Shown here in pieces: positions 1 to 64,000 of a stretch of 64,000 nt of DNA. The notes beneath the pieces are model-generated. The model was given only the letters and a program-made list of their open reading frames with translations. It searched no databases and was not told the origin of the DNA. This stretch comes from Gemmatimonadales bacterium. Its GTDB lineage: Bacteria > Gemmatimonadota > Gemmatimonadetes > Gemmatimonadales > GWC2-71-9. The DNA lies in the NCBI GenBank assembly GCA_040901965.1, contig JBBDYB010000012.1, positions 50,087-114,086 of the forward strand, in the 5' to 3' direction. Position 1 is the first letter of the stretch; every line of letters begins with the position of its first letter. The position numbers and the translations under genes are program-made.

Positions 1-1332
1 GTAGCGCTGCGTCGCGAGCTGCAGCTGCTCACTGGCCGCGGAGCGATTGGTATCCTGGAGGCCGATCGTGCGGAACGCCGTTTGCAGCGTCAGGAATGCC
101 TGGCTCACCTCGGTCTGCACCGCGAGCCCGCGCGCCCGCACGGCCTCTTCCAAGTCGCCGTGCTGCGCACGCGCTTCCGAGACGCGCAACGTGCGCGAGA
201 AATTCGTGAAAATCGGCAGCGACACCGTGAGGCGCGCCTGGAACGGCTGGCGCGTGAACGAGAACGGGAACACGGAATTCCGATCGCGCAGCGCCTGCTC
301 GTTGGATGCGCCCCAGATGAACACGTTGCAGTTGTTGGCCGGCAGCCCCGCAGCGGCGCGGATCGTGTTGTTGTCCTGGCATTCGCTGTACTGCTGACCG
401 AAGGCCAACTCTTGGGTGTCGATGATCGGCGCGACGTCGGTGAACTGTTGCGTGAAGCCGGACCAGCCGGCCGAGAGCGACACCGTCGGCCCGTAGGTGG
501 ACGTCGCCGCCCGCACGCCCCACGCCGCGGCGCCTTCGCGCGCCCGCAGCGCCTTGAGCGCGGGGTTCTGCTGCTCGGCCATCGTGAGGAGCTCCGGCAG
601 CTGCCACGCCGGCGTCTGCAGCGCGAAGGTATCCGTCAGCTGCACCGCGGCGATATCCACGGGCGGCGTCACGCCCATCAGCTCGAACAAGCGCAGCTTC
701 TCCACGCTGACGGCCGTCTGGGCGCGCAGCAGGGCGACTTCCGCTTGGCCCCGCGCGACCTGCGCCTGGCGCACGTCGATCAACGTCGCTTGGCCGACCG
801 TGAAGCGCGCCTGCGCGAGCTTCAGGAACTCGTCATTGCGGTCCACCGTCTTGCGCGCCAGCTCGGCCTGCTCGCCCGCCTGCAACACCGTGAGGTACTG
901 CTGCGTGATCCCGGTGGTGAGGGCGTTCGCCGCGCCGGCGATGTCGGCATCCGTCGCGTGCTGCTGTGCCTTCGCGAGCCCCGGCTGCGACAGCGTGGTG
1001 CCCGACAGCTGCCACGACAGTCCCAGATCGTAGAACGACGAGACGGTCGCCACGCTCTGCGAGAAGCTCGAGGACAGGAATGTTTGCGAGCCGGGCCCGG
1101 TGTAGCTCATCCCGCCCGACGCCGAGACGGTAGGAATGAGGAGGCTGGAGAATGCGTTGCGCACGCCCCAAGCGGCGGGGCCGCGGTTGTTCAACGTCTG
1201 GCGGTAGGCGGGATTCTTGTCCCGCGCCACGGCGATCGCATCGGCGAGCGACAGCGTGGCGGGAGCGGACTGTTGCGCGTCAGTGAGGGCCGGGCACAGC
1301 AGGAGCCCGGCGGTCATCAGCACGTGTCTCAT
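1..1332 (-). CDS. TolC-family outer-membrane efflux protein (C-terminus runs off the left edge)
   Basis: This ORF is not in the supplied track because it has no in-window stop. Hand translation of the reverse strand from ATG 1332-1330 is open all the way to position 1. It reads MRHVLMTAGLLLCPALTDAQQSAPATLSLADAIAVARDKNPAYRQ...TGITQQYLTVLQAGEQAELARKTVDRNDEFLKLAQARFTVGQATLIDVRQAQ... The signal peptide and coiled-coil/beta repeat pattern fit outer membrane factor proteins. Confidence 0.8.
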   Translation of the reverse strand, partial: MRHVLMTAGLLLCPALTDAQQSAPATLSLADAIAVARDKNPAYRQTLNNRGPAAWGVRNAFSSLLIPTVSASGGMSYTGPGSQTFLSSSFSQSVATVSSFYDLGLSWQLSGTTLSQPGLAKAQQHATDADIAGAANALTTGITQQYLTVLQAGEQAELARKTVDRNDEFLKLAQARFTVGQATLIDVRQAQVARGQAEVALLRAQTAVSVEKLRLFELMGVTPPVDIAAVQLTDTFALQTPAWQLPELLTMAEQQNPALKALRAREGAAAWGVRAATSTYGPTVSLSAGWSGFTQQFTDVAPIIDTQELAFGQQYSECQDNNTIRAAAGLPANNCNVFIWGASNEQALRDRNSVFPFSFTRQPFQARLTVSLPIFTNFSRTLRVSEARAQHGDLEEAVRARGLAVQTEVSQAFLTLQTAFRTIGLQDTNRSAASEQLQLATQRY

Positions 1333-1468
1333 GGTTGTCCTTGCCAAGATATGTCGTGAGGTCGAAGCCCCTACGCGCGGTTGCCGGACGGGGTTTCGAC
1401 CTGCGACACGTGCGGTGCGGCTGTTTTCGGAACTGACAAACCTAGTCCCGCGGGGAGCGGGGGCAAGG

Positions 1469-2146
1469 TCAGCGGCCGGGGAGGCGCTCCGCCGTGAGGC
1501 GCCGCGAGGGAATCTCGACCTTCATGAGGCGGCCGGCGGCGTCGAGCCAGAGATGCACGACCACGTTCACGCCGCCCGTGACGCTGACGTGGCGCAGGGT
1601 GGCCGGATCGCGGTTCAACGTCGTGGACGCGACGCCGTGGTCTTCGACCTGAACGGTCTCGCGGCGCAGGCCGCGAGGCACGATAGCCGTGAGCGGCGCG
1701 GGCTGCGCGGACGCCCGCCATGCGGCGAAGACATAGAGGGCGAAGACCGAATCATCCAACACCGCGACGCGCGGGCCCGTGGGGAATTCCCGGGCCCGTT
1801 CCGTCGCGCGGGCGACCAACCGCACCGTGAAGCGGCCGCGGCCCAGCTCGCCAAGAATGCGCGACGGCTGGCGCGGGTCGGCGATGTCGTACTGCAGGGT
1901 GGCCGGCATCGTGTCCGCCGTGACCTCGAGGATCGGCGCCAGCACGATCACCGGCCGGGCCCGGTCGTAACGGATCGTCGTGGCCAGGGTCCAACCGACG
2001 CCCCCCCCCCCCCGCGCCAGACGGCCCTGGCTCAGGCGAAACGACTCGCGCGCGACCTCCAACGTATCGTCGCGCACGACGAAGATCCCCTCATCGAGGG
2101 GGGCCCCCGCCTGCAAGAGCGCTAGAAGGAGGAGGACGGGCGTCAT
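1469..2146 (-). CDS. hypothetical exported protein
   Basis: 225-aa ORF with an N-terminal signal-like segment MTPVLLLLALLQAGAP. Its ATG overlaps the stop of the upstream creatininase gene (ATGA at 2143-2146). It contains the C13 tract at 2001-2013. I recognise no family. Confidence 0.6.
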   Translation of the reverse strand: MTPVLLLLALLQAGAPLDEGIFVVRDDTLEVARESFRLSQGRLARGGGGVGWTLATTIRYDRARPVIVLAPILEVTADTMPATLQYDIADPRQPSRILGELGRGRFTVRLVARATERAREFPTGPRVAVLDDSVFALYVFAAWRASAQPAPLTAIVPRGLRRETVQVEDHGVASTTLNRDPATLRHVSVTGGVNVVVHLWLDAAGRLMKVEIPSRRLTAERLPGR

Positions 2147-2861
2147 GCGGCTACCGCCCCCAAAACTCGCGTCGCGATGCGATCATGGATCATCTTATAC
2201 AGCCGCGCGCCCTTTTCGGCTGAGGCCAGCGTGGGACGACCCAGCGACCCTGGGGAAAGGGCGGGGACGGTGCCCCGTGCGGCGCGGCGGTAGCGGGCGG
2301 CCTGGCGCGCCGTGAGCACGAAATCCTGCGCGAGGTCCATACGGACGAGCTGCGGCGCCAGGTGGAGCATCAGGGACGTGTCGAGCTCACCGCCGTGGGT
2401 CGGCCCAGCGGGATCTTCGAGATAGCCGCTGAAGTCGAGGGCGAACACGTCCACGGTGAAAATACGGGCGCGGCGGGTGCGCAGGGTGGACAGCGCCTCC
2501 TGATGCGGATCGTGGCCGTGCGCGGTCAGAATAATGAAGGTATCCACGCCGCCCTGCTCCCAGGACCCGAGCAGATCGTTCATCCAGCGGTGCAGGGTCT
2601 TGCGGCGCACGCTGGCGTTCCCGGGGTACGGACGCTTGGTTGCGGTGTTGACACCGTATTCGATCGTCGGCGCCCGCAGGATGCCGAAGCCGGAGGAGAG
2701 GTCGTCGGCCAGCCGCTCGACTATGATGGTGTCGCAGCCGAGCGGCAAATGGGGCCCGTGCTGTTCGCAGGTGCCCACGGGCACGAGCAGTCGTGAGTCG
2801 CGTGCCAGGGCGGCGCGCACAGCCGCGGGAGTGAGGACCTTCAGGTGCAGCGGCAGGGTCA
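2143..2861 (-). CDS. creatininase-family amidohydrolase
   Basis: The C-terminal ~239 aa of ORF 2143..3333 carry creatininase-like motifs: LLVPVGTCEQHGPHLPLGCD, ILTAHGHDPH and HGGELDTS. The upstream 157 aa of that ORF are Arg/Pro-rich shadow of the kinase gene. I therefore use the GTG at 2861 (VTLPLHLKVL) as the start; the exact start is uncertain. Confidence 0.8.
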
Positions 2862-5800
2862 CGTCGTAATCGCCGGCGGCCTCGTGGCCGTCGCCGCCGC
2901 CGAGTGGCTGCGCGGCGACGCCGCGGCGTGGGCGCTGCTGACGGGCATTGCCGGGCTCGTCGCGTTCGGGCTCGCCGTCCGGCCGCCCGCGCCGCGGCCC
3001 AAGCTCGGCGTCGCCGCAGCGGCGGTCAGCTTGCTCCTCGGCGTCGTGATCGTTGGCGGCGCGCTGCGGGTCTGGCGCATCGAATGTTGCTGGCCCGCAT
3101 TGCGCGAGTCGCGCGTGCCGGCGACGTCGCGCGCGCTCCAGCACGCTCTCGGATCGGCGATCGCCGAAGCGCGCCGCTTGGCCGAACGCGCTGCGACGGC
3201 GGCAGCACTGCCGCGGCCTGAAGTGTTTGATCGGCTGCGCGACGCCCTGGGTGGCAGACAGGCGATCGAGCGGGGGGTCGCTATCATCCCGGCCGACTCC
3301 GTCGCGTATCCCATCGCCTGGTCGGGACGGCACCGGATGATTCCCCTACCCCCGCCGGACACGACCGAGCTGAAAGCGGTCATGACTCCATTCTACGCCG
3401 TGCTTGAGGCACGCCGCCAGACGCCGTCGGGCGTGGCCGTCGGCAATGTGCTCCTCTGGGCGGCGCCGGTGATCGCCGACGGCGATCGCTCCATCGCGGC
3501 CGCATTCGCGCGCGCACACGGTGTGTCGCTGCGGTTCTTTCCCGCGGGACTCGGACCGCGCGATTCGAGCGTGTTCGAGATTTGTCCGCCGCCGAGCGGC
3601 TGCGAGCAGGGTGACACGCTGTTTTCGGTACAGACCATTGCGCCCTCGCAGGGCGACGCGAAGCTGGCAGTGCTCGCGCGAACGGCATGGCTGGCGCGCA
3701 TCGTCCTGGGTGCGATGCTCGTGCTGCTGCTCGTTGCGGCGCCGCCCGGCGGGGGGACGCGCTGGGGTGTGGCACTCGTGGGGGCCTGGGCGCTGTTGCG
3801 GGCGCCCATAGGCCCCGCCGCCTGGTTTTCGCCCGCCACCTTTTATCGCCCCATCGCGGGAGTGATCGGCACGTCCGCCGGCTCGCTCTTCGTCTCCGGG
3901 GTGCTCCTCCTGCTCGCAGCCGGCTGGTTGTGGCGGCGCGGTGTGCCGCGCCGCTGGTGGGGAATCGCGGCGGCGACACTCCTCATCCTGTTCGCGCCGT
4001 ATGTGGTGCGCTATTGCGGCCGGGGCATCGCGCCCCCGGCGACTGGCGTGAGTCTGGGTCTCTGGTTGTCTTGGCAAACCGCGCTCGCGGTGACGGCGAT
4101 GGCCATCATCCTATTGGCGGCGGCGTTGGTTCGCGGCTCGACTGAGCCCACACGCGTCAGCTGGGCCCTCCCGGCGGCGTGTGCGTGGGGCGCATTGGCG
4201 GCCATCGGCGGGCTCTGGTTGTGGGACCCCCATGGCGCCTGGCCGGAGTGGTATACGTTGTTGTGGTTGCCCGCGCTTGCCGGCGTCATTCTTCCGGCAC
4301 CGCGTCGTTGGGCCCTGGTCGGCATGGCGGTCGTGGCCGGGACGGCCGGCGCCCTGCTGGCATGGGGCGCTGCAGTCGAAGGCCGGCTCGCGCTCGCAAA
4401 CCGCGACGCGCAGCGATTGGGGCGGGAGGGCGATGCCGTCGCCGTCGCGTTGCTCGAACGGCTGAGTCAGCAGGTCACCGCGCCCTCGCAGCCACCGCCG
4501 AGCAGCGCGGCCGATCTGTATGCGCTGTGGGCGACATCGTGGCTCGTCGCGGAGGACTATCCCGCGATGCTGGCGTTGTGGAGTCGTGACGGGGTGCTCC
4601 TGGCCGAGCTGCGGCTGGCATCGCTCGATCTTCCCCCCGCGCTGTTATCGACGCTGGTGCGAACGGCCGAGGGACCGTGCGTCGAGCGTCTGGAGCGGAG
4701 TCCCGGCACTCACCATGTCCTGCTGGCGCCCCTGGCGAATGGCACCGTCATGACCGTCGGTGTCGGTCCGCGAACGCGCTACTTGCCGCCTGACCGGGTG
4801 GCGAGGTTTCTGCGCGGAGCACCGAGTGTCGAGCCGCCCTATACCATCACGCTTTCGCTCCCCACCCAGACGGACGCACGCCACCTCGGCGACGCACTGC
4901 AGTGGCGCAGGAATGGGTGGTCCGCGCGCGGTGAGCGGCTGATCGAACTACCCGCGGGCGGCAGCCACGTGCACCTGCGCGTGGACCTCCGCGGACCGTG
5001 GGCGTTGCTGGTCCGGGGCATCCTGGTGGTGTGGCTCGATGTCGCGGTTCTGGCCGCCATCTGGTTATTCGGCCTTGTCATTGCCGAGGGGTGGCGTCCC
5101 CGCATTCCGGCCCTCATCGCCACGGTGCGCACCAGCTATCGAGCACAGCTCACCGCGGTGCTCAGCGTGTTCCTCGTTCTCCCACTGCTCGGCTTTGCCG
5201 CATGGAGCTTCGCGCGTCTTGCCGACGAGTCGCGCCGCGCCGGCGACCTCCTGATTCGGCAGACCCTGCGGGATGCCTTTGGCGGTGCGGCAAGTGTCGC
5301 CCAAGACCACCCCGAAGCTGTGCGGCAATCACTTGCGGAGCTGGGCCGCCGGCTTGACGCAGAGCTGTGGCTGTACCGGGGCGGGGTCCTCGTCGGGACT
5401 TCCTCACCGGTATTGGCGGAGCTGAGACTGGTCAACCCATTCCTCGCGACCGCGGCGTTCCGCGCGATCCTGGCGGACGAGCTCGAGCTGACCACGGACG
5501 CCCGGGCCGCGGGTCGCCGGACCAGGATTGGGTACCGGGTCGTCGCTCCGGGCCAACCAGGCGAGCAAGCGGTCCTGGCCGTTCCGCGGCTGCTCGACGA
5601 CGAGCGGGTGCAACGGCAGCAGGAAGATCTCGCGCTCGCGCTCGTGCTCGGGACCGTCGTGGGTCTGCTCGCCGCGATGTACCTCGCGGGCTTCGCCGCG
5701 CGCCGGCTCGCCAAGCCGGTGGCCGCGCTGCGGGCCGCAGCGCTGGCCGTGGGGCGGGGCAGCGAGCCGCCGGCGTTCCCGCCGGGCACGCCCCGCGAGT

Positions 5801-6903
5801 TCGAGCCGGTGCTGACCGCGTTCGACCGCATGGTCACCGACGTGCGGCGCAGCCAGGCGGCCCTCGTGGAGGCCCGCCAGCGCACCGCGCGCGTCCTCGC
5901 GAACGTCGCGACCGGCGTGATCGCCGTGGACGACGCGTTGCGCGTCACGATGGCCAACCCGCGTGCCGCCGAGCTGGTCGGAGAACAATTGGCGCCGGGG
6001 GACGTGTTGCCGCAGGCGACGCAGGCCGCCTGGGCGCCGGTGTGGGAGGCGGTGCGCGTCTTCATTGCGGCCAACCGCGACGTCATTGAGGAGCGGGAGT
6101 TCGAGGTGAGCGGGCGCCAGATCCGCGTCCAGCTCGCCCCGCTCGGCACGGCGCCCGATGGCTGCGTCATTGCGCTCGACGATGCCACGGCGCTCACGCG
6201 CGCCGCGCGCGTGCTCGCCTGGGGCGAGATGGCGCGCCAGGTCGCCCACGAGATCAAGAATCCGCTCACGCCGATTCGCCTGGGCATTCAGCATCTGCAG
6301 CGGGTGCGGGGGAAGCCAAAGAAAGGAGCCGAGCCGGACGCCGCGTTCGAGGCGACGCTCCAGGAGACCGCCGCGCGGATTCTAGCGGAGATCGACCGCC
6401 TCGACGGGATCGCGCGCGCCTTCTCGCGCTTTGGCGCGCCCCTCGCCGGTGCGGAACAGGTGCCGCTCGAGCCGGTGGACCTCGCGGCGACCGCGCGCGA
6501 CGTCGTGCAGCTCTACGGCCTCGGTTCGACCACCCAGTTCGAGGTGCGCGCGGGACCGGACGGTGGTCCGGCGCTGGCGCGCAAGGACGAAGTGAAAGAA
6601 GTCCTGGTGAACCTGCTCGAGAACGCCCGCAACGCGGACGCGAAGCGGGTGACGGTGCGCGTGGCAGCGGACGGCCGCCAGCTCATCATCACCGACGACG
6701 GCCGCGGGATCGCGCCGGAAGCGCTGCCGCGCGTGTTCGAGCCGACATTCTCGACGACCTCCAGCGGCTCCGGCCTCGGGCTGGCGATCGCACGCCGGCT
6801 GGTCGAGAGCTGGGGCGGGGTCATCAAGCTGGAGAGCGCTCCCGGGCAGGGCACTACGGTCACTTTGACCCTCCAGGCGGCCTCCCCAGACGCGGATCGG
6901 TGA
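2845..6903 (+). CDS. large multi-pass membrane sensor histidine kinase (NtrY-like: HAMP-PAS-HisKA-HATPase)
   Basis: 1352-aa ORF. Many hydrophobic helices fill the first ~750 aa. A HAMP-like segment follows (RRLAKPVAALRAAALAVGRG...FDRMVTDVRRSQAAL), then a PAS-like segment (VLANVATGVIAVDDALRVTMANPRAAELVG). The H-box is EMARQVAHEIKNPLTPIRLGIQHLQ. The ATPase motifs are NLLENARNA, DDGRGI and GSGLGLAIARR. The true start may lie downstream of 2845, because 2845 overlaps the divergent creatininase start. Confidence 0.9.
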   Translation: MQRQGHVVIAGGLVAVAAAEWLRGDAAAWALLTGIAGLVAFGLAVRPPAPRPKLGVAAAAVSLLLGVVIVGGALRVWRIECCWPALRESRVPATSRALQHALGSAIAEARRLAERAATAAALPRPEVFDRLRDALGGRQAIERGVAIIPADSVAYPIAWSGRHRMIPLPPPDTTELKAVMTPFYAVLEARRQTPSGVAVGNVLLWAAPVIADGDRSIAAAFARAHGVSLRFFPAGLGPRDSSVFEICPPPSGCEQGDTLFSVQTIAPSQGDAKLAVLARTAWLARIVLGAMLVLLLVAAPPGGGTRWGVALVGAWALLRAPIGPAAWFSPATFYRPIAGVIGTSAGSLFVSGVLLLLAAGWLWRRGVPRRWWGIAAATLLILFAPYVVRYCGRGIAPPATGVSLGLWLSWQTALAVTAMAIILLAAALVRGSTEPTRVSWALPAACAWGALAAIGGLWLWDPHGAWPEWYTLLWLPALAGVILPAPRRWALVGMAVVAGTAGALLAWGAAVEGRLALANRDAQRLGREGDAVAVALLERLSQQVTAPSQPPPSSAADLYALWATSWLVAEDYPAMLALWSRDGVLLAELRLASLDLPPALLSTLVRTAEGPCVERLERSPGTHHVLLAPLANGTVMTVGVGPRTRYLPPDRVARFLRGAPSVEPPYTITLSLPTQTDARHLGDALQWRRNGWSARGERLIELPAGGSHVHLRVDLRGPWALLVRGILVVWLDVAVLAAIWLFGLVIAEGWRPRIPALIATVRTSYRAQLTAVLSVFLVLPLLGFAAWSFARLADESRRAGDLLIRQTLRDAFGGAASVAQDHPEAVRQSLAELGRRLDAELWLYRGGVLVGTSSPVLAELRLVNPFLATAAFRAILADELELTTDARAAGRRTRIGYRVVAPGQPGEQAVLAVPRLLDDERVQRQQEDLALALVLGTVVGLLAAMYLAGFAARRLAKPVAALRAAALAVGRGSEPPAFPPGTPREFEPVLTAFDRMVTDVRRSQAALVEARQRTARVLANVATGVIAVDDALRVTMANPRAAELVGEQLAPGDVLPQATQAAWAPVWEAVRVFIAANRDVIEEREFEVSGRQIRVQLAPLGTAPDGCVIALDDATALTRAARVLAWGEMARQVAHEIKNPLTPIRLGIQHLQRVRGKPKKGAEPDAAFEATLQETAARILAEIDRLDGIARAFSRFGAPLAGAEQVPLEPVDLAATARDVVQLYGLGSTTQFEVRAGPDGGPALARKDEVKEVLVNLLENARNADAKRVTVRVAADGRQLIITDDGRGIAPEALPRVFEPTFSTTSSGSGLGLAIARRLVESWGGVIKLESAPGQGTTVTLTLQAASPDADR

Positions 6904-6949
6904 CCTCGCTCACACCTGTGGATGGTAAAAACGGACAAGATGTGCAAAG

Positions 6950-8341
6950 TTGTGGCGGCCTTCACCTTGTCCGAGGTGCCCTTTGCGAACCGGAGTCGTC
7001 GCCCTCACGCTCGCCGTACTCGTCCTCGCCCCCCCGCGGCCGGCCCGCGCGCAATTCTCGTTCGACGCGCGCCGCATCGGCATGGGCGGCGTCTCGCTGA
7101 CGCGCGGCGGCAGCCTGCGGCGCTTCAACCCGGCGTACCGCGCCGTGAAGGACCGCGCGGACGGAGGCGGGGCCCCGAAGTTCACCATTCCGGTGCCGCT
7201 GGGATTGATCACGTTCCTCAAGGATCACCCGATCGGTCAGTGGGACACCGATCCGCTCTTCAATCCCGACTCAGCCGCGTTCAATCCGGTCGAATTGATG
7301 AACCTGGTCTTGAACCCGCCCATCTTCTATGAAGTACGGAAAGCGCCGGCGCCCACCAACGACGTCGAGTTCACCATCGGCAAGAATGCGTTCGTCGTCG
7401 ATCTCGGCGCCGCGCAGGTGCTGATCCCCGAGCAGGAATTCGGGCTGGGAAGCACGAGCCGCCTGCTGGACCTCGGCTTCGGCTTCGCCGGCTTCAGCGT
7501 GGGCGTGATGGGCTTCTTCCAGTACGAGGTCGGTTTCACGCTCGACGATTCGTTGCGTCGCGTCCTGAAGGACGCGGACTCCGTACGGGCGAACACGACG
7601 TACCGGATCCTCGGTGACGCTGTCGCGCAGGCGGGATTCGCGCCCACGGTCAGCTACGCGGGGCGGGTGCTCCGGGGCGCCGGCGGTGACGAGTCGGACG
7701 ACGGCGTGTACCTTGGCGCGGCGCTCCATTATTACACCGGCGTCACGTATGCGAGAGGCACCGGACCCGCGGGCTTCACGACGGGTAACCCGGTGTTCGG
7801 GACGACCCCCGCGGCGCTGCTCGACGACACACTGTACACGTCGAACAAGCCGTTCGGGAAAGGCGTCGGGGGCGATGTGGGCATCGCCTTTATCTCCGGC
7901 CCATTCGAGGTCGGCGTGGGCGTCAACGACATCGGCGCGGAGCTCACGTGGTCCGATACGAAGGTGCAGCGCATCCGCTACGATGCGGCGGGCGACTCGG
8001 TCAGTACGACGCTGCTCGCGAACCACGTCGAGACCAAGACGAAGCTCCCCATCACCTACATCGCCAACGCGGCGCTGCGCATGGGCACGGGCACGACCGT
8101 CGGGGGCGATATCGTCAACTCGGGCCGCGGCTCCGTGATCCACGTGGGGGTCGAGCAGCGGACGGGCCCGTTCGCGGTGCGCGGCGGCATATCGCGCGAC
8201 CAGCGCAAGAAGATGCAGTTCGGCTGGGGCGGGGGTGTGCGGCTGGGACCCGTTGGCCTCGACGTGGGATTCTGGACGCACAGCAATTCGTTCGCGGATA
8301 AGCGGGGCATCACGATGGCGACGTCGATCTCGGTCTATTAG
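6950..8341 (+). CDS. putative outer-membrane beta-barrel protein
   Basis: 463-aa ORF with a signal peptide (VVALTLAVLVLAPPRPARA/QF). It has alternating amphipathic beta-strand-like segments and ends in an aromatic residue (...TMATSISVY), as is typical of OMPs. Confidence 0.65.
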   Translation: MWRPSPCPRCPLRTGVVALTLAVLVLAPPRPARAQFSFDARRIGMGGVSLTRGGSLRRFNPAYRAVKDRADGGGAPKFTIPVPLGLITFLKDHPIGQWDTDPLFNPDSAAFNPVELMNLVLNPPIFYEVRKAPAPTNDVEFTIGKNAFVVDLGAAQVLIPEQEFGLGSTSRLLDLGFGFAGFSVGVMGFFQYEVGFTLDDSLRRVLKDADSVRANTTYRILGDAVAQAGFAPTVSYAGRVLRGAGGDESDDGVYLGAALHYYTGVTYARGTGPAGFTTGNPVFGTTPAALLDDTLYTSNKPFGKGVGGDVGIAFISGPFEVGVGVNDIGAELTWSDTKVQRIRYDAAGDSVSTTLLANHVETKTKLPITYIANAALRMGTGTTVGGDIVNSGRGSVIHVGVEQRTGPFAVRGGISRDQRKKMQFGWGGGVRLGPVGLDVGFWTHSNSFADKRGITMATSISVY

Positions 8342-8351
8342 GGGGCAACCC

Positions 8352-8894
8352 ATGAAGGCTCTTTTTGTCGGTTTGCTCGCGGTTGTGGCGGCCTGCGGTG
8401 AGGGACGCGCCATCTTCAATGTGGACGTCTACAGTTTCATCCAGGGAACGGGAAACGACACTGTCCCGTATCTGGTTCCTCCTGGATTCTCTGACACGGC
8501 CTCCAACGCACCCCAGGAGATCAATTTGCCGCCGGGGTTCGGGAGCTCCGTGGTCGATAGCGTGAGATTTGTCGGGAACGTGAACCTGGTGAACGCCACT
8601 GGGGCCGGAACCGTCGGGTTCCGCCTTTACATCGATACGACGTCAGCCGGAACGTCGAACCCGTCTGCGCTGGCAATCAATATCCCCGCGACCGGGGTGG
8701 GACCGGGAGCCACTACGGTAGCGGTACCGATTTCCCAGGATCTGACCACGACGTTGAAGGATGTGTTTAGCTCTCCGTCAATCTGGATTCGGATCGAGGC
8801 AATCAGCAGCAACCCCGGTGCCACCGTGTTGAGCGGAAACATGGTGCTCACGGCGCTACAGGTGCGCATCGTCCTGCAGGACAAGATTTTCTAG
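8352..8894 (+). CDS. hypothetical lipoprotein
   Basis: Internal ATG at 8352 of ORF 8235..8894 gives MKALFVGLLAVVAACGEG, which contains a lipobox (VAAC). It begins 10 nt after the preceding OMP stop. Confidence 0.6.
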   Translation: MKALFVGLLAVVAACGEGRAIFNVDVYSFIQGTGNDTVPYLVPPGFSDTASNAPQEINLPPGFGSSVVDSVRFVGNVNLVNATGAGTVGFRLYIDTTSAGTSNPSALAINIPATGVGPGATTVAVPISQDLTTTLKDVFSSPSIWIRIEAISSNPGATVLSGNMVLTALQVRIVLQDKIF

Positions 8895-8939
8895 CCTCTG
8901 CGGGTTCGCCGCATCGGCCCGCGTCCGTCCACGGCGCGG

Positions 8940-10232
<1,293 letters not shown>

Positions 10233-10614
10233 GGTCAGCACCTCCGAGAAGAACGTGGCGATTTGGCGCGGCGGGAAGTTGACGACCGCCAGCACCAGGC
10301 GCCCCACGAGGTCCCGCGGGTTGTAGTACTTCGTGATCTGGGCGCTGGAATTCTTCACGCCGATTGCCGGTCCGAAATCGATGCGCAGCTTGTAGGCGGG
10401 CTTCTTGGCGTGAGGAAAGTCCTCCGCCGCCACGATCCGCCCCACCCGGATGTCGATCTTCGCGAAATCGTCGTAGCTGATCGCGGACGGGGCCATACGG
10501 GCTCCACATGTCCCTTTTTGAGGTCAGACGCCGCGGCCGACTGTGCTCGGGAAGCTTGGCACGTGCATTGCCTTTCCGCCACGGTGAAGGCTCACCTTTT
10601 TCCGGGACGGCAAT

Positions 10615-11262
10615 ATGCGGCGTATCGTCGCACTGGCGCTCATGGTAATCCCCTCGTCGCTTCTCGGGCAGCGCGCCGCACTGCGTGAAGTGCGCAATCG
10701 CGGCGATGCCGGCTTGACGCTGGTCGTCGCCCAGCCGTGGGGCGACTTCAAGCGCCACGGCAACGTCGGGGCCGGCCTGAATGCGTTCGGCGTGACGGGC
10801 AGCAAACCCCTCGGCGTGCGGATCGAGGGCGCGTACCTCGCCTACGATTCCGACTATCAGGGCTATGGCGTATCGACCACGTCGTCCATCGGCTCGCTCG
10901 CCGTCGGCCCCCAACTGACGCTGGGCGCGGGGCCGCTGCGGGTGTACGGCTTCGCGACGCTGGGCGGATCGGTGTTTTGGAGCTCGGTGAGCGAGGCGGG
11001 GTGCGGCTGTTACGACTCCGACGTCTTCTTTCTCAGTGGCGACTTCACGACCAATCGATCGACGGGCGCCGGCATCCTGCTCAACCTCTCGCGGCGCCTG
11101 GCGTTGGACGTGGGCGTGCGCGAGGTGCGGCACGATCGCGTGAAGTACGTGCCGGCGGGCGGCCTGAGCGAGAACCCCGACGGGACGTACACCGTGGAGC
11201 GCGTGGAGACGCCGGTCGGCATGCGGGTGTGGCACGCGGGAGTCACGATCGGAATTCGGTAG
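10615..11262 (+). CDS. small outer-membrane beta-barrel protein
   Basis: 215 aa with signal peptide MRRIVALALMVIPSSLLGQ and an alternating beta-strand pattern (GVRIEGAYLAY, LRVYGFATLGGSV, GMRVWHAGVTIGIR). Confidence 0.65.
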   Translation: MRRIVALALMVIPSSLLGQRAALREVRNRGDAGLTLVVAQPWGDFKRHGNVGAGLNAFGVTGSKPLGVRIEGAYLAYDSDYQGYGVSTTSSIGSLAVGPQLTLGAGPLRVYGFATLGGSVFWSSVSEAGCGCYDSDVFFLSGDFTTNRSTGAGILLNLSRRLALDVGVREVRHDRVKYVPAGGLSENPDGTYTVERVETPVGMRVWHAGVTIGIR

Positions 11263-11276
11263 TCCTCACCCCCTGA

Positions 11277-11303
11277 CCCCCTCTCCCCGTTGGGGAGAGG
11301 GGG
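11277..11303 (+). terminator. GC-rich hairpin after the OMP gene
   Basis: Perfect 12-bp stem CCCCCTCTCCCC / GGGGAGAGGGGG with a 3-nt loop, 15 nt after the stop at 11262. No clear U-tract follows, so terminator function is inferred. Confidence 0.45.
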
Positions 11304-11417
11304 AACGATCATCGCAAGATTCGTTTCAGTTACTGGTGGGCGAATTCATGCGTCGAAGTTATCCTGGGTGCGCGTTTTTGCTTACCGGTCCCCCGGTGTT
11401 CCGCGCTACCATCCAGG

Positions 11418-12950
11418 ATGCTCGCGCGCGTCCGTTCCGCCGCCGTCCTCGGGATTGATGCGTACCTGGTCGACGTCGAGACCGACATTGCAAACGGGCT
11501 GCCCACGTTCGTTACGGTGGGTTTGCCGCAAGGCGCGGTGAAAGAAGGGCGCGACCGCGTCTATTCGGCGCTTGCCAACACCGGCTTCACCTTCCCCCTC
11601 AAGCGCATCACCGTCAACCTCGCGCCTGCAGACATACGAAAGGAAGGGTCCGCGTTCGATCTGCCGATCGCCCTCGGCATTCTCGCGGCGACTGAACAGG
11701 TGCCCGGGGAGCGGCTGAGCAGGATCGCGGTGCTCGGCGAGCTGGGGCTCGAGGGCGCCGTCCGGCCCATCCGGGGCGCGCTGCCGGTGGCGCTCGCTGT
11801 GCGCGCCGCGGGGCTCGAGGCGCTGATCCTGCCGCGGGAGAACCTGCCCGAGGCCGGCGTCGTCGAGGGCCTGCGGGTGCTGGGGGCCGGATGCCTCGCC
11901 GAGATCGCGGAGTTCCTGGACGGCAAGGCGGAGCTGCCGGGCGCCGCGGTGGACGTGGCGCGGCTGTTCGCCGAGCGCGCCCGTGACGACGTGGACTTCG
12001 CCGAGGTGAAGGGACAGGCGCACGCCAAGCGGGCGCTCGAGGTAGCTGCCGCCGGCGGGCACAACATCCTCATGGTCGGCCCGCCCGGTTCGGGGAAGAC
12101 GATGCTCGCGCGCCGCTTGCCCACGACGCTCCCCAAGATGAGCCTCGACGAGGCGCTGGAGACCACCAAGATCCATTCGGTGGCGGGCACACTGCCGCTT
12201 GGGGAGTCGCTCGTCGCGCGGCGGCCGTTCCGTGCACCCCACCACACGATCTCCGACGCCGGCTTGATCGGCGGTGGATCGTATCCGCGTCCAGGCGAGG
12301 TGAGCCTGGCCCATGGCGGCGTGCTGTTCCTCGACGAGCTGCCCGAGTTCCGCAAGAACGTGCTCGAGGTGCTACGTCAACCGATGGAGGACGGCGTGGT
12401 GACGATCGCGCGAGCGGCGATGAGCCTCTCCTATCCGGCGCGGTTCATGCTCGCGGCCGCGATGAACCCGTGTCCCTGCGGTTGGTTCGGCGATCCGCAC
12501 CATGCGTGCGCCTGCGGGGCGGTAGCCGTGCAGCGCTACCTCGCGCGGGTGTCGGGGCCGCTGCTCGACCGGATCGACATTCACCTGGAAGTGCCGGCGG
12601 TGAAGTACCGGGCGCTCACCGACGAAAGCGGCGGCGAGCCAAGCGAGGCGGTCCGAGAGCGCGTGGATCGCGCGCGGGTGGTGCAGCGCGAGCGGTTCGC
12701 CAACCGGCCGGGCATCTACGCCAACGCGCACATGGCGCCGCGCGACATTCGGGCGCATTGCCGAGTCTCGGACGGCGCCGATGCGCTGCTCAAGACGGCG
12801 ATCACGCGGCTGGGGCTGTCAGCGCGCGCGTATCACCGGATCCTCAAGATCGCGCGCACCGTGGCCGATCTGGACGACGCCCCGTCGCTCGAGCCGAAAC
12901 ATGTGAGCGAGGCGATTCAGTACCGTAGCCTCGACCGCGCCAGAGCGTAG
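11418..12950 (+). CDS. comM: YifB/ComM-family Mg-chelatase-like AAA+ ATPase
   Basis: 510 aa. N-terminal Lon-protease-like domain (GIDAYLVDVETDIANGLPTFVTVGLP), Walker A MVGPPGSGKTM, GVLFLDELPEF, and a Cys-rich segment NPCPCGWFGDPHHACAC. Confidence 0.93.
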   Translation: MLARVRSAAVLGIDAYLVDVETDIANGLPTFVTVGLPQGAVKEGRDRVYSALANTGFTFPLKRITVNLAPADIRKEGSAFDLPIALGILAATEQVPGERLSRIAVLGELGLEGAVRPIRGALPVALAVRAAGLEALILPRENLPEAGVVEGLRVLGAGCLAEIAEFLDGKAELPGAAVDVARLFAERARDDVDFAEVKGQAHAKRALEVAAAGGHNILMVGPPGSGKTMLARRLPTTLPKMSLDEALETTKIHSVAGTLPLGESLVARRPFRAPHHTISDAGLIGGGSYPRPGEVSLAHGGVLFLDELPEFRKNVLEVLRQPMEDGVVTIARAAMSLSYPARFMLAAAMNPCPCGWFGDPHHACACGAVAVQRYLARVSGPLLDRIDIHLEVPAVKYRALTDESGGEPSEAVRERVDRARVVQRERFANRPGIYANAHMAPRDIRAHCRVSDGADALLKTAITRLGLSARAYHRILKIARTVADLDDAPSLEPKHVSEAIQYRSLDRARA

Positions 12951-12963
12951 CGGTGGCGTCCGG

Positions 12964-13998
12964 CTAGCGCTCCAGTCGCGGCTCCCCGATCATGCCCATG
13001 GGCTCGCCCTGCGACATCGCCGGCGTGCCGACCACGTACAGCACGATCCCGCCAAACGGCGCCCGGATTTCGGCCTGCGTCGCGCCGAAGAAATCGGTGA
13101 GCACGCCGATCAGCGCGCCTTTCTGCACGCTCTGTCCGCGCTCGACTTTGGGGTGCCACACGCCGGTGCCTGGGCTCCGAAACACCTCGGTGCGCTCAAA
13201 AAACAGCGGCTGACGCACCAGCTCCACGGCGCCGGGCAGCATCCGGAAGTAGCGCAGCAGCCGGAACACGCCGTCCACGTTGCGCTGCACCATGTCCTCG
13301 GCGGCGATGCCCAGATACCCGGCTTCGGTGGTCAGCGCCGGCTTGCCCCGGATGTGCGCGGTGTTCTGCGTGTACACCGACACCCGCCGATCGCGCGGCC
13401 GCACTGTGTCGATCACGATATGATCGTTCCCCCAGGCGAGCGCCATCTCGCGCGCGATCGAGTCGGCGCGGGCGTCGAGGCCGAGCGGGCTCCAATACGT
13501 ATAGGGCCGGAGCGACTCGTTTCCGTCGCCCGAGTGAATGTCCACGAGGTAGTCGGCGCGGTCGATGATGTCGCGCGTGATGGCGTGGGCAATGCGCTCG
13601 GAGACCGTGCCGTCGGGCCTGCCGGGATAGACCCGGTTCAGGTTCTTGCCGTCTACGGGGCTGTAGTAGACGGTCCGGCCGAGGAACGACGGCAGGTTCG
13701 CCACGTGGACGATGAGCACGGTCCCGCGCAGAGCCGCGGGGTCGAGCGCGGCGCGCACGCGCTGGAGCGCCACGATCGGGGCGACCTCGGAGCCGTGCGT
13801 GCCCGCGATCACAGCCAGCGTCGGCCCGGGCTGCGCCCCGCGCACGATCGTGATCGGGATGCGGGTGGCGGCATCCGCGGCCGCCGGGACTTCGATAAAC
13901 CCGGACACAGCCTGGCCAGGCCGGGCGGTGACGGATCCGATGGTGAGCGGCGCAGGCTGCTGCGCGGCAACCAGAAGGCCGGTGATGAGTGCGAGCAT
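12964..13998 (-). CDS. exported succinylglutamate desuccinylase/aspartoacylase-family (M14-like) zinc hydrolase
   Basis: Internal ATG at 13998 gives the signal-like start MLALITGLLVAAQQ. Motifs are IAGTHGSEVAP, NLNRVYPG and DIHSGDGNE. The upstream extension of ORF 12964..14142 looks non-coding. Confidence 0.8.
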   Translation of the reverse strand: MLALITGLLVAAQQPAPLTIGSVTARPGQAVSGFIEVPAAADAATRIPITIVRGAQPGPTLAVIAGTHGSEVAPIVALQRVRAALDPAALRGTVLIVHVANLPSFLGRTVYYSPVDGKNLNRVYPGRPDGTVSERIAHAITRDIIDRADYLVDIHSGDGNESLRPYTYWSPLGLDARADSIAREMALAWGNDHIVIDTVRPRDRRVSVYTQNTAHIRGKPALTTEAGYLGIAAEDMVQRNVDGVFRLLRYFRMLPGAVELVRQPLFFERTEVFRSPGTGVWHPKVERGQSVQKGALIGVLTDFFGATQAEIRAPFGGIVLYVVGTPAMSQGEPMGMIGEPRLER

Positions 13999-14071
13999 GC
14001 GTCCTCGGGGAACGAGACCGGTTGATTCTAGCTCGTGATCACCTTGTCCGCCCCCACGATCGCAGGCTATC

Positions 14072-16132
14072 GTGGCGGTCATGCCCGACGTACACGAATT
14101 CCTCCGGTCGCTGACCGTCGTCCTCGCCGTCGCGGCGATCACGACCGTCGTCTTCCAGCGGCTGCGCCAGCCCGTCGTGCTCGGCTACATCATCGCGGGC
14201 CTGATCGTCGGCCCGCACGTCCCCGTCCCGATCGTCGCCGATCCCGCCATTGTCCAAACGCTCTCCGAGCTGGGCGTGATCCTGCTGATGTTTTCGCTGG
14301 GCCTCGAATTCCATTTGGCGAAACTGGCGCGGGTCGGGCCGGCGGCCGGATTCACCGCGGTGATCCAGTCGAGTCTGATGGCGTGGCTGGGATTCCTGAC
14401 CGGACGCCTGGTCGGCTGGACGGTGTTGGAGAGCGTGTTCACCGGGGCGATCGTCGCGATCTCGAGCACCACGATCATCGCCAAGGCCTTCGACGAGCAG
14501 GGAATCCGCGGGCGGCTGCGCGAGTTTGTGGTGGGGATCCTGCTGATCGAGGACCTGATCGCCATCGTGTTCCTGGCGGTGCTCACCGCCGTGGCGACCG
14601 GCGCCGGCGTATCGGCGGGTGGGCTCGCCGGTACGGTGGGACGGCTCGCCACGTTCCTCGTCGCCCTGCTGGTCGTGGGCATGCTCGTCGTGCCGCGCTT
14701 CATCCGCTACGTCACCAGCATCGGCCGCGCGGAAACCACGCTGGTCGCGAGCATCGGCATCTGCTTCGTCACGGCCTACGTCGCGCAGAGCTTCGGCTAT
14801 TCCGTGGCGCTGGGGGCATTTATCGCCGGATCGCTCGTGGCCGAGTCGGGCAAGGGCGAGGAGATCGAGCGCCTCGTGCAGCCCGTGCGCGACGTGTTTG
14901 CCGCGGTGTTCTTCGTCTCGGTCGGCATGCTGATCGAGCCGGCGCTGGTGGCGGAGCATTGGGTTGCGGTGGTCGTCCTCACGGCGGTCGTCATCGTGGG
15001 GAAGATCCTGGGCGTGTCGGTCGGCGCGTTTCTCGCAGGCGCCGGTACGAAAACCGCGGTGCAGTCGGGAATGAGCCTCGCCCAGATCGGCGAGTTCTCA
15101 TTCATCATCGCCGGGCTGGGCTTGAGCCTCGGCGCCACGCGCGACTTCCTCTACCCGGTGGCGGTGGCCGTTTCGGCGCTCACCACCCTGTCCACGCCGT
15201 GGCTCATTCGCGCGTCGGCACCCGCCGCCGCCTTCATCGACGCCAGGCTGCCGCGGCCGCTCCAAACGTTCGCAGCCCTGTATGGGGCCTGGCTCGAGCG
15301 CCTCAAAGCCGCATCCGCGACACGCGCTACCGAAGGGCAGCGCCTGCGACGTTTCGTCGGGCTGCTCACGCTCGATGCGGCCGTGTTGAGCGCACTCATT
15401 GTCGCGGTGTCGCTCCAATTCGCCCCTATCGCGGACGCACTAGCCGAGGCCGTGCATATCGCGCCGGGCCTCGCCCGCGCGATCGTGGTGGCGGCCACCG
15501 CGGCGGCGGCGCTGCCACTGGTGGTGGGGATCGGTCGGCTGTCGCGGGGGTTGGGCGCATCGTTGGCGGAAACCGCGTTGCCGAAGGCGGTAGGGAAGGC
15601 GGATATGGACGCCGCGCCGCGGCGGACGCTGGGCGTGACGCTCCAGCTCGGGATCGCGCTGGTCGCCGGCATGGTCGTCCTGGTGGTGACGCAGATCTTT
15701 CTGCCCAGCTATTCAGGACCGCTCGTCTTGTTCCTCGTGCTCGCCGGATTCGGCGTGGCGATCTGGCGCAGCGTCCGGGATCTGGAAGGGCACGTGCGCG
15801 CGGGCGCGCAAGCGGTGGTCTCGGCACTGGGCCGCTACGCACGCGCGGGGAGTCCCGCGCCTGACGATCAGTCGCTGGCCGACGTCAACCGCCTACTGCC
15901 CGGCCTCGGCGCGCCCGTCGCGATCCGCATCACCCCGGAAAGCCCGAGTGTCGGCCAGAGCCTCGCCGATCTGAATCTCCGCGGCCGCAGCGGCGCGACG
16001 GTGCTCGCCATTTCGCGCAGTGGGGAATCGATCGTCGTGCCGGCTGCTGGTGAGCGCCTCCAGGCCGGCGACGTGCTCGCGCTTGCGGGCACGCATGAGG
16101 CGATCGAGGCGGCGAAGGAGTTGCTCCGCTAG
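14072..16132 (+). CDS. CPA2 cation:proton antiporter with C-terminal RCK/TrkA-C domain
   Basis: 686 aa. Kef-type N-terminus (LRQPVVLGYIIAGLIVGPH, LGVILLMFSLGLEF) with about 12 TM helices. C-terminal TrkA-C-like segment GQSLADLNLRGRSGATVLAISRSGESIVVPAAGERLQAGDVLALAG. Confidence 0.9.
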   Translation: MAVMPDVHEFLRSLTVVLAVAAITTVVFQRLRQPVVLGYIIAGLIVGPHVPVPIVADPAIVQTLSELGVILLMFSLGLEFHLAKLARVGPAAGFTAVIQSSLMAWLGFLTGRLVGWTVLESVFTGAIVAISSTTIIAKAFDEQGIRGRLREFVVGILLIEDLIAIVFLAVLTAVATGAGVSAGGLAGTVGRLATFLVALLVVGMLVVPRFIRYVTSIGRAETTLVASIGICFVTAYVAQSFGYSVALGAFIAGSLVAESGKGEEIERLVQPVRDVFAAVFFVSVGMLIEPALVAEHWVAVVVLTAVVIVGKILGVSVGAFLAGAGTKTAVQSGMSLAQIGEFSFIIAGLGLSLGATRDFLYPVAVAVSALTTLSTPWLIRASAPAAAFIDARLPRPLQTFAALYGAWLERLKAASATRATEGQRLRRFVGLLTLDAAVLSALIVAVSLQFAPIADALAEAVHIAPGLARAIVVAATAAAALPLVVGIGRLSRGLGASLAETALPKAVGKADMDAAPRRTLGVTLQLGIALVAGMVVLVVTQIFLPSYSGPLVLFLVLAGFGVAIWRSVRDLEGHVRAGAQAVVSALGRYARAGSPAPDDQSLADVNRLLPGLGAPVAIRITPESPSVGQSLADLNLRGRSGATVLAISRSGESIVVPAAGERLQAGDVLALAGTHEAIEAAKELLR

Positions 16133-17202
16133 GGGCACGTTCCCGCGTTCACGAACCAGCATTTCGTAAACGATGAGCCTTTGAAGAACGTGAGGAGCTG
16201 CGTGCCCACCTTCTGCTGACCGCTCTGTGAGGGATGCGTGCCGTCCGGCGTGAAGTCGGCAGCCAGCCAGACGAGCCCGTCGCCCTGGCGTGGGGTTGCG
16301 CCGTTGGCCCAGAGGTACGGGCCCCACCCGATCCACGGCGCGACGGTGCCGTAGTTCAAGTCGCCCGCGCGCGCGTCAGTGACCGTCCCACCGTTCGCCA
16401 TCTGATCGATTTGCGCCTGCACCACCCACTTCACCGCGAATGCCGACTCGTATGCGTACGGCTCCGGGTTCAGCGTCGTGGTGGCGTAGCCGGCGTAGAT
16501 CCGGCTCGAGAGAAAAACAAGCTGGACGTTTGGATACCGCGCCTTCAGCGCGCGCGCGATGTTACCCATGTAGCCTTCCAGCAGGTAGGCGTCCGCTTGC
16601 GATGACGGAAGCGAGTCTCGTGGCCCCGCGTCGGCCACTTTCACCCACACCACCTGCACCTGATGCTCGGTGAGGCCGAGTGGCCCAAGACGATAGAGTC
16701 GCACGGAATCGTAGTTGGCATCCGTGGGTGCGTCCCAAGTCTGCGCGGTCTGACCGCCCCGCGCGCCGTTGACGAGCGCGAGCGTCGTGTGGTTGACGGC
16801 GGCGTCGCCCGCCGCTTGACCCATGAAGCTCCAAGCCGAACACGCCGTCGTGGTGGAGCCGCCGGAACAGAACTCCTGCGTCGTGTTCGACATGCCGATG
16901 GACAGCACGACGATCTTGCCGCCGGCGCTTGGCGCACCCGAGGTGTCGAGCGGAACGATGGCTTGCGCCCGCGATTGGCCGGCGGCGGCATGCGCCGCGG
17001 GTGCAACGTTGCTGCCCGCTGGATAGAGTCCGCCCGTGAATCCCTTGTACATCCCGGCACCGAGCTCGGGGAGCGGCGGGCGCGCCGCCGCGCCAGGACC
17101 GGAAGGCGAGCCGGCGTCACCGCAGGCAATGAGGGCTCCCGCGACGATGATCACGAGGGAGTGACGGAAGGACGTCATGGATGTCAGACGATGGAGGAGC
17201 AT
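16129..17202 (-). CDS. lipoprotein, possibly SGNH-like hydrolase
   Basis: The ORF has a lipobox (IIVAGALIACG). IVVLSIGMSNT resembles block I and PDGTHPSQSG resembles block V (DxxH) of SGNH hydrolases. The family call is tentative. ATG 17178 is an alternative start. Confidence 0.55.
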   Translation of the reverse strand: MLLHRLTSMTSFRHSLVIIVAGALIACGDAGSPSGPGAAARPPLPELGAGMYKGFTGGLYPAGSNVAPAAHAAAGQSRAQAIVPLDTSGAPSAGGKIVVLSIGMSNTTQEFCSGGSTTTACSAWSFMGQAAGDAAVNHTTLALVNGARGGQTAQTWDAPTDANYDSVRLYRLGPLGLTEHQVQVVWVKVADAGPRDSLPSSQADAYLLEGYMGNIARALKARYPNVQLVFLSSRIYAGYATTTLNPEPYAYESAFAVKWVVQAQIDQMANGGTVTDARAGDLNYGTVAPWIGWGPYLWANGATPRQGDGLVWLAADFTPDGTHPSQSGQQKVGTQLLTFFKGSSFTKCWFVNAGTCP

Positions 17203-17459
17203 GGTCCGTTAACGATACACGGGCGCTCGTGCGAGCGCCCGTGATGGCTGTCACACGATGTGCCGCGCTGTTTCGCGGCGACTCTAGCGGAGCGCCGTTA
17301 GTCGCCAGGCCGTCCCTTCACGTACCAACGTCGCGCGAAACGACACCCGTCGCCACCAGGCCCTGCTGACCTGAGACGTCCGCGCCGCAGCTCGGGCAGT
17401 GCCGCGCCCCGGGCGCTACCGAGGTACGCAGTGCGCGCACTCCGCCCGGCCTGGAGTGG

Positions 17460-19460
17460 TCACGCGGACTCCGCGCCGGTGAGCAGATGGTACGCGCCGC
17501 GCAGCTGTTGCTGCTGACCCACGACGACGAGCACGTCGCCCGCGGCGAGCCGGAACGTGGCCTCCGGCGTGGCGAGATCGCTCTGGCCGCGACGCACGGC
17601 CAGCACCAGCGCGCCGGTGCGCGAGCGCAGCCCCGTCTCCGCGAGCGTCTGGCCGACGGCGGGCGCGTTGGGGCCGAGCACGATCCGTTCCACGTGCATC
17701 TGCGGCATCGCGCCCAGCGTGCCCGAGAGCGTGAGCCGCGGCCGTCCGCCACCGGGGCGGAGCGCCTGGTAGTGCGACGCCCGGATCTCGCCCACCAGGC
17801 GGTCGATCTCCTCGCGCGCCACGGTGTAGTGCGCCAGCACCTGGGCGAAGATCTCGATCGAGGTCTCGAACTCCTCGGGGATCACGACGTTGGCGCCCAG
17901 GCGCGTGAGCTCGGGGATCTCGATCACGTAGCGCGTGCGCGCGATGATGTGGAGCTTGGGGTTGATGTCCCGCGCGACGCGCACCATCCGGCGCGTCGCC
18001 GAGGGGTCGGAGATCGCGATGACGAGCAGCCGCGCGCGATCGACGCCTAGGGCGTGGAGAATCTCGTCGCGGGTCGCGTCGCCGTAGAACGCCGGCTCCC
18101 CCTCGGCGCGCGCGTTGCGCACCGTCTGGGCATTCAGCTCGACGATCAGGTAGGGGGCATTGATCGCCCGCAGCGCGGCCGCGAGGTTGCGCCCGTTCAG
18201 TCCGTACCCGGCGATCACCACGTGGTCCGACACCGGGTCCTGGACCGGGGCGAAGCCGCGCGGCCGGAACCCCGGCAGCAGCCGATCGAGCGGCATCATC
18301 TTTTCCAGCGTATCGAGAATCGCCGGCCCACCCTGAAGCAAGAACGGCGTCACCAGCATCGTGATCACCGCCACGCCGAGGAATTGCTGATAGAGCGCCT
18401 CGGCGAGCAGTCCCGCTGACCGCCCTTCCTTTGCCAGGACGAAGGAGAACTCGCCGATCTGCGATACCGCCACGCCCGCGAGCAGCGCCACCCGGCCCGA
18501 GTAGCCCATCAAGGCGGGTCCGACGGCGGCGGACAACGTCTTGCCCCCCATGATCACCGCGACCGCGACGAGCGTGATCACCCAGTGCTCGCGGACGGTA
18601 TCGAGCTGCACGAGCATCCCGACGGCGACGAAAAACAGCGAGATAAAGATGTCGCGGAACGGCATCAGCTCGGCGAGCGCCTGATGCGCGTAGTCGGATT
18701 CGGAGATGATCAGCCCGGCGAGGAACGCGCCCAGCGCGAGCGAGGCGCCGGCGGCCGCGGTGCCCAACGCCGTGAGCGTGCCGATCAGAATCACTGCGAT
18801 CAGGAACAGCTCGCGGCTGCGGGTCTTGAGAATCTCTTTCAACGCCCGCGGCACCACGGTGCGTGCCGCCACGACGACGCCCACGACCACCAGCGCCGCC
18901 TTGCCGAGCGCGAGGGCGAGCCCCAGCGCTCCGCCCTCCGCTTTGCCCGCAAGAAACGGCAGCACCAGCATGATCGGCACGACGCACAGGTCTTGGAAGA
19001 TCAGGATCCCCGTCGCCAAGCGGCCGTGGGGGGCGTCGATCTCCCCCTTGTCGGTCAGCACCTTGAGGACAATCGCCGTGCTCGACAGGGCGATCAGAAA
19101 GCCGAGGAACAGCGCGACGCGCCAGTTGGGCAGGAACGCCAATCCCGTCGCGAGTGTCGCGAGCACCGTGAAGCCCATCTGCGCGGATCCGGCGGCAACG
19201 ACCTGCCGGCCCATTTCCTTGAGCCGGCTGAGCGAGAACTCGATCCCGATCGTGAACAGCAGCAGAATGACGCCGACTTCGGCCAGGCTCTCGACGCGGT
19301 GCGGGTCGGAGACAAGCCCCAGGGCGTTGGGACCGAGCAGGATGCCGGCGACGATAAAGCCCGGCAGCGCCGGCAGCTTGAGCCGGTGGAATGCCAGAAT
19401 GACGAGCAGTGAGCCCGCGAAGATGACGGCCAGGTCGCGGAGAACGAAGAGCTGTTCCAC
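17460..19460 (-). CDS. CPA2 cation:proton antiporter with TrkA-N and TrkA-C domains (KefB/C-like)
   Basis: Contains LKLPALPGFIVAGILLGP and LAEVGVILLLFTIGIEF. A Rossmann segment HVVIAGYGLNGRNLA follows, with a C-terminal TrkA-C segment (GQTLAETGLRSRTGALVLAVRRG). I chose the GTG at 19460 because the first 56 aa of ORF 17460..19628 are Arg/Ser-rich and overlap the upstream gene. Confidence 0.88.
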   Translation of the reverse strand: MEQLFVLRDLAVIFAGSLLVILAFHRLKLPALPGFIVAGILLGPNALGLVSDPHRVESLAEVGVILLLFTIGIEFSLSRLKEMGRQVVAAGSAQMGFTVLATLATGLAFLPNWRVALFLGFLIALSSTAIVLKVLTDKGEIDAPHGRLATGILIFQDLCVVPIMLVLPFLAGKAEGGALGLALALGKAALVVVGVVVAARTVVPRALKEILKTRSRELFLIAVILIGTLTALGTAAAGASLALGAFLAGLIISESDYAHQALAELMPFRDIFISLFFVAVGMLVQLDTVREHWVITLVAVAVIMGGKTLSAAVGPALMGYSGRVALLAGVAVSQIGEFSFVLAKEGRSAGLLAEALYQQFLGVAVITMLVTPFLLQGGPAILDTLEKMMPLDRLLPGFRPRGFAPVQDPVSDHVVIAGYGLNGRNLAAALRAINAPYLIVELNAQTVRNARAEGEPAFYGDATRDEILHALGVDRARLLVIAISDPSATRRMVRVARDINPKLHIIARTRYVIEIPELTRLGANVVIPEEFETSIEIFAQVLAHYTVAREEIDRLVGEIRASHYQALRPGGGRPRLTLSGTLGAMPQMHVERIVLGPNAPAVGQTLAETGLRSRTGALVLAVRRGQSDLATPEATFRLAAGDVLVVVGQQQQLRGAYHLLTGAESA

Positions 19461-19488
19461 GGACGGATAAGATTGGACTTCGCAGCGG

Positions 19489-20979
19489 CTACCGCAACGC
19501 GTCTCCCGTCTCGACGACCGCCTGGACGAGGAGGTTGAAATCCTCGCGACGGCTGCGGTGGTTCGTGACCGCGACCCGCAAGGCGAAGCGGCCGCTGAGT
19601 ACCGTTTGCGACGGAATGGCCAGGCCACTCTCCTGAATCCGCAACAGAATCTCCCGATTCAGCTCATTCAGCGCGGGTTCGGGGATCCCGGGCGCCTGGT
19701 ATCGGAAACACACGACATTGAGGGGCACCGGGGCGAGCAGCTCGAGCTTCGGATGTGTAGTCACCAACCCGGCCAGGTAATGCGCCTGCCGCACATTTTG
19801 CTCGATGAGCTGCGCGAATGCGTTCAGGCCATGTGCCTTGAAGGACATCCACACCTTCAAGGCGCGGAACCCGCGGGACAGCTGCACGCCCCGCTCGGCG
19901 AAGGGAAACCCGCCCGCGGCGATGCCGCGGTCGAACGATGCGAGGTAGGCCGGGGTCACGTTGAAGGTGGCGCGGTGCGCGGCCTGATCGCGCACCAGCG
20001 TGCACCCGACCTCGTAGGGCAGGTACATCCACTTGTGGAGATCGAAAGCGACCGAATCGGCCTGCTCGATCCCCGCAACGAGCGGGCGCAGCGCCGGCGC
20101 GATCGCCGCCAGCGCCCCGAACGCCCCGTCCACGTGGAGCCACAGCCCCTGTTGGCGGCAAGTCGCCGCGAGCGCGGAGAGATCGTCGGTCGCGCCGGTA
20201 TTCACCGTCCCGGCATTGCCGACGATGCAGATGGGGCGCCGCCCCGCGGCACGGTCGGCGACGATTGTTGCACGCAGAGCCGCGACATCGATTTCGTAGT
20301 CGGATCCGACGGGGATATAGCGGAGGGCGTCGTGGCCGAGTCCCAGCAGCTCGACCGCTTTGCGGACCGACGAATGAGTTTCTGTTGAGGCGTACACGGT
20401 GAGCTGCGGCGCGTCCGCTCCCCCCCCCTGGAGTCCGCGCTCGCGCACGTCGAACCCCGCCCGCGCATTCCGCGCCACGGCGAGCCCGACGAAGTTGGCC
20501 ATCGAGCCGCCCGAGACGAGCAGGCCGTGCGTGCCGGCGGGAAGGCCGAGGAGCTCCACGAGCCACCCGATCACCTGGTTTTCGACGACCGCGGGGGCGT
20601 CGTCGAATTCGGCGACCTGCGGATTCATCCCCGAGGCCAGCATGTCGGCGAGCATGGCGAGCGGCGTTCCGGTCCCGATCACCCATCCCCAGAAGCGGGG
20701 GTGGATGTTTCCCGTGGGGTAGGGCAGCACGTCGCGCTTGAATTCTTCGTAGACGTCGGCGGCGGGTGTGGGCTCCCGCGGTGCGGGTCCCGACAAGCGC
20801 CGGCGCACTTCGGCGGGCACCGGCTGCCACACGGGCCGCTCCCGCGCGGTGCGTAAGTACTCGAGCATGTCGTCCACCATCCGGTGTCCCAGTGCGCGCA
20901 GCTCCTCCCACCCGCGCGCGTCGGCCGGATCGAGCGAGACCTCGTTAGAGACGGTCGAGCTCGGCGACGGTGCGTTCAT
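19489..20979 (-). CDS. group II pyridoxal-phosphate-dependent amino-acid decarboxylase
   Basis: 496 aa with HPRFWGWV, LLVSGGSMANFVGLAVARN, and DLHKWMYLPYEVGC (the PLP lysine motif). This pattern is typical of aromatic-amino-acid/DABA/Tyr decarboxylase relatives. The substrate cannot be called from sequence alone. Confidence 0.88.
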   Translation of the reverse strand: MNAPSPSSTVSNEVSLDPADARGWEELRALGHRMVDDMLEYLRTARERPVWQPVPAEVRRRLSGPAPREPTPAADVYEEFKRDVLPYPTGNIHPRFWGWVIGTGTPLAMLADMLASGMNPQVAEFDDAPAVVENQVIGWLVELLGLPAGTHGLLVSGGSMANFVGLAVARNARAGFDVRERGLQGGGADAPQLTVYASTETHSSVRKAVELLGLGHDALRYIPVGSDYEIDVAALRATIVADRAAGRRPICIVGNAGTVNTGATDDLSALAATCRQQGLWLHVDGAFGALAAIAPALRPLVAGIEQADSVAFDLHKWMYLPYEVGCTLVRDQAAHRATFNVTPAYLASFDRGIAAGGFPFAERGVQLSRGFRALKVWMSFKAHGLNAFAQLIEQNVRQAHYLAGLVTTHPKLELLAPVPLNVVCFRYQAPGIPEPALNELNREILLRIQESGLAIPSQTVLSGRFALRVAVTNHRSRREDFNLLVQAVVETGDALR

Positions 20980-21310
20980 TGCGGACGTTTCCCGTATTCA
21001 GGGTCGACTGGGGCTCGAACAGGAGCACGTGCGTCTCTTCCTCGGCCACCGGCAAATGCTCGACGCCGTGGGGGATGATGGCGAACTCGCCCGGACCGAG
21101 CACGAGATCGCGATCCCGCAGCCTCAGGCGCAGGCGGCCCTTGACGACGAGGAACAGCTCGTCCTCGCGCTCGTGATGGTGCCAGACGAACTCGCCCTTC
21201 AGTTTGACGAGCTTGACGTGACTGTCGTTCACCTCGCCCACGACCTTGGGGCTCCAAAGCTCCTGAAACTGGCTGAACATCTCGGCCAGATTGACGGTGC
21301 GGCTCGTCAT
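20945..21310 (-). CDS. cupin-domain protein
   Basis: 121 aa with the cupin motifs GEFVWHHHEREDELFLVVKG and PGEFAIIPHGVEH. ATGA overlap with the upstream gene. Confidence 0.8.
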   Translation of the reverse strand: MTSRTVNLAEMFSQFQELWSPKVVGEVNDSHVKLVKLKGEFVWHHHEREDELFLVVKGRLRLRLRDRDLVLGPGEFAIIPHGVEHLPVAEEETHVLLFEPQSTLNTGNVRNERTVAELDRL

Positions 21311-21885
21311 GACGCCTCCTCCGACGCGCGTGCCAACACCGTTTTGGTGTCGACGACGGTTGAAAATTCACCGTGGAGATCGGCGAGGGCGACGTCGTGC
21401 AGCAGCTCGGACCCGTAACGCTTTCCATCAGGCCCGGTGTTGTCGAACGTTGCCGTCGCATCGGAGACGACGTAGGTCGTGAAACCCAGGTTTCCGGCCA
21501 TGCGCGCGGTCGTCGAAACGCACATGTTCGTCTGCATCCCGACCAGGACCAGCGTGGTGATGCCGCGGCGCCGCAAATCCGCCTCGAGCGGGGTGCCGAT
21601 GAAGGCGCTGCTGACCGACTTCTGCACCACGGGCTCCCCGGGCAGCGGCCGCACCTCGTCCTTGATCTCGACGCCGGACTGGCCCGGCCGCAGCGGAGAG
21701 TCGGGTTCTTTGGACAAGTGCTGGACGTGGATGATGGGCCGCCCGGTCTTGCGCCACGCGCGCTGCAACCGCGCGATGTTCGACTCCAGATCGGGATTGT
21801 TGCGGTGGTACTCCTCGGCGTAGCGGTCCATACCCTTTTGAACGTCGATGACGAGGAGCACGGCGTCGTGGGGGAGGGCGGTCAT
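21307..21885 (-). CDS. isochorismatase-family cysteine hydrolase
   Basis: 192 aa with VLLVIDVQKG, LVLVGMQTNMCVSTTAR (catalytic Cys context) and KSVSSAF. ATGA overlaps at both ends. Confidence 0.85.
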   Translation of the reverse strand: MTALPHDAVLLVIDVQKGMDRYAEEYHRNNPDLESNIARLQRAWRKTGRPIIHVQHLSKEPDSPLRPGQSGVEIKDEVRPLPGEPVVQKSVSSAFIGTPLEADLRRRGITTLVLVGMQTNMCVSTTARMAGNLGFTTYVVSDATATFDNTGPDGKRYGSELLHDVALADLHGEFSTVVDTKTVLARASEEAS

Positions 21886-22829
21886 GTGGAAGCCTCCGGC
21901 TCGGGGTCGACGGCCGTCCGACCGTCCGACCGTCCGAGTTTATGCGAGAACTGAATCCAAACGACAGCCACGAGAATCATCCCCATCGCGATGAAAGTAC
22001 GGCTCGTCACGGGCTCGCGCAGCACCAGCCAACCCAGCAGGACGGCGATGACGGGATTCACGTAGGCGTACGTGCCGACGATGGTCGCGGAGGCGTGGCG
22101 CAGCGCGTAGGAGTACGCGCTGTATCCCAGGATGGATCCGAACACGACCAGATAGGCGATGGCGCCGATCCCGCGCGGGCTCAAGTGCCACGCTTGCCAT
22201 TCCCCCAGCGCGGTCCCGACGAGCGCGACGGTGGCGCCGCCGATGATCATCTGGACCGCGGCGCTCATGTAGGGGCTCGATTCCGTGGGATGCCGCTTGG
22301 CGTACACCGAGCCGAGCGACCACGAGGCGCTGGCGAACGTCAGGGCCAGAGGCCCGCGCAGGTCGGCGGCCAGGATCTCGGCGGGCGTGGCACCGACGAG
22401 CAAGACCGTGCCCAGGAAGCCGAGCAGCAGGCCCGCGATCACGCGCCAGCTCAGATCCCCCGAACCGCCCGGAATGATGGCGTCGAAGAACGCCGTCCAG
22501 ATGGCGACGGTGACGACAAAGATGCTCGCGATCCCGGAGTCGACGTATTGCTCCGCCCACACCACGAACGCGTTGCCCCCGGCGAGGAGCAGCAGGCCGA
22601 CGATCGCGAGGGTGCGCCAATCACTGCGCCGCGGGAGCCGGTCGCCAAGGGCGCGCGCGAGCACGAGCAGAATCAGTCCGGCGGCAAGGAAGCGGAGGCC
22701 CGCGAACAGAAATGGCGGCAGCTCCGTCACCCCGATCTTGATCGCGAGATACGTCGAGCCCCAGAAGATGCAGACGACCAGATAGGCGATCAGCGCCTTG
22801 CCTTTGAGCGCGGCCCCCGCGGCCCCCAT
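21882..22829 (-). CDS. EamA/DMT-family transporter
   Basis: 315 aa with ten hydrophobic helices and a duplicated EamA pattern (FWGSTYLAIKIG.., ..SLGSVYAKR..). Confidence 0.85.
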   Translation of the reverse strand: MGAAGAALKGKALIAYLVVCIFWGSTYLAIKIGVTELPPFLFAGLRFLAAGLILLVLARALGDRLPRRSDWRTLAIVGLLLLAGGNAFVVWAEQYVDSGIASIFVVTVAIWTAFFDAIIPGGSGDLSWRVIAGLLLGFLGTVLLVGATPAEILAADLRGPLALTFASASWSLGSVYAKRHPTESSPYMSAAVQMIIGGATVALVGTALGEWQAWHLSPRGIGAIAYLVVFGSILGYSAYSYALRHASATIVGTYAYVNPVIAVLLGWLVLREPVTSRTFIAMGMILVAVVWIQFSHKLGRSDGRTAVDPEPEAST

Positions 22830-23347
22830 CAGTCGGGCTCCGTGGGAATGAAGCCCGGTTTTTCGAACAGCGTCGAGAGCACGATCGTCGTGCGCGTGTT
22901 CATCTGCGGGTTGGGGCCGCGCAGATCGCGCAGGATCTCCTGCACCCCCTCCAGGTCCGACGCGACGACCTTGAGGATGTAGCAGTCGTCACCCGCCACG
23001 TGGTGACACTCGAGCACGCCGGGATGCTTTTCCATCTCGCGCATGCGCGGTTCGTCACCGACGTAGTCGCTCGAGCCATACCGCACCGCGACAAACGCCG
23101 TCACCGGCAGCCCGACCTTTGTCCGGTCGAGCTGCACGCGATAGCCGCGGATGTAGCCTGCCTCTTCGAGTCGCTTCACCCGCTCCATGATCGCCGGGCG
23201 CGAGAGCCCGACTTCATCGGCGACCGCCTGGTAGCTCGCGCGGCCATCCTGGCCGAGGATGCGGAGAATGCGGCGATCAATGGCGTCGAGCTCGGTCTTG
23301 GTGGGCATTTGGAAGGCTCTCCCGCGGATTGTCCGACTATCCGTCAC
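22829..23347 (-). CDS. Lrp/AsnC-family transcriptional regulator
   Basis: 172 aa. The HTH is LDAIDRRILRILGQDGRASYQAVADEVGLSRPAIMERVKRLEEAGYIRGY, followed by an AsnC-type ligand domain. The stop shares one nucleotide with the EamA start (TGATG). Confidence 0.9.
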   Translation of the reverse strand: MTDSRTIRGRAFQMPTKTELDAIDRRILRILGQDGRASYQAVADEVGLSRPAIMERVKRLEEAGYIRGYRVQLDRTKVGLPVTAFVAVRYGSSDYVGDEPRMREMEKHPGVLECHHVAGDDCYILKVVASDLEGVQEILRDLRGPNPQMNTRTTIVLSTLFEKPGFIPTEPD

Positions 23348-23466
23348 TAGATTGCTGTATCCATGAACGCATCATAACAATAATGAGTTCCTACCAGACA
23401 GAATATCCGGTTTCGTACTGCAAATTGTCCTTTGATTAGGACATTCCACGGGGGTAGTATTCCGCT

Positions 23467-24276
23467 ATGTCGTCTGCTTCCTCCCTCGCCGCGCTGCGTC
23501 AACTCGTCCGCAGCTATCCATCGGCCCTGCTTGGGTATTCGGGGGGGGTTGATTCGGCGCTCCTGGCCGTGGTGCTGCGCCAGGAGTTGGGGCGGGAGCG
23601 GATGCTGGCGGCGATCGGGCGGAGCCCGTCCTACCCGGAAGCGCAGTGGCGCGCCGCGCGCGAGGTCGCCGAGCGGTTCGACGTGCCCGTGCTCGAGGTG
23701 GACACGCACGAGCTCGAGGACCCCAACTACCTCGCGAACCCCACCAACCGCTGCTTCTTTTGTAAGACGGAGCTGTGGGCGCGGCTGGTCCCGCTCGCCC
23801 GCGAGCGCGGCCTCACGGTTGTGTGCGACGGAACGAACGCCGACGATCTGACGGAGCATCGGCCCGGCCGGGCGGCGGGTGTAGCGGCGGACGTGCAGTC
23901 ACCGCTCGCCGAGGCGGGACTCACCAAAGGCGAGATTCGCGCGGCGTCGCGCGCGCTCGACCTGCCGACCTGGGATGCGCCTGCGGCGCCGTGCCTGTCG
24001 AGCCGCGTGCAGTACGGCCTGTCCATTACGCCGGCACGCCTGCACCAGGTCGAGGAAGCCGAGGCGTACCTGCGCGCGCTCGGCGTGCGCGGCGACTTGC
24101 GCGTGCGCCACCACGGCGCTGCCGCGCGCCTCGAGGTTGAGCCCCCTTGGATCCCCTGGGTGGAGGACCGGCGCGCGGCGATTACCGCGCGGCTCACCGC
24201 TCTTGGCTTCGCGCGGATCGACATCGACCCGCGCGGCTACCGCCGGGGGAGCCTGTTAGAGCCTTCGTCGCCCTGA
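23467..24276 (+). CDS. PP-loop ATP pyrophosphatase, LarE-like (ATP-dependent sacrificial sulfur transferase family)
   Basis: 269 aa with the PP-loop LLGYSGGVDSALLAV, NRCFFCKTELW and GTNADDL. This matches the TIGR00268/LarE-type pattern. No larA/B/C is seen in the window. Confidence 0.8.
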   Translation: MSSASSLAALRQLVRSYPSALLGYSGGVDSALLAVVLRQELGRERMLAAIGRSPSYPEAQWRAAREVAERFDVPVLEVDTHELEDPNYLANPTNRCFFCKTELWARLVPLARERGLTVVCDGTNADDLTEHRPGRAAGVAADVQSPLAEAGLTKGEIRAASRALDLPTWDAPAAPCLSSRVQYGLSITPARLHQVEEAEAYLRALGVRGDLRVRHHGAAARLEVEPPWIPWVEDRRAAITARLTALGFARIDIDPRGYRRGSLLEPSSP

Positions 24277-24824
24277 ACTTCCCCGAGGCTCTCCGCTCGC
24301 GCCTCGCGGGCGCGACCAATCACCTACATGACAGGTTTCCATTCAAGTGGGTACGGGCCGACAATATTCACCTCAGCCTCAAGTTCCTGGGCGAGGTGGA
24401 CGATGCGCGCGAGCCCGAGCTGCGCGCGGCGCTCAAGCAGGCGGCGGGCTCCGGCAGCGAAGCGCGGGCAATCACAGTCCGCATCGAAGGGTTCGGCGTG
24501 TTCCCCGACTATCACCGGCCGCGGGTGCTCTGGGCCGGCGTCGCACCCGATCCGGCCGTCGAGCTGTTGCAACACGGCGTTGAGCAGGCGTTCGCGCCGC
24601 TCGGCTTTCTGACCGAGGCGCGCGCGTTCCGGCCACACGTCACGTTGGGGCGCGCCGCTCGGGATGCGCGGCCACGCGATTTCGCGGGCCTTGCAGAAGC
24701 CCTCGCGGGACTGGAATTCGCCGCCACGGTGACCGCAGCGGACGTGGACCTGATGCAGAGCACGCTTCAACCGAGTGGGGGTGGCTCGGTGTATCAACGG
24801 AAACACCATGAACGGCTGTCTTAA
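24147..24824 (+). CDS. thpR: RNA 2',3'-cyclic phosphodiesterase (2H phosphoesterase, LigT/ThpR)
   Basis: Two HxT/S motifs (NIHLSLKFLG and RPHVTLGRA) and an N-terminal strand RAFVALNF. The only in-frame start upstream of that strand is TTG 24147, 130 nt inside the LarE-like gene, so the true start is uncertain. Confidence 0.8.
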   Translation: MDPLGGGPARGDYRAAHRSWLRADRHRPARLPPGEPVRAFVALNFPEALRSRLAGATNHLHDRFPFKWVRADNIHLSLKFLGEVDDAREPELRAALKQAAGSGSEARAITVRIEGFGVFPDYHRPRVLWAGVAPDPAVELLQHGVEQAFAPLGFLTEARAFRPHVTLGRAARDARPRDFAGLAEALAGLEFAATVTAADVDLMQSTLQPSGGGSVYQRKHHERLS

Positions 24825-25473
24825 GGGGATCTTTAAGCTCGGCTGTCTCGCCGCCGTGGTGGGCGCGCTGGCGCTCGCGTGGTGGTTCCGTGAGCCGATC
24901 CTGCGTACCGGGGCTCGCTGGTTCGGCGGCTCCCAGGCGCTGCCGCCCGTCGCCGACACGGCCGTCGGCGCGCCGACGCCGGCCGCGACGGCGTCGGGGA
25001 AAGCGAAACTCGCCAGTCTCGGGACCGCCGGCGGGCCCGACTCGGTGGTGCTGACGCCGAATGAGATGGCATCGCTCATCGGCTCCGGCATCGATTGGAA
25101 CGTGCGCAAGATGTACGATTCGTTGCGCGTGGAATTGCGGGAAGGAGAGCTCGTGCTGCACGCGCGCCTCGATACGCGCGCCCTGCCACCCGGCGCCCTC
25201 GGACCGCTCGCCGGCGTGGTCGGGCCCCGGGAGCCGTTGCAGCTGGGCGGGACGCTGACGATCGAGCGGCCCGGCACCGCCCGCTTCATGATTCGTGAGA
25301 TCAGCCTGCGCGGCATTGCCTTCCCTGGTCCGGCGGTGCGATCCGTCGCGCGCCAGATGGCCGGCGCATCGCCTGATGGAGCCATTCCTCTGAAAGTGGA
25401 TCCCGCCGTGTCCGACATCGCGATCCACCCGACCGGCGTGGTGCTCTACCGAAGCCGGAGGGGAGGCCGGTGA
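24808..25473 (+). CDS. hypothetical membrane-anchored protein
   Basis: ATG 24808 gives MNGCLKGIFKLGCLAAVVGALALAWWF, a single N-terminal TM helix. The stop overlaps the response-regulator start (GTGA at 25470). I recognise no family. Confidence 0.55.
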   Translation: MNGCLKGIFKLGCLAAVVGALALAWWFREPILRTGARWFGGSQALPPVADTAVGAPTPAATASGKAKLASLGTAGGPDSVVLTPNEMASLIGSGIDWNVRKMYDSLRVELREGELVLHARLDTRALPPGALGPLAGVVGPREPLQLGGTLTIERPGTARFMIREISLRGIAFPGPAVRSVARQMAGASPDGAIPLKVDPAVSDIAIHPTGVVLYRSRRGGR

Positions 25474-26879
25474 GCGCCCGCCGCGTCTTGATCGTGGACG
25501 ACGAGAAGGGGATCCGCGAGGCGCTGAAGCAGGTCCTCGAGTACGAAGAGATCGAGGTGCAGGCCTGCGGCTCGGGCCATGAAGCGACCCGGGTGTACCC
25601 CGAATTCCAGCCTCACCTGGTCTTCCTCGATGTGAAGATGGAAGGGATGGATGGGCTCGAGACCCTGAAACGCTTGCGCGAGCTCGACCCGCAGGCGCAG
25701 ATCGTGATGATCTCCGGCCACGGCACGATCCAAACTGCCGTGGAGGCGACCCAGCTCGGCGCCTACGATTTCCTCGAAAAGCCGCTCGATACCGATCGGA
25801 TCCTGCTCACGCTCCGCAACGCGCTGCAGCACGTCGTGCTGGTGAGCGAGAACGTGCGCTTGAAGCAGGAAGTGCGCGCGCAGTACGAAATCGTGGGCTC
25901 GAGCAAGGCGATCCGCCATGTGATCGGCTTGCTCGAGAAGGTCGCGCCCACGCCGGCGCGCGTGCTCATCACAGGTGAGAACGGGACTGGGAAAGAGCTG
26001 GTGGCGCGCGCCATTCACGCGCTCAGTCCCCGGGCCGCAGGTCCGTTCGTCGAAGTCAACTGCGCGGCGATCCCCACGGAGCTGATCGAGAGCGAGCTGT
26101 TCGGGCACATGAAGGGCAGCTTCACGGGCGCCTTCGCCGACCGCGCTGGCAAATTCGAGCTTGCCGACGGCGGCACGCTGTTTCTCGACGAAGTCGGCGA
26201 CATGAGCCTCTCGGCCCAGGCCAAGGTGCTGCGCGCGCTTCAGGAAGGCGTGATCTCGCGCGTCGGGTCCGGCAAGGCGCTCCCGGTGGACGTGCGGGTC
26301 ATCGCCGCGACCAACAAACACCTCGACCAGGAGATCCGCGAGAGCCGGTTCCGCGAAGACCTGCTGTACCGGCTCAACGTGGTGCCGATTCACGTGCCGC
26401 CGCTACGCGAACGCCGTGGCGATATTTCCCAGCTGGTCGCGCATTTCGCCGCCGAGCTGACCCGGCAGGGCGGTCTGCCTCCGAAAGAGATCGAGCCTGC
26501 CGCCCTCGAGCGGCTGACGGCGCACGCCTGGCCCGGCAACATTCGCGAGCTCAAGAACGCCGTCGAGCGGCTGCTGATTCTCGCAGGCGGTCCCACCGTG
26601 TCCCAGGCCGATGTTGAACGGTTAGTGGGGAGGGAGGACGGCGTACGGAGGGGGGGGACCGGTGGGAGCGGAGCGCCGGGGGGGGGGGAGGATGCAACTT
26701 GGATGCACGCCGCAACGTTTGAGGAGTTTAAGCAGGCGGCCGAGCGGGCGTTCCTGCTCGGCAAGCTGCAGGAGCACGACTGGAACGTCTCGGAGACTGC
26801 GCGCACATTGCAGATGCCGCGCAGCAACCTGTACAAAAAGATCGAGCGATACGGCCTGGCCCGGGGAGGGGAGTCCTAG
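25470..26879 (+). CDS. sigma-54-dependent response regulator (NtrC/NtrX family: REC-AAA+-Fis HTH)
   Basis: REC domain [15 protein letters not shown]...[15 protein letters not shown]. Walker [24 protein letters not shown]-like [15 protein letters not shown]-terminal [27 protein letters not shown]. The linker contains the G8 and G11 tracts. Confidence 0.93.
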
Positions 26880-27379
26880 TGGCGGAAAAAGAGAAAGAGC
26901 GGGACTGGGATCGCGAGATGCGCGAAGTGGACAAGCTGCTCGCCAAGCTGCCGGACGCCGATCCGACACTCGGGCGCGCGCCGGCGCGGGGCGGTGCGGG
27001 AGCAGCGCCGGGCGGCGTTCCGACCATCCGCACGACGCCGTACGCTCCGGGTCGTCGCGGCCCCGCCACCACCTGGCTGCGTCTGAGCCTCGCCTTGCTG
27101 CTCGGCGTCGGCCTGCTCGTGTGGCCGTACTCGCACGTCTGCGGAGTCAAACTCCTCTTCTATATCCTGGGGATTGTCATGCTCATCGTGGCGGGCGTGT
27201 GGAGCGCGTTTTCGTCCTGGAAGCACCACCAAGGCTTCGCACACCTCCTGTCGCTCACACTGGTGTGGTGGGGCCTCACGCTCGCGGCGGCGGTCGTACT
27301 TCCTCGCGCCGGGTATGCCGGCCAACGGGCGATTTGGTTGTGCCCTGAACCTTCCGTGCAATCGACACCCAACAACTGA
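26879..27379 (+). CDS. hypothetical 3-TM membrane protein
   Basis: 166 aa with a charged N-terminus (MAEKEKERDWDREMREVDKLL) followed by three hydrophobic helices. The GTG start overlaps the regulator stop (TAGTG). Confidence 0.55.
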   Translation: MAEKEKERDWDREMREVDKLLAKLPDADPTLGRAPARGGAGAAPGGVPTIRTTPYAPGRRGPATTWLRLSLALLLGVGLLVWPYSHVCGVKLLFYILGIVMLIVAGVWSAFSSWKHHQGFAHLLSLTLVWWGLTLAAAVVLPRAGYAGQRAIWLCPEPSVQSTPNN

Positions 27380-27385
27380 GGGCGG

Positions 27386-28882
27386 ATGGCTGAGACGTTC
27401 AAGAATTTCATTGCCGGCGAGTGGCTCGCGCCCTCCACGGGTGATTACTTCGACAACCGCAACCCAGCCGACTGGAACGACGTGATCGGGCGGTTCCCGC
27501 GCTCGGGGCCCGACGACCTGAAGCGGGCGATCGCATCGGCCCAGCGCGGGTTCACCCAATGGTCGCAGACGCCGGCGCCGATCCGCGGCCAGGTGCTGTT
27601 GCGGGTGGGGCAGCTGCTGGTCGAGCGCAAGGAAGAGATTGCGCGCGCCATGACGCGCGAGATGGGCAAGGTGCTCGCCGAAACGCGCGGTGACGTGCAG
27701 GAGGGAATCGATACCGCGTTCTATGCCGCCACGGAGGGCCGGCGGCTGTTCGGCCGCGTGGTACCGTCCGAGCTGCGCAACAAGTGGGCGATGAGCTACC
27801 GCCGCCCGATCGGCATCGCGGGCTTGATCACGCCCTTCAACTTCCCGCTCGCGATCCCCACGTGGAAGATGTTTCCCGCGCTGCTGTGCGGGAACGCGGT
27901 GATCTTCAAGCCCGCCGAAGACGTGCCCCATACCGGGCATCTTCTGGTCGAGGTGCTGCTCGCGGCGGGACTCCCGCCGGACGTCGTGCAGCTCGTGCAT
28001 GGCCAGGGGTCGGTCGTGGGGCGCGCGCTCGTGGAGCATCCCGACGTGCCCGTGATCTCGTTCACCGGTTCGACCGAAACCGGCTCGATGATCGGCGCGA
28101 CCTGCGGCAAGATGCACAAGCGGCTGTCGCTCGAGATGGGCGGCAAGAACGCGATGATGGTGATGGACGACGCCGATCTCGATCTCGCGCTCGAGGGCGC
28201 CCTGTGGGGCGCGTTCGGCACGACCGGCCAGCGCTGCACGGCCACGAGCCGTCTGGTCCTGCACGAGAAAATCCACGACCGCTTCCTTCAGATGGTTTGC
28301 GATCGCGCGAAGCAGTTGCGGCTGGGGCCCGGCCTCGATGACAAAACCGAGGTGGGACCGCTGATCCACGAGGCGGCGCGGCAGAAGGCGGCCGAGTACG
28401 TGGACATCGCCAAGAAAGAGGGCGCCACGGTCGCGATCGGCGGCCGGATCCCCCAGGGAGACAAGCGGCTCGAGTGCGGCTGGTTCTACGAGCCGACGGT
28501 GCTCGCCGGCGTGAAGCCGGGGATGCGCGTCGAGCAAGAAGAAATCTTTGGGCCGGTCCTCGCGGTCCTCAAGGCCAAAGATTTGGACGAGGCGATCCGC
28601 ATCAACAACGACGTGAAGTACGGGCTGTCGAGCTCGCTCTACACGCGCGACATCAACGGGGCGTTCCGGTCCATGGTGGATCTCGAGACGGGGATCACGT
28701 ACGTGAATGCGCCGACGATCGGCGCGGAGGCCCACCTCCCCTTTGGTGGCGTGAAGCAAACCGGCAACGGCCATCGCGAAGGGGGGTGGGAGGTCTACGA
28801 CTTCTACTCCGAGACCAAGACGATCTACGTCGACTACTCGGGGACGCTGCAGCGGGCGCAGATCGATACCTACACGGAGTGA
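27386..28882 (+). CDS. NAD(P)-dependent aldehyde dehydrogenase
   Basis: 498 aa with FKPAEDVPHTG, LEMGGKNAMMV (catalytic Glu), GQRCTATSRLVLH (catalytic Cys) and EEIFGPVLAV. Its last ~180 nt recur in diverged form at 32496-32678. Confidence 0.93.
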   Translation: MAETFKNFIAGEWLAPSTGDYFDNRNPADWNDVIGRFPRSGPDDLKRAIASAQRGFTQWSQTPAPIRGQVLLRVGQLLVERKEEIARAMTREMGKVLAETRGDVQEGIDTAFYAATEGRRLFGRVVPSELRNKWAMSYRRPIGIAGLITPFNFPLAIPTWKMFPALLCGNAVIFKPAEDVPHTGHLLVEVLLAAGLPPDVVQLVHGQGSVVGRALVEHPDVPVISFTGSTETGSMIGATCGKMHKRLSLEMGGKNAMMVMDDADLDLALEGALWGAFGTTGQRCTATSRLVLHEKIHDRFLQMVCDRAKQLRLGPGLDDKTEVGPLIHEAARQKAAEYVDIAKKEGATVAIGGRIPQGDKRLECGWFYEPTVLAGVKPGMRVEQEEIFGPVLAVLKAKDLDEAIRINNDVKYGLSSSLYTRDINGAFRSMVDLETGITYVNAPTIGAEAHLPFGGVKQTGNGHREGGWEVYDFYSETKTIYVDYSGTLQRAQIDTYTE

Positions 28883-28961
28883 GCGTCCGTAGCGCGGTTG
28901 ATGATGGGTTGACGGATTGGTCCCAGCTTCTTCCCCGTCCCGGCCGTCAAGGGGAAATGAT

Positions 28962-29519
28962 ATGTTTCCCGATGTGAAGACCACTCCTCCCCTGACTGCG
29001 GCGGACGTCGAGCGGATCTCGCTCCCCGGAAAGCAGGTCGAGCTGGTCCGGGGACAGTTGATTGTCCGCGAGCCTCCCGGCACCCATCACGGGGCCATCG
29101 CCGCGAACCTGGCGTATTACCTCGGCGACTTCGTGCGGAGCCACGGGTTGGGTAGAGTATTCGCTCAGGACACCGGGTTCAAGATCGCCTCCGATCCGGA
29201 CACCGTTCGGGCGCCCGACGTCGCGTTCGTCGGGGGGGAGCGGGTCGACCAGATCCCGCGGCGCGGCTACGCCGAGCTGGCGCCCGACCTCTTGGCGGAG
29301 GTTCTCTCGCCGGACGATCGCCCCGGCGAGGTGCTCGCCAAGGTCGCCGACTGGCTCGGCGCGGGCACGAAGCTCGTGTGGGTGGTGGATCCGGAGCGCT
29401 CCGAGGTCCGCGTCTACCGCCAGGACGGGAGCCTCGCCGTGTTACGGGGCAACGACTCCCTCGCCGGCGAGGACATTCTGCCGGGCTTCACCTGCCCCTT
29501 AGTGCAGGTCTTCACCTGA
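28962..29519 (+). CDS. Uma2-family (DUF820) putative endonuclease
   Basis: ATG 28962 gives MFPDVKTT.. The PD-(D/E)xK-like pattern typical of Uma2 is present: HHGAIAANL, RAPDVAFV, PDLLAEVLSP and VWVVDPE. Confidence 0.8.
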   Translation: MFPDVKTTPPLTAADVERISLPGKQVELVRGQLIVREPPGTHHGAIAANLAYYLGDFVRSHGLGRVFAQDTGFKIASDPDTVRAPDVAFVGGERVDQIPRRGYAELAPDLLAEVLSPDDRPGEVLAKVADWLGAGTKLVWVVDPERSEVRVYRQDGSLAVLRGNDSLAGEDILPGFTCPLVQVFT

Positions 29520-29544
29520 CACCCGGGGAACACCGCGACTGGCA

Positions 29545-29573
29545 TTGACCAATTTGGTCAAATCTGTTAGACT
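29545..29573 (+). promoter_or_regulatory. sigma-70-type promoter with embedded palindromic operator for phd-vapC
   Basis: TTGACC (29545-50), 17 nt, TAGACT (29568-73); the ATG follows 8 nt later. The -35 element is the left arm of a perfect inverted repeat TTGACCAA-T-TTGGTCAA (29545-29561). Confidence 0.5.
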
Positions 29574-29581
29574 CGGCGCTC

Positions 29582-29860
29582 ATGGCCCATCACAAGAAGA
29601 CTCGGCTGCCGCGCGAGGCCGTGAGCCTGTACGAGGCGAAGACCCATCTCTCCGAGCTGGTCGAGCAAGCCGCGCAGGGGCGGGAGATCATCATCGCCAA
29701 GTTCGGGAAGCCCAAGGCCCGGTTGGTCCCGCTCGCGCCCAAGGACACGCGCCACCTGCGGAAGCCCGGTAGAGGGAAGGGCAGGGGCTGGATCGCGCCC
29801 GATTTCGATGCGCCGTTGCCTCCCGAGGTGCTGCGGTTGTTCACTGGGGAATCCGGGTGA
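29582..29860 (+). CDS. Phd/YefM-family type II antitoxin
   Basis: 92 aa: AVSLYEAKTHLSELVEQAAQGREIIIAKFGKPKARLVPL is the typical prevent-host-death N-domain. 4-nt overlap with the PIN toxin gene. Confidence 0.85.
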   Translation: MAHHKKTRLPREAVSLYEAKTHLSELVEQAAQGREIIIAKFGKPKARLVPLAPKDTRHLRKPGRGKGRGWIAPDFDAPLPPEVLRLFTGESG

Positions 29861-30225
29861 GGCTGCTGCTCGACACGAATGCGCTGGTCCGGTGGCACCT
29901 GGGGAAGCTTCGGCCCGCTGCGGTTCGCACCCTGCAGCGGGCCGAGCTTGTCGCCGTGAGCGCAGTCAGCGCCTGGGAGATCGCGGTCAAGCGGGCGCTG
30001 GGCAAGTTGGACCTCAAGGACACCGTCGAACAGATCGTCGCGCGCTACGGGTTTCTCCCCCTGCCGGCGACGGTGCGACATGGCGATTTGTTGCGTGATC
30101 TACCGCTGCATCACGCCGACCCGTTCGACCGTCTGCTCATCGCGCAGGCGTTGGACGAAGGGCTCACGATCCTGACGTCGGATCGCGCCTTCGAGCCGTA
30201 TCGGGTGCCGGTGGTGTGGGTCTGA
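29857..30225 (+). CDS. vapC: PIN-domain toxin VapC
   Basis: 122 aa: MRLLLDTNALV (first acidic residue), SAVSAWEIAVK, and HHADPFDRLLIAQAL (conserved Asp). Confidence 0.88.
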   Translation: MRLLLDTNALVRWHLGKLRPAAVRTLQRAELVAVSAVSAWEIAVKRALGKLDLKDTVEQIVARYGFLPLPATVRHGDLLRDLPLHHADPFDRLLIAQALDEGLTILTSDRAFEPYRVPVVWV

Positions 30226-30389
30226 GGAGACGTTGGGCTGCGTCATTGCGCGCCATGATGCGAGGAACTGGTACGCGGGGTCGAGCGGCGATCGGCTAGA
30301 ATCGGCCCATGCCAGGCTCTGGCGTGCGACCCCTCCCGCCCCCGACGCCCCGGATGTATCGTCAATGTAGATACCGACCGGGAGGTGGC

Positions 30390-30632
30390 ATGCGCGTCCG
30401 CGTCCAGAAGTGGGGCAACAGCCTCGCCATTCGCATCCCCAAGCCGTTCGCCGCCGAGGCGGGTGTCTTGCAAGGCGGAGAAGTGGAACTGGCCGTCTCG
30501 CGTGGCCGGCTGGTCGTCGCACCTCTTGCTGCCCCGCGGTATCGCTTGCGGGAGTTGCTGGCCGCCGTCACCGCGTCGAACCGGCACGGCGAGGCGGACT
30601 TCGGCGGCCGCGTCGGTCGCGAGATCTGGTAG
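30390..30632 (+). CDS. mazE: MazE/AbrB-family antitoxin
   Basis: MRVRVQKWGNSLAIRIPKPFAAEAG...REIW aligns by eye with E. coli MazE (VKRWGNSPAVRIP...EVW). GGAGGTG lies 2 nt upstream of the ATG. Confidence 0.88.
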   Translation: MRVRVQKWGNSLAIRIPKPFAAEAGVLQGGEVELAVSRGRLVVAPLAAPRYRLRELLAAVTASNRHGEADFGGRVGREIW

Positions 30633-30982
30633 TGGCGAAGCGCTACGTCCCCGGCCGCGGCGATGTAGTGTGGGTGTCGCTCAACCCGCAGGCGGGGCAC
30701 GAGCAGGCCGGCCGGCGACCGGCGCTGGTCGTCTCGCCCCGCGCCTATAACGCCAAAGTCGGCCTGGCGATCCTCTGTCCCATCACGACGAAGACAAAGG
30801 GTTATCCGTTCGAGGTCGCACTTCCACAGGGGCTGGACGCGTCGGGCGTCGTCTTGGCGGACCAGGTGAAGAGCCTGGACTGGCGAGCGCGGCGCGCGGC
30901 CCTCCTGGCCCGCGTTCCGACGCAGACGGTCACGGAGGTCCTCGGCAAGCTCGGCACATTGCTGGCGGAAGGCGAGGTCTGA
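30632..30982 (+). CDS. mazF: MazF/PemK-family endoribonuclease toxin
   Basis: The GTG overlaps the mazE stop (TAGTG). VAKRYVPGRGDVVWVSLNPQAGHEQAGRRPALVVSP...TKTKGYPFEVAL...LADQVKSLDWRAR closely parallels E. coli MazF. Confidence 0.9.
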   Translation: MAKRYVPGRGDVVWVSLNPQAGHEQAGRRPALVVSPRAYNAKVGLAILCPITTKTKGYPFEVALPQGLDASGVVLADQVKSLDWRARRAALLARVPTQTVTEVLGKLGTLLAEGEV

Positions 30983-31023
30983 ACGACTGCTTCACGCCCT
31001 CGCTCGCCGCTGTCGCGGCGTCG

Positions 31024-31135
31024 CGCCGACCCGTTGGACCGGCTGCTCAGCGTGCAGGCGCTGGATGAAGGGCTCACGATCCTGACCGCGGATCGCGTGT
31101 TCGAGCTGTATCGCGTGCCGGTGGTGTGGGTCTGA
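31024..31135 (+). pseudogene. displaced 3-prime remnant of a vapC paralogue
   Basis: Encodes ADPLDRLLSVQALDEGLTILTADRVFELYRVPVVWV*. The intact gene at 30114-30225 encodes ADPFDRLLIAQALDEGLTILTSDRAFEPYRVPVVWV*. There is no upstream PIN sequence or start codon. Confidence 0.8.
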
Positions 31136-31253
31136 GGGCACCTGCGGTTTTCGGGCCCGGCCAGGACGACAAACGATGACGCGGGCCGCAGCGCCCCGGC
31201 TGATGTTCAGCCATGCCGTTCCCTTGCCCACCGAGCGCCGAGGAGCAGATACT

Positions 31254-31802
31254 ATGGGCATGGCCGCCCCGACTTATTGGACCGCCGACATGGTCCGGCA
31301 GCTTCCCGACGACGGCAATCGTTACGAAGTCGTCCACGGGGAGCTGCTGGTGACCCCCGCGCCCCGCTTCGACCACCAGCTCTTGGTGAGCCGGGTAGCT
31401 GTCGCCATCGCCAAGTACTTGGAGGAGGAGCCCGTCGGGATCATGTTGACGTCGCCCGCCGACATTTCCTGGGGGCGGGACGTTTTGGTGCAGCCCGACG
31501 TGTTCGTCGTCCCCCGTGATGAGGCGAAGAATCGCGACTGGTCCCGCATCCGGACCCTGCTGCTCGTTGTCGAAGTGCTGAGTCCCTCGACGGCCCGGGC
31601 CGACCGGTTCACGAAACGCCATCGGTATCAGGATGCGGGGGTGCCGTTGTACTGGCTCGTCGACGGAGAGGAGCAGCGGGTCGAGGTCTGGACGCCCGAC
31701 TCGGAGCTGCCGGTGATGGAGACGCAGCAGCTGGTCTGGCGCCCGGCAGGAGCCGGGCAAGCGTTCACGCTGGCGTTGGCCGAGCTGTTTCGTCCTGTCT
31801 GA
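31254..31802 (+). CDS. Uma2-family putative endonuclease
   Basis: [37 protein letters not shown]...[36 protein letters not shown]. This is the real part of ORF 31176..31802. Confidence 0.85.
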   Translation: MGMAAPTYWTADMVRQLPDDGNRYEVVHGELLVTPAPRFDHQLLVSRVAVAIAKYLEEEPVGIMLTSPADISWGRDVLVQPDVFVVPRDEAKNRDWSRIRTLLLVVEVLSPSTARADRFTKRHRYQDAGVPLYWLVDGEEQRVEVWTPDSELPVMETQQLVWRPAGAGQAFTLALAELFRPV

Positions 31803-31808
31803 GAGCTT

Positions 31809-32357
31809 TCACAGCGGCCGGAAGAGGTCCTCGAGCAACAGCATGAGCGGGGTCCGTGCACCCGCGGGCTGCCACGATAGCCGCTCGCGCTCGATGCGTG
31901 GGAACCGTGCCTCTGGCGTCCACACCTCCACCGCGTGTGCGTCCCCGTCCACAATCCAGTACAAGGGCACCCCCTGCTCCTGAAACAGGCGGCGCTTCGT
32001 GAAACGGTCGTGGCGCTTGGACGACGGGCTGAGCACTTCCACCACGAGCAACAGGTGGCGGATCTGCGCCCAGTCGTTCGTGCGGGCCTCTTCGAGCGGC
32101 ACCACGATGATGTCGGGAGAGACCAGCGTGTCCGGCCCGTACGAGATGTCCGACCGCGAGCCGAACACATGCCCCACCGGTTCGGCGCGAGCGTAGGCCC
32201 GGAGGGCATCGAAGATCCGCCCCCACACGATCTCGTGCCACGGTTTGGGTGCCGGGGTCACGAGCAGCTCGCCGTGGACGACCTCGTACTTGTTGCCGTC
32301 CTCGGGGAGTGCGCGCACCATGTCGGCCGTGTAGTAGATCGGGGCGGGCATGCCCAT
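31809..32357 (-). CDS. Uma2-family putative endonuclease (convergent paralogue)
   Basis: [37 protein letters not shown]...[36 protein letters not shown]. The stop lies 6 nt from the stop of the + strand paralogue. Confidence 0.85.
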
Positions 32358-32495
32358 AGTATCGGCTCCTCGGCGAGCGCTCGGCAAGAGGTCCACACGC
32401 CTCCGCAGTCTGGCGCATCGCCGGCCCGGGGGCGCCATCGTTTTCACGCGGGGAAGGGCGAATTGCTGCGTCGTCCGAGGCCACGCACAGTGCGT

Positions 32496-32678
32496 TACGT
32501 CAACGCGCCGACGATCGGCGCGGAAGCCCATCTCCCCTTCGGCGGCGTGAAGCAGACCGGCAACGGCCACCGCGAAGGGGGATGGGAGGTCTACGACTTC
32601 TACTGCGAGACCAAGGTCGTGTACGTCGACTACTCGGGGACGTTACAGCGGGCGCAGATCGACACGGAGGTTTCGTAG
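32496..32678 (+). pseudogene. displaced 3-prime fragment of aldehyde dehydrogenase
   Basis: Encodes [60 protein letters not shown]. The intact gene at 28700-28882 encodes [60 protein letters not shown]. By-eye nucleotide identity is roughly 90 percent, with mostly third-position differences. Confidence 0.85.
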
Positions 32679-32682
32679 CCTC

Positions 32683-33150
32683 CTACGAGGGGCTGGGTTC
32701 GAAGCATCCACCGCTCGGGAACGGGCCGGGCTCCGCTCCGACCAGTGATTCGCTGATTGTGAGCACGTCTCCGTTGACGGTGCCGACGATCGTAATCCCG
32801 GAGGAACCTGGCGCCGTGAAGGGAATCCGAATCGTGACGGCGCCCGCCTCATGCAAGCTGCCGGTCACCGGGCCAAAGGCATCCGGACGTACGCCGACGT
32901 CACCTGCGAACCAGAGGCCGACGCGACCGCGAACCTGCATGGCGTCGAGCGAGTCGATGATAATGGTGACCCGGAGGCCGGTGTTGAGAGAGGGTGCCTC
33001 GCGCACCATGGGAACGCTCGCGTAACGCCACTCGCCGAGGATTACCCCCAAGTCCCGGCGTGGCAGCGCGGTCGGCCCTTGGGAGCACGCGCCGAGCAAC
33101 CCCGTGGCAAACGACAGCAGCACGACGCGACGCAAGCGATGAGTGTGCAT
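32683..33150 (-). CDS. hypothetical lipoprotein
   Basis: 155 aa with a lipobox in MHTHRLRRVVLLSFATGLLGAC. It is the last gene of the minus-strand cluster. Confidence 0.6.
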   Translation of the reverse strand: MHTHRLRRVVLLSFATGLLGACSQGPTALPRRDLGVILGEWRYASVPMVREAPSLNTGLRVTIIIDSLDAMQVRGRVGLWFAGDVGVRPDAFGPVTGSLHEAGAVTIRIPFTAPGSSGITIVGTVNGDVLTISESLVGAEPGPFPSGGCFEPSPS

Positions 33151-33176
33151 GATGCCCTCCGGGTGCCCCGCTTTCC

Positions 33177-34627
33177 CTATTTGATCAGTCCCAATGCGCG
33201 CGCGATGTTGATCCTGCCGTGCCCGTAGATCGGATCCACACCGGGCTCGCCGAGGTCATCGGTCGACTGGAGGATCCGCGCACGGATCAGCGCGGGATTG
33301 CCGTGGCCCAGTTGCGCCACCAGCAGCGCCGCGAGTCCCGCGACGGTGGGCGCCGCGAAGCTCGTGCCACGGCCAAAACCTGTGACAAGCCGGCGCGCCC
33401 GGCAGGGCGGGATAGGCGTGGTTGTCGTCGGGGTCGTCGTGCACAGAAGCGTCACCCCCCGGAACTGACCTGCAATGCCGTCGCCGCCGGGCGCCGCCAC
33501 GTCGACGGCGGAGCGGCCGAAGGCGGTGTACGACGCCGGCGCGTCCACGTTTTGCCATGGCCCGTTGATCCCCGCCGAGGCGGTCGGGCCGGTGGCGGAG
33601 ACGCAAATCGCGTTGGCGGCCTCACAGGGCAGCCGCACCAAATCCCCATTGTGATCGAGGTCGGCGCTGTCGTTAAAGGGCAAGGAGACGAGGAGGGCGC
33701 CCTTCCGAAAGGCGTAATTCGCCGCCCGCTCGAAAGCCGCCACGATCCCCGGGTTCGCGCTCTTGTCGCGCTCGTGGCCCCAGCTGACGTTGATCACGTC
33801 GGCGCCCTGATCCGCGGCATACACGATACCGCTGAGGAGCCGGCCAACAGACCTCGCGTTGGTCGAGTCGGCGATCTTCACGGCGAGGAGCGTGACGTAA
33901 CGGTTCACCCCGGCCAGCATCGTCGCGTTGCTCGCGACGACGCCCGCGACGGCGGTGCCGTGCCAGAAGAGGTCGCTGAAGGGGAGCCGCCCGGGGTAGC
34001 GTGCCGCGACGTTCTCCTCCGTCACGAACGACGTGGAACGCTCGAGGTCAACGAGCCCGACAGGTCGGGTTGCAGGTAGTCGATGCCGGTATCGAGGATC
34101 GCGACTACGACGTCGCGCGAGCCCAAGTGACCGGCCGCCCACGCCTCGGGCGCGAACACGGCCCGCATGTTCCATTGCCGCGCGTAGAACTGAGCCAACG
34201 TCGGCGACGCCGTGGCATCCGCGGGCATGAGCGCCTCGCTCGACATCGGCTCGGCGACGGCGTCGGCGGCCTCGTCGTCATCCCGCAGGCTCATGACGAC
34301 GTCGGGCTCCACAGCTCGGATGTCCGCTGCCGCCGCCAACTCGGCCGCCGCAGCTTCAGGAAGGCCGGTGACGGTGGCCACACCGATGCTGTCGAGCGCA
34401 GCCTCAATGGAGCCGCCCAACTTCGAGACCCGCTCACCGAAGTCGGCCGGCACGCGCTCGGCCGCGAAGAGTACGAGGTAGCGGCCGAGCTGGTCGGCAG
34501 ACGTTACACTCGCGGCAAGCACCGCATCGCGACCGGACTGTGTAGGCACGCGTGCATCGCTGCAGCCTTGGAGCGCCAGCGCGGCGACAGCGGCCAACAC
34601 GAAGATGTTCGATGAACTGCGATTCAT
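33177..34627 (-). pseudogene. subtilisin-like S8 serine protease with I9 propeptide, interrupted by a -1 frameshift
   Basis: ORF 34022..34627 carries a lipoprotein signal (LALQGC), an inhibitor-I9-like propeptide and the catalytic Asp (VVAILDTGID). ORF 33177..34175 carries the His (HGTAVAG) and Ser (GTSFAAPTVAG). The frames join at ~34056: ...PDLSG|LVDLERSTSF would be restored by one extra G in the run. Confidence 0.8.
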
Positions 34628-34680
34628 GACTCACCTCTGATGATCGTGGTTCGGTCTGAAAGCGGGCCTCGCCCTTCGTC

Positions 34681-36189
34681 TCACGGCCAAGCCCTGTTCG
34701 AAAAGTCGGAATACCCGCCGTCCTTGGCGGCAACGACGTCGAACCCCAGGTACAGGTACCAATAGCTGTTCGTGTCCGTGGCGCGGTAGCTCGTCGAGTT
34801 GGCAGGGAGCTGGGCGATGACCTCTCGGCCGAAATCACCTATCAAGACATGGTAGCCATCTTCGACGGCGGAGTTGTCCGTCCACGTGAGCTCGACCGTG
34901 TACTCATCGACCGCTATCAGAACCAAGTTGGTCGGGCCCGCAGGCGGCGCCGTGCAGTCGACGTTCGATGAGGGCGAGTCGCCCTGGCCGTTGAAAGCGA
35001 TGACGCGATAGCACACCTGCACCTCGCTGACGCGCGCCGAGTCCGCGACCGGTCCGCCCCAGCCACCAGTCATCCCGACGTGAACCCAGCTCGCTCCACC
35101 GTCGGTCGACCGCTCGACACGAAACCCGTCCTCGTTGGTCGAGTTGTCGACCCAGTTGACCTGGATCGTGGTACTGGAGCTCGGCGCGGCATTCGCGTTC
35201 GCCGGCGCGGTCGGTGGCGCGCTGGCGGAGGCGGCGCTCGCGAAGTCGGAGGAGTAGGAGTATCCGCCATCCTTCTTCGCCCGCACCTTGTAGTAGTACG
35301 TCTTGTCGGCGATCACCCCGGCGTCGCGGTAGGCGGTGCTGTTCGCGGGCACGTCGGCCACGGCAGCCCAGGGCTCGTCCGGCGCAGCGCGCTGCACCTC
35401 GTAGCCGTCCTCCGTCGCGGAGTTGTCCGTCCACGCGAGATCGATCGCCGGTCCGGTCACGCCGATCGCGGTGAGGCCGCTCGGCCATGCCGGCGGTGTC
35501 GTGCAGTCCACGTTCGAGAACGCGGAGGTGCCCTGGGCGTTGAACGCCAAGGCCCGGTAGCACACCTGTTGCTCGGTCGCTAGTCCACCCAGCGTGAACG
35601 ACGTGGCATTGGGCCCAAATGTACTGACGAACGTCCAGGGTCCGGTGCTCGCGGCCGAGCGCTCGACGCGGAATCCATCCTCGTTGTCCGAATTATCGAT
35701 CCAAGAAACGGAGATGTGCTCACTGGTCAGCGGCACGACCGCCATTTCCGATGGTGCGTTCACGGGCGGCAGTGGTGGGGCGAACGTGGTCGCGCAGGCG
35801 GTGGTGGAGAACGCCGAGTAGCTGGTATTGCCTCCGGTAGTCCGAAACGCGCGGACCTTGTAGCAATACTGCGTCGAGGGATCGACCCCCGCGTCGCTAT
35901 AGCTAGTGATGTTCGCGCCAGTGGTGGCCCGCAGCGTGTACGCGCCGCTGGGCCCTGTGATCGAGCGGTGAACCTCGAAGCCGCTCTCATTGCTGGAGTT
36001 GTCTTGCCAGGTGAGGTCGATCTGGTTGTGCGAGACAGCACTTGCGCTGAGGCTCGCCGGAGTGTTTACCAGGGCGAAAGAGGGCGCGAGCGGATCGCGC
36101 TGGTCACAGCCGATGAGGAGCGAACCAAGCAGCAGGGGAACGGCCAAGCAGCGGTGGCGCACGTCGATCATGGGGCCTCCCGCGAGCAC
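34681..36189 (-). CDS. lipoprotein with five tandem fibronectin type III domains
   Basis: The lipobox is LLIGC. There are five repeats of the signature W-x-D-N-S-x-x-E-x-G-(F/Y)-x-V-x-R: LTWQDNSSNESGFEVHR, VSWIDNSDNEDGFRVER, LAWTDNSATEDGYEVQR, VNWVDNSTNEDGFRVER and LTWTDNSAVEDGYHVLI. Confidence 0.85.
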   Translation of the reverse strand: MLAGGPMIDVRHRCLAVPLLLGSLLIGCDQRDPLAPSFALVNTPASLSASAVSHNQIDLTWQDNSSNESGFEVHRSITGPSGAYTLRATTGANITSYSDAGVDPSTQYCYKVRAFRTTGGNTSYSAFSTTACATTFAPPLPPVNAPSEMAVVPLTSEHISVSWIDNSDNEDGFRVERSAASTGPWTFVSTFGPNATSFTLGGLATEQQVCYRALAFNAQGTSAFSNVDCTTPPAWPSGLTAIGVTGPAIDLAWTDNSATEDGYEVQRAAPDEPWAAVADVPANSTAYRDAGVIADKTYYYKVRAKKDGGYSYSSDFASAASASAPPTAPANANAAPSSSTTIQVNWVDNSTNEDGFRVERSTDGGASWVHVGMTGGWGGPVADSARVSEVQVCYRVIAFNGQGDSPSSNVDCTAPPAGPTNLVLIAVDEYTVELTWTDNSAVEDGYHVLIGDFGREVIAQLPANSTSYRATDTNSYWYLYLGFDVVAAKDGGYSDFSNRAWP

Positions 36190-36391
36190 TGATCTCGCGT
36201 TGGTTGACGCGGACGTGGTACGGACCGCCGGGGAGGGGTTGCTCAGGTGAGACTCAACAGGTCAGCGAGAGAACAGAGCGTGAAGGGGGAACGGGGAGAA
36301 GCGGCGGGCGATCCCTCGGCTTAGCGGCTAGTGGCGCGCAGCGGAGCTCTGCGCGGCTAGTGAAGCGTTGTTGACGCCGGTTCCTTGATCG

Positions 36392-36842
36392 CTAAGGCCT
36401 CCGGGCAGGAAGCAAGTCCCCGGCTGGGTGGTTCGTCAGGTTGACGAGCGCCGTGCCGTCGGCGTTCATCACGTAGACCTCGAAGTTCCCGCCGCGGTCG
36501 CTGTCAAAGGCGATCTTTGAGCCGTTGGGGGACCAGGCAGGAAACGCGTCCTTCGCCGGGTGGTTCGTCAGGTTGACGAGCGCCGTGCCGTCGGCGTTCA
36601 TCACGTAGATTTCCCAGTTGCCGTCGCGTCCAGGTCACGGCGCGGTACGGGAGCTCGTTGCCGGCTGCGTCTTTGACCTTCCCGTCAGCTGTAGCGTCTG
36701 GCCCATCACGATGCCAGCTACCGCGGGCGAGACTTCGACCGAGGCCGGCGGCATAGGCGGCGCGGTGGACTCGTTGCCGCAAGCGACGAGAACGAGTATT
36801 GCGGGGCAAAACAGCCGCGAGATGTGTCCCGACTCTTTCATT
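36392..36842 (-). pseudogene. decayed lipoprotein gene (Big_2 start fused out of frame to PD40/TolB-like repeats)
   Basis: ATG 36842 gives MKESGHISRLFCPAILVLVACGNES..VEVSPAVAGIVMGQTLQLTG. A frameshift then leads to KVKDAAGNELPYRAVTWT. A further shift leads into DGNWEIYVMNADGTALVNLTNHPAKDAFPAWSPNGSKIAFDSDRGGNFEVYVMNADGTALVNLTNHPAGD. Three frames are needed to read it. Confidence 0.6.
36426..36609. repeat. perfect 52-nt direct repeat, 132-nt period
   Basis: GGGTGGTTCGTCAGGTTGACGAGCGCCGTGCCGTCGGCGTTCATCACGTAGA occurs at 36426-36477 and again at 36558-36609. One PD40 blade is 44 aa, which equals 132 nt. Confidence 0.9.
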
Positions 36843-36867
36843 TGCCCCTCCTGCGTTCCGGACAGCC

Positions 36868-39528
36868 CTACGGCTGGCCGGCGACCTTGATCGGCACGTT
36901 GGTGCTCGTGGTCGTGCCGTCGCCGAGCTCCGCGAAGGCGTTGTAACCCCAACAGTACGCGGTCCCGGTCGTGGCGAGGGCGCAGGTATGGTCGGTGCCT
37001 GGCACGACCGCGGAGAACGTGAGCCCACCAGTCACCGCCATGGGGATCGACGTAGAGATGTAGGAGCCATCGCCGAGCTGACCGTACCGGTTATACCCCC
37101 AGCAGTACGCTGCCCCGGTCGTGGCGACGCCGCAGGTGTGCCACCGCCCGCCCGCCAGCGCGAGGAACCCGAGCCCACCGCTCACGGCCGCAGGGGTGAG
37201 CCGGTCGGTGGCGGTGCCGTCGCCTAGCTGACCGTCCGCGTTCCACCCCCAGCAGTACGCCGCCCCGCCGGTGGTCACACCACACGTATGAGTCCCGCCG
37301 GCGCTCACAGCAGCGAACGTCAGCTCACCGCTCACAGCCACGGGCATGGCGCTGGACGTGGTCGTGCCGTTGCCGAGCTGACCGCTGCCGTTGTCACCCC
37401 AGCAGTACGCTGCCCCACTAATCGTGAGGCCGCAGCTGTGCGTCCTGCCGGTACTCACTGACGAAAGGGTCAGGCCGCCCGCCACGAGCACGGGGACGGT
37501 GCTACAGGCCAGGACCGATGGGGTCCCGCCGCGTGTGGAACACGATTCCGGACCTGTCGTCACCCCGACGCCGAGCTGGCCCTCGTAGTTACGCCCCCAG
37601 CAATACGCCGCTCCGCTCGTGGTGACGCCGCAGGTGTGCGCATCTCCGGTGCTCACCACAGCGAACGCCAGCCCGCCTGTCACGGCCGCCGGGACCCGGC
37701 TGTCGTCGGGCGAGTCGATGCCGATGCCAAGCCGGCCGTAAAGGTTGTCCCCCCAGCAGTAGGCCGCTCCGCTGGTCGTGACGCCGCACGTATGAAAGAA
37801 AGTGGCGCTGAGCACGGAGAAGGTGACCCCGCCGGTGACGGCTACGGGGATCAGACGGGAGAACTCCGAGCCGTCGCCGAGCTGCCCATCCTGGTTCCAC
37901 CCCCAGCAGTAGGCTGCCCCGCTTGTGGTGATGCCGCAGCTGTGAAAAGACCCGGCGGTCATTGACCCCAGCTTGAGGACCACCCCCGTGATGGCCGCGG
38001 TATCGCTCACTTCCTCGCTGGTCGCTATCACGGCCGCGGTGCCTGCGCCGACGGCCGTCACCAGCCCGCTCACGCTCACCGTTACCGCCGCGGTGTTGTC
38101 GCTCGTCCAGGTGATCGGGCGCCCGAGGAGTATCCTGCCGTTGGCATCCCGGACGGTCGCTGACAGTTGCCTCGTGTACCGCAGCAGCACGCTCGCCGAT
38201 CCCGGGGCGACCGTCACCGACGCGACCGGCACCGCCGCGGTGACCGTCACGGAGGCGGTGCCGCTCGCCGTCCCGGTGGTGGCGGTGATCGTGGCGCTGC
38301 CCTGGCTCACGCCGGTCACCGCCGCGAGTCCCACCCTACCGTCTCCGGGGTCGTACGGCGCGACGGTCGCAACCGTCGGGGCGCTGCTGCTCCAGGTCAA
38401 CGACGGGTACCGGATCAACCGTCCCCGCGCATCCCGAACGGTCGCCGACAGGATGATCGTGTCGCCCCCGGCCCCGACGCTGGCTGGCGTCGGCGAGAGC
38501 ACCACGGACGCCGGAGTCCCTGTCGTGACGACGACCCGTGCGAACCCCGTCAACCCGTTGAGCGTCGCCGTAACGATGTAAAAGCCGGGCGCCAGCGCCG
38601 TGACCAGCCCGGTCGAGGAGACCGTGAGGGCGCTCGAATCGTTCGAGGACCACGCGAGGGGCTGCGTTATCAGCATGTTGCCCGCGGCGTCCCGCACCGT
38701 GGCCGTCATCTGGTACGTCGCCCCCTCGGTGATGGACACCGTGTCGGGCGACAGCATGATCGATGCGGCCGGGCCGGTCGAGGATTGCCCCGTCGTGAAC
38801 TCTACCGTGACGCCCGCTTCGAGGGCGTCGCCCTCGAGGTCCCGCACCGCCGCGGTCACGACCAGCCGGTAGTCGGTGTTCGGGTCGAGGGGCGCGGCAG
38901 GGATGAACGCGGCGGCCGCCCCGCTCCCCTGGAGCAGGCGCACTGCGCCCGCGACCGCAGTCGTGCCGCGGAACAGTTGCACCGACGAGCTCGTGAGCGT
39001 GCCGCCGTCGACCGGCTCACTGAAGACGATGACCAGCGCGGCGTTGAGCGGGACATCAGTCTTCCTGCGCGGAGGATTGGTCCGGACCACGATCGGCGGT
39101 CGGGCAGCAGTCACCACGACGCGCTCTTGGTACAGCGTGCCGCCGCCGGCGTCCGTCACAACGACCTCAATGGAGTCCCCTGTCTGCGCTTCGACCGGTA
39201 CCGGATCGAACCCGCCGTCCAGCACCGCGGTGGTGAGCGCCACGGTGTCGCCGATCCGGCGAATGGCCGCGCGGCTGCCCGTGGGGACGGTGCCGGGTAG
39301 TAGCGACACGTACACCACTTCGTCCTCCGCGCTGCTCGCCAGCGCAAGCGACGCCCCTGTGCTTGCGACGAGGCTGCCGGTCGGTACGGGATCCGAAACG
39401 ATCAAGCCTTCGACCGCGCACTCGGAGCACGGACCGCCGGGACTGTCGGAGCACCCGCCGAGCCATCCCAGCGTGCTCAAGAGCGCGAGGGCGATCGCTT
39501 GCGCGCAGCGGGACCGGCGAGTCGACAT
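36868..39528 (-). CDS. lipoprotein: Ig-like (Big_5/Big_2) domains + 7-bladed RCC1-like beta-propeller
   Basis: 886 aa with the lipobox GWLGGCSDSPGGP. The central region has Big_2-like segments (e.g. VVLSPTPASVGAGGDTIILSATVRDARGRLI..LTWSSS). The C-terminal part has seven H-x-C-G-x-T-x(2)-G-x-A-Y-C-W-G-x-N-x(2)-G-Q-L-G-D-G repeats. Confidence 0.88.
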   Translation of the reverse strand: MSTRRSRCAQAIALALLSTLGWLGGCSDSPGGPCSECAVEGLIVSDPVPTGSLVASTGASLALASSAEDEVVYVSLLPGTVPTGSRAAIRRIGDTVALTTAVLDGGFDPVPVEAQTGDSIEVVVTDAGGGTLYQERVVVTAARPPIVVRTNPPRRKTDVPLNAALVIVFSEPVDGGTLTSSSVQLFRGTTAVAGAVRLLQGSGAAAAFIPAAPLDPNTDYRLVVTAAVRDLEGDALEAGVTVEFTTGQSSTGPAASIMLSPDTVSITEGATYQMTATVRDAAGNMLITQPLAWSSNDSSALTVSSTGLVTALAPGFYIVTATLNGLTGFARVVVTTGTPASVVLSPTPASVGAGGDTIILSATVRDARGRLIRYPSLTWSSSAPTVATVAPYDPGDGRVGLAAVTGVSQGSATITATTGTASGTASVTVTAAVPVASVTVAPGSASVLLRYTRQLSATVRDANGRILLGRPITWTSDNTAAVTVSVSGLVTAVGAGTAAVIATSEEVSDTAAITGVVLKLGSMTAGSFHSCGITTSGAAYCWGWNQDGQLGDGSEFSRLIPVAVTGGVTFSVLSATFFHTCGVTTSGAAYCWGDNLYGRLGIGIDSPDDSRVPAAVTGGLAFAVVSTGDAHTCGVTTSGAAYCWGRNYEGQLGVGVTTGPESCSTRGGTPSVLACSTVPVLVAGGLTLSSVSTGRTHSCGLTISGAAYCWGDNGSGQLGNGTTTSSAMPVAVSGELTFAAVSAGGTHTCGVTTGGAAYCWGWNADGQLGDGTATDRLTPAAVSGGLGFLALAGGRWHTCGVATTGAAYCWGYNRYGQLGDGSYISTSIPMAVTGGLTFSAVVPGTDHTCALATTGTAYCWGYNAFAELGDGTTTSTNVPIKVAGQP

Positions 39529-39532
39529 GGCG

Positions 39533-42115
39533 TTAAGGCTGCCCCACGACCTTCACCGGTACGTTGCTGTTGGTCGTCGTGCCACTACCGAGCTGGCCGG
39601 AGGCGTTCCAGCCCCAGCAGTAGGCCGCCCCGGCGCTCGTGACCCCGCAGGTGTGACCGTAGCTTGTGACGAGGCCGCTGAAGCCTAAGCCCCCGGAGAC
39701 GGGGACCGGCGTGGAGCTCCTCGTGGTCGAAGCGTTGCCGAGCTGGCCGTAGTCGTTCCAGCCCCAGCAGTACGCCGTCCCGGCGCTCGTGCGCCCGCAC
39801 GTGTGGCCGCGGCTCATGCCCGTGGCGAGGGCGCTGAAGCTCAGGCCCCCCGAGACGGCGACCGGCGTTGCGCTGTTCGTGGTCGAGCCGTCGCCGAGCT
39901 GGCCGTGGTCGTTGGGGCCCCAGCAGTAGGCAGCTCCAACACCAGTGAGCCCGCAGGCGTGCCAGCCGCCGGCGGCGATGTCGTTGAAGTTGAGCCCACC
40001 GGTCACGGCCACGGGAACGGTGCTGCAGGAAACGCTTACGCCGTCGGGACGACAGGTCTCGGGACCTGTCGCTGTGCCGACCCCGAGTTCGGCATCCTCG
40101 TTCCGCCCCCAGCAATAGACTGCCCCGGCGCTGGTCAGCCCGCAGGTGAACCCCCCGCCCGCGGCGAGGGCGCGGAAAATGAAGCTCCCCGACACAGCCA
40201 CCGGAATGGAGCTATTCGTAGTCGAGCCGTTACCGAGCGCGCCGAGGCCGTTCCAGCCCCAGCAGTAGACCGCCCCGGCGCTGGTCAGCCCGCAGCTGTG
40301 ATACAAGCCTGCGGCGAGGGCGCTGAAGCTCACGCCCCCGGCCACGGCCACTGGAACTGGGCTGGAGGTCGTCGAGACGTCGCCGAGCTGCCCCTGCCCG
40401 TTGTAGCCCCAACAGTAGGCTGCGCCGGCGGAGGTGAGACCGCAGGCGTGAGCTTCGCCCGTGGCGAGAGCGCTGAAGCTGAAGCCCCCGGAGACGGCGA
40501 CCGGCCCGCCGTAAATGGCGCCCCAGCAGTAGGCTGCCCCGCTCGTGGTGAGACCGCATGTGTACCCCCGTCCGGCGCTCACTGACCCGAAGGTGATCCT
40601 CCCCACCGTGATGACCGCGGTATCGCTCCTGCTCTCGCTCGTCGCGATCACCGACACTGACCCGGTGCCCACTCCCATCACGAGCCCGTTCGCGTCCACC
40701 GTCGCCACGGCTCCATTGCCACTCGTCCACGAAATCGGGCGACCGACGAGCAGCGTGCCGTTCGCATCGCGGGTCGTGGCGGATAGGTGCGTGGTTCCGT
40801 CTACCACAATGGCTGCCGACTCGGGGCTCACGGTCACGAACGCGACCGGCGGAGGCGCGCCAAGGCCGACGACTTGCACCGGCTCGCTGCTGTTGATCGT
40901 CGTGCCGTTGCCGAGTTGGCCGTAACGATTGTCTCCCCAGCAGTACGTCGTGCCGCCCTGTGTCACGCCGCAGGTAGTCTGTCCACCCGCGCTCAGGGCC
41001 GCGAACCTGAGCCCGCCCGCGACGGGTACGGGCCTCGTGCTGCACGGCGTCTGCTGATAGCATGCTTCCTTCTCCGGTCCATTGGCGTCCCCGGTACCGA
41101 GCTGACCGTCTGAGTTGGATCCCCAGCAGTACGCCGCCCCGTTTGTGGTGAGACCGCAGCTGTGCCCGGCGCTGGTCACGGAGGAGAATGTGAGGCCACC
41201 GATCACGGCAACTGGAACCAAACTGGACGTAGTGGAGCCGTCCCCGAGCCCACCCGCACCATTCGGCCCCCAGCAGTACGCGGCGCCGCTGCCGGTCACG
41301 CCGCAGCGATTGCTGAGGCTCGTAAACGTGAGCCCGCCTGCGACGGCGACAGGGACCGAGCTGTAGCTGGCGGTCGAGCCGGTGCCGAGCAGCCCGGATT
41401 CGTTGTCGCCCCAACAGTAGGCGGTCCCGCTCGTGGTGAGACCACAGGTATGAAAGAGGCCAGCGGTCACCGCGGCGAAGCTGAGCCCGCCCGCGACCGC
41501 CACGGGCACGGTGCGGACGGGCCAACCGTTTTGGACCTCGTCGCCGCTGGTGGTGCCATCACCCAGTTGGCCGAAGCGATTATTCCCCCAGCAGTAGACT
41601 GCTCCGCTCGCGGTGAGACCGCACGCGTGACCGGGGCCGAAACCGTCGCCGATGGTCACAGCGTAGAACTGGTGCCCACCGCGCACGGCTGCGGGGGCCG
41701 AACTGGACGACGACGCCTCCAGAGACCCCCAGCAGTACGGTGCCGCCGTTGTGGTGAGACCGCAGCTCACAAAATTCCCGGCGGTCACCGCGGAGAACGT
41801 GAGCCCACCGGTCACGGCCACGGGGACCGAGCTGGAGGCGGTCGACCCGTCGCCGAGCGGACCCAAACCCCAGCAGTACACCTTGCCGCTCGCGGTCAGG
41901 CTGCAGGTCTTGAGGCCGCCGGCGCTCACTGACAGGAAGGAGCTCGTCGGCTCTGGCGGGATGATCGGGCCGCCGGGGGAATCGCTCGAGCAGCCGCCGA
42001 GCCACCCTACTGCGCTCAACACCCCGAGGGCGATCCCCGCTCGCACGAATCCCGTCGCGTATGGCACGGCCCCGTGATACGGACGGGCCTGGCCCGGCTG
42101 CTCAGGGTGATTCAT
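39533..42115 (-). CDS. lipoprotein: two 7-bladed RCC1-like beta-propellers separated by a Big_2 domain
   Basis: 860 aa with the lipobox GWLGGCSSDSPGGP. There are 14 YCWG-containing RCC1-like blades arranged 7 + 7. The central Big_2-like segment is VTVSPESAAIVVDGTTHLSATTRDANGTLLVGRPISWTS. The ATG overlaps the CHAT gene stop (ATGA). Confidence 0.88.
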   Translation of the reverse strand: MNHPEQPGQARPYHGAVPYATGFVRAGIALGVLSAVGWLGGCSSDSPGGPIIPPEPTSSFLSVSAGGLKTCSLTASGKVYCWGLGPLGDGSTASSSVPVAVTGGLTFSAVTAGNFVSCGLTTTAAPYCWGSLEASSSSSAPAAVRGGHQFYAVTIGDGFGPGHACGLTASGAVYCWGNNRFGQLGDGTTSGDEVQNGWPVRTVPVAVAGGLSFAAVTAGLFHTCGLTTSGTAYCWGDNESGLLGTGSTASYSSVPVAVAGGLTFTSLSNRCGVTGSGAAYCWGPNGAGGLGDGSTTSSLVPVAVIGGLTFSSVTSAGHSCGLTTNGAAYCWGSNSDGQLGTGDANGPEKEACYQQTPCSTRPVPVAGGLRFAALSAGGQTTCGVTQGGTTYCWGDNRYGQLGNGTTINSSEPVQVVGLGAPPPVAFVTVSPESAAIVVDGTTHLSATTRDANGTLLVGRPISWTSGNGAVATVDANGLVMGVGTGSVSVIATSESRSDTAVITVGRITFGSVSAGRGYTCGLTTSGAAYCWGAIYGGPVAVSGGFSFSALATGEAHACGLTSAGAAYCWGYNGQGQLGDVSTTSSPVPVAVAGGVSFSALAAGLYHSCGLTSAGAVYCWGWNGLGALGNGSTTNSSIPVAVSGSFIFRALAAGGGFTCGLTSAGAVYCWGRNEDAELGVGTATGPETCRPDGVSVSCSTVPVAVTGGLNFNDIAAGGWHACGLTGVGAAYCWGPNDHGQLGDGSTTNSATPVAVSGGLSFSALATGMSRGHTCGRTSAGTAYCWGWNDYGQLGNASTTRSSTPVPVSGGLGFSGLVTSYGHTCGVTSAGAAYCWGWNASGQLGSGTTTNSNVPVKVVGQP

Positions 42116-45100
42116 CTACCGCTCACGAGAGTGAACCCCGCCCAGAAGAACGGGTGCGCCGTCCGCGGATCGCGCGCCGCCGCCCGCTGCGCTTGGGCGA
42201 GCGCCTCCGCCTCCGGCCGTCCAGCGGCGAGCTCCGTGTAAAACCGCTCCATGAACCGCGCCGTCGCCAGATCCTGAACGGGCCACAACGTCGCGAGCAC
42301 GTTGGACGCACCCGCGAAGAGGAACGCCTGCGCGAGCCCGACCCAGTCGTCACCCGCGGGCACGTCAGCGAGCGCCCCCGCGGCAAGACCCGTCTGACAC
42401 GCGCTCAACACCAGGAGCCGCGCGTTGAGCGTCAGCCCGAACACCTCGTGTACTTCGAGCCGCCCATCCTCCCCGCCACCCGCGGCAAGCTCGACGAAGG
42501 AAAACAGCGGGTTGTGCTTGTTCAGAACGCCATAGCTGGCGAGGTGGATAATGCTCTGCTCGGGCGCGAGCGCGCGGAACTCACGCTCCGTCGCAGTGGG
42601 GCCGGTGAGAACCCGCGCGCGGGCGCCGTGAAGCCGGCCGATGGCGGCGACCTCTGCCTGGGAGCCTGGCAGCGCTGCGGCACGGGGAGCGAGCGCCAGC
42701 ACGCCGCCCCCGACGGGCCGCGCCGGCCGGCCACGCAACCGCAGCCATACCGATGCCGATGGCACGTACTGGATCACATAGCGCTCGATGAGGAGCCGTT
42801 CCGGCGGTCCCGGCCGCACGAGCGCCGCGAAAGGGAGGTAGTGGAGCTCGACGTGGGGGGCAATCAGCAGGCGCCGCTTGCCGGCCAGGAGACCGCTCGC
42901 TTCCACCGGCGCGACCAAATGCCCGAACAACCGACGCAGCGGTGCGCGCCACGCTTGTCGCGCGGCTCCCTCCGTAGGGCTGCCCAGCGTGCCACGCGAA
43001 AAATCTACGAGCCCCGCGATCGTACTGCGTGGAACGTTGAGATCCAGCGCCGCAATGCTGTCCGCGGTGACGACGAAGACGATCGTTGTCGAGTCGCCGA
43101 GGAGGTACTCGAGGAGCGCTTCGTCAGGCGCGAGCGCGCGCATCACGTCGCGTACCGGCGCGATCTCGCCGCGCACGAAGGCAGAGTACGAGGGATTCGC
43201 CTCGCGCATCTCCACGAGCAGCTCGCTGTACGCATCTTGGGTGCGGGCGAGGGCTTCACGGGTCGCAGCGGCCGCCGTCCCGGCGAGCCCCGGGCCGCGC
43301 AGCTCCCCCCCCGAGTCGGCGTCGCCTGGAGTCTCGAGCTGTCGGGTCAGCTCCGTGATCCGCCGGCGGAGATCCTGTTCGCGGCCCGTTACCCCTCGAC
43401 TCGCCTCGCTACCTGGCGCGACGCGTCCGCGGGCCAGTAAATCGAGCATCTGCCTCGCGCGCAGCCGCTCGCTCGCCTCGAACGCTGCTCTCGGCTGTCC
43501 GAGCGCTCGCTGGATCAGCGCGAGCTCGATGTACACCTCCCACTTGTCGGCAAGAAACGCCGCCCGGCGCTCTTCGACCGTCAGGCCGGCGGATACGCTC
43601 TCGATCTCTTGAATGGCCGAGTTGAGTTCTGCGGCCGCCTCCGCGAGCGCCCCTCTGCTCCGCAAGGCGCCCGCGAGCCCAGCATGGAGCTGCCAGGCGA
43701 TGTCCGGCGCGGGACGCGCGCCCAGCCGCGCGAGCCCGCGTTGGTACAGGGACTCCGCGGTGAGCGGCAGACCAGCCTGGGTCTCGAGATCGCCCAGCGC
43801 GCCGAGCGCGGCGGCCTCACCTCCCGCGTCGCCGAGCGCGCGCAGCGTGTCGCGGGCTTGAGTGAGCACGCGGCGTGCTCCTGCGGTGTCGCCGCTGGAC
43901 CGCTCGGCGTGGGCGATAAGCAAACGGGTCAGGGCTGACGCACGCCGGTCGCGGGATGCGCGGTGCGCCTGGAGCGCGAGCTCGAAGGCGGCCTGTGCCC
44001 GCGGGTAGCTCTCGCGCATCAGCAGGACGAGTCCCAATCCTTGCTGCGCCGCCGCGCGCGTCTCGTCCTCTCCGGCGCGACGGGCGAGCCGCGCGGCCCG
44101 CGCGTAGTGCCGCTCCGCTTCCGGCAGCCGATTGAACTGCACCGCGAGGTCGGCTCGGCCCAGCGCGAGACCGGCACTTCGCTCTGCGCCCGCGAGCGCC
44201 TCTGCCCGTTGCAACTGGTGCCGCGCTCCTTGCAAGTCGCCGATCGCGGCGCGCGCGGTCGCAAGATCGCTCCGCACGGCGATCTCCTCGGCGGCCGGAC
44301 CAGTTTGCCGATAGATGCCTACAGCCTCCGTCAACGAGGCGACGGCCGAGGGATAATCACCCCGGCGCATGGCGAGGAGGCCGAGGTTGTGGAGCACCGA
44401 TGCCGCGTCGGCTCGATTCCCGCGCTCCCGATAGATCGCGAGCGCCTCGCGATACCGTGCTGCGGCTTCCGCGTAATCGCTCTCGACGCTCGCGATGTTG
44501 CCCAGGTTGACCAGGTTCGCAGCGGCCGGCTCGGCCCGGCCCGCCGCGCGGTTCGCCGCCAGCGCCGCCTCGTAGGCGCGGCGCGCGCCCGCGAAGTCGC
44601 CCAGCTCTTCGGCGACGAGGCCGAGGTTGTTCCGGTCGGATTCCAGGCCGCGGGCGTCCCCGGTTCGCTGCCGCAGCGCGCTGGCTTGCGCGTACAGCTC
44701 GCTCGCCCCCCGCAGGTCGCCCCGGTCCTTCGCTACGCTGCCTAACGAACCCACGGCGTTTCCCGCTGTGCGATAGTCGCCGATTCGCTCCGCGAGGTCA
44801 CGTGATCGGACGAGATACGCCGCCGCGCTATCGTACTCCTGCGCCATATAGAATCCGGCGCCGAGGTTGCCAAGCGCGGCCGCGATCCCGGCGGTGTCAT
44901 CGCGCGCCTCGAAGCGCCGCAGGCTCTCGCGCCATGTCCGCATCGCCGTGTCGATCCCACGCGTTCCCAGCGCCGCGTTACCGGCGCGACGCACACTGTC
45001 GGCCGCAACCTTCGCGAGCTGGTCAGCCGGAGACAGCGACCGAAACCGCGTCACCTGTCGCACGAAGAACGAGTCACGCCAGGCGACGGCGTAGGCGCCG

Positions 45101-45318
45101 GCGAGGCGCTCCGCGGCAGCCAGGGACGCGCCGGCCGCAGCGTCAGCGAGAAGGTGTCGGAGGGCTTCACGCGTCTCGTCTGGCCATTGGCGCGTCCGCT
45201 CAACGAGTACCGAGTCCGAGCCGTCTCGGACCAGGGTACGCAGCTCGGCGACGTTCTGCACTGACTGCGTCATACTGGCGGCGAGAGCCAGGCACCGAAT
45301 TGCAAGCGCGCCGATCAT
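42112..45318 (-). CDS. TPR-repeat CHAT-domain (caspase-like) protease, probably exported
   Basis: A long TPR array (repeated ..A..Y..AL.I....GD..G.A..L.NLG..) fills the N-terminal two-thirds. The C-terminal CHAT domain has a His context (IIHLASYGV) and a Cys context (LLVLSACQTG), and ends FFWAGFTLVSGR. ATG 45318 gives MIGALAIRCLALAAS and overlaps the anti-sigma stop (ATGA). GTG 45375 would add RLRSRDLPHRRWRT, a basic n-region. Confidence 0.88.
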   Translation of the reverse strand: MIGALAIRCLALAASMTQSVQNVAELRTLVRDGSDSVLVERTRQWPDETREALRHLLADAAAGASLAAAERLAGAYAVAWRDSFFVRQVTRFRSLSPADQLAKVAADSVRRAGNAALGTRGIDTAMRTWRESLRRFEARDDTAGIAAALGNLGAGFYMAQEYDSAAAYLVRSRDLAERIGDYRTAGNAVGSLGSVAKDRGDLRGASELYAQASALRQRTGDARGLESDRNNLGLVAEELGDFAGARRAYEAALAANRAAGRAEPAAANLVNLGNIASVESDYAEAAARYREALAIYRERGNRADAASVLHNLGLLAMRRGDYPSAVASLTEAVGIYRQTGPAAEEIAVRSDLATARAAIGDLQGARHQLQRAEALAGAERSAGLALGRADLAVQFNRLPEAERHYARAARLARRAGEDETRAAAQQGLGLVLLMRESYPRAQAAFELALQAHRASRDRRASALTRLLIAHAERSSGDTAGARRVLTQARDTLRALGDAGGEAAALGALGDLETQAGLPLTAESLYQRGLARLGARPAPDIAWQLHAGLAGALRSRGALAEAAAELNSAIQEIESVSAGLTVEERRAAFLADKWEVYIELALIQRALGQPRAAFEASERLRARQMLDLLARGRVAPGSEASRGVTGREQDLRRRITELTRQLETPGDADSGGELRGPGLAGTAAAATREALARTQDAYSELLVEMREANPSYSAFVRGEIAPVRDVMRALAPDEALLEYLLGDSTTIVFVVTADSIAALDLNVPRSTIAGLVDFSRGTLGSPTEGAARQAWRAPLRRLFGHLVAPVEASGLLAGKRRLLIAPHVELHYLPFAALVRPGPPERLLIERYVIQYVPSASVWLRLRGRPARPVGGGVLALAPRAAALPGSQAEVAAIGRLHGARARVLTGPTATEREFRALAPEQSIIHLASYGVLNKHNPLFSFVELAAGGGEDGRLEVHEVFGLTLNARLLVLSACQTGLAAGALADVPAGDDWVGLAQAFLFAGASNVLATLWPVQDLATARFMERFYTELAAGRPEAEALAQAQRAAARDPRTAHPFFWAGFTLVSGR

Positions 45319-46106
45319 GGTCCGCCACCGACGATGCGGAAGGTCGCGAGATCGGAGGCGGCCCAGCGCATCCACACAGCCTGCGCCTCAACCCGCCAGA
45401 AGTAGGGCACGCGCGGTTGGAGCCTGACCGAGTCGGGAAGGGCTGCGGACGTGTCCGCCGTCTCGACGGTCCACAGAACCGACGCCTCGCGGTCGTAGAG
45501 GCGCACCCGGTAGCGCTCAGCCCCGGGGACGCCGGACCAGACCAGTCGGTCCACGCGAGCCACTGCCGCGCCGGGCGGCGGCCTGATCGGCACGGGTGCG
45601 ATCGTACTGGTGACGGTTGGCTCCCGGAGCCCGGGTGTCGGGCCGTCGTCGCGGCCACGCGGAAGAACCAGCAAGACAAGGGCGGCCGCTGCGGCGAGGC
45701 CCAGCGGGATCGACCAGCGGCGCCACCGCCGTGCGGGGGCGGAGGGAGCCGCTGCCTCCGCAACGAAGCGAGCGGTTGCCTTCACGAGAGAGCGGCAGCG
45801 AGCGCAGATCAACAGATGGGTGACGACGGAAGCTCGCTGACCTGCGTTCAGGCGTCCGTCGACGAAATCGGCAAGCACGAGCTCGTCCGGGCAGCCCGGC
45901 GTCTCGATCCGGCGCTCGAGCAGCGCCGGGCCGCGCAGCAACCCGGCGGCCTGCTGTAACTCTTCGATCTCGGTCCGGCAAATCGCACAGCCATCTACGT
46001 GTTGAGCCGACGCCGCGTCTTCCGCGCCGAGCGCATAGGGCACCAGGAGTTCGGGGGCGGGGTGGGGAGAGGTCACACGCCGCATCCGCTTGATGGCTTC
46101 GAGCAT
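45315..46106 (-). CDS. membrane anti-sigma factor with two zf-HC2 (H-x3-C-x2-C) motifs
   Basis: 263 aa with HVDGCAICRTE and HLLICARCRSL. The TM helix is WSIPLGLAAAAALVLLVLP. A ~100-aa C-terminal extracytoplasmic domain follows (VWSGVPGAERYRVRLYD...FWRVEAQ). Confidence 0.8.
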   Translation of the reverse strand: MLEAIKRMRRVTSPHPAPELLVPYALGAEDAASAQHVDGCAICRTEIEELQQAAGLLRGPALLERRIETPGCPDELVLADFVDGRLNAGQRASVVTHLLICARCRSLVKATARFVAEAAAPSAPARRWRRWSIPLGLAAAAALVLLVLPRGRDDGPTPGLREPTVTSTIAPVPIRPPPGAAVARVDRLVWSGVPGAERYRVRLYDREASVLWTVETADTSAALPDSVRLQPRVPYFWRVEAQAVWMRWAASDLATFRIVGGGP

Positions 46107-46152
46107 CGCGGACGTGTTACGGACACGCGGTGCCGATCTGCTCGCCGGCGAT

Positions 46153-46926
46153 TCATAGATCGCCCCCGCGGATGCCAGCCTGCGTCAGATGAGTGCGGAT
46201 CGCGCCCAGCGCTCGATAGACCCGGTTATAGACGGTTTTTGTGTTGGGGTAGCCGAGGACGTGCGCCACTTGCTCGGCCGGCATGTCATCGACGACGTAG
46301 AGTTGGACCGCAAGCCGATCGTCGGGGGGGAGGGCGTCCAGGGCACGGGCGAGCAATACGCGCTGTTCGGCTGCCACGGCGGGATCGGGCGGGGCGTCCG
46401 GAAGCGCTGGCGGTGGCACGGCGAGCTCGGCGGCAAGATGGCCGCGACGGCCGGCGCGAGCGGCACGGTACGTGGCGCTCAGTTCGTTGAGAAACTCGCC
46501 GAACGCCAGGTCCGGCGCTTCGCGGGACCGGAGCAGCTCGTAGGCTTCGACATGTGATCGTCCATCGATAAAGACGTACTCGAAGATGCGCTGCCGCAGT
46601 GGAGGCAGCGCGGCTGCCATTGTCGAGAGGCGGCGACGCCCATCCCGATGACGGAACCAGTCGATGGTGAGATTGTGGACGACGGCGACGAGCAACGTGG
46701 AGAACGGGCGGTCGGGATCGAGTCGGGCGGCGCAGCGACGCAGGCGGGTGAAATCGTCCTCGCGCAGCGCTTCGCAGACGCGTGCGAAGACATCCATGAC
46801 GTCGTCGGCTTCGTCTGTGTAGTGACGGATCGCGCCGAAGATGAGGCGGCGGTAGCGCTCGATGAAGAGATCCCATGCGGCCTCGGGATCGCCCGATTCG
46901 AGCGGAGCGATCCACGGTTCCACCAT
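46153..46926 (-). CDS. ECF-type RNA polymerase sigma factor (unusually long, 257 aa)
   Basis: The sigma-2 region is LFIERYRRLIFGAIRHY..DVMDVFARVCEAL...LLVAVVHNLTIDWFRHR. The sigma-4 region is LPPDDRLAVQLYVVDDMPAEQVAHVLGYPNTKTVYNRVYRALGAIR. An extra sigma-4-like segment lies between them. GGAGGAA lies upstream of the ATG. Confidence 0.85.
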   Translation of the reverse strand: MVEPWIAPLESGDPEAAWDLFIERYRRLIFGAIRHYTDEADDVMDVFARVCEALREDDFTRLRRCAARLDPDRPFSTLLVAVVHNLTIDWFRHRDGRRRLSTMAAALPPLRQRIFEYVFIDGRSHVEAYELLRSREAPDLAFGEFLNELSATYRAARAGRRGHLAAELAVPPPALPDAPPDPAVAAEQRVLLARALDALPPDDRLAVQLYVVDDMPAEQVAHVLGYPNTKTVYNRVYRALGAIRTHLTQAGIRGGDL

Positions 46927-46952
46927 GGTTCCTCCGGCCGACCAACGGACCG

Positions 46953-46981
46953 GATATAGCCCGGCGCACCGCTGGGGTCAA
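46953..46981 (-). promoter_or_regulatory. sigma-70-type promoter upstream of the ECF sigma gene
   Basis: Read on the minus strand: TTGACC (46981-46976), 17 nt, TATATC (46958-46953). A further 26 nt containing GGAGGAA lead to the ATG at 46926. Confidence 0.4.
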
Positions 46982-47312
46982 ACGCCAGGCGTGCAAACGA
47001 GCCGTTCTGCAATGAATTGGTGACGCGCGTCACCCGCCTGGCACTAGCGTCCGGACGTGGCGCACGAGTCGGTGGTGGTCGTTCTCGCGACCGGCGGAAC
47101 AACGCTCGAGCGTGATGCGCTCGACACGCTTCCGGAGACGGCGGTCACGTGGATCCGCATCGAGCGCGAGGGACGGGTGGCATGTCTCGCCGCCCGGGTG
47201 CGTCATGCCGACCCGACACTCGAATTCCGAGTCCGGGTTCGGCAATGGGCGGCAGCCCGGGGATGGGGTGTGACTGTTGCGCCGTGCGGTCCGGCTCGCT
47301 AACGTAAATCAC

Positions 47313-48092
47313 ATGCATGACTTGGGTGGCTCCTTGGCAGAGGGCGGCGCGACCGACACGCCCCGAGTGCCGACAGCCCCCCCCGCCGAATCCCGGCGCT
47401 CGGTGCTGGCCCGCTGGTTCGACAGTTGGATGCGTTCGCTGGGCATGGCGCTGGTGCTCTTCCTCATCATCCGCACCTTCCTGCTCGAAGCTTTCCAAAT
47501 CCCCTCAGGCTCCATGGAGCGTACGCTGCTCGCGGGGGATTTTTTGTTCGTGAATAAGGCGGTCTACGGCGCCCAGATTCCCGGCACGAATGCGCGGCTG
47601 CCCGGCTTCAACACGCCGCGCCGCGGTGACGTGATCGTCTTCGCCTACCCGAAGGACCCGACGCTCAGCTATGTCAAGCGCGTGATCGGCGGCCCGGGCG
47701 ACGTCGTCGAGATGCGCCTCGGCCAGGTGTACGTGAACGGCCGCGCGCTCGAGGAGCCGTACGTGCAACGCGTCGACCCGCTGCACGACGGGTTCGATCC
47801 CGAGTTCACCTGGCAGCGGGAGTATTTGGTGCACCGGACCGCTGAGCAGCGGCGTCGCTATCACCCGACGCGCGATACGTGGGGCCCGCTGCGCGTGCCG
47901 AGCGGGAAGTATTTCGTGTTGGGGGACAACCGTGATAATTCGGCCGATTCGCGGTATTGGGGCTTTGTGGATGAGAGCGCCGTCAAGGGACGGCCGCTGG
48001 TGGTCTATTTCAGCTATGATCGGGGAACGCGCGATCCGCTCCCCTGGTTGACGGACATTCGCTGGAGCCGGCTCGGTTCGCTGATTCGCTGA
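47313..48092 (+). CDS. lepB: signal peptidase I
   Basis: Contains IPSGSMERTL (catalytic Ser), YVKRVIGGPGD (Lys box) and GDNRDNSADSRYWGFV. ATG 47313 is preferred over GTG 47277. Confidence 0.92.
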   Translation: MHDLGGSLAEGGATDTPRVPTAPPAESRRSVLARWFDSWMRSLGMALVLFLIIRTFLLEAFQIPSGSMERTLLAGDFLFVNKAVYGAQIPGTNARLPGFNTPRRGDVIVFAYPKDPTLSYVKRVIGGPGDVVEMRLGQVYVNGRALEEPYVQRVDPLHDGFDPEFTWQREYLVHRTAEQRRRYHPTRDTWGPLRVPSGKYFVLGDNRDNSADSRYWGFVDESAVKGRPLVVYFSYDRGTRDPLPWLTDIRWSRLGSLIR

Positions 48093-48127
48093 GTGGTAGC
48101 TTCCTATCGGAGAGGAGTGGCCACCCC

Positions 48128-48985
48128 ATGCAACTGAACACGGCGAAACGCGCATCCTTCGACGAGGGATCTCTGGATCAGTATCTGCGGGAAATCAGCC
48201 AGTATCCGCTCATTACGCGCGAGGAAGAGGTCACGCTCGCGCAGCGGATCAAGCAGCAGGATCCGGAGGCGCTCGACAAGCTCGTCCGGTCGAACCTGCG
48301 GTTCGTCGTATCGGTCGCCAAGAAGTATCAGAACCAGGGCGTGTCGCTCTCCGACCTGATCAACGAGGGGAACCTCGGTCTGATCCGCGCCGCCCACAAG
48401 TTCGACGAGACCAAGGGCATCAAGTTCATCTCGTATGCAGTGTGGTGGATCCGCCAGGCCATCCTCCAGGCGCTCGCCGAGCAGTCGCGCATCGTGCGCG
48501 TGCCGCTGAACCGCGCCGGCACATTGCACCGCATCGGCAAACGCTCGGCCTCCCTTCTACAAGAATTGGGGCGCGAGCCCACCGTCGAAGAGATCGCCGA
48601 AGGGATGGACATCTCCGAGGAGGAAGTCGCCAAGACGCTGTCCATCTCCCAGGCTCATCTTTCGCTCGACGCGCCGCTGACGCCAGGCGAAGACAACAAG
48701 CTGCTCGACTACCTGCCCGACACCACCAATCCGGGCCCCGACGACGAGATCTTCGAGCACGCCCTCACCGAGTCGATCGAGTCGGTGCTGGCCACGCTCA
48801 AAGAGCGCGAGGCACGCATCCTCCGGCTGTATTTCGGGCTCGAAGGCCAGGAGCCGATGACACTGGAGGAGATCGGCTCGCAGCTGGGGATCACCCGCGA
48901 GCGGGTCCGCCAGCTAAAAGAGAAGGCGCTGGCGAGATTGCGCCACGTCTCGAGGGCGAGAGCGCTGGAAAGCTTCCTTTCGTAA
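48128..48985 (+). CDS. RpoD/SigA-family sigma-70 factor (compact form, regions 1.2-4.2)
   Basis: Contains YLREISQYPLITREEEVTLA, NLRFVVSVAKKY, DLINEGNLGLIRAAHKFD, FISYAVWWIRQAI and EEIGSQLGITRERVRQLKEKAL. Confidence 0.92.
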   Translation: MQLNTAKRASFDEGSLDQYLREISQYPLITREEEVTLAQRIKQQDPEALDKLVRSNLRFVVSVAKKYQNQGVSLSDLINEGNLGLIRAAHKFDETKGIKFISYAVWWIRQAILQALAEQSRIVRVPLNRAGTLHRIGKRSASLLQELGREPTVEEIAEGMDISEEEVAKTLSISQAHLSLDAPLTPGEDNKLLDYLPDTTNPGPDDEIFEHALTESIESVLATLKEREARILRLYFGLEGQEPMTLEEIGSQLGITRERVRQLKEKALARLRHVSRARALESFLS

Positions 48986-48987
48986 AA

Positions 48988-49057
48988 CGGAGCAGGGAGC
49001 AGGGAGCGGGGAGCAGCACTGCAAGACTGCTCCCTGCGCCCAGCTCCCTGCTCCCTG
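48988..49057 (+). terminator. long imperfect hairpin built from GGGAGCR heptamers
   Basis: Four forward heptamers (CGGAGCA GGGAGCA GGGAGCG GGGAGCA), then a ~10-nt loop, then four reverse-complement heptamers (..CTGCTCCCTGCGCCCAGCTCCCTGCTCCCTG), followed by TGTATATTCT. It starts 3 nt after the sigma gene stop. Confidence 0.5.
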
Positions 49058-49072
49058 TATATTCTCCCGCCT

Positions 49073-49576
49073 ATGGCTTCTACTGCATCATTCGACATCT
49101 CGACCGGTGCCGACCTGCAAGAGGTCGATAACGCCGTCAATCAAGCCACGAAAGAAGTCCTGCAGCGCTACGACTTCAAAGGATCCAAAGCCTCCCTGGC
49201 TTTCGACCGCACCAAGGCGACGCTGACCCTGGTGGCCGACGATGACTTCAAAATGAAAGCCCTGTTCGACGTGCTCCAGTCGAAACTGATCAAGCGCGGG
49301 GTGCCGGTGAAAAACCTGGAGCTCGGCGCCATCATCCCGGCCGCGAACGACACGGTCCGCCGCGAGATCACGCTCACGCAGGGCATCCCGCAAGAAAAAG
49401 CCAAGGCGATCGTCAAAGCCATCAAGGACAAGAAATTCAAGAAGGCGCAAGTCTCGATTCAGGGGGAAGAGATCCGCGTGACGGCGCCGTCCAAGGACGA
49501 GCTGCAGGAAGTCATCGCCTTTCTGCGCGCGCAGGATTTTGGCCTCGAGCTCAAGTTCGGGAATTATCGCGGATGA
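49073..49576 (+). CDS. yajQ: YajQ-family nucleotide/cyclic-di-GMP-binding protein (UPF0234)
   Basis: 167 aa: SFDISTGADLQEVDNAVNQATKEVLQRYDFKG...LKFGNYRG. The full-length pattern fits YajQ. Confidence 0.9.
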   Translation: MASTASFDISTGADLQEVDNAVNQATKEVLQRYDFKGSKASLAFDRTKATLTLVADDDFKMKALFDVLQSKLIKRGVPVKNLELGAIIPAANDTVRREITLTQGIPQEKAKAIVKAIKDKKFKKAQVSIQGEEIRVTAPSKDELQEVIAFLRAQDFGLELKFGNYRG

Positions 49577-50889
49577 AACTCGGCGTCATTTCCCTGGGCT
49601 GCGACAAAGCGACGGTGGACTCGGAGCGGCTCGTGGGTGAGCTGGTGGGCCACGGCGCCGTCATCACGCCCGATCTCCCGGCGGCCGACGTCATCCTCAT
49701 CAACACTTGCGGCTTCATTGACGCGGCGAAGCAGGAATCGATCGACGCGATCCTCGGCGCCGCCAAACTCAAGCAAGAGGCGGCGGTCAAGGCGGTCGTG
49801 GCGGTCGGGTGTCTCGTCCAGCGCTACAAACGCGAGCTGCAGGAAGAGATTCCCGAAGTGGACCTGTTCCTCGGGTTCTCGGAGCTCCACCATCTCGTCC
49901 CCGAGCTCGCCCAGCGCGGGCTCATCGCCGATCCGCTGGCGACGCATCCCGGCATGCGGCAATTCCTCGGCGACCAGCCACACGTGCGCTACCTCAAGAT
50001 TTCCGAAGGCTGCGATCACACCTGCGGCTTCTGCGCCATCCCCCTGATGCGCGGCAAACATCGCTCCGAGCCGCTTGCGCAGCTGGTGCGCGAGGCCCAG
50101 AGCCTGGAAGCGCAGGGCGCGCAGGAGATCAACCTCGTCGCGCAGGATCTCGGGCATTGGGGGCGCGACCTGGGACCCACAGGGCCGAAGCTGCCCGACT
50201 TGATCGAGACGCTGCTGCGCGAGACCACGGTGCCCTGGTTCCGCCTGCTCTACGTGTATTCGGCGGGGATCAGCGAGCGGCTGGTGGAGCTGATGGCGCG
50301 CGAGCCCCGGATCGCTCCTTACATCGATATGCCCATCCAGCACGCGAGCGACCGCATGCTGGAGCGGATGCGGCGCCCCGAGCGGGTGCAAAGCTTGCGT
50401 GAAAAGCTCGCCTGGCTGCGCGGCACGATTCCCGATCTCGCGATCCGTACCACCTGCCTCGTGGGGTATCCCGGCGAGACCGAGGAAGACTTCCGCGCGC
50501 TGCTCGCCTTCCTGGAAGAAGCGCAATTCGATCGGATGGGCGCGTTCGCCTATTCCCCGCAGGAGGGCACGCGCGCCATGCAATACGAAGACGACGTAAA
50601 TGACGACGTCAAGCGAGACCGTCTCGAAGAAATCGTCGAGGTGCAACGTGTAATCTCCGGTGAGCGCCTGGCGCGCTTCGTGGGCCGCGACGTGGATGTG
50701 CTCGTGGATCGCGTGAGCGATCCCGACGAGGACGGCGCGACCCACGTGGGACGGGTGCGCTGGCAGGCCGACGACGTCGACGGCGTCACGTATCTGGCAC
50801 AGGGTGGCTGGACCGCGCCGGGTGCGTTCGTGCGCGCGCGTATCACGGCGAGCGAGGACTACGATTTCCGGGCCGCCGCACTGACGTGA
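49573..50889 (+). CDS. rimO: ribosomal protein S12 methylthiotransferase
   Basis: Contains LGCDKATVDSE, INTCGFIDAAKQESI, the radical-SAM motif EGCDHTCGFCAIP and a C-terminal TRAM domain. 4-nt overlaps on both sides. Confidence 0.92.
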   Translation: MKLGVISLGCDKATVDSERLVGELVGHGAVITPDLPAADVILINTCGFIDAAKQESIDAILGAAKLKQEAAVKAVVAVGCLVQRYKRELQEEIPEVDLFLGFSELHHLVPELAQRGLIADPLATHPGMRQFLGDQPHVRYLKISEGCDHTCGFCAIPLMRGKHRSEPLAQLVREAQSLEAQGAQEINLVAQDLGHWGRDLGPTGPKLPDLIETLLRETTVPWFRLLYVYSAGISERLVELMAREPRIAPYIDMPIQHASDRMLERMRRPERVQSLREKLAWLRGTIPDLAIRTTCLVGYPGETEEDFRALLAFLEEAQFDRMGAFAYSPQEGTRAMQYEDDVNDDVKRDRLEEIVEVQRVISGERLARFVGRDVDVLVDRVSDPDEDGATHVGRVRWQADDVDGVTYLAQGGWTAPGAFVRARITASEDYDFRAAALT

Positions 50890-52172
50890 CCCGCTCCAGC
50901 GAGTTGTTCGACCGGGCGAAGCGCGTGCTGCCCGGGGGCGTGAATTCGCCCGTACGGGCGTTCCGGGCAGTCGGCGGGACGCCCTTTTTTGTCGCCCATG
51001 CGGCGGGCTGCCGGCTCACCGATGCCGACGGCAAGAGCTACGTGGACTACGTCTGCTCCTGGGGACCCCTGATCCTCGGGCACGCCCATCCCGCCGTGCT
51101 CGACGCCGTGCGTCAGGCGGCGGAGCGGGGATGGACGTACGGCGCCCCCTGCGAGGCGGAAGTCGAGCTCGCCGAGGAGGTGCGGCGCCGGGTGCCGTCG
51201 CTCGAGATGATGCGGTTCGTGAACAGCGGCACCGAGGCCACCATGGCGGCCGTGCGGCTCGCCCGCGCCGCCACGAGCCGCGATCTGATCATCAAGTTCG
51301 ACGGCTGCTACCACGGTCACGCCGACGGATTCCTCGTGAAGGCAGGCTCCGGCGTGGCGACCCTCGGGCTCCCCGACAGCCCTGGCGTGCCGGCCGCGCT
51401 CGCCGGTCTCACGCTGACCGCGCCGTTCAACGACGCCGCAGCCGTGGCCGATCTGTTCCGCCAGCACCCTGACCGGATTGCCGCCGTGATCGTCGAGCCC
51501 TTCGTCGGCAACGTGGGGTTCATTCCGCCCGATCCCGAATTCCATCCCGCCCTCCGCGACCTGTGCGACCAACACGGTGCGCTGCTGATCTTCGACGAGG
51601 TGATGACCGGATTCCGCGTGGCGCCGGGCGGCGCGCAGGAGCGCCTCAGGATCCGGCCCGACCTGACGACGCTGGGCAAGATCGTGGGCGGCGGCTTTCC
51701 CGTCGGCGTGTATGGCGGGCGAGCCGACCTGATGCGGCGCATCGCGCCCGAGGGGCCGGTATACCAGGCCGGCACGTTGTCGGGGAATCCCGTCGCGATG
51801 GTCGCGGGACTCGCGACGATTCGGGAGACCGCACGTCCTGGTTTCTATGACGCACTCCAGCAGCGCACGACGCGGCTTGTGGGGGGGTTGGCTGACGCCG
51901 CGCGCCGCCACGATGTGGCGATGACGCTCGGGCACGCGGGTTCTATGTGGGGCGCCTATTTCGCCGCCGGCCCGGTCCGGAACTACGCCGACGCCAAGCA
52001 GTCCGACACGGCGCTGTTCGCACGCTGGCACAAGGCGGCGCTCGCGCGCGGCGTGTTCCTCGCGCCGTCCGCGTTCGAAGCCGCATTCGTTTCCAGCGCG
52101 CACACGGACGCGGATATTGAGTTCACCATCACGCAGCTCGATGCGGCCCTGGGCGAAGCTCGCGTTCGTTAG
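50886..52172 (+). CDS. hemL: glutamate-1-semialdehyde 2,1-aminomutase
   Basis: Contains LPGGVNSPVRAF, DYVCSWGPLILGH, FDEVMTGFR and TLGKIVGGGFPVG (PLP lysine). Confidence 0.95.
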   Translation: MTRSSELFDRAKRVLPGGVNSPVRAFRAVGGTPFFVAHAAGCRLTDADGKSYVDYVCSWGPLILGHAHPAVLDAVRQAAERGWTYGAPCEAEVELAEEVRRRVPSLEMMRFVNSGTEATMAAVRLARAATSRDLIIKFDGCYHGHADGFLVKAGSGVATLGLPDSPGVPAALAGLTLTAPFNDAAAVADLFRQHPDRIAAVIVEPFVGNVGFIPPDPEFHPALRDLCDQHGALLIFDEVMTGFRVAPGGAQERLRIRPDLTTLGKIVGGGFPVGVYGGRADLMRRIAPEGPVYQAGTLSGNPVAMVAGLATIRETARPGFYDALQQRTTRLVGGLADAARRHDVAMTLGHAGSMWGAYFAAGPVRNYADAKQSDTALFARWHKAALARGVFLAPSAFEAAFVSSAHTDADIEFTITQLDAALGEARVR

Positions 52173-53403
52173 CGCTGCACTCCTCGTCGCCGCGGGGTGT
52201 CCTCGGCCCCGCGGTGGCGGACCGGCGCCCACCGCCGAGCCGGAGCTGCGGATCGGTCTGGCCGTGGGCGCCGACACGGCGGCGCTCGGCGGCTCAGGAG
52301 GGGGCGAGCTGCTCCTGACCGACGAGACGAGCGGTGCGCTCGTCGGGTCCATCCCCGCCGGCGCTCGCTGGCTCGTCATTCCCGACTCAGCTGATGGCAC
52401 GCGCCTGCGCTTCGTGAAGCCCGACGGCACTCGGACCGATCCCTATCGTCGCATCGCCGCCGTGAACGTGACGGAAGACCGGTTCGCGGTTGCCAATGGC
52501 CGCCGCTACCGGGGGCGGATCCACGTGGCCGCCGGGCGCGGCGTTCTGACGGTCGTGAATCGCGTGAGTCTCGAGAGCTACGTCGCCGGCGTGGTCGGCC
52601 CCGAGATCGGTGGCCGGCGGCCCAACGAGGAGGCTGCGGTCCTCGCCCAGGCCATCGTGTCGCGCAGCTTCGCCCTCAAGAATCGCGGACGCTGGGAGTC
52701 CTTGGGCTTCGACGCCTACGCCGACACACGCGATCAGGTGTACCTGGGCGTTGCGGTGGAAACGCCGCAGGCGTGGGACGCGGTGCGGAAGACGGCGGGG
52801 CAGGTCCTACGCTACGACGGAGACGTCGTTGACGCGTTTTTTCACTCAACGTGCGGGTTCAGCACGGCGGGCGTGGAAGAAGCATTCCCGACGGCGCGAG
52901 CGCGCCCTTATCTGCGGTCGGTCTCGGACGCCAGCGGCGGAGGTCATTACTACTGCGACATCTCGCCGCGGTTTCGGTGGCGCGAAGAATGGGATGGCCC
53001 CAAGCTCCGCGCTATATTGTCGCGAACGCTGCCGGCCGTGACGCCGCTCTCGGGCGATGGTCTGCAACCGATTACGGACGTAAGGGTAGGCCGGACGACG
53101 CGGTCCGGGCGGGTCGGGGAGGTGCGGATCGTGTTCGAGCGGGGCGATGTGCGGATTCCGGGACCGGACGTCCGGACGGTCCTGCGACCCGAGGCCGGCC
53201 GGACGCTCTACAGCGGCGCGTTTCAGCTGACCGTCACCAAGAGCGGCAGCGAGGTCAGCCGCGTCGTGGCAGCCGGCGCGGGGTCGGGGCACGGCGTCGG
53301 GATGTGCCAGTGGGGCGCCATCGGCCGTGCCCGCGCCGGCCAAAACTATCGGGCGATCCTAACTACCTATTTTCCCGGGACCAAAATTGAGAAGCTCTAC
53401 TAG
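52141..53403 (+). CDS. SpoIID/LytB-domain lipoprotein
   Basis: ATG 52141 gives MRPWAKLAFVSAALLVAAGC (lipobox). The SpoIID signatures are ESYVAGVVGPEI, AQAIVSRSFAL, FHSTCGF and GHGVGMCQWGA. Confidence 0.85.
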   Translation: MRPWAKLAFVSAALLVAAGCPRPRGGGPAPTAEPELRIGLAVGADTAALGGSGGGELLLTDETSGALVGSIPAGARWLVIPDSADGTRLRFVKPDGTRTDPYRRIAAVNVTEDRFAVANGRRYRGRIHVAAGRGVLTVVNRVSLESYVAGVVGPEIGGRRPNEEAAVLAQAIVSRSFALKNRGRWESLGFDAYADTRDQVYLGVAVETPQAWDAVRKTAGQVLRYDGDVVDAFFHSTCGFSTAGVEEAFPTARARPYLRSVSDASGGGHYYCDISPRFRWREEWDGPKLRAILSRTLPAVTPLSGDGLQPITDVRVGRTTRSGRVGEVRIVFERGDVRIPGPDVRTVLRPEAGRTLYSGAFQLTVTKSGSEVSRVVAAGAGSGHGVGMCQWGAIGRARAGQNYRAILTTYFPGTKIEKLY

Positions 53404-53425
53404 CAACGAACGTTGGAAGGTTGGA

Positions 53426-54088
53426 ATGATGGAAAGTGTGGCGATTCTGCTTCTTTCCATCATTCCAACATCCCAACTTTCCGCTCAGGGTGTCCTCAGC
53501 CAGTTCTCCTACGACAACCTCCGCTTTTCGGGGATCCAGTTCGACGTCGGTGTGCTCGGAGCCTCTGAGCTGACCGGGGCGACGGTGGGCGGGATCCGCG
53601 TAGACTACGGACGCATTGCGCCGAAGGTGCGATTGCTGTTCGGCGTCTCCTATTTTCGCTCGCAATTCGCCAACGAAGCGCGGGACCGGTTCGAGGCGCG
53701 CCTCGATAGCATCGTGAATCCATCCACTCCCGATAGCATCAATCTCGGCCGCATCGCGCTCAGCGACATCATCGGGGACGTCGATTTTCAGCTTGTCTTT
53801 CCGCAGGCCCATGGGATCACCGCCTACGTCGGCACGGGGGTGAGCATCCACCTCCGCAACGGCAGCGGCGCCGGGATCAACGGCACGTTCGTCGAAGACG
53901 CCCTCGACGTGATTACGGCGGGGCTGAACGCCACCATGGGTTTCGAATTCAATCTCTCTCAGGCGTGGCGCTTCACGGTTGATGGCCGGGGCATGCTGTC
54001 GAGCGGCTTGAAAACCGCCAGCCTACGCACCGGCATCATGTACCGGCTTCGTGGGGGCAGGGAGCAGCGAGCGGGGAGCGGGAAGTGA
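53426..54088 (+). CDS. small outer-membrane beta-barrel protein
   Basis: ATG 53426 gives MMESVAILLLSIIPTSQLSAQG (signal peptide), followed by a beta-strand pattern. The barrel appears to end ...RTGIMYRL and is followed by a 12-aa tail (RGGREQRAGSGK) encoded by a GGGAGCR heptamer array. Confidence 0.6.
   Translation: MMESVAILLLSIIPTSQLSAQGVLSQFSYDNLRFSGIQFDVGVLGASELTGATVGGIRVDYGRIAPKVRLLFGVSYFRSQFANEARDRFEARLDSIVNPSTPDSINLGRIALSDIIGDVDFQLVFPQAHGITAYVGTGVSIHLRNGSGAGINGTFVEDALDVITAGLNATMGFEFNLSQAWRFTVDGRGMLSSGLKTASLRTGIMYRLRGGREQRAGSGK
54053..54087. repeat. GGGAGCR heptamer array (degenerate, ~5 units)
   Basis: The array reads GGGGGCA GGGAGCA GCGAGCG GGGAGCG GGAAGTG. It spans the C-terminal tail of the OMP gene and the GTG start of the next gene. 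Confidence 0.7.
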
Positions 54089-55092
54089 ACGACCCGATGC
54101 GCGTCGGCGTCATCGGGGCGGGGGCCATCGCGCAGGTGGCCCATCTGCCGGTCCTGCGCAGGCTTCCCGGCGTGGAAGTGGCGGCGATCTGCGACAACGA
54201 CGTCGGCAAGGCGCAGGCGCTCGCCGCGCGGTTCGAGGTGAAGGACACCTACGACGACATCGAGGAAGTGCTGCGATACGCGAACGTCGATGCCGTCGTG
54301 ATCTGTACGCCGAATCACCTCCACGAAATTCACGTCACCTCCGCCCTGGCGGCGGGGGCGCATGTCTTGTGCGAGCGCCCCCTCGCGCTGAATCTCGAGG
54401 GCGTCGAGCGCGTGCTCGCGGCGAGCGACAAATACGGCAAGCGGGTGATGGTGGGCATGAACCACCGCTTCCGCTCCGACGTGCAGGCGGTGCGCGGCTT
54501 TCTGGCCGGCGGCGACCTCGGCGCGCTGCAGGCTGTGCGCGGCGGCTGGTACACGTTCCAGCCGAGCCGCCAGATGCTGGGTTGGCGGTTGCGGCGCGAG
54601 CAGGCGGGCGGGGGCGCGGTGCTCGACCTCGGCCTGCCGCTGATCGATCTCGGCCTGTGGCTCGCGGGCTGGCCCGCGCCAAAGCGGATTTCAGCCCATC
54701 TGACGCGAGCGAGTAAGGAGGGCGTCGAGGACATGGGCTCGGCGCTCATCGTGTGTGAGAACGGCGTATCGATCACGATGGACGTCAGCTGGCGGCACAT
54801 GGGAGAAGGGGAGCGCTTCTGGTTCGACATCGTGGGGGCCAAGGGCTCGGCGACGATTCAGCCGCTGCGCATCTTCCGTGAGCAGCACGGCTCGGCCGTG
54901 GACGTGACGCCCACGGGCGCGACCGGGCGCGAGACCCAGTTCATCCAGTCCTACCGGGCCGAGTGGATGTACTTTCTGGCGGTCATCAAGGGGGACGTGA
55001 ACGCGCCCCCGCCGCGCGACCAACTGGCGCTGCAGCGCGTGGTAGACGCGATTTACCGGTCGGCGGACGAAGGGCGCGACGTCTTGCTGTGA
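54085..55092 (+). CDS. Gfo/Idh/MocA-family NAD(P) oxidoreductase
   Basis: Rossmann N-terminus MRVGVIGAGAIAQVAHLP, plus VVICTPNHLH and CERPLA. GTGA overlap with the upstream gene. Confidence 0.88.
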   Translation: MNDPMRVGVIGAGAIAQVAHLPVLRRLPGVEVAAICDNDVGKAQALAARFEVKDTYDDIEEVLRYANVDAVVICTPNHLHEIHVTSALAAGAHVLCERPLALNLEGVERVLAASDKYGKRVMVGMNHRFRSDVQAVRGFLAGGDLGALQAVRGGWYTFQPSRQMLGWRLRREQAGGGAVLDLGLPLIDLGLWLAGWPAPKRISAHLTRASKEGVEDMGSALIVCENGVSITMDVSWRHMGEGERFWFDIVGAKGSATIQPLRIFREQHGSAVDVTPTGATGRETQFIQSYRAEWMYFLAVIKGDVNAPPPRDQLALQRVVDAIYRSADEGRDVLL

Positions 55093-56630
55093 ACGGGCGC
55101 CGAGTAGCGGTGCTGGTGGCGCTGGGAGCGATCGCCCTTACCGCGAGCTATCCGCCATTCCCGCTTCCTCCCCTCAGTTTTCTCGCGATCACGCCCGCCG
55201 TCCTGCTGATCCGGCAGGCGATCCAGGATACCGATCCCCGCCGCGCATTCCGCTGGGGTTGGTGGTACGGCGTTGTCACCAACGCGCTGGTGCTGTACTG
55301 GATGATCGTCGCGCTGTGGCATTTCACCCCGATGTCGGCGCTGGGCTACCTCGCGACCATCGCCGTGCTCGGCCTCCTGACGGGCGTGTTGTTCTGGTTT
55401 GTGGTGCGGCTGCGTCTCGCCGCGCCGGGAGTCCCGCTGTGGGTAGTCCTTCCCGTCGCCTGGACCGCACTCGAATGGCTGATCGGCCACCTCGGCGATG
55501 TGAGTTTCCCCTGGTTGGGGCTGGGCACGTCGCTCGCCGACGCCCCGGTGCTGGTGCAGTGGGCGGATCTGGCGGGCGCGCGGGGCGTTACCCTGTGGGT
55601 GGCGTGGTGCAACGTCATGATTGTTGACGCGGCAACTAGCGTGCGCGGTGCGCCGTACGCCGTGCGCCGGGCGACGATTCTGCTCGCCACGATCCTCCTT
55701 GCGCTAGGCTACGGCGCGTGGCGCATGAGGACGCTGCCGGTTCGCGAGGTTGGGGTGGTCGGGCTGGTGCAGCCCAACGAGGGGTTCCGAGAGAAGTGGG
55801 ATTCCGCGCACGCCGACAGCGTGGTCGCGAAACTCCTGGCCCACTCGCGGGAGCTGCTCGCCCGCGCGCGGCCTCAGCTCATCATTTGGCCCGAGGCGGC
55901 AGTCCCCGACTTCCTGTGGCGGCGGCCGCCGTGGGAAGCAGCGATCACGAGCCTGGCCCGCGAGAGCCACGTGCCGATCTTCACGGGCATCGTGCACGCG
56001 GATCCCAGCTGGCGTAGCACGAGCGACCCCTACTTCAATGCCGCCCTGCTCGTGGACTCGACCGGAGAGTGGCGACGCCACCCCGTGTACGCCAAACATT
56101 ACCTCGTGCCAGTCACCGAGCGGGTGCCGTTCGTACCCGTGCGCCTGTTCCGCGCGGTCCCGGGGCTCGCCCGCTGGTCGGGCGGAGTCTCATCCGGCCG
56201 TGACCTGCCCGTCTACGAGACGTCCATCGGGCGGTTTGGCGTGATCATCTGTTATGAATCGGCGTTCGAGGACCTGCCGCGGAAGTACCGCGCGCGCGGC
56301 GCCGACTTCCTGGTCAACATCACGAACGACGCCTGGTTTGGCCGCACCAGCGCGCCGCAGCAGCACGCTTCTCACCTCGTGCTCCGCGCCATCGAGACGC
56401 GCATGGGCGTCGCGCGTGCCGCGAACTCGGGGATCTCCGAGTTCCTGGATCCGTTGGGCCGAGCGTACGCGGCGACGAAGCTTGACGAGGAAGCAATCGT
56501 GGCCGACGTCCTGCGTACCAGCGACGTCATCCCCCTCTACGTACGGATTGGCGATTGGGTGGGCACGCTGGTCGTGGTGCTCACGCTCGCCGGTATCGCG
56601 TTCCTCCTGAAGCTTCGCTTCGCGCCATGA
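55089..56630 (+). CDS. lnt: apolipoprotein N-acyltransferase
   Basis: The GTG at 55089 overlaps the upstream stop (GTGA). Multi-TM N-terminus (SYPPFPLP..). The CN-hydrolase domain has LIIWPEAA, KHYLVP, VIICYESAF (catalytic Cys) and NITNDAWFG. Confidence 0.88.
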   Translation: MNGRRVAVLVALGAIALTASYPPFPLPPLSFLAITPAVLLIRQAIQDTDPRRAFRWGWWYGVVTNALVLYWMIVALWHFTPMSALGYLATIAVLGLLTGVLFWFVVRLRLAAPGVPLWVVLPVAWTALEWLIGHLGDVSFPWLGLGTSLADAPVLVQWADLAGARGVTLWVAWCNVMIVDAATSVRGAPYAVRRATILLATILLALGYGAWRMRTLPVREVGVVGLVQPNEGFREKWDSAHADSVVAKLLAHSRELLARARPQLIIWPEAAVPDFLWRRPPWEAAITSLARESHVPIFTGIVHADPSWRSTSDPYFNAALLVDSTGEWRRHPVYAKHYLVPVTERVPFVPVRLFRAVPGLARWSGGVSSGRDLPVYETSIGRFGVIICYESAFEDLPRKYRARGADFLVNITNDAWFGRTSAPQQHASHLVLRAIETRMGVARAANSGISEFLDPLGRAYAATKLDEEAIVADVLRTSDVIPLYVRIGDWVGTLVVVLTLAGIAFLLKLRFAP

Positions 56631-58609
56631 CCCGGGTGGGCGTGGACGTCGGCGGGACGTTCACCGATCTCGTCGCGGTCACGCCCGACGGCAGCCTCGA
56701 GATCCGCAAGGTTGCGAGCACCCCGCACGATCCCGCCCTCGGGTTGTTTCGCGCTCTGGATGCTCTCGGGTCGAAGGCGATCGACGTGCTGGTGCATGGC
56801 ACCACCGTTGCTACGAATGCCCTGCTCGAGCGCCGTGGCGCGCGGGTCGCGTTGATCACGACGGCCGGTTTCGAGGACTTGCTCTGGCTGCGGCGGCAGG
56901 ACCGCCCGGCGCTCTATGACCTCGCGCGCGATCATCCGCCGCCGCTCGTCGCACGCCAGGATGTGGTGGGTGTGCAGGAGCGGATGGGACCAGATGGCGC
57001 CGTTCTGCCCCTCTCCGATGCTGAAGTGGCGCGAATAGTAAAGGAAGTAGCCGCACTAGCTCCCGCTCCTGAGGCTGTGGCCATCGCGCTGCTGTTCGCA
57101 TTCCGCCATCCCGCACACGAACGCCGGCTGGCTCAAGCCCTGCGAGGCGCGCTGCCGGCCGTGCCCGTTGCGGCGAGCCACGAGGTACTCCCCGTGTTTC
57201 GCGAATACGAGCGCACCAGCACGACGACGGCCGAGGCTTACTTGAGGCCGACGGTCGCGGCGTATATCGCGAAGACAGCGAAGATGTGTGAGAGCCATGG
57301 GGTACGCTCACTCCGCATCATGACGTCGAGCGGTGGGACACTCGCGCCCGAGCAGGCGGCCGCCCGGGCGGCGAGCCTCGCGCTGTCGGGGCCGGCTGGT
57401 GGAGTCGTGGGGGCGCGCCTCGTCGGTGAGGCGGTGGGCTGCCGCGACTTGCTGACGCTCGACATGGGCGGCACGAGCGCCGACGCGAGCCTCGTGAGCG
57501 GCGGTGTCGCCCTCGCCGAAGGATCGGAATCGATCGCGGGCGTGCCCCTCGCGCTCCCGGCCATTCTGATCGAGACGGTCAGCGCGGGCGGCGGCAGCAT
57601 CGCGTCTGTCGACGAGGGGGGCGCGCTCCGCGTCGGCCCGCGCAGCGCTGGAGCCGACCCCGGGCCCGCCTGCTACGGCCGCGGCGGTACGGAGCCCACG
57701 GTAACCGACGCCTGCCTCGTGCTCGGCTGGCTCGATCCGGGATATCCGATTGCCGATGAGGTACGGCTCGACCGCGCCGCGGCGGAACGCGCGCTCGTGG
57801 GTCTCGCCGCGGCGATGGGCGGAGGGCGCGATGCCCGGCAGCTCGCGGCGGGCATCGTCCAGGTGGCGACCGCCGTGATGGCCCGCGCGCTGAAGCGGGT
57901 GAGCGTGGCACGAGGGATCGACCCACGCGGTATGGCGCTGCTTCCGTTCGGCGGCGCGGGACCGCTCTTCGGCTGCGCCCTGGCAGACTCGTTGGGAATG
58001 ACTCGGATCGTCGTGCCCCCGCACCCGGGTGTGCTGAGCGCGCTGGGACTCGCCGCGGCCCCCGAGCGGGTCGAGGTGCTCGCATCGTTTCATCGCCCGC
58101 TCGCCGATCTCGACGGCGCGATGCTCGCGCGCGGGTTTGAGCCCCTCCTCGCCGCAGGGGCGGCCGCCCTCCCCGGCGCGACACTCACGCGCTACGCCGA
58201 CTGCCGCTTCGCGGGCCAAGGATACGAAGTCACCGTGCCGGTGTCCCGCGACGATCCGGCCGCGCTCGGGGCCTCGTTCCGCGCCGCCCATCAGGCGCGC
58301 CACGGCCACGCCGATCCCGACCAGAGCGTCGAGCTGGTCAACCTGCGCGTCGCCGCCGAGCGGCCGGTGCCGGCTCCTACGCTGGGCCGGCGTGCGGGCG
58401 TGGGAACGCCGACGGCAGGACACCGCCAGATCGTGATCCGCGACGGCTCGCGGGTGCGCGCGGATGTCTGGCCCCTTGGGGAGCTGCCGGAGGGACGCCG
58501 GCTCAAGGGGCCCGCCGTGCTCGCGGGACTCGATGCCACCGCGCTGATCGAGCCCGGGTGGCGGGGCAGCGTGCACACCTCCGGCGCCGTGATCGTGGAG
58601 CGAGCATGA
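56627..58609 (+). CDS. hydantoinase/oxoprolinase A subunit (HyuA family)
   Basis: ATG 56627 (ATGA overlap with lnt) gives MTRVGVDVGGTFTDLV. Also HGTTVATNALLERRG and LTLDMGGTSADAS. Confidence 0.9.
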   Translation: MTRVGVDVGGTFTDLVAVTPDGSLEIRKVASTPHDPALGLFRALDALGSKAIDVLVHGTTVATNALLERRGARVALITTAGFEDLLWLRRQDRPALYDLARDHPPPLVARQDVVGVQERMGPDGAVLPLSDAEVARIVKEVAALAPAPEAVAIALLFAFRHPAHERRLAQALRGALPAVPVAASHEVLPVFREYERTSTTTAEAYLRPTVAAYIAKTAKMCESHGVRSLRIMTSSGGTLAPEQAAARAASLALSGPAGGVVGARLVGEAVGCRDLLTLDMGGTSADASLVSGGVALAEGSESIAGVPLALPAILIETVSAGGGSIASVDEGGALRVGPRSAGADPGPACYGRGGTEPTVTDACLVLGWLDPGYPIADEVRLDRAAAERALVGLAAAMGGGRDARQLAAGIVQVATAVMARALKRVSVARGIDPRGMALLPFGGAGPLFGCALADSLGMTRIVVPPHPGVLSALGLAAAPERVEVLASFHRPLADLDGAMLARGFEPLLAAGAAALPGATLTRYADCRFAGQGYEVTVPVSRDDPAALGASFRAAHQARHGHADPDQSVELVNLRVAAERPVPAPTLGRRAGVGTPTAGHRQIVIRDGSRVRADVWPLGELPEGRRLKGPAVLAGLDATALIEPGWRGSVHTSGAVIVERA

Positions 58610-60150
58610 CACTCGATGCCGTCGGCCTGGAGGTGATGGCCCATGCGTTCGCATCGATCGCGGAGGAGATGGGGCTCGTGCTCGTGCACAGCGCGCTCTC
58701 GCCCAACATCCGGGAGCGGCGCGATGCTTCCGCCGCGCTGTTCGACGCGGATGGCGAGATGATCGCGCAGGCCGCCCACATCCCCGTGCACTTGGGAGCG
58801 CTGGCCGATGCCGTCGCCGCGGTGCGCGAGCTGCAACCCGACCCGGACGAGCTCTTCCTTCTGAACGATCCCTACGCCGGGGGCAGCCACCTGCCCGACC
58901 TCACGCTCATCGGCGCCATCCGGGTGGAGGGGAAGGTCGGCGGGTACAGCGTCGTGCGGGCCCACCATTCCGACGTGGGGGGGATAACGGCGGGCAGCAT
59001 GCCGGCGGGGGCGCGGGAACTGTATCAGGAGGGTCTCATCATTCCGCCGACGCGGCTGACGCCGGAGATCGAACGGCTGCTGCTGGCCAATGTGCGCACC
59101 CCGGCGATGCGGCGCGGCGATCTGGCGGCGCAGCGCGCGGCGGTGGAGCGCGGTGCGGAGGGACTGCGTACGCTCGCCCGGCGGCACGGGTGGAACGCGC
59201 TGCGCGACGCCGCCAGGGAGCTCCTCGCCTACGCCGAGCGCCGCACCAAGGTGGTGCTGTCCCGTCTTCCGTCGCGGGGGGAGATGGTGGCGGTGGACTG
59301 CCTGGAGGGTGACGGCGTTCTCGAGAGCGATCTCGAAATCCGCGTCCGGGTGAAGATCGCAGAGGGCGTGTTCCACGCCGATTTCACGGCGACCGCCGGG
59401 GCGGCGCCGGGGAATGTGAACTGCCCGATGGCGGTCACTCGCTCCGCCGTCTTGTTCGTCGTCCGCACGCTCCTCCCCGAGGACGTGCCGATGAACGGCG
59501 GCGTTTCACGCGCGGTGGTGGTGACGGCGCCGCCCGGCTGCCTGATCAATGCGCGGCCGCCCAGCGCGGTCGCGGCGGGAAACGTGGAGACGTCGCAGCG
59601 TATCGCCGATACGGTCTTTCGCGCCCTTGCCGCCGGCGGATGTCACGTTCCGGCCCAAGGGCAAGGCACGATGAACAACGTGACCTTCGGAGGGAGCAGG
59701 GAGCGGGGAGCAGGGAGCTGGACCTATTATGAGACCATTGGCGGGGGGCAGGGGGCGAGTCGGGGCGCGAACGGGCCGTCGGGGGTTCACGTGGGCATGT
59801 CCAATACGCGCAACACGCCGATTGAAGTCCTGGAGCTCGAGCATCCGCTGCGGGTGCGGACCTACGCGCTCCGCGAGGGGAGTGGGGGAGTGGGGACGTG
59901 GGGAGGTGGGGAGGGTGTAGTGCGAGAGTTTGAAGCCTTGGCGCCGATGGAGGCCACTTTACTGACCGAGCGGCGCCGCCATGGCCCGAGGGGCGCCGCG
60001 GGCGGATCAAACGGCGCGCCTGGCGCTAACATGGTGAACGGAACAGCCCTGCCATCGAAGGTGACCCTGCGCTTGGCGGCGGGGGACATTCTACGAATCG
60101 AAACCCCCGGCGGCGGCGGCTGGGGACCATCGAAAGGAACGACGATATGA
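58606..60150 (+). CDS. hydantoinase/oxoprolinase B subunit (HyuB family)
   Basis: ATG 58606 (ATGA overlap). Contains SPNIRERRDASAALFD, LNDPYAGGSHLPD, AAGNVETSQRI and QGTMNNVTFGG. It contains an in-frame GGGAGCR heptamer array at 59692-59719. Confidence 0.9.
   Translation: MTLDAVGLEVMAHAFASIAEEMGLVLVHSALSPNIRERRDASAALFDADGEMIAQAAHIPVHLGALADAVAAVRELQPDPDELFLLNDPYAGGSHLPDLTLIGAIRVEGKVGGYSVVRAHHSDVGGITAGSMPAGARELYQEGLIIPPTRLTPEIERLLLANVRTPAMRRGDLAAQRAAVERGAEGLRTLARRHGWNALRDAARELLAYAERRTKVVLSRLPSRGEMVAVDCLEGDGVLESDLEIRVRVKIAEGVFHADFTATAGAAPGNVNCPMAVTRSAVLFVVRTLLPEDVPMNGGVSRAVVVTAPPGCLINARPPSAVAAGNVETSQRIADTVFRALAAGGCHVPAQGQGTMNNVTFGGSRERGAGSWTYYETIGGGQGASRGANGPSGVHVGMSNTRNTPIEVLELEHPLRVRTYALREGSGGVGTWGGGEGVVREFEALAPMEATLLTERRRHGPRGAAGGSNGAPGANMVNGTALPSKVTLRLAAGDILRIETPGGGGWGPSKGTTI
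59692..59719. repeat. GGGAGCR heptamer array (4 units) inside hyuB
   Basis: The array reads GGGAGCA GGGAGCG GGGAGCA GGGAGCT. It encodes ..GSRERGAGSW.. between the conserved TFGG and YYETIGGG segments. Confidence 0.8.
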
Positions 60151-60503
60151 CGTGGGTCCTGTTGGCGCTGCTCGGCGTCGTGGCGGGTGTCGTCTCGGGC
60201 CTGTTCGGCGTCGGCGGCGCGATCGTAATCGTCCCCGGGCTCGTGTTGCTGGCCAAGCTGCCTCAACACACCGCGCACGGCACGTCGCTTGCCGCGCTGC
60301 TGCTCCCGGTCGGGTTGCTCGGCGCGCTGGAGTATTACAAGCGCGGCCAGGTGAACATCGCGTATGCGGCGGTCATCGCCGGCGGTCTCTTGATCGGCGC
60401 GTACTTTGGGGCGCGGCTGGCGGGCTCGATGTCGGACGTGATGCTGCGGAAGGCGTTCGGGGTCCTTCTGTTGCTCGTCTCGGTGAAGCTCCTGGCATCG
60501 TGA
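60147..60503 (+). CDS. TauE/SafE-family (sulfite exporter-like) membrane protein, half-size
   Basis: 118 aa with four hydrophobic helices and GLFGVGGAIVIVP. 4-nt overlap with hyuB. Confidence 0.7.
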   Translation: MTWVLLALLGVVAGVVSGLFGVGGAIVIVPGLVLLAKLPQHTAHGTSLAALLLPVGLLGALEYYKRGQVNIAYAAVIAGGLLIGAYFGARLAGSMSDVMLRKAFGVLLLLVSVKLLAS

Positions 60504-60510
60504 GTCAGTC

Positions 60511-62430
60511 TCAGGCCTCGGGCGCGGACCGCTGAAACACCTTGCCGTCCACGAAGAGCTTGAACAAGTCGGAGTCCAGCTGCCCGTCCTTCACCTCGTG
60601 GCTCAGGATGTCGAGCGCCCGATCGAGCGAGACGGCGCGCTTGTAGGGTCGATCCTGCGCGGTGAGCGCGTCGTAGATGTCGCTGATCGTCATCATCCGC
60701 GTCTGGATCGGAATCGCCTCGGCGGTAATGCGGCGCGGATAACCGCGGCCGTCCATTTTCTCGTGGTGCCCGTAGGCGATGAGCGGGATCTGCTGGAGCT
60801 CCCGGGTCCAGGGAATGCGCTGCAGGAACTGAAACGTATGCGTGACGTGGCTCTCGATCTCGTGGCGCTCGGCATCGTCGAGGCTGCCCTTGCGGATCGT
60901 GAGATAGCGCATCTCGTCGGGTGACAGGAACGGGTCCGTCGCGCCGTCGAACGCCAGGTAGGTCCGCTTCGCCCACGCCTGCAGCTCTTCAAAGCTGCCG
61001 TCCGGCAGAATGCTGGGTTCGTTTGCCTGCAGCACGATCTCCAGAAAGCGGTCCAGCTCCTTCAGCTCCTGCTGGTGGGCATCCTCCAGTTGCTTGACGA
61101 AGCTCTCGTAGCCCTGTTTGCCGTGGGTCTCGAGGAATTCGGCGCGCTTGCGCCAGAACTCCCGCTCCGCGGTGCGGCGGATGAACGCGTGGCGATGCCG
61201 CACCAGCCCCAGGTCCGACGGGTACAGCTTTTTGGCCTTGATCAACACCTGTTCCCGGACGCCGACCTTGCCGAAGTCGTGGAGCAGGGCGGCGTAGCGG
61301 ATCTCTTTCAGCTGCTCGCGTGTGAACGTGATGCCGCGGTAGGGGCCGTCACCGGCGCGATCCACGATCTCGGCGAGGCCCACCGTCATTCCCGCGACGC
61401 GCCCGCTATGGCCGTAGGTCGTGGGATCCCGCTGCTCGATCGCGTGCACCGCCGCGAGCACAAATCCCTCGAACAGCCGCTCGATGTCCTCGTACAGCCG
61501 GCTGTTTTCGATCGCGACCGCGGCCTGGCCGGCCAGCGCGGTCACGAGCTCGACCGTGCGCTTGGAGTAGGGCACCACCTGATGCTCGACGTCGGCGGGC
61601 GTCGTCAGCACCGCGTCGAAGTTGCGCTTGCGGTTGATGAGCTGCAGCACGCCGATGATTTCCTCTTTGTGATCCTTCATCGGGATCACCAGCATCGACT
61701 TACTGCGGTAGCCGTAGCGTTCGTCGAACGAGCGGTTGATCGTGTACTCGACGTCCGGGGGCAGGAAGTACGCGTCGTCGATGACGAGCGAGTCGCCCGT
61801 GACCGCGCAATAGCCGGCGAGGCTGGTGCGGTCCACCGGGATGGTGAATTCCACGAACGGCGCCTCGGGCTTCGAGTAGGTCTGCGCCAGCCGGAACCGC
61901 AGGCGCTTGTTGCCCTGCTCGCTGCGCTCGACGAGGTAGAGGCTGCCCGCGTCCGACTGCGTGATGCGCCGCGCCTGCGTGAGGATCAGCTCCAGCAGGG
62001 TCTTCAGGTCGCGCTCCGTGCCGAGCGCGACGCCGATGCGCGTCAGCTCGCCGATTTCCCGGGCGCGCTGCGCCGCCTCGCCGCGCGCCCGCGCCGTCTC
62101 GGCGCGCGCCGCCGCCTCGCGAAAGCCGGCCCGGATCGCGACGAGCAGGCGCCGGGGAGTGGCCGGGTGGGTCAGGAAGCCCGACAGGAACTCGGTCGGC
62201 AGGCCCTGGGGGACGTCGGTCTCGCCGTCGCGGCCGATCGCCACGATCGCGCCGCCGGCGTCCACGAACGACCGTATCACGTCCACAGGGAACGCGGAGC
62301 GGCTTTCGGCGTCCAGCAGGAACACGGTCGGCCGATCGTCGGCCACGGCGAGGTCCTTGGGCTGGCGCACCGCCCGCGTCTCGACGTGGGCCGTCTCGAG
62401 CGCCGGCGCCACGGCGTCGGGCCGCCACAT
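60511..62430 (-). CDS. HD-GYP cyclic-di-GMP phosphodiesterase with GAF and N-terminal receiver-like domains
   Basis: 639 aa with a GAF-like segment (LLELILTQARRITQSDAGSLYLVE) and HD-GYP motifs (LLHDFGKVGV, HHEKMDGRGYP). Confidence 0.88.
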   Translation of the reverse strand: MWRPDAVAPALETAHVETRAVRQPKDLAVADDRPTVFLLDAESRSAFPVDVIRSFVDAGGAIVAIGRDGETDVPQGLPTEFLSGFLTHPATPRRLLVAIRAGFREAAARAETARARGEAAQRAREIGELTRIGVALGTERDLKTLLELILTQARRITQSDAGSLYLVERSEQGNKRLRFRLAQTYSKPEAPFVEFTIPVDRTSLAGYCAVTGDSLVIDDAYFLPPDVEYTINRSFDERYGYRSKSMLVIPMKDHKEEIIGVLQLINRKRNFDAVLTTPADVEHQVVPYSKRTVELVTALAGQAAVAIENSRLYEDIERLFEGFVLAAVHAIEQRDPTTYGHSGRVAGMTVGLAEIVDRAGDGPYRGITFTREQLKEIRYAALLHDFGKVGVREQVLIKAKKLYPSDLGLVRHRHAFIRRTAEREFWRKRAEFLETHGKQGYESFVKQLEDAHQQELKELDRFLEIVLQANEPSILPDGSFEELQAWAKRTYLAFDGATDPFLSPDEMRYLTIRKGSLDDAERHEIESHVTHTFQFLQRIPWTRELQQIPLIAYGHHEKMDGRGYPRRITAEAIPIQTRMMTISDIYDALTAQDRPYKRAVSLDRALDILSHEVKDGQLDSDLFKLFVDGKVFQRSAPEA

Positions 62431-62515
62431 CGGCGGGTGCAGCAGCAGGTATCTCAGGGTCTCGACCCTTCTGTGCCGCCCGCCTCGCCGGCCCGGCTAT
62501 CGAGCCGCAGCTCCG

Positions 62516-63229
62516 TTAGGACCGCTGCACCCGCTGCAGGCCTTCCTGCGCCTCAGCGTATTCGGGGAAGATGGCGAGCGCGCGGTTGAACATCTCGACG
62601 GCCTTCTCCTTTTGCCCGCGGTCCTGGTAGAGCAGGGCGCGCGAGTAGTAGGTGAGGGCCTCCGTGGGGATTTGGCGTCCCATGCGCTGATCCGACGCCT
62701 GCCGCTGCAACGCCGGCAGATTGGCGTCCTTCATGAGGCGCGCCGAGATGTTGCGGATGATGTCGAACAGGTGATCCCGCTGCATCCGCTCGGATTCGGT
62801 CTTGACGATCTCGCTGGTCTCGGTATTGACCAGCCGCACGTCCACCCGGAAGTCGCCGTAGAAGTCGATGAACGTGCCCAGCACGACGTAGCGGGCACCG
62901 ACGAGCTTGCCGATGCGCGCCGCGGTCTGGGGATCGATCCGGCCCTGGGCGCCGAGGTTCTGCTCCTCGAGGAGCCGCTGGATCTGCTCGCGCTCCACTA
63001 CGCGGGCCGCGGGGTTGGCCGAGAGCTCGGAGATCATCATGCCCGCGATCCCCCGCTCCAGCGCCTCGAAGTCCTCTTTCCCTTGCCCGTACGAGCCCCC
63101 GTTGCTGAAGGGGAGCACGGCGATGCCCGGCCGGGTGTCTTGGCCGCGCTGCTGGGCCCCCAGTAGAACGGGCAGTAGGCTCAACACAGCCACGACGCCA
63201 CGCGCTCGCATATCTGCTCCTCGAGTCAC
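62516..63229 (-). CDS. CsgG/LpoB-fold periplasmic protein with C-terminal TPR
   Basis: Signal peptide VVAVLSLLPVLLGAQQ. Also GIAVLPFSNGG...VVEREQIQRLLEEQ...GARYVVLGTF.. and a TPR-like tail (YYSRALLYQDRGQKEKAVEMFNRALAIFPEY). Confidence 0.7.
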   Translation of the reverse strand: MTRGADMRARGVVAVLSLLPVLLGAQQRGQDTRPGIAVLPFSNGGSYGQGKEDFEALERGIAGMMISELSANPAARVVEREQIQRLLEEQNLGAQGRIDPQTAARIGKLVGARYVVLGTFIDFYGDFRVDVRLVNTETSEIVKTESERMQRDHLFDIIRNISARLMKDANLPALQRQASDQRMGRQIPTEALTYYSRALLYQDRGQKEKAVEMFNRALAIFPEYAEAQEGLQRVQRS

Positions 63230-64000
63230 AGGGTCACCTGCATACCTTCTTGTGCTGCCAGGACTTCCAAGGGTCCGCCGCGGTTCATGGCATACTTGCG
63301 CGCCGCCGCCAGCAGCCCATCCATCGCTTCGTCGCCATGCTCCGGCTCATGGTGGAACAGGACGAGCCGCTTCGCGCCGGCATCCCGCGACAGGGCCACC
63401 GCTTCCTCGTACGTCGAGTGCCCCCAGCCGCGGTGCTGCTCGAGCTCCGCCGGCGTGTACATGGCGTCGTGAATCAGGAGATCGACGCCCTGCAGAAACG
63501 CTACGAAATCGCGCCGCCAGCTCACCGGCACATCGTAGTGCCCGCCGGGTCCGAGCTCGTTGTCCGTCACGTAGGCCATGCTCGGCCCGCCGGTGGCGGG
63601 CGTGAGGCGGAATCCCAACGTCGTGCCTGGGTGCCGCAGCTTCGTCGTCCGGACTCGGAACTCCCCGATCGAGAACTCGTCCATGTCCACCTGCTGCACC
63701 GTCAACTTCGCCGACAACGCATCGAGCGGGACGGGGAACACGGCCGGATCCATCTGCTGTCGCAGAATCGCTTCCAGCGACGTCGTGCCCTGCCGCGAGC
63801 CCCAGATGCGCACCGCGTTTCCGGGGGCGAAAAACGGCTTGAAATGTGGCAGCCCCTGAATGTGATCCCAGTGAGCGTGTGACAGCAGGATCTCGACTTT
63901 GACGGCGCCGTTCTGCTTTTCCACCAGCTCGAGCCCCAGTGCCCGGATCCCGGTGCCGGCGTCGAGCACGACAAGCTGACCTCCGGCGCCCTCAACGGCG
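63226..64000 (-). CDS. MBL-fold metallo-hydrolase (N-terminus probably beyond the right edge)
   Basis: Contains LLSHAHWDHIQGLP, LVLFHHEP and VVLDAGTGIRALG. The frame stays open upstream of the GTG at 63969 to the window end. Confidence 0.8.
   Translation of the reverse strand, partial: AVEGAGGQLVVLDAGTGIRALGLELVEKQNGAVKVEILLSHAHWDHIQGLPHFKPFFAPGNAVRIWGSRQGTTSLEAILRQQMDPAVFPVPLDALSAKLTVQQVDMDEFSIGEFRVRTTKLRHPGTTLGFRLTPATGGPSMAYVTDNELGPGGHYDVPVSWRRDFVAFLQGVDLLIHDAMYTPAELEQHRGWGHSTYEEAVALSRDAGAKRLVLFHHEPEHGDEAMDGLLAAARKYAMNRGGPLEVLAAQEGMQVTL

Follow-up and report, generated by a model that had tools for sequence, protein, structure and literature searches.

Homology-facilitated illegitimate recombination (HFIR), in which homologous recombination on one side is combined with an illegitimate join on the other, is known from bacteria capable of natural transformation and from conjugation in E. 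coli (PMC3240628, PMC5361080), and was proposed as the origin of the effector–immunity arrays of the Vibrio cholerae T6SS (PMC5361080). HFIR-type displacement was also proposed for the orphan 3' ends of Rhs genes (PMC2935791). The facts on e14 and icdC in E. coli are taken from PMC13626634, which cites Hill et al. 1989. In addition, Makarova et al. considered Uma2 a likely solo toxin, found mostly in cassettes of paralogous genes (PMC2701414).

Here we describe a Gemmatimonadales locus in which the 3' end of the aldehyde dehydrogenase gene aldH occurs twice, on either side of an islet of Uma2 and toxin–antitoxin (TA) genes. The window, i.e. the whole stretch of DNA analysed, is 64 kb long. We assign a probability of roughly 55% to the reading that the locus bears the scars of one-sided homologous plus illegitimate recombination (an HFIR-like 3'-end displacement) in an aldH–lepB hotspot.

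The two aldH 3' ends and the DNA between them

A preliminary description of this DNA, made by eye, had reported that the aldH tail recurs beyond the islet, in frame, with its own stop codon, at about 90% identity and with mostly synonymous differences. All of this held: repeat comparison returned exactly the same positions (copies A and B, Table 1), and translation confirmed that copy B keeps the aldH frame, ends with its own TAG and carries the C-terminal tail DTEVS*, as against DTYTE* in copy A. Specifically, the copies form a gap-free direct repeat (28700-28869 versus 32496-32665) with a computed identity of 89% (152/171, or 155/183 with the divergent final 12 nt included), in which the longest exact blocks measure 22, 21 and 20 nt and the last four codons differ. 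The homology starts sharply, 8/8 codons 5' of 32496 being unlike aldH, and copy B has neither a start codon nor a promoter of its own.

Table 1. Features of the aldH islet and its borders (positions in the window)
Feature	Position	Strand	Basis
aldH, aldehyde dehydrogenase, 498 aa, intact	27386..28882	+	Pfam Aldedh E = 4e-164
Copy A: aldH codons 439-498 + stop, within the working gene	28700..28882	+	repeat comparison
Uma2-1, PD-(D/E)XK nuclease family	28917..29519	+	Pfam Uma2 E = 7e-35; PADLOC PDC-S03
Promoter-like site with palindrome TTGACCAATTTGGTCAA	29545..29573	+	sigma-70-like
Phd/YefM-type antitoxin	29582..29860	+	PF02604
VapC (PIN) toxin, intact	29857..30225	+	PF01850
MazE antitoxin	30390..30632	+	PF04014 E = 3e-11
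MazF/PemK toxin	30629..30982	+	PF02452
vapC 3' remnant, 5'-truncated, own stop codon	31014..31137	+	88% identical to 30104-30227
Uma2-2	31176..31802	+	Pfam Uma2
Uma2-3	31809..32357	-	Pfam Uma2
Junction filler, 15 nt, CCACGCACAGTGCGT	32481..32495	.	alignment
Copy B: codons 439-498 of a B-type aldH + TAG	32496..32678	+	repeat comparison
Lipoprotein-like gene	32683..33150	-	no Pfam match

Over the 57 shared codons, 12 synonymous and 3 non-synonymous differences (S>C, TI>VV) separate the copies, corresponding to 14.3 synonymous and 4.7 non-synonymous changes by the Nei-Gojobori method. The resulting dN/dS of 0.07 (binomial p = 5e-6 against neutrality) argues that the copies diverged in separate lineages, each as part of a working gene. 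An intact aldH tail from another species (L011) matches copy B at 94.7% identity, whereas no other aldH tail exceeds 89.5% identity to copy A. The Ser>Cys change at 32605 is the single B-specific oddity, Ser being present in 80/80 orthologues and in L087, a related locus discussed below. These sequence comparisons support the view that A and B are different aldH 3'-end alleles that diverged under purifying selection, in line with the earlier statement that the repeat is not an in-situ target-site duplication.

Assembly error does not account for the arrangement of copy A, islet and copy B. One might suspect that two strains were joined into a chimera at the aldH tail, as this tail is highly conserved, many foreign aldH variants map onto 32466-32726 in metagenomes, and the Logan unitigs break within copy B (32546-32567). 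In the source run (X1), however, one unitig of depth 264 spans 28204-32567 with zero mismatches, starting in aldH, crossing the islet and reaching B-specific bases, and a second, of depth 276, runs from 32546 onward and takes B-specific bases into the lipoprotein gene, the regional depth being even. Moreover, the junction of copy B with the lipoprotein gene occurs independently in L087, and that of Uma2-3 with copy B in a contig of run X2 (93% identical, gap-free), leaving a chimeric join a negligible chance.

As had been reported, three Uma2 genes and two TA pairs (Phd/PIN and MazE/MazF) lie between the copies. No GC anomaly was detected over the islet, and its contents could be divided into modules. 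That of Uma2-1 (about 28884-29544) is missing from L084-L086. The phd-vapC module, in which the two genes overlap by 4 nt, has as its conserved left edge the promoter-like site, the only sigma-70-like site within 28600-33300; homology to the phd-vapC of every relative begins at 29539-29545. The mazEF module (30228-30987) adjoins vapC directly in L004, which is colinear over 29545-30987. It is followed, past the vapC remnant, by the modules of Uma2-2 (about 31142-31803) and Uma2-3 (31808-32480), the latter including a conserved upstream region and being 90-92% identical to its counterparts in L082, L084, L085 and L088. The lipoprotein gene stop lies 4 nt from that of copy B.

The vapC remnant represents a second, nested duplication of the same type, overlooked in the preliminary description, in which the vapC 3' end (30104-30227) recurs after mazEF with 109/124 identical positions; it is found too in related strains from other samples. 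In the 64-kb window, the aldH and vapC repeats are the only dispersed direct repeats of this type outside repeat-protein genes. Self-comparison of 1.49 Mb of related loci gave two other matches only, namely S8 protease copies in L084, one of them cut at the contig end, and fn3 repeats in L093. The vapC remnant looks like a second displacement scar, nested inside the islet.

Related loci and the variable aldH–lepB region

The synteny ntrC-membrane protein-aldH is kept in 80 Gemmatimonadales loci, and a variable region, anchored on its left by the conserved aldH, follows. In distant relatives, a sigma-70 or lepB homologue lies 100-400 nt past aldH; in closer ones, 2-7 kb of unrelated genes intervene before it. 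Between the aldH end (28882) and the signal-peptidase/sigma-70 genes (47274/48020), this Gemmatimonadales lineage has a hypervariable hotspot, in which Uma2 genes, phd-vapC, mazEF and the lipoprotein gene occur in many combinations, as do larger genes. Specifically, the haplotype aldH-phd-vapC-<Uma2-3-<lipoprotein was found in L082, L084, L085, L086 and L088, which have no second aldH tail, and also in runs X6 and X28. Other haplotypes are aldH-phd-vapC-<ECF sigma (L005), Uma2-2 followed by a convergent lipoprotein gene (L089, L090), aldH followed by Uma2-2 (X3) and phd-vapC-mazEF (L004). Relative to L085, extra sequence is present in the window at three separate places (28874-29544, 30222-31807 and 32481-32683). 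The proposal that the 3.6-kb islet arrived as one unit is contradicted by these loci, which hold subsets of its modules with no second tail.

The nearest strains come from other samples (runs X22-24 and X28) and are, contig by contig, 96-99.7% identical to the window from aldH to the vapC stump and again in S8 from 33291, with an Uma2-2 that is about 88-94% identical. In these strains the copy A tail is joined to Uma2-1, and Uma2-3, copy B and the lipoprotein gene are all absent; copy B may therefore have come with the lipoprotein gene instead of being a displaced resident. Of the earlier claim that an incoming version displaced the resident 3' end, the presence of two alleles stands, and the assignment of copy B as the resident is in doubt.

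Further aldH stumps were recovered. L087 has the same junction of remnant and lipoprotein gene, with a different left neighbour DNA and a stump that is about 48 nt longer, starting at about codon 423. Between 32606 and 33195 the two loci are identical at 588/590 positions, with no more differences up to 33212. Over the whole of copy B they share 177/183 positions, and its first 110 nt hold 5 synonymous changes and 1 non-synonymous one, a synonymous excess with p of about 0.003 (hand-computed binomial). This pattern points to working B-type genes having been truncated on two separate occasions. A third stump, cut at codon 409 and joined to an ECF-sigma fragment, is present in L107, and L108 and L109 hold possible further ones (codons 397 and 417). 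The 3' end of the stumps is constant and the 5' cut varies (codons 439, about 423 and 409), so that the left edge of the remnant is no fixed crossover point. At the window junction, TTACG (32495-32499) is common to the lipoprotein stop region of L085-type haplotypes, a possible 5-nt microhomology that could be due to chance. An intact parent with a B-type aldH beside the lipoprotein gene was not found among the related loci, and is deduced from the stumps.

These data bear on an origin of copy B by in-situ duplication, or by decay in place of an old aldH paralogue to its last 61 codons. In principle, a tandem duplicate could leave such a direct repeat of a gene end as its last trace, and L087 is evidence of a once longer stump. 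The preliminary description had pointed to a longer paralogue upstream of 32496 as a sign of such an origin, and to both copies being carried by all relatives; a longer piece does exist in L087, the window shows no extension, and the two tails occur together in 0 of more than 100 related loci. Decay in place predicts non-synonymous changes, against the low dN/dS observed and the one private amino-acid change of copy B, which is nearer to the working gene of another species than to copy A. Moreover, the remnant order is nested (A, vapC, vapC', B), not tandem. In-situ origin is, in conclusion, very improbable and close to refuted.

An integrative island that had brought a substitute aldH 3' end and its own integrase, as e14 or phage 21 do, and later lost the integrase, would explain why the anatomy matches that of icd...e14...icdC (PMC13626634), where the intact gene runs on into the element, its far end bears a pseudogene fragment of the C-terminus and most differences are synonymous; the cargo is indeed accessory and defence-like. 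The absence of integrase, transposase and tRNA noted earlier was confirmed: domain search returned no recombinase domain in the islet, the whole window holds no tRNA, and Rfam search gave no match. Downstream of aldH in 40 relatives, the 100 largest ORFs likewise included no integrase or transposase family. In addition, relatives hold islet parts at the same place with no att duplication, the stump start varies, what sets the nearest strains apart is Uma2-3, copy B and the lipoprotein gene and not the A-to-B interval, no GC shift is seen, and the nested vapC scar would require a second element of the same kind. A decayed or immobilised island is already disfavoured by these data and appears doubtful in the extreme; a homology-driven mechanism with no self-encoded recombinase, the other option of the preliminary description, is the better fit.

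A recombination model for the locus

The observations are two alleles, module content and stump lengths that vary, and no recombinase; from these we infer HFIR, and its direction and the route by which DNA entered are likewise matters of interpretation. Copy B would be the stump of a B-type aldH allele once tail-to-tail with the lipoprotein gene. On one side, DNA of another haplotype would have recombined through homology; on the other, it would have been joined illegitimately, at the level of microhomology. The illegitimate join would have fallen inside codon 438/439 and not past the stop codon, and for this reason 183 nt of one allele's tail would have been left, with an intact aldH retained carrying the tail of the other allele. 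Either the islet with tail A entered a B-type genome, or copy B and the lipoprotein gene entered an A-type genome. The vapC remnant after mazEF would be a second, older scar of like kind. As the Uma2-3/B junction is also present in X2, the scar may have formed in another lineage, and ordinary homologous recombination may then have brought it into this strain ready-made, as a block.

Campbell-type integration of a circle yields the same final structure as HFIR. Here, a non-replicating circle with an aldH tail fragment and accessory genes would enter by a single crossover in the aldH 3' end, duplicating the homologous segment, and could exit by A-B recombination. An intact gene, an insert and a 5'-truncated direct copy are the exact single-crossover product; the exact blocks of 20-22 nt may be long enough for RecA pairing, a recombinase is neither required nor present, and a circle was proposed by Jackson et al. 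for Rhs tips (PMC2935791). Both copies also look mosaic in their amino-acid states, A having TI as in close relatives but the ...YTE end of L014, and B having VV as in L011 but the ...TE.. end of close relatives. However, TI+DTY and VV+DTE both occur in intact orthologues (e.g. L015, L021, L020 and L023), so that the mosaic is not diagnostic, and the circle still requires a prior illegitimate join of the Uma2-3 upstream region to aldH codon 439. Furthermore, no relative has the same insert with both tails, the stumps of the window, L087 and L107 are of unequal length, and the source-run unitigs, from which rare variants are dropped, contain neither a circular junction nor an A-B deletion product. 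We regard integration of a circle as unlikely.

Under the preferred HFIR-like reading as well, recombination between A and B, or between vapC and its remnant, could cleanly delete the intervening genes and leave a working chimeric gene.

Comparison with described systems

Like integron arrays, the islet consists of small, promoter-poor modules placed end to end past a fixed point, with older ones distal. Unlike them, it has no IntI, its modules are in mixed orientation and nothing attC-like is seen, as no 8-mer is common to more than two independent module junctions and no conserved junction motif emerged, either here or in the 40 relatives. As in Uma2 (COG4636/PF05685) cassettes, three Uma2 paralogues are clustered, here with type II TA pairs, and their products match the PADLOC candidate system PDC-S03. 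Uma2 was called cyanobacteria-specific (PMC2701414), whereas the islet genes are in Gemmatimonadales; no link between Uma2 activity and the rearrangements emerged.

The resemblance to e14/phage 21 in icd (PMC13626634) lies in a protein-gene 3' end duplicated at both ends of accessory DNA, with mostly synonymous differences, a functional gene and an inter-copy deletion that gives a working chimera. By the same source, e14 encodes an integrase, uses a fixed att core and is found either whole or not at all; the islet shares none of these three features.

In Rhs/CDI C-terminal displacement, as in the islet, an intact gene is followed by direct, 5'-truncated copies of its 3' region (PMC2935791, PMC3150448) that derive from other alleles, and ends can be exchanged when a copy recombines with the main gene. 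Rhs/CDI tips, however, encode polymorphic toxins accompanied by immunity genes, and tips that were displaced act as a functional reservoir. The aldH tail, in contrast, is the conserved C-terminus of an enzyme (57/60 residues unchanged) with no sign of purpose, and on this ground membership of the polymorphic-toxin class was rejected.

HFIR is experimentally rare (PMC5361080, PMC3240628), a rarity that counts against an HFIR reading of two scars within 4 kb. The islet mechanism is read from anatomy only, and this anatomy is shared with HFIR: a conserved anchor gene adjoins non-homologous DNA, incoming DNA shifts older DNA downstream, and illegitimate junctions and the lack of a dedicated recombinase accompany a mosaic locus with many haplotypes. 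In contrast to the T6SS arrays, the anchor is a housekeeping enzyme gene, joined by a nested TA toxin gene, and a non-functional gene stump is left where the arrays keep an immunity gene. In conclusion, copies A and B and the vapC remnant look like ordinary recombination scars and not like the ends of a new mobile element, left where DNA, apparently that of related soil bacteria, was inserted next to a conserved gene: an event of a known type, in a new place.

The duplicated aldH 3' end and its junctions

The last part of the aldehyde dehydrogenase gene (aldH) is present twice, as the gene's own 3' end (copy A) and as a remnant (copy B) beyond a series of accessory genes, the islet. The preliminary description had placed the repeat exactly: positions 28700-28869 and 32496-32665 align without gaps at 89%, with 152 of 171 nucleotides identical (155 of 183 if the divergent last 12 nt are included) and longest exact blocks of 22, 21 and 20 nt. 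The homology starts abruptly at 32496, and all 8 codons upstream differ from aldH. Copy B had been described as in frame with its own stop codon, and the aldH frame is indeed kept up to a TAG, the C-terminal ends being DTYTE* in A and DTEVS* in B. The differences, also as described, are mostly synonymous (12 synonymous versus 3 non-synonymous in 57 shared codons). The A versus B dN/dS of 0.07 (Nei-Gojobori; p = 5e-6 against the neutral expectation) therefore indicates that each copy was part of a working gene while the two diverged, and rules out in-situ duplication followed by decay. An assembly artefact is likewise ruled out, because unitigs of the source-sample run X1 span the arrangement independently: one (depth 264) covers 28204-32567 with zero mismatches, and the next (depth 276) takes over at 32546 and reaches the lipoprotein and protease genes.

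Specifically, copy B is a 5'-truncated direct copy of the 3' end of another allele, downstream of an aldH that stays intact with a substitute 3' end; the displaced 3' fragment lies at the far end of the islet. The intact aldH tail of a related locus (L011) shares 94.7% identity with copy B; for copy A the highest value with any orthologue is 89.5%. The sole private change in copy B is Ser>Cys at 32605. The amino-acid states (TI/VV; ...YTE versus ...TE..) are not diagnostic of the native copy, both combinations occurring in intact orthologues, and the apparent A/B amino-acid mosaic is compatible with a crossover inside the repeat. An exact-protein look-up returned no match on record for the aldH protein of the window.

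Further 5'-truncated aldH ends, or stumps, occur in contigs of related bacteria. The contig L087 has the same stump-lipoprotein junction as the window, with 588 of 590 positions identical over 32606-33195 and no other mismatch as far as 33212, past which, inside the S8 protease gene, identity collapses. Its stump matches copy B at 177 of 183 positions and starts about 48 nt further upstream, at about codon 423; its left neighbour is the upstream region of a lipoprotein paralogue, not Uma2-3. Over the first 110 nt, five of the six differences between the two stumps are synonymous (hand binomial, p ~0.003), which suggests that two working B-type aldH genes, both probably ending 4 nt from the lipoprotein stop codon, were truncated in separate events. 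A third stump (L107) is cut at codon 409 and joined to an ECF sigma gene fragment. Stump starts thus vary, from codon 439 in the window to ~423 and 409, with a different left neighbour each time. Two short, weak contigs, L108 (1.4x coverage, possibly chimeric) and L109, may hold further stumps, at codons 397 and 417.

On the left side of copy B, homology to the Uma2-3 upstream region of the related loci L082, L084, L085 and L088 stops near 32480 and is followed by 15 nt of filler, with 6 of 14 matches over the 14-nt stretch before TTACG. This TTACG (32495-32499) is common to the L085-type lipoprotein stop region (GGTTTACGAGGGG) and to aldH codons 438-439; such a 5-nt microhomology could be due to chance. 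A contig of a further sediment run (X2) has a gap-free match (93%) to the Uma2-3/filler/B junction, and the scar therefore predates this strain.

A search with the stump peptide, whose matches were mostly short proteins, found no intact B-type aldH beside the lipoprotein gene. Its long-contig matches (L103-L106) were rejected as stumps, being frameshift-split full-length aldH genes. In addition, many public proteins annotated as short aldehyde dehydrogenases are halves of such split genes, several of them in long-read assemblies, and such halves pass for displaced 3' ends if the DNA itself is not inspected.

Some other features near the copies deserve mention. An operator-like sequence just past the aldH stop (TTGACGGATTGGTC) was considered as a third scar and rejected, as it scores no better than shuffled sequence. 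The octamer GCGCCGAC occurs at 28709, 31023 and 32505, in each case 9-13 nt within the 5' boundary of a stump or of copy A. With 16 instances in the window against ~21 expected it shows no enrichment, and the start of the L087 stump lies elsewhere; it was therefore discarded as a scar signal, and its placement is probably due to chance. A 247-aa ORF (31935-32678, plus strand) lies antisense to Uma2-3 and continues in frame into copy B; as a product of high GC it is probably spurious, although if transcribed it would supply copy B with a reading frame. The source sample X1 also holds a second population at ~95x depth with an intact aldH (mapped on 28663-28866 / 32496), whose tail maps better to copy B than to copy A and whose DNA downstream of aldH is unlike the lipoprotein gene of the window.

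Islet cargo and a nested vapC scar in a variable hotspot

The organism, a member of the Gemmatimonadales, is known only from metagenome contigs. The ntrC-membrane protein-aldH block is syntenic in 80 species-level genomes, with aldH proteins 74-92% identical, and a second aldH tail was found in none of the 80 loci. In the more distant relatives a homologue of the window's sigma-70 gene (48020-48982) lies no more than a few hundred bases past aldH, in some of them with the signal peptidase gene (47274-48089 in the window) in between; closer relatives have 2-7 kb of unrelated genes in this interval. The corresponding stretch of the window is therefore a variable hotspot.

Positions of the aldH copies, the islet genes and the hotspot in the window
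Feature	Position	Strand	Remark
aldH	27386-28882	+	
Copy A	28700-28882		own 3' end of aldH
Uma2-1	28917-29519		
phd	29582-29860		
vapC	29857-30225		
mazE	30390-30632		
mazF	30629-30982		
Uma2-2	31176-31802		
Uma2-3	31809-32357	-	
Copy B	32496-32678		remnant
Lipoprotein gene	32683-33150	-	
Variable hotspot	28883-47273		islet, lipoprotein, S8 protease and fn3 protein genes; two RCC1/Big-repeat genes, CHAT-TPR gene, anti-sigma/ECF-sigma pair

The islet holds what the preliminary description listed, namely three Uma2 genes and two toxin-antitoxin (TA) pairs. The pairs are of type II, PhdYeFM with PIN and MazE with PemK, each overlapping by 4 nt; the three Uma2 genes score 100-120 bits against PF05685 (Pfam gathering cut-off 27). 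All three Uma2 proteins also match the PADLOC candidate defence system PDC-S03 (E = 1e-15 to 1e-23), which allows the islet to be regarded as a small group of defence and TA genes. Neither GC content, which shows no shift, nor an Rfam match sets it apart. The absence of integrase, transposase and tRNA was borne out, there being no tRNA in the window and no recombinase domain (Pfam) in the islet genes and their neighbours. A search for related islets with a recombinase had been suggested; of the 100 largest ORFs that follow aldH in 40 relatives, none belongs to an integrase or transposase family.

Several observations concern individual genes of the hotspot. Uma2-2 and Uma2-3 are convergent paralogues whose proteins are 59% identical overall, and a 142-nt inverted repeat (31223-31364 / 32247-32388, 80% identity) covers their 5' ends; the repeat begins ~30 nt upstream of the likely MGM starts, so the 5' leader is conserved along with the coding part. 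The S8 protease gene (33177-34627, minus strand) is split into overlapping ORFs (33177-34175, 332 aa, and 34022-34627, 201 aa), and in L082, L084 and L085 it is a single gene of 477-482 aa; since an independent Logan unitig (L081) shows the split too, it appears to be a genuine frameshift or pseudogene and not a fault of the assembly. Further on, two large adjacent genes (36900-42100, minus strand) consist of repeats with a 150-nt period, which comparison with L082 assigns to the RCC1/Big_2 type. Next come a CHAT-TPR protein gene (42115-45387) and an anti-sigma (zf-HC2)/ECF sigma pair (45318-46977); like the two repeat genes, they belong to the aldH-lepB variable region.

A second scar is nested in the islet. 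The last 124 nt of vapC (30104-30227, TGA included) recur at 31014-31137 with 88% identity, directly after mazEF and directly before Uma2-2; the remnant has neither the N-terminal PIN residues nor an antitoxin of its own. Unlike the window's own vapC, it shares substitutions with the alleles of L082, L085 and L088, to which it is nevertheless 84-89% identical overall, no higher than the 88% to the window's own; vapC versus remnant dN/dS is 0.33, not significant. An origin in another haplotype is thus suggestive only. The aldH and vapC pairs are the only dispersed direct repeats in the 64-kb window outside the repeat-protein genes, and a self-comparison of 1.49 Mb of related loci gave two other matches, one between copies of the S8 protease in L084, where a contig end truncates one copy, and one from fn3 repeats in L093.

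Because the nearest strains (runs X22-24 and X28) carry the vapC remnant, this scar is older and common to related strains. In all four runs a 35-nt insertion (GCGCAGCGCGATAGAGCGCGCCATCGTTCTCGCTG) lies at 31141/31142, between the remnant and the Uma2-2 module, and the final 44 nt of the remnant are different too in X23 and X24. The X22 joint 30227>31142, taken for a haplotype with vapC-Uma2-2 without mazEF, is actually the junction of remnant and Uma2-2 with this insertion.

Module combinations in relatives and possible routes of entry

Right-flank relatives were found via homologues of the lipoprotein gene. L084, L085 and L086 show the order aldH-phd-vapC-<Uma2-3-<lipoprotein-<S8-<fn3; L088 and L082 have the same order with ~600 nt of other DNA between aldH and phd. 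Elsewhere, Uma2-2 is followed by a convergent lipoprotein gene (L089, L090), phd-vapC-mazEF is contiguous (L004), or the order is aldH-phd-vapC-<ECF sigma (L005); in contigs of other sequencing runs, aldH is followed by Uma2-2 (X3) or vapC by a convergent Uma2-3 (X6, X28). Compared with L085, the window has three extra segments: 28874-29544 (Uma2-1), 30222-31807 (mazEF, vapC remnant, Uma2-2) and 32481-32683 (filler and copy B). Module boundaries are found repeatedly: a putative palindromic promoter (TTGACCAATTTGGTCAA, at 29545) is the constant start of the phd-vapC module in relatives. In L084, L085 and L086 (aligned to 28870-28883 and 29545), the aldH stop TGA lies inside its -35 box (cTTGACC), so that the last aldH codons (…DTYET*) overlap the left edge of the TA module.

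Contig by contig, the nearest strains are 96-99.7% identical to the window over aldH, Uma2-1, phd-vapC, mazEF and the vapC remnant, and again over S8 from 33291, with Uma2-2 at ~88-94%. No Uma2-3, copy B or lipoprotein gene was found in them, even at 80% likeness, at which depth is 0 over 32727-33074 and ~1 in one run up to 33161. Given this absence, copy B and the lipoprotein gene are strain-specific. The islet is accordingly not the single incoming unit that had been proposed: relatives hold subsets of its modules, and the nearest strains differ instead by Uma2-3, copy B and the lipoprotein gene.

All together, six elements make up the pattern: a conserved anchor gene (ntrC-membrane protein-aldH, 80 loci), non-homologous variable DNA beside it, an intact gene with a 5'-truncated copy from another allele, cut points that vary while the 3' end stays constant, microhomology at most at the junction, and no recombinase. 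On our analysis, this pattern is the signature that one-sided homologous recombination finished by an illegitimate join would leave (homology-facilitated illegitimate recombination, HFIR), a reading that we hold at a probability of about 0.55. Two directions of entry would fit equally well. In the first, a fragment with tail A and the islet would enter a B-type genome, anchor in aldH and be joined illegitimately at codon 438/439, copy B being the displaced resident, as the preliminary description had it. In the second, an A-type genome would receive a fragment that begins at aldH-B codon 439, includes the lipoprotein gene and anchors on the S8 side, with copy B as a hitch-hiker. Since the nearest strains are without B and the lipoprotein gene, we lean to the second, although these strains may have undergone a deletion.

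The observed structure would equally result if a circular intermediate integrated by one crossover (Campbell type); we regard this as improbable. Less probable still is a dedicated mechanism, encoded elsewhere and possibly Uma2-driven, that would target gene 3' ends and move Uma2/TA modules: Uma2 nucleases could break DNA near stop codons, with homing-like repair from other haplotypes, and the aldH and vapC stumps would be regular footprints. If this were true, stumps would be landing pads at which cassettes are gained and lost without harm to the host gene.

With the one-sided recombination favoured here, the locus would illustrate clearly how accessory genes pile up in nature beside a conserved gene without mobile-element machinery, in this case in the Gemmatimonadota, an uncultured phylum of soil and sediment. 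Its scars let events be separated, the vapC scar being common to related strains and the aldH scar with the lipoprotein gene strain-specific. A crossover of A with B, or of vapC with its remnant, would remove the genes in between and leave a functional chimeric gene; the direct repeats thus predict clean, reversible TA/Uma2 loss. In addition, the case warns against inferring an integrative island from a duplicated gene end with synonymous differences alone; what sets recombination scars apart is that stump lengths vary and that relatives share only part of the modules.

Comparison with known systems

The preliminary description left two options, a decayed or immobilised island and a homology-driven route without a recombinase; the second fits better. 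A decayed e14-like integrase island would have a similar anatomy, e14/icd likewise combining an intact gene with a substitute 3' end and a displaced fragment, and excision of e14 leaves a functional chimeric gene (icd/icdC; PMC13626634). It is disfavoured here: neither the islet nor the 40 relatives compared have an integrase, stumps do not begin at one fixed codon, and the islet is not present or absent as a whole, so that three of the four defining features (own recombinase, fixed crossover core, presence or absence as a unit) are missing. As for the features of an integron, there is no IntI, and attC-like boundary sites did not show in an 8-mer comparison, in which no 8-mer was common to more than two of ten independent junctions. 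The cargo agrees with the paralogue cassettes described for Uma2, a likely solo toxin (PMC2701414).

The definition of HFIR rests on experiments with transformable bacteria and with E. coli conjugation (PMC3240628); it has also been put forward to explain the displacement arrays at T6SS effector-immunity loci and the orphan 3' ends of Rhs genes (PMC5361080, PMC2935791). In Rhs, CDI and T6SS loci, 3' ends are displaced in a like manner. Polymorphic toxin loci (Rhs/CDI) have variable toxin tips with immunity genes, of which there are none here; the displaced ends are the C-terminus of a conserved enzyme (aldH) and a dead toxin fragment (vapC), and the locus is therefore not of the polymorphic-toxin type. 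In conclusion, we rate the displacement event as one of a known kind, and the instance described here as new.

What the first reader, a model, noticed from the sequence alone, without database searches (positions are those of the whole stretch)
42112..46926. Stand-alone ECF sigma / zinc anti-sigma / exported TPR-CHAT protease module (Craspase-like logic without CRISPR)
Seen in sequence:
- An ECF sigma gene is followed after 46 nt by a single-pass anti-sigma gene.
- The anti-sigma stop overlaps the start of a 1068-aa TPR-CHAT gene (ATGA at 45315-18).
- The CHAT gene in turn overlaps the first RCC1 lipoprotein gene (ATGA at 42112-15).
- The CHAT domain keeps its caspase-type His (IIHLASYG) and Cys (LVLSACQTG).
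- Its N-terminus is hydrophobic (MIGALAIRCLALAAS). If the GTG at 45375 is used, a basic, vaguely twin-arginine-like stretch (RLRSRDLPHRRWRT) precedes it, so the protease may be exported.
- The anti-sigma factor has a ~100-aa domain on the far side of its TM helix.

Established knowledge: ECF anti-sigma factors are usually removed by site-1 serine proteases (DegS, PrsW or Prc type) followed by RseP. To my knowledge the only worked-out link between a TPR-CHAT protease and an ECF-type sigma factor is the type III-E CRISPR Craspase. There Csx29 cleaves Csx30, which partners with Csx31 and an RpoE-like sigma factor.

This window has no Cas7-11/gRAMP, no CRISPR array and no csx30/31-like gene that I can recognise.

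Inference: this could be a CRISPR-independent caspase-like protease that triggers or tunes an ECF response. It might cleave the anti-sigma extracytoplasmic domain, with the TPR array or the co-translated RCC1 propellers serving as the signal receptor.
Basis: partly seen in the sequence, partly recalled or inferred. Interest (0 to 1): 0.8.

Follow-up and report, generated by a model that had tools for sequence, protein, structure and literature searches.

The report
Split anti-sigma / periplasmic caspase-like protease module
A soil bacterium (Gemmatimonadota) carries a five-gene operon in which a stress sigma factor, its membrane anti-sigma factor, an exported caspase-like TPR-CHAT protease and two beta-propeller lipoproteins are made together; it is a two-piece version of the recently described Myxococcus DdvS/DdvA system, in which protease and anti-sigma factor are separate proteins and could be tested apart.

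Summary
On the minus strand, 46926 to 36868, lie an ECF sigma gene, a zinc-binding single-pass anti-sigma gene, a 1068-aa TPR-CHAT gene and two Big/RCC1 lipoprotein genes. The gaps and ATGA overlaps are as described, and the catalytic His925/Cys974 are intact.

The association is not chance. In 57 non-redundant Gemmatimonadota loci with enough upstream flank, 56 have the anti-sigma homolog and 52 also the sigma. Of 46 loci with both flanks, 41 also have Big/propeller proteins. The 4-nt stop/start overlap recurs in 36 of 42 adjacent pairs.

A sizeable sister clade has the anti-sigma factor and TPR-CHAT fused into one 1230-1370-aa protein that lacks the signal peptide at the junction. This places the protease in the periplasm, physically coupled to the anti-sigma factor.

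The closest known system is therefore M. xanthus DdvS/DdvA (anti-sigma with a periplasmic TPR-CHAT; top Foldseek hit), not Craspase.

Most likely mechanism (inferred, not shown): the exported CHAT protease acts as site-1 protease. It would cut a conserved, disordered juxtamembrane motif (LREPTVTSTIAP, invariant Arg161) upstream of the anti-sigma factor's Fn3 domain, followed by intramembrane proteolysis.

Verdict: new variant of a known kind, interest 0.6.

The parts
46953..46981 (-). Housekeeping-type promoter-like site TTGACC-N17-TATATC, 27 nt upstream of the sigma start codon
   Evidence: Read. TTGAC-N17/18-TATAT is the only enriched dyad upstream of family-1 sigma genes (6 of 33 sequences, against at most 4 in shuffles). 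It is visible at the same place in L004, L007, L011, L012, L034, L078, L044, L024 and L059. Function is inferred.
46153..46926 (-). ECF (group 4) sigma factor, 257 aa, with a conserved insertion of about 50 aa (residues 107-156) between sigma2 and sigma4
   Evidence: Sigma70_r2 and Sigma70_r4_2. TIGR02937 at 69.6 bits against a cut-off of 42.9; no named equivalog or subfamily model reaches its cut-off. Insertion seen in the alignment.
45315..46106 (-). Single-pass zinc-type anti-sigma factor, 263 aa. Layout: tandem cytoplasmic ASD/ZAS bundles, TM helix, disordered linker, periplasmic Fn3 domain
   Evidence: zf-HC2. Invariant H36/C40/C43 and C72/H97/C101/C104. AlphaFold2 model with helices 18-57 and 75-119, helix 135-147, and a beta-sandwich at 175-258 with pLDDT about 90. 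Foldseek hits are Fn3 domains.
45594..45629 (-). Conserved juxtamembrane linear motif L160-REPTVTSTIAP-171 (family consensus h-R-E/D-x-x-h-T-x-x-x-A-P). Candidate docking or cleavage site
   Evidence: R161, T166 and P176 are invariant in A2. The motif is kept across the whole divergent family, including the fused proteins. It lies in the predicted-disordered stretch 148-171 with pLDDT <50. A role as cleavage site is inference.
45333..45584 (-). Periplasmic Fn3-like domain of the anti-sigma factor (residues 175-258)
   Evidence: The representative search found 2246 relatives, many of them giant multi-Fn3 proteins, which Pfam calls fn3.
42112..45318 (-). Exported TPR-CHAT protease, 1068 aa. Its ATG overlaps the anti-sigma stop codon (ATGA)
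   Evidence: CHAT 1.7e-62 and TPR_12 4.6e-29. AlphaFold2 model with mean pLDDT 81: a long alpha-solenoid (about residues 20-630) followed by an alpha/beta CHAT domain. The best PDB fold match is DdvA.
45274..45318 (-). Signal-peptide-like N-terminus MIGALAIRCLALAAS, with small residues at -3 and -1 before MTQS
   Evidence: Conserved hydrophobic N-termini followed by QSP in homologs. Absent at the junction of the fused proteins. No SignalP was available, so cleavage is inferred.
42124..42945 (-). CHAT caspase-fold domain (residues 792-1065), with catalytic His925 (42544-42546) and Cys974 (42397-42399)
   Evidence: Pfam CHAT covers profile positions 2-287 of 289. The dyad is invariant. Coordinates checked.
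39533..42115 (-). Lipoprotein A, 860 aa: lipobox LGGC (Cys42), RCC1 propeller, Big_2, RCC1 propeller. Its ATG overlaps the CHAT stop codon (ATGA)
36868..39528 (-). Lipoprotein B, 886 aa: lipobox LGGC (Cys26), Big_5, 3x Big_1/Big_2, RCC1 propeller. Starts 4 nt after lipoprotein A
36818..36831 (-). Terminator-like hairpin with T-rich tail, 37 nt after the last gene. Probable end of the operon
   Evidence: This is a pattern match only: 5 such sites found against 3.9 expected in the region.

Best explanation
This is a Gemmatimonadota envelope-signalling operon encoding a two-polypeptide version of the DdvS/DdvA type of ECF control.

**Shown or directly read.**
- Sigma factor, ZAS anti-sigma factor, TPR-CHAT protease and Big/RCC1 lipoproteins are co-transcribed from what looks like a housekeeping-type promoter.
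- The genes are translationally coupled.
- The anti-sigma factor exposes a disordered linker plus an Fn3 domain to the periplasm.
- The TPR-CHAT protein has a conserved signal-like N-terminus and an intact His-Cys dyad.
- In a sister clade the same two proteins are one chain, with TPR-CHAT attached after the periplasmic Fn3 domain.

**Inferred.**
- The exported TPR-CHAT protein sits on the anti-sigma factor's periplasmic part, at the Fn3 domain and/or the conserved linker motif, in a resting state.
- A periplasmic or cell-surface cue activates the dyad. It would be sensed by the TPR solenoid or relayed by the co-made beta-propeller/Ig lipoproteins.
- CHAT then cuts the anti-sigma factor in the conserved juxtamembrane motif. 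Invariant Arg161 is the candidate P1 residue, by analogy with Arg-specific separase and metacaspases.
- An RseP-type site-2 protease and cytoplasmic proteases then free the sigma factor.
- The sigma regulon is unknown.
For: **1. Conserved synteny.** The genome scan found 373 relatives, and the best 79 loci are all of Gemmatimonadota type.
- Of 57 non-redundant loci with at least 2.5 kb upstream, 56 have the anti-sigma homolog and 52 have sigma plus anti-sigma.
- Of 46 loci with both flanks, 41 have Big/propeller homologs and 38 have all four components.
- The association survives gene-order permutations: sigma, anti-sigma, RCC1, CHAT; or anti-sigma, CHAT, sigma.
- Independent metagenome contexts at 58-73% CHAT identity show the same picture.

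**2. Translational coupling.** ATGA or GTGA stop/start overlap occurs in 36 of 42 adjacent anti-sigma/CHAT pairs and in the window.

**3. Rosetta-stone fusions.**
- L049:5008-9129 reads ZAS x2, TM, motif, Fn3, TPR, CHAT in one ORF with no hydrophobic segment at the junction. L067 is similar, as are P0385 and P0379/P0394.
- At least 45 clusters of 1230-1345 aa cover 91-98% of a fused query.
- In the fused loci a sigma gene lies directly upstream and Kelch/Big proteins lie downstream.

**4. Export.** Conserved N-terminal hydrophobic peptide in the split forms.

**5. Catalytic competence.** His925 and Cys974 are invariant, and the Pfam CHAT profile is covered almost completely.

**6. Candidate substrate site.** A sequence-conserved motif lies in a predicted-disordered linker between the TM helix and the Fn3 domain.

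**7. Precedent.**
- DdvA is the top PDB fold match (8rw5/8rot, E 3.6e-13).
- For DdvA, removing TPR-CHAT exposes the protein to RseP. CHAT self-cleavage of the TM-proximal linker is the authors' proposed model (PMC11506125).
Against: - No cleavage has been shown for this family. Even for DdvA it is only proposed: dyad mutants had no phenotype in unstimulated cells (PMC11506125).
- The window's own signal peptide has an Arg inside the hydrophobic core and no basic n-region if the ATG start is used. No signal-peptide predictor was available.
- Similarity to DdvA is remote: 18-19% identity, TM-score 0.21-0.26, and no sequence-level hit.
- The conserved linker motif could be a binding strand rather than a scissile site.
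- No ECF-type target promoter or autoregulatory motif was found, so the output of the system is unknown.
- No protein-protein model could be computed.
Confidence: 0.55

Rival explanations
1. TPR-CHAT is a periplasmic partner of the anti-sigma factor, but not its protease. It could act as a guard or co-sensor, like RseB on RseA or an NlpI-type TPR adaptor. Alternatively its proteolytic targets are the co-encoded Big/RCC1 lipoproteins (maturation, shedding or turnover), and the anti-sigma factor is removed by a conventional site-1 protease.
For: - Big/propeller lipoprotein genes are nearly obligatory neighbours (41 of 46 loci) and sometimes sit between the anti-sigma and CHAT genes.
- In the window they are translationally coupled to the CHAT gene.
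- TPR solenoids are typical adaptor modules.
- Many of the lipoproteins end in a conserved VPVKVAGQP tail that could be a TPR ligand.
- In DdvA, catalytic mutants showed no phenotype (PMC11506125).
Against: - The fusions join CHAT to the anti-sigma factor, not to the lipoproteins. The one CHAT-Big_5-Kelch chain, P0440, has a truncated CHAT profile and may be a frameshift artefact.
- A strictly invariant dyad over the whole family argues for catalysis.
- A conserved disordered motif next to the membrane is what a site-1 substrate looks like.
Confidence: 0.22
2. The mechanism is as in the best explanation, but the biological role is that of DdvS/DdvA: a periplasmic sentinel for phage or other invaders. 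It would switch on defence genes located elsewhere in the genome.
For: - DdvA is the nearest solved structure, and its regulon is a CBASS/CRISPR island (PMC11506125).
- Several modules per genome would suit recognition of diverse invaders.
- Ig-like and propeller surface lipoproteins could be phage receptors or decoys.
Against: - No defence gene lies in the 64-kb window.
- PADLOC gives only weak TPR and BovA-like hits.
- The conserved neighbours are lipoproteins, not defence systems.
- The DdvA paper itself notes that only a subset of DdvA-like pairs sit near defence genes.
Confidence: 0.12
3. Craspase-like cytoplasmic logic. A cytoplasmic TPR-CHAT cleaves a cytoplasmic inhibitor of the sigma factor.
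For: There is weak CHAT-domain similarity to Csx29: NCBIfam 27.8 bits, PDB phmmer 1e-4 and Foldseek rank 11 and below.
Against: - The N-terminal export signal is conserved.
- In the fused relatives TPR-CHAT follows the TM helix and the periplasmic Fn3 domain.
- There is no Cas7-11, CRISPR array or Csx30/31.
- The Csx29 model scores far below its cut-off of 300 bits.
Confidence: 0.03

Closest known systems
[quoted passage not shown]
   Same: - An ECF sigma gene next to an anti-sigma gene with an N-terminal HxxxCxxC zinc domain and one TM helix.
- A flexible TM-proximal linker.
- A periplasmic TPR solenoid plus a CHAT domain with a His-Cys dyad.
- DdvA is the best PDB fold match of the window protein.
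- Fused relatives in Gemmatimonadota have the same one-chain layout, with the sigma gene directly upstream.
   Different: - In the window the protease is a separate, signal-peptide-bearing protein.
- The anti-sigma factor keeps its own periplasmic Fn3 domain and has tandem ASD/ZAS modules.
- The sigma factor has a 50-aa insertion.
- Big/RCC1 lipoproteins are part of the operon.
- No CBASS or CRISPR genes are nearby.
- Sequence identity is only about 18%.
- The phylum is Gemmatimonadota. The DdvA paper reported DdvA-like proteins only in Myxococcota and one Comamonas.
- DdvA lacks a three-helix motif of CHAT, whereas here the Pfam CHAT profile is covered almost fully. This was not compared structurally.
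Type III-E CRISPR Craspase (Cas7-11/gRAMP-Csx29 with Csx30, Csx31 and CASP-sigma; PMC10028731)
   Same: A TPR-CHAT protease genetically linked to an ECF-like sigma factor. The protease is allosterically activated and releases a transcriptional response.
   Different: Craspase is cytoplasmic, RNA-guided and CRISPR-associated, and its substrate Csx30 is not a ZAS membrane anti-sigma factor. None of these features is present here.
Canonical regulated intramembrane proteolysis of ECF anti-sigma factors (RseA with DegS/RseP; RsiW with PrsW/RasP; FecR-type cell-surface signalling with Prc/RseP). From established knowledge
   Same: A single-pass anti-sigma factor whose extracytoplasmic part must be removed before site-2 cleavage. 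Accessory periplasmic or outer-membrane proteins deliver the signal.
   Different: The candidate site-1 protease here is a caspase-fold cysteine protease encoded in the same operon, not a serine or metalloprotease. No TonB-dependent receptor is present, and the outer partners are propeller/Ig lipoproteins.
SAVED-CHAT/PCaspase/PCc-sigma and CalpL/CalpT/CalpS cascades of type III CRISPR systems (bioRxiv 10.1101/2023.06.23.546230)
   Same: A protease controls a sigma or anti-sigma module.
   Different: These cascades are cytoplasmic, triggered by cyclic oligoadenylate and linked to defence islands. In CalpL the protease fold is also different.

Membership tests
ECF (group 4) sigma-70 factors | Sigma2 and sigma4 domains only; passes the family model | tested here: met
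   Sigma70_r2 at 26.7 bits and Sigma70_r4_2 at 49.5 bits. TIGR02937 at 69.6 bits against a cut-off of 42.9. It has an extra 50-aa insertion between the domains.
ECF (group 4) sigma-70 factors | Assignment to a numbered ECF group (ECF Hub, Casas-Pastor 2021) with a known activation mode | not testable with these tools
   No ECF-Hub models are available. No NCBIfam equivalog or subfamily model reaches its cut-off. The main text of PMC7826278 has no mention of CHAT or Gemmatimonadetes, and its supplements are not held.
ZAS-type class I anti-sigma factors | Cytoplasmic helical ASD with an H/C-x23-26-H-x3-C-x2-C zinc motif | tested here: met
   C72...H97-x3-C101-x2-C104 is invariant. A second motif, H15...H36-x3-C40-x2-C43, is also present. 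zf-HC2 at 28.8 bits against 22.2. Helical bundles appear in the model. Zinc binding itself was not tested.
DdvA-type TPR-CHAT anti-sigma factors | ZAS domain, TM helix and periplasmic TPR-CHAT in one polypeptide | tested here: not met
   In the window these are two genes (45315-46106 and 42112-45318) with a stop codon and a signal peptide between them. The feature is met in relatives L049, P0385, P0394, P0415 and P0452.
DdvA-type TPR-CHAT anti-sigma factors | CHAT domain on the periplasmic side with a conserved His-Cys dyad | tested here: met
   Dyad invariant. Periplasmic side inferred from the conserved signal peptide and from the topology of the fusions. This is not an experimental localisation.
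DdvA-type TPR-CHAT anti-sigma factors | Structural similarity to DdvA | tested here: inconclusive
   DdvA is rank 1 in Foldseek (E 3.6e-13, 1023 aligned columns), but TM-score is 0.21-0.26 and identity 18-19%. There is no sequence-level hit.
DdvA-type TPR-CHAT anti-sigma factors | Dimeric arrow architecture; CHAT lacking the three-helix motif | not tested
   No multimer prediction or structural superposition tool was available. The Pfam CHAT profile is covered at positions 2-287 of 289, which hints that the motif is present.
DdvA-type TPR-CHAT anti-sigma factors | Controls an adjacent CBASS/CRISPR defence island | tested here: not met
   There are no defence genes in the window. The conserved neighbours are Big/RCC1 lipoproteins.
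Type III-E Craspase (Csx29) | Matches the Csx29 family model; encoded with Cas7-11, a CRISPR array and csx30/csx31 | tested here: not met
   NF041237 scores 27.8 bits against a cut-off of 300. There is no CRISPR-like repeat array. The large ORFs of the window are housekeeping or regulatory genes.
CHAT peptidase domain (PF12770, caspase-hemoglobinase fold) | Family model passed, catalytic His and Cys present | tested here: met
   212 bits against a cut-off of 24. H925 and C974 present. Protease activity was not tested.
Bacterial lipoproteins (the two RCC1/Big proteins) | Signal peptide ending in a lipobox with an invariant Cys | tested here: met
   GWLGGC at Cys42 and Cys26, read. No LipoP-type predictor was run.

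The most novel reading that the evidence does not exclude
Gemmatimonadota use a phylum-wide, paralogously expanded four-component cell-surface signalling system. In it a free periplasmic caspase-fold (CHAT) protease is the dedicated site-1 protease of an Fn3-bearing ECF anti-sigma factor, and beta-propeller/Ig lipoproteins act as the ligand receptors. This would be a class of regulated proteolysis distinct from DegS-, PrsW-, Prc- or autocleavage-based routes. It would also be the evolutionary 'unfused' state of DdvA-type anti-sigma factors.
Probability: 0.35. Interest if true: 0.75.

Novelty: new variant of a known kind. Interest (0 to 1): 0.6.

Why it matters
- **A testable form of an open question.** The idea that a caspase-fold protease starts regulated proteolysis of an ECF anti-sigma factor is so far only a proposal, for a single protein (DdvA). 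There protease and substrate are one chain, and the trigger is unknown. Here protease and substrate are separate, so binding, cleavage-site mapping and dyad mutants can be tested in trans.
- **Natural controls.** The family contains both split and fused forms.
- **Wider distribution.** TPR-CHAT-linked ECF control extends from Myxococcota to Gemmatimonadota, an abundant but poorly studied soil phylum. Several copies per genome suggest that it is a major sensory route there.
- **Possible role for an orphan protein class.** It points to a possible role for the many bacterial RCC1/Kelch-Ig lipoproteins.

Tried and rejected
1. **Tat export or the upstream GTG start (45375).** The RR stretch is not a conserved Tat motif. 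The apparent conservation of the extension is explained by the overlapping, conserved C-terminus of the anti-sigma factor (WMRW...), and the fusions join at the ATG position.
2. **ECF-type autoregulatory promoter.** Dyad enumeration on 54 upstream regions gave only housekeeping-like TTGAC-N17-TATAT (family 1) or TTGCG-N17-TAGGTT-like sites (family 2). No GGAAC/CGT-type motif appeared.
3. **Defence-system membership.** PADLOC returned only weak TPR and BovA-like hits. There is no CRISPR array.
4. **Sequence-level link to DdvA or DdvS.** phmmer and a profile search against PDB found TPR proteins and Csx29 but not DdvA. The sigma factor hits only E. coli RpoE-like chains. Only the fold search recovered DdvA.
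5. **Literature on ECF groups with CHAT neighbours.** Nothing was found in the main text of Casas-Pastor 2021 and its supplements are not held. A prior tabulation there cannot be excluded.
6. **PDB sequence search with the anti-sigma factor.** It gave only spurious ETV6/TEL hits.
7. **The triad outside Gemmatimonadota.** All named hits are Gemmatimonadota. A few MAGs labelled Chloroflexi or 'Bacillati ANGP1' carry identical or near-identical modules and are probably mis-binned. More distant CHAT hits (Thermoanaerobaculia, 31% identity) were not examined for context.

Full report
**1. Observation**

The window is about 68% G+C. Names on homologs place it in Gemmatimonadales, phylum Gemmatimonadota. 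Five ORFs lie head to tail on the minus strand:

| Gene | Coordinates | Length |
|---|---|---|
| ECF sigma | 46153-46926 | 257 aa |
| Anti-sigma | 45315-46106 | 263 aa |
| TPR-CHAT | 42112-45318 | 1068 aa |
| Lipoprotein A | 39533-42115 | 860 aa |
| Lipoprotein B | 36868-39528 | 886 aa |

- Spacing is 46 nt, then a 4-nt overlap (ATGA), then another 4-nt overlap (ATGA), then a 4-nt gap. The overlaps were read directly.
- Pfam and NCBIfam confirm the domains: Sigma70_r2/r4_2 (TIGR02937 above cut-off), zf-HC2, TPR_12 plus CHAT (212 bits), and RCC1/WD40_RLD with Big_1, Big_2 and Big_5.
- His925 (IIHLASYG) and Cys974 (LVLSACQTG) are present.
- A housekeeping-type promoter-like site, TTGACC-N17-TATATC, lies at 46981-46953.
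- A weak terminator-like hairpin follows the last gene at 36831-36818.

**2. The association is not chance**

- CHAT homologs at 58-73% identity, taken from independent metagenome and MAG contigs, have the same neighbours.
- A scan of one genome per GTDB species found 373 relatives. The best 79 loci were fetched.
- The window's five proteins were searched with phmmer against all ORFs of these loci:
  - Of 57 non-redundant loci with at least 2.5 kb upstream, 56 contain the anti-sigma homolog and 52 contain sigma plus anti-sigma on the same strand. The four without sigma have lipoprotein genes inserted, so the sigma gene probably lies beyond the flank.
  - Of 46 loci with both flanks, 41 contain Big/propeller homologs and 38 contain all four components.
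- Gene order can change: sigma, anti-sigma, lipoproteins, CHAT; or anti-sigma, CHAT, sigma. The association persists.
- Several genomes carry two or three such modules.
- The stop/start overlap between the anti-sigma and CHAT genes (ATGA or GTGA, in frame) is found in 36 of 42 adjacent pairs.

**3. Anatomy of the anti-sigma factor**

An alignment of 29 homologs (A2) and an AlphaFold2 model give the following layout:
- Two cytoplasmic helical bundles, each with HxxxCxxC. The first is H36/C40/C43 with H15 upstream. The second is H97/C101/C104 with C72 upstream at the classical ZAS spacing.
- A TM helix at about residues 131-148.
- A stretch at 148-171 predicted disordered (pLDDT <50).
- A confident beta-sandwich at 175-258.

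The beta-sandwich is an Fn3 fold. Foldseek hits are Fn3 domains. A search of 1.84 billion representative proteins with residues 150-263 found 2246 relatives. Many are giant multi-repeat proteins that Pfam calls fn3.

Inside the 'disordered' stretch lies a strongly conserved linear motif, L160-R-E-P-T-V-T-S-T-I-A-P171.
- Arg161 is invariant, and the pattern h-R-E/D-x-x-h-T-x-x-x-A-P is kept in even the most divergent family members.
- Sequence conservation without predicted structure, next to the membrane, is what a docking or cleavage site looks like.
- This last step is inference.

**4. Anatomy and location of the TPR-CHAT protein**

- The model (mean pLDDT 81) shows an alpha-solenoid from about residue 20 to 630, a helical connector, and an alpha/beta CHAT domain. 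The loops around His925 and Cys974 have low confidence.
- The first 15-20 residues are hydrophobic and are followed by (A/G)-x-x-Q-S-P in nearly all homologs. The score is 97 of 116, against 3 of 116 for an internal control stretch.
- The window's copy has small residues at -3 and -1 (A-A-S|M), but an Arg in the hydrophobic core and no basic n-region.
- The database gene call for this protein (P0001, 1053 aa) starts 15 codons later and so removes this peptide.
- The upstream GTG start with its RR stretch is not supported (section 'tried and rejected').

**5. Natural fusions**

In L049 (Gemmatimonadaceae MAG) a single 1374-codon ORF reads: ZAS, ZAS, TM, LRDATITASAAP motif, Fn3, a polar linker of about 30 aa, TPR, CHAT. 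No hydrophobic segment occurs at the junction.

The same layout is seen elsewhere:
- L067.
- P0385, 1311 aa.
- P0379/P0394, 1371 aa.
- The truncated P0373 and P0349.

A search with P0394 found at least 45 clusters of 1230-1345 aa covering 91-98% of the fused query. They come from Gemmatimonadaceae, Gemmatimonadales and Longimicrobiales. In two fused loci a 253-256-aa sigma gene lies directly upstream, and Kelch, Big_1 or Big_5 proteins lie downstream.

Loss of the signal peptide at the junction argues against sequencing frameshifts. These fusions show two things. The two window proteins act together, and TPR-CHAT lies on the periplasmic side of the membrane.

**6. What is known**

- M. xanthus DdvA is a ZAS anti-sigma factor whose roughly 900-residue periplasmic part is a TPR-CHAT module.
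- Cryo-EM shows a dimer with resting His-Cys dyads facing the TM-proximal linker of the partner.
- Removing TPR-CHAT makes DdvA a substrate of RseP.
- The authors propose signal-induced CHAT self-cleavage as the site-1 step. The trigger is unknown and cleavage has not been observed (PMC6061681, PMC11506125).
- They found DdvA-like proteins only in Myxococcota and one Comamonas.

DdvA (8rw5/8rot) is the top PDB fold match of the window protein, ahead of separase and Csx29. The similarity is remote: 18-19% identity, low TM-score, and no sequence-level hit. The Csx29 family model scores 27.8 bits against a cut-off of 300.

The window holds no CRISPR array, cas gene or recognisable defence gene. 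Its flanks are housekeeping:
- LepB, a group-3-like sigma, YajQ and MiaB on one side.
- An Fn3 protein, aldehyde dehydrogenase and a sigma-54 activator on the other, partly syntenic with L004.

**7. Mechanism**

Best supported: a split DdvA-type system.
- Sigma, anti-sigma, protease and lipoproteins are made together from a promoter that looks housekeeping-type. TTGAC-N17-TATAT is the only enriched dyad upstream of related sigma genes.
- The lipoproteins are therefore more likely part of the sensor than merely its output.
- The exported TPR-CHAT would dock on the anti-sigma Fn3 domain or linker.
- A periplasmic or surface cue, sensed by the TPR solenoid or the propeller/Ig lipoproteins, would activate the dyad.
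- CHAT would cut the conserved juxtamembrane motif, with Arg161 as candidate P1. RseP-type and cytoplasmic proteases would then release the sigma factor.

Shown: synteny, coupling, fusions, dyad conservation, export signal, motif conservation, Fn3 fold.
Inferred: docking, cleavage, the cleavage site, the signal, and the involvement of RseP. The regulon is unknown.

Rivals:
- Guard or adaptor role, or lipoprotein processing (0.22).
- Same mechanism but an antiphage role (0.12).
- Cytoplasmic Craspase-like logic (0.03).

**8. Novelty and score**

This is not a new kind of system, because a TPR-CHAT-linked ECF anti-sigma factor is published. It is a distinct variant:
- Protease and anti-sigma factor are separate proteins.
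- The anti-sigma factor has its own Fn3 domain and tandem ZAS modules.
- The sigma factor has an inserted domain.
- Beta-propeller/Ig lipoproteins are obligatory partners.
- There is no defence context.
- It occurs in a different phylum, with both split and fused forms and several paralogs per genome.

I found no paper describing it. The ECF-Hub group tables could not be read, so an earlier tabulation of the gene context cannot be excluded.

Its main value is that it makes the 'caspase-fold site-1 protease' hypothesis testable in trans. Interest 0.6.

Noticed in passing
window 46459-46608 (sigma residues 107-156): The sigma factor and its close relatives ('family 1', 250-263 aa) carry a conserved insertion of about 50 aa between sigma2 and sigma4: LPPLRQRIFEYVFIDGRSHVEAYELL... 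It resembles a degenerate sigma4-type helix-turn-helix. A second sigma family in the same kind of module (about 175-236 aa as extracted, some truncated) lacks it.
   Followed up: partly
window 45978-46001 and 45795-45818: The anti-sigma factor has two tandem HxxxCxxC (ZAS-like) helical modules. Many relatives have only one. Tandem forms were seen only with the long, insertion-bearing sigma factors, but several long sigmas pair with single-motif anti-sigma factors. This hints that the extra ASD may bind the extra sigma segment.
   Followed up: partly
window 47019-47034: A perfect 16-bp palindrome, GGTGACGCGCGTCACC, lies 37 nt upstream of the -35-like hexamer. It sits in the divergent intergenic region between the sigma operon and lepB, and could be an operator.
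   Followed up: no
window 36868-36894 and 39533-39559; loci L001-L084: Both lipoproteins end in ...VPVKV(V/A)GQP. The same C-terminal tail ends 21 of 87 module-associated Big/RCC1 proteins in other loci. It could be a recognition tail, for example a TPR ligand, or simply the end of the propeller.
   Followed up: partly
P0440 (1940 aa, JGI metagenome): One relative reads TPR, then CHAT (profile truncated at position 244 of 289), then Big_5, then a Kelch propeller, all in one chain. This is either a frameshift artefact or a fusion that includes the propeller/Ig partner. It also shows that Kelch propellers can replace RCC1 propellers in the module.
   Followed up: partly
window 45274-45318; protein P0001: The database gene call for the CHAT protein (1053 aa) starts at the internal Met16 (MTQSV...). 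It therefore omits the conserved signal-like peptide and the ATGA coupling.
   Followed up: yes
L020, L021, L023: MAGs labelled Chloroflexi or 'Bacillati bacterium ANGP1' carry modules identical or nearly identical to Gemmatimonadota ones. In L021 the module ORF coordinates (offset by a constant 2000 nt) and hit E-values match those of L001-L003 (except the last lipoprotein ORF, which is cut off by the end of L021). These contigs are probably mis-binned.
   Followed up: no
L014/L054/L062, L051/L067, L063/L075, L040/L058, L030/L070: Single genomes carry two or three paralogous modules. L054 is a CHAT gene with no sigma, anti-sigma or lipoprotein homolog within 6 kb.
   Followed up: no
window 47277-48985: Divergently upstream of the operon lie a signal peptidase I gene (Peptidase_S26) and a 285-aa sigma-70 family gene with regions 1.2, 2, 3 and 4. 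The same pair flanks the module in L004.
   Followed up: no
window 34681-36189 (-) and 31809-32642 (-): Downstream of the operon lie a 502-aa protein with two Fn3 domains and, further on, a Uma2-family putative endonuclease. No link to the module was established.
   Followed up: no
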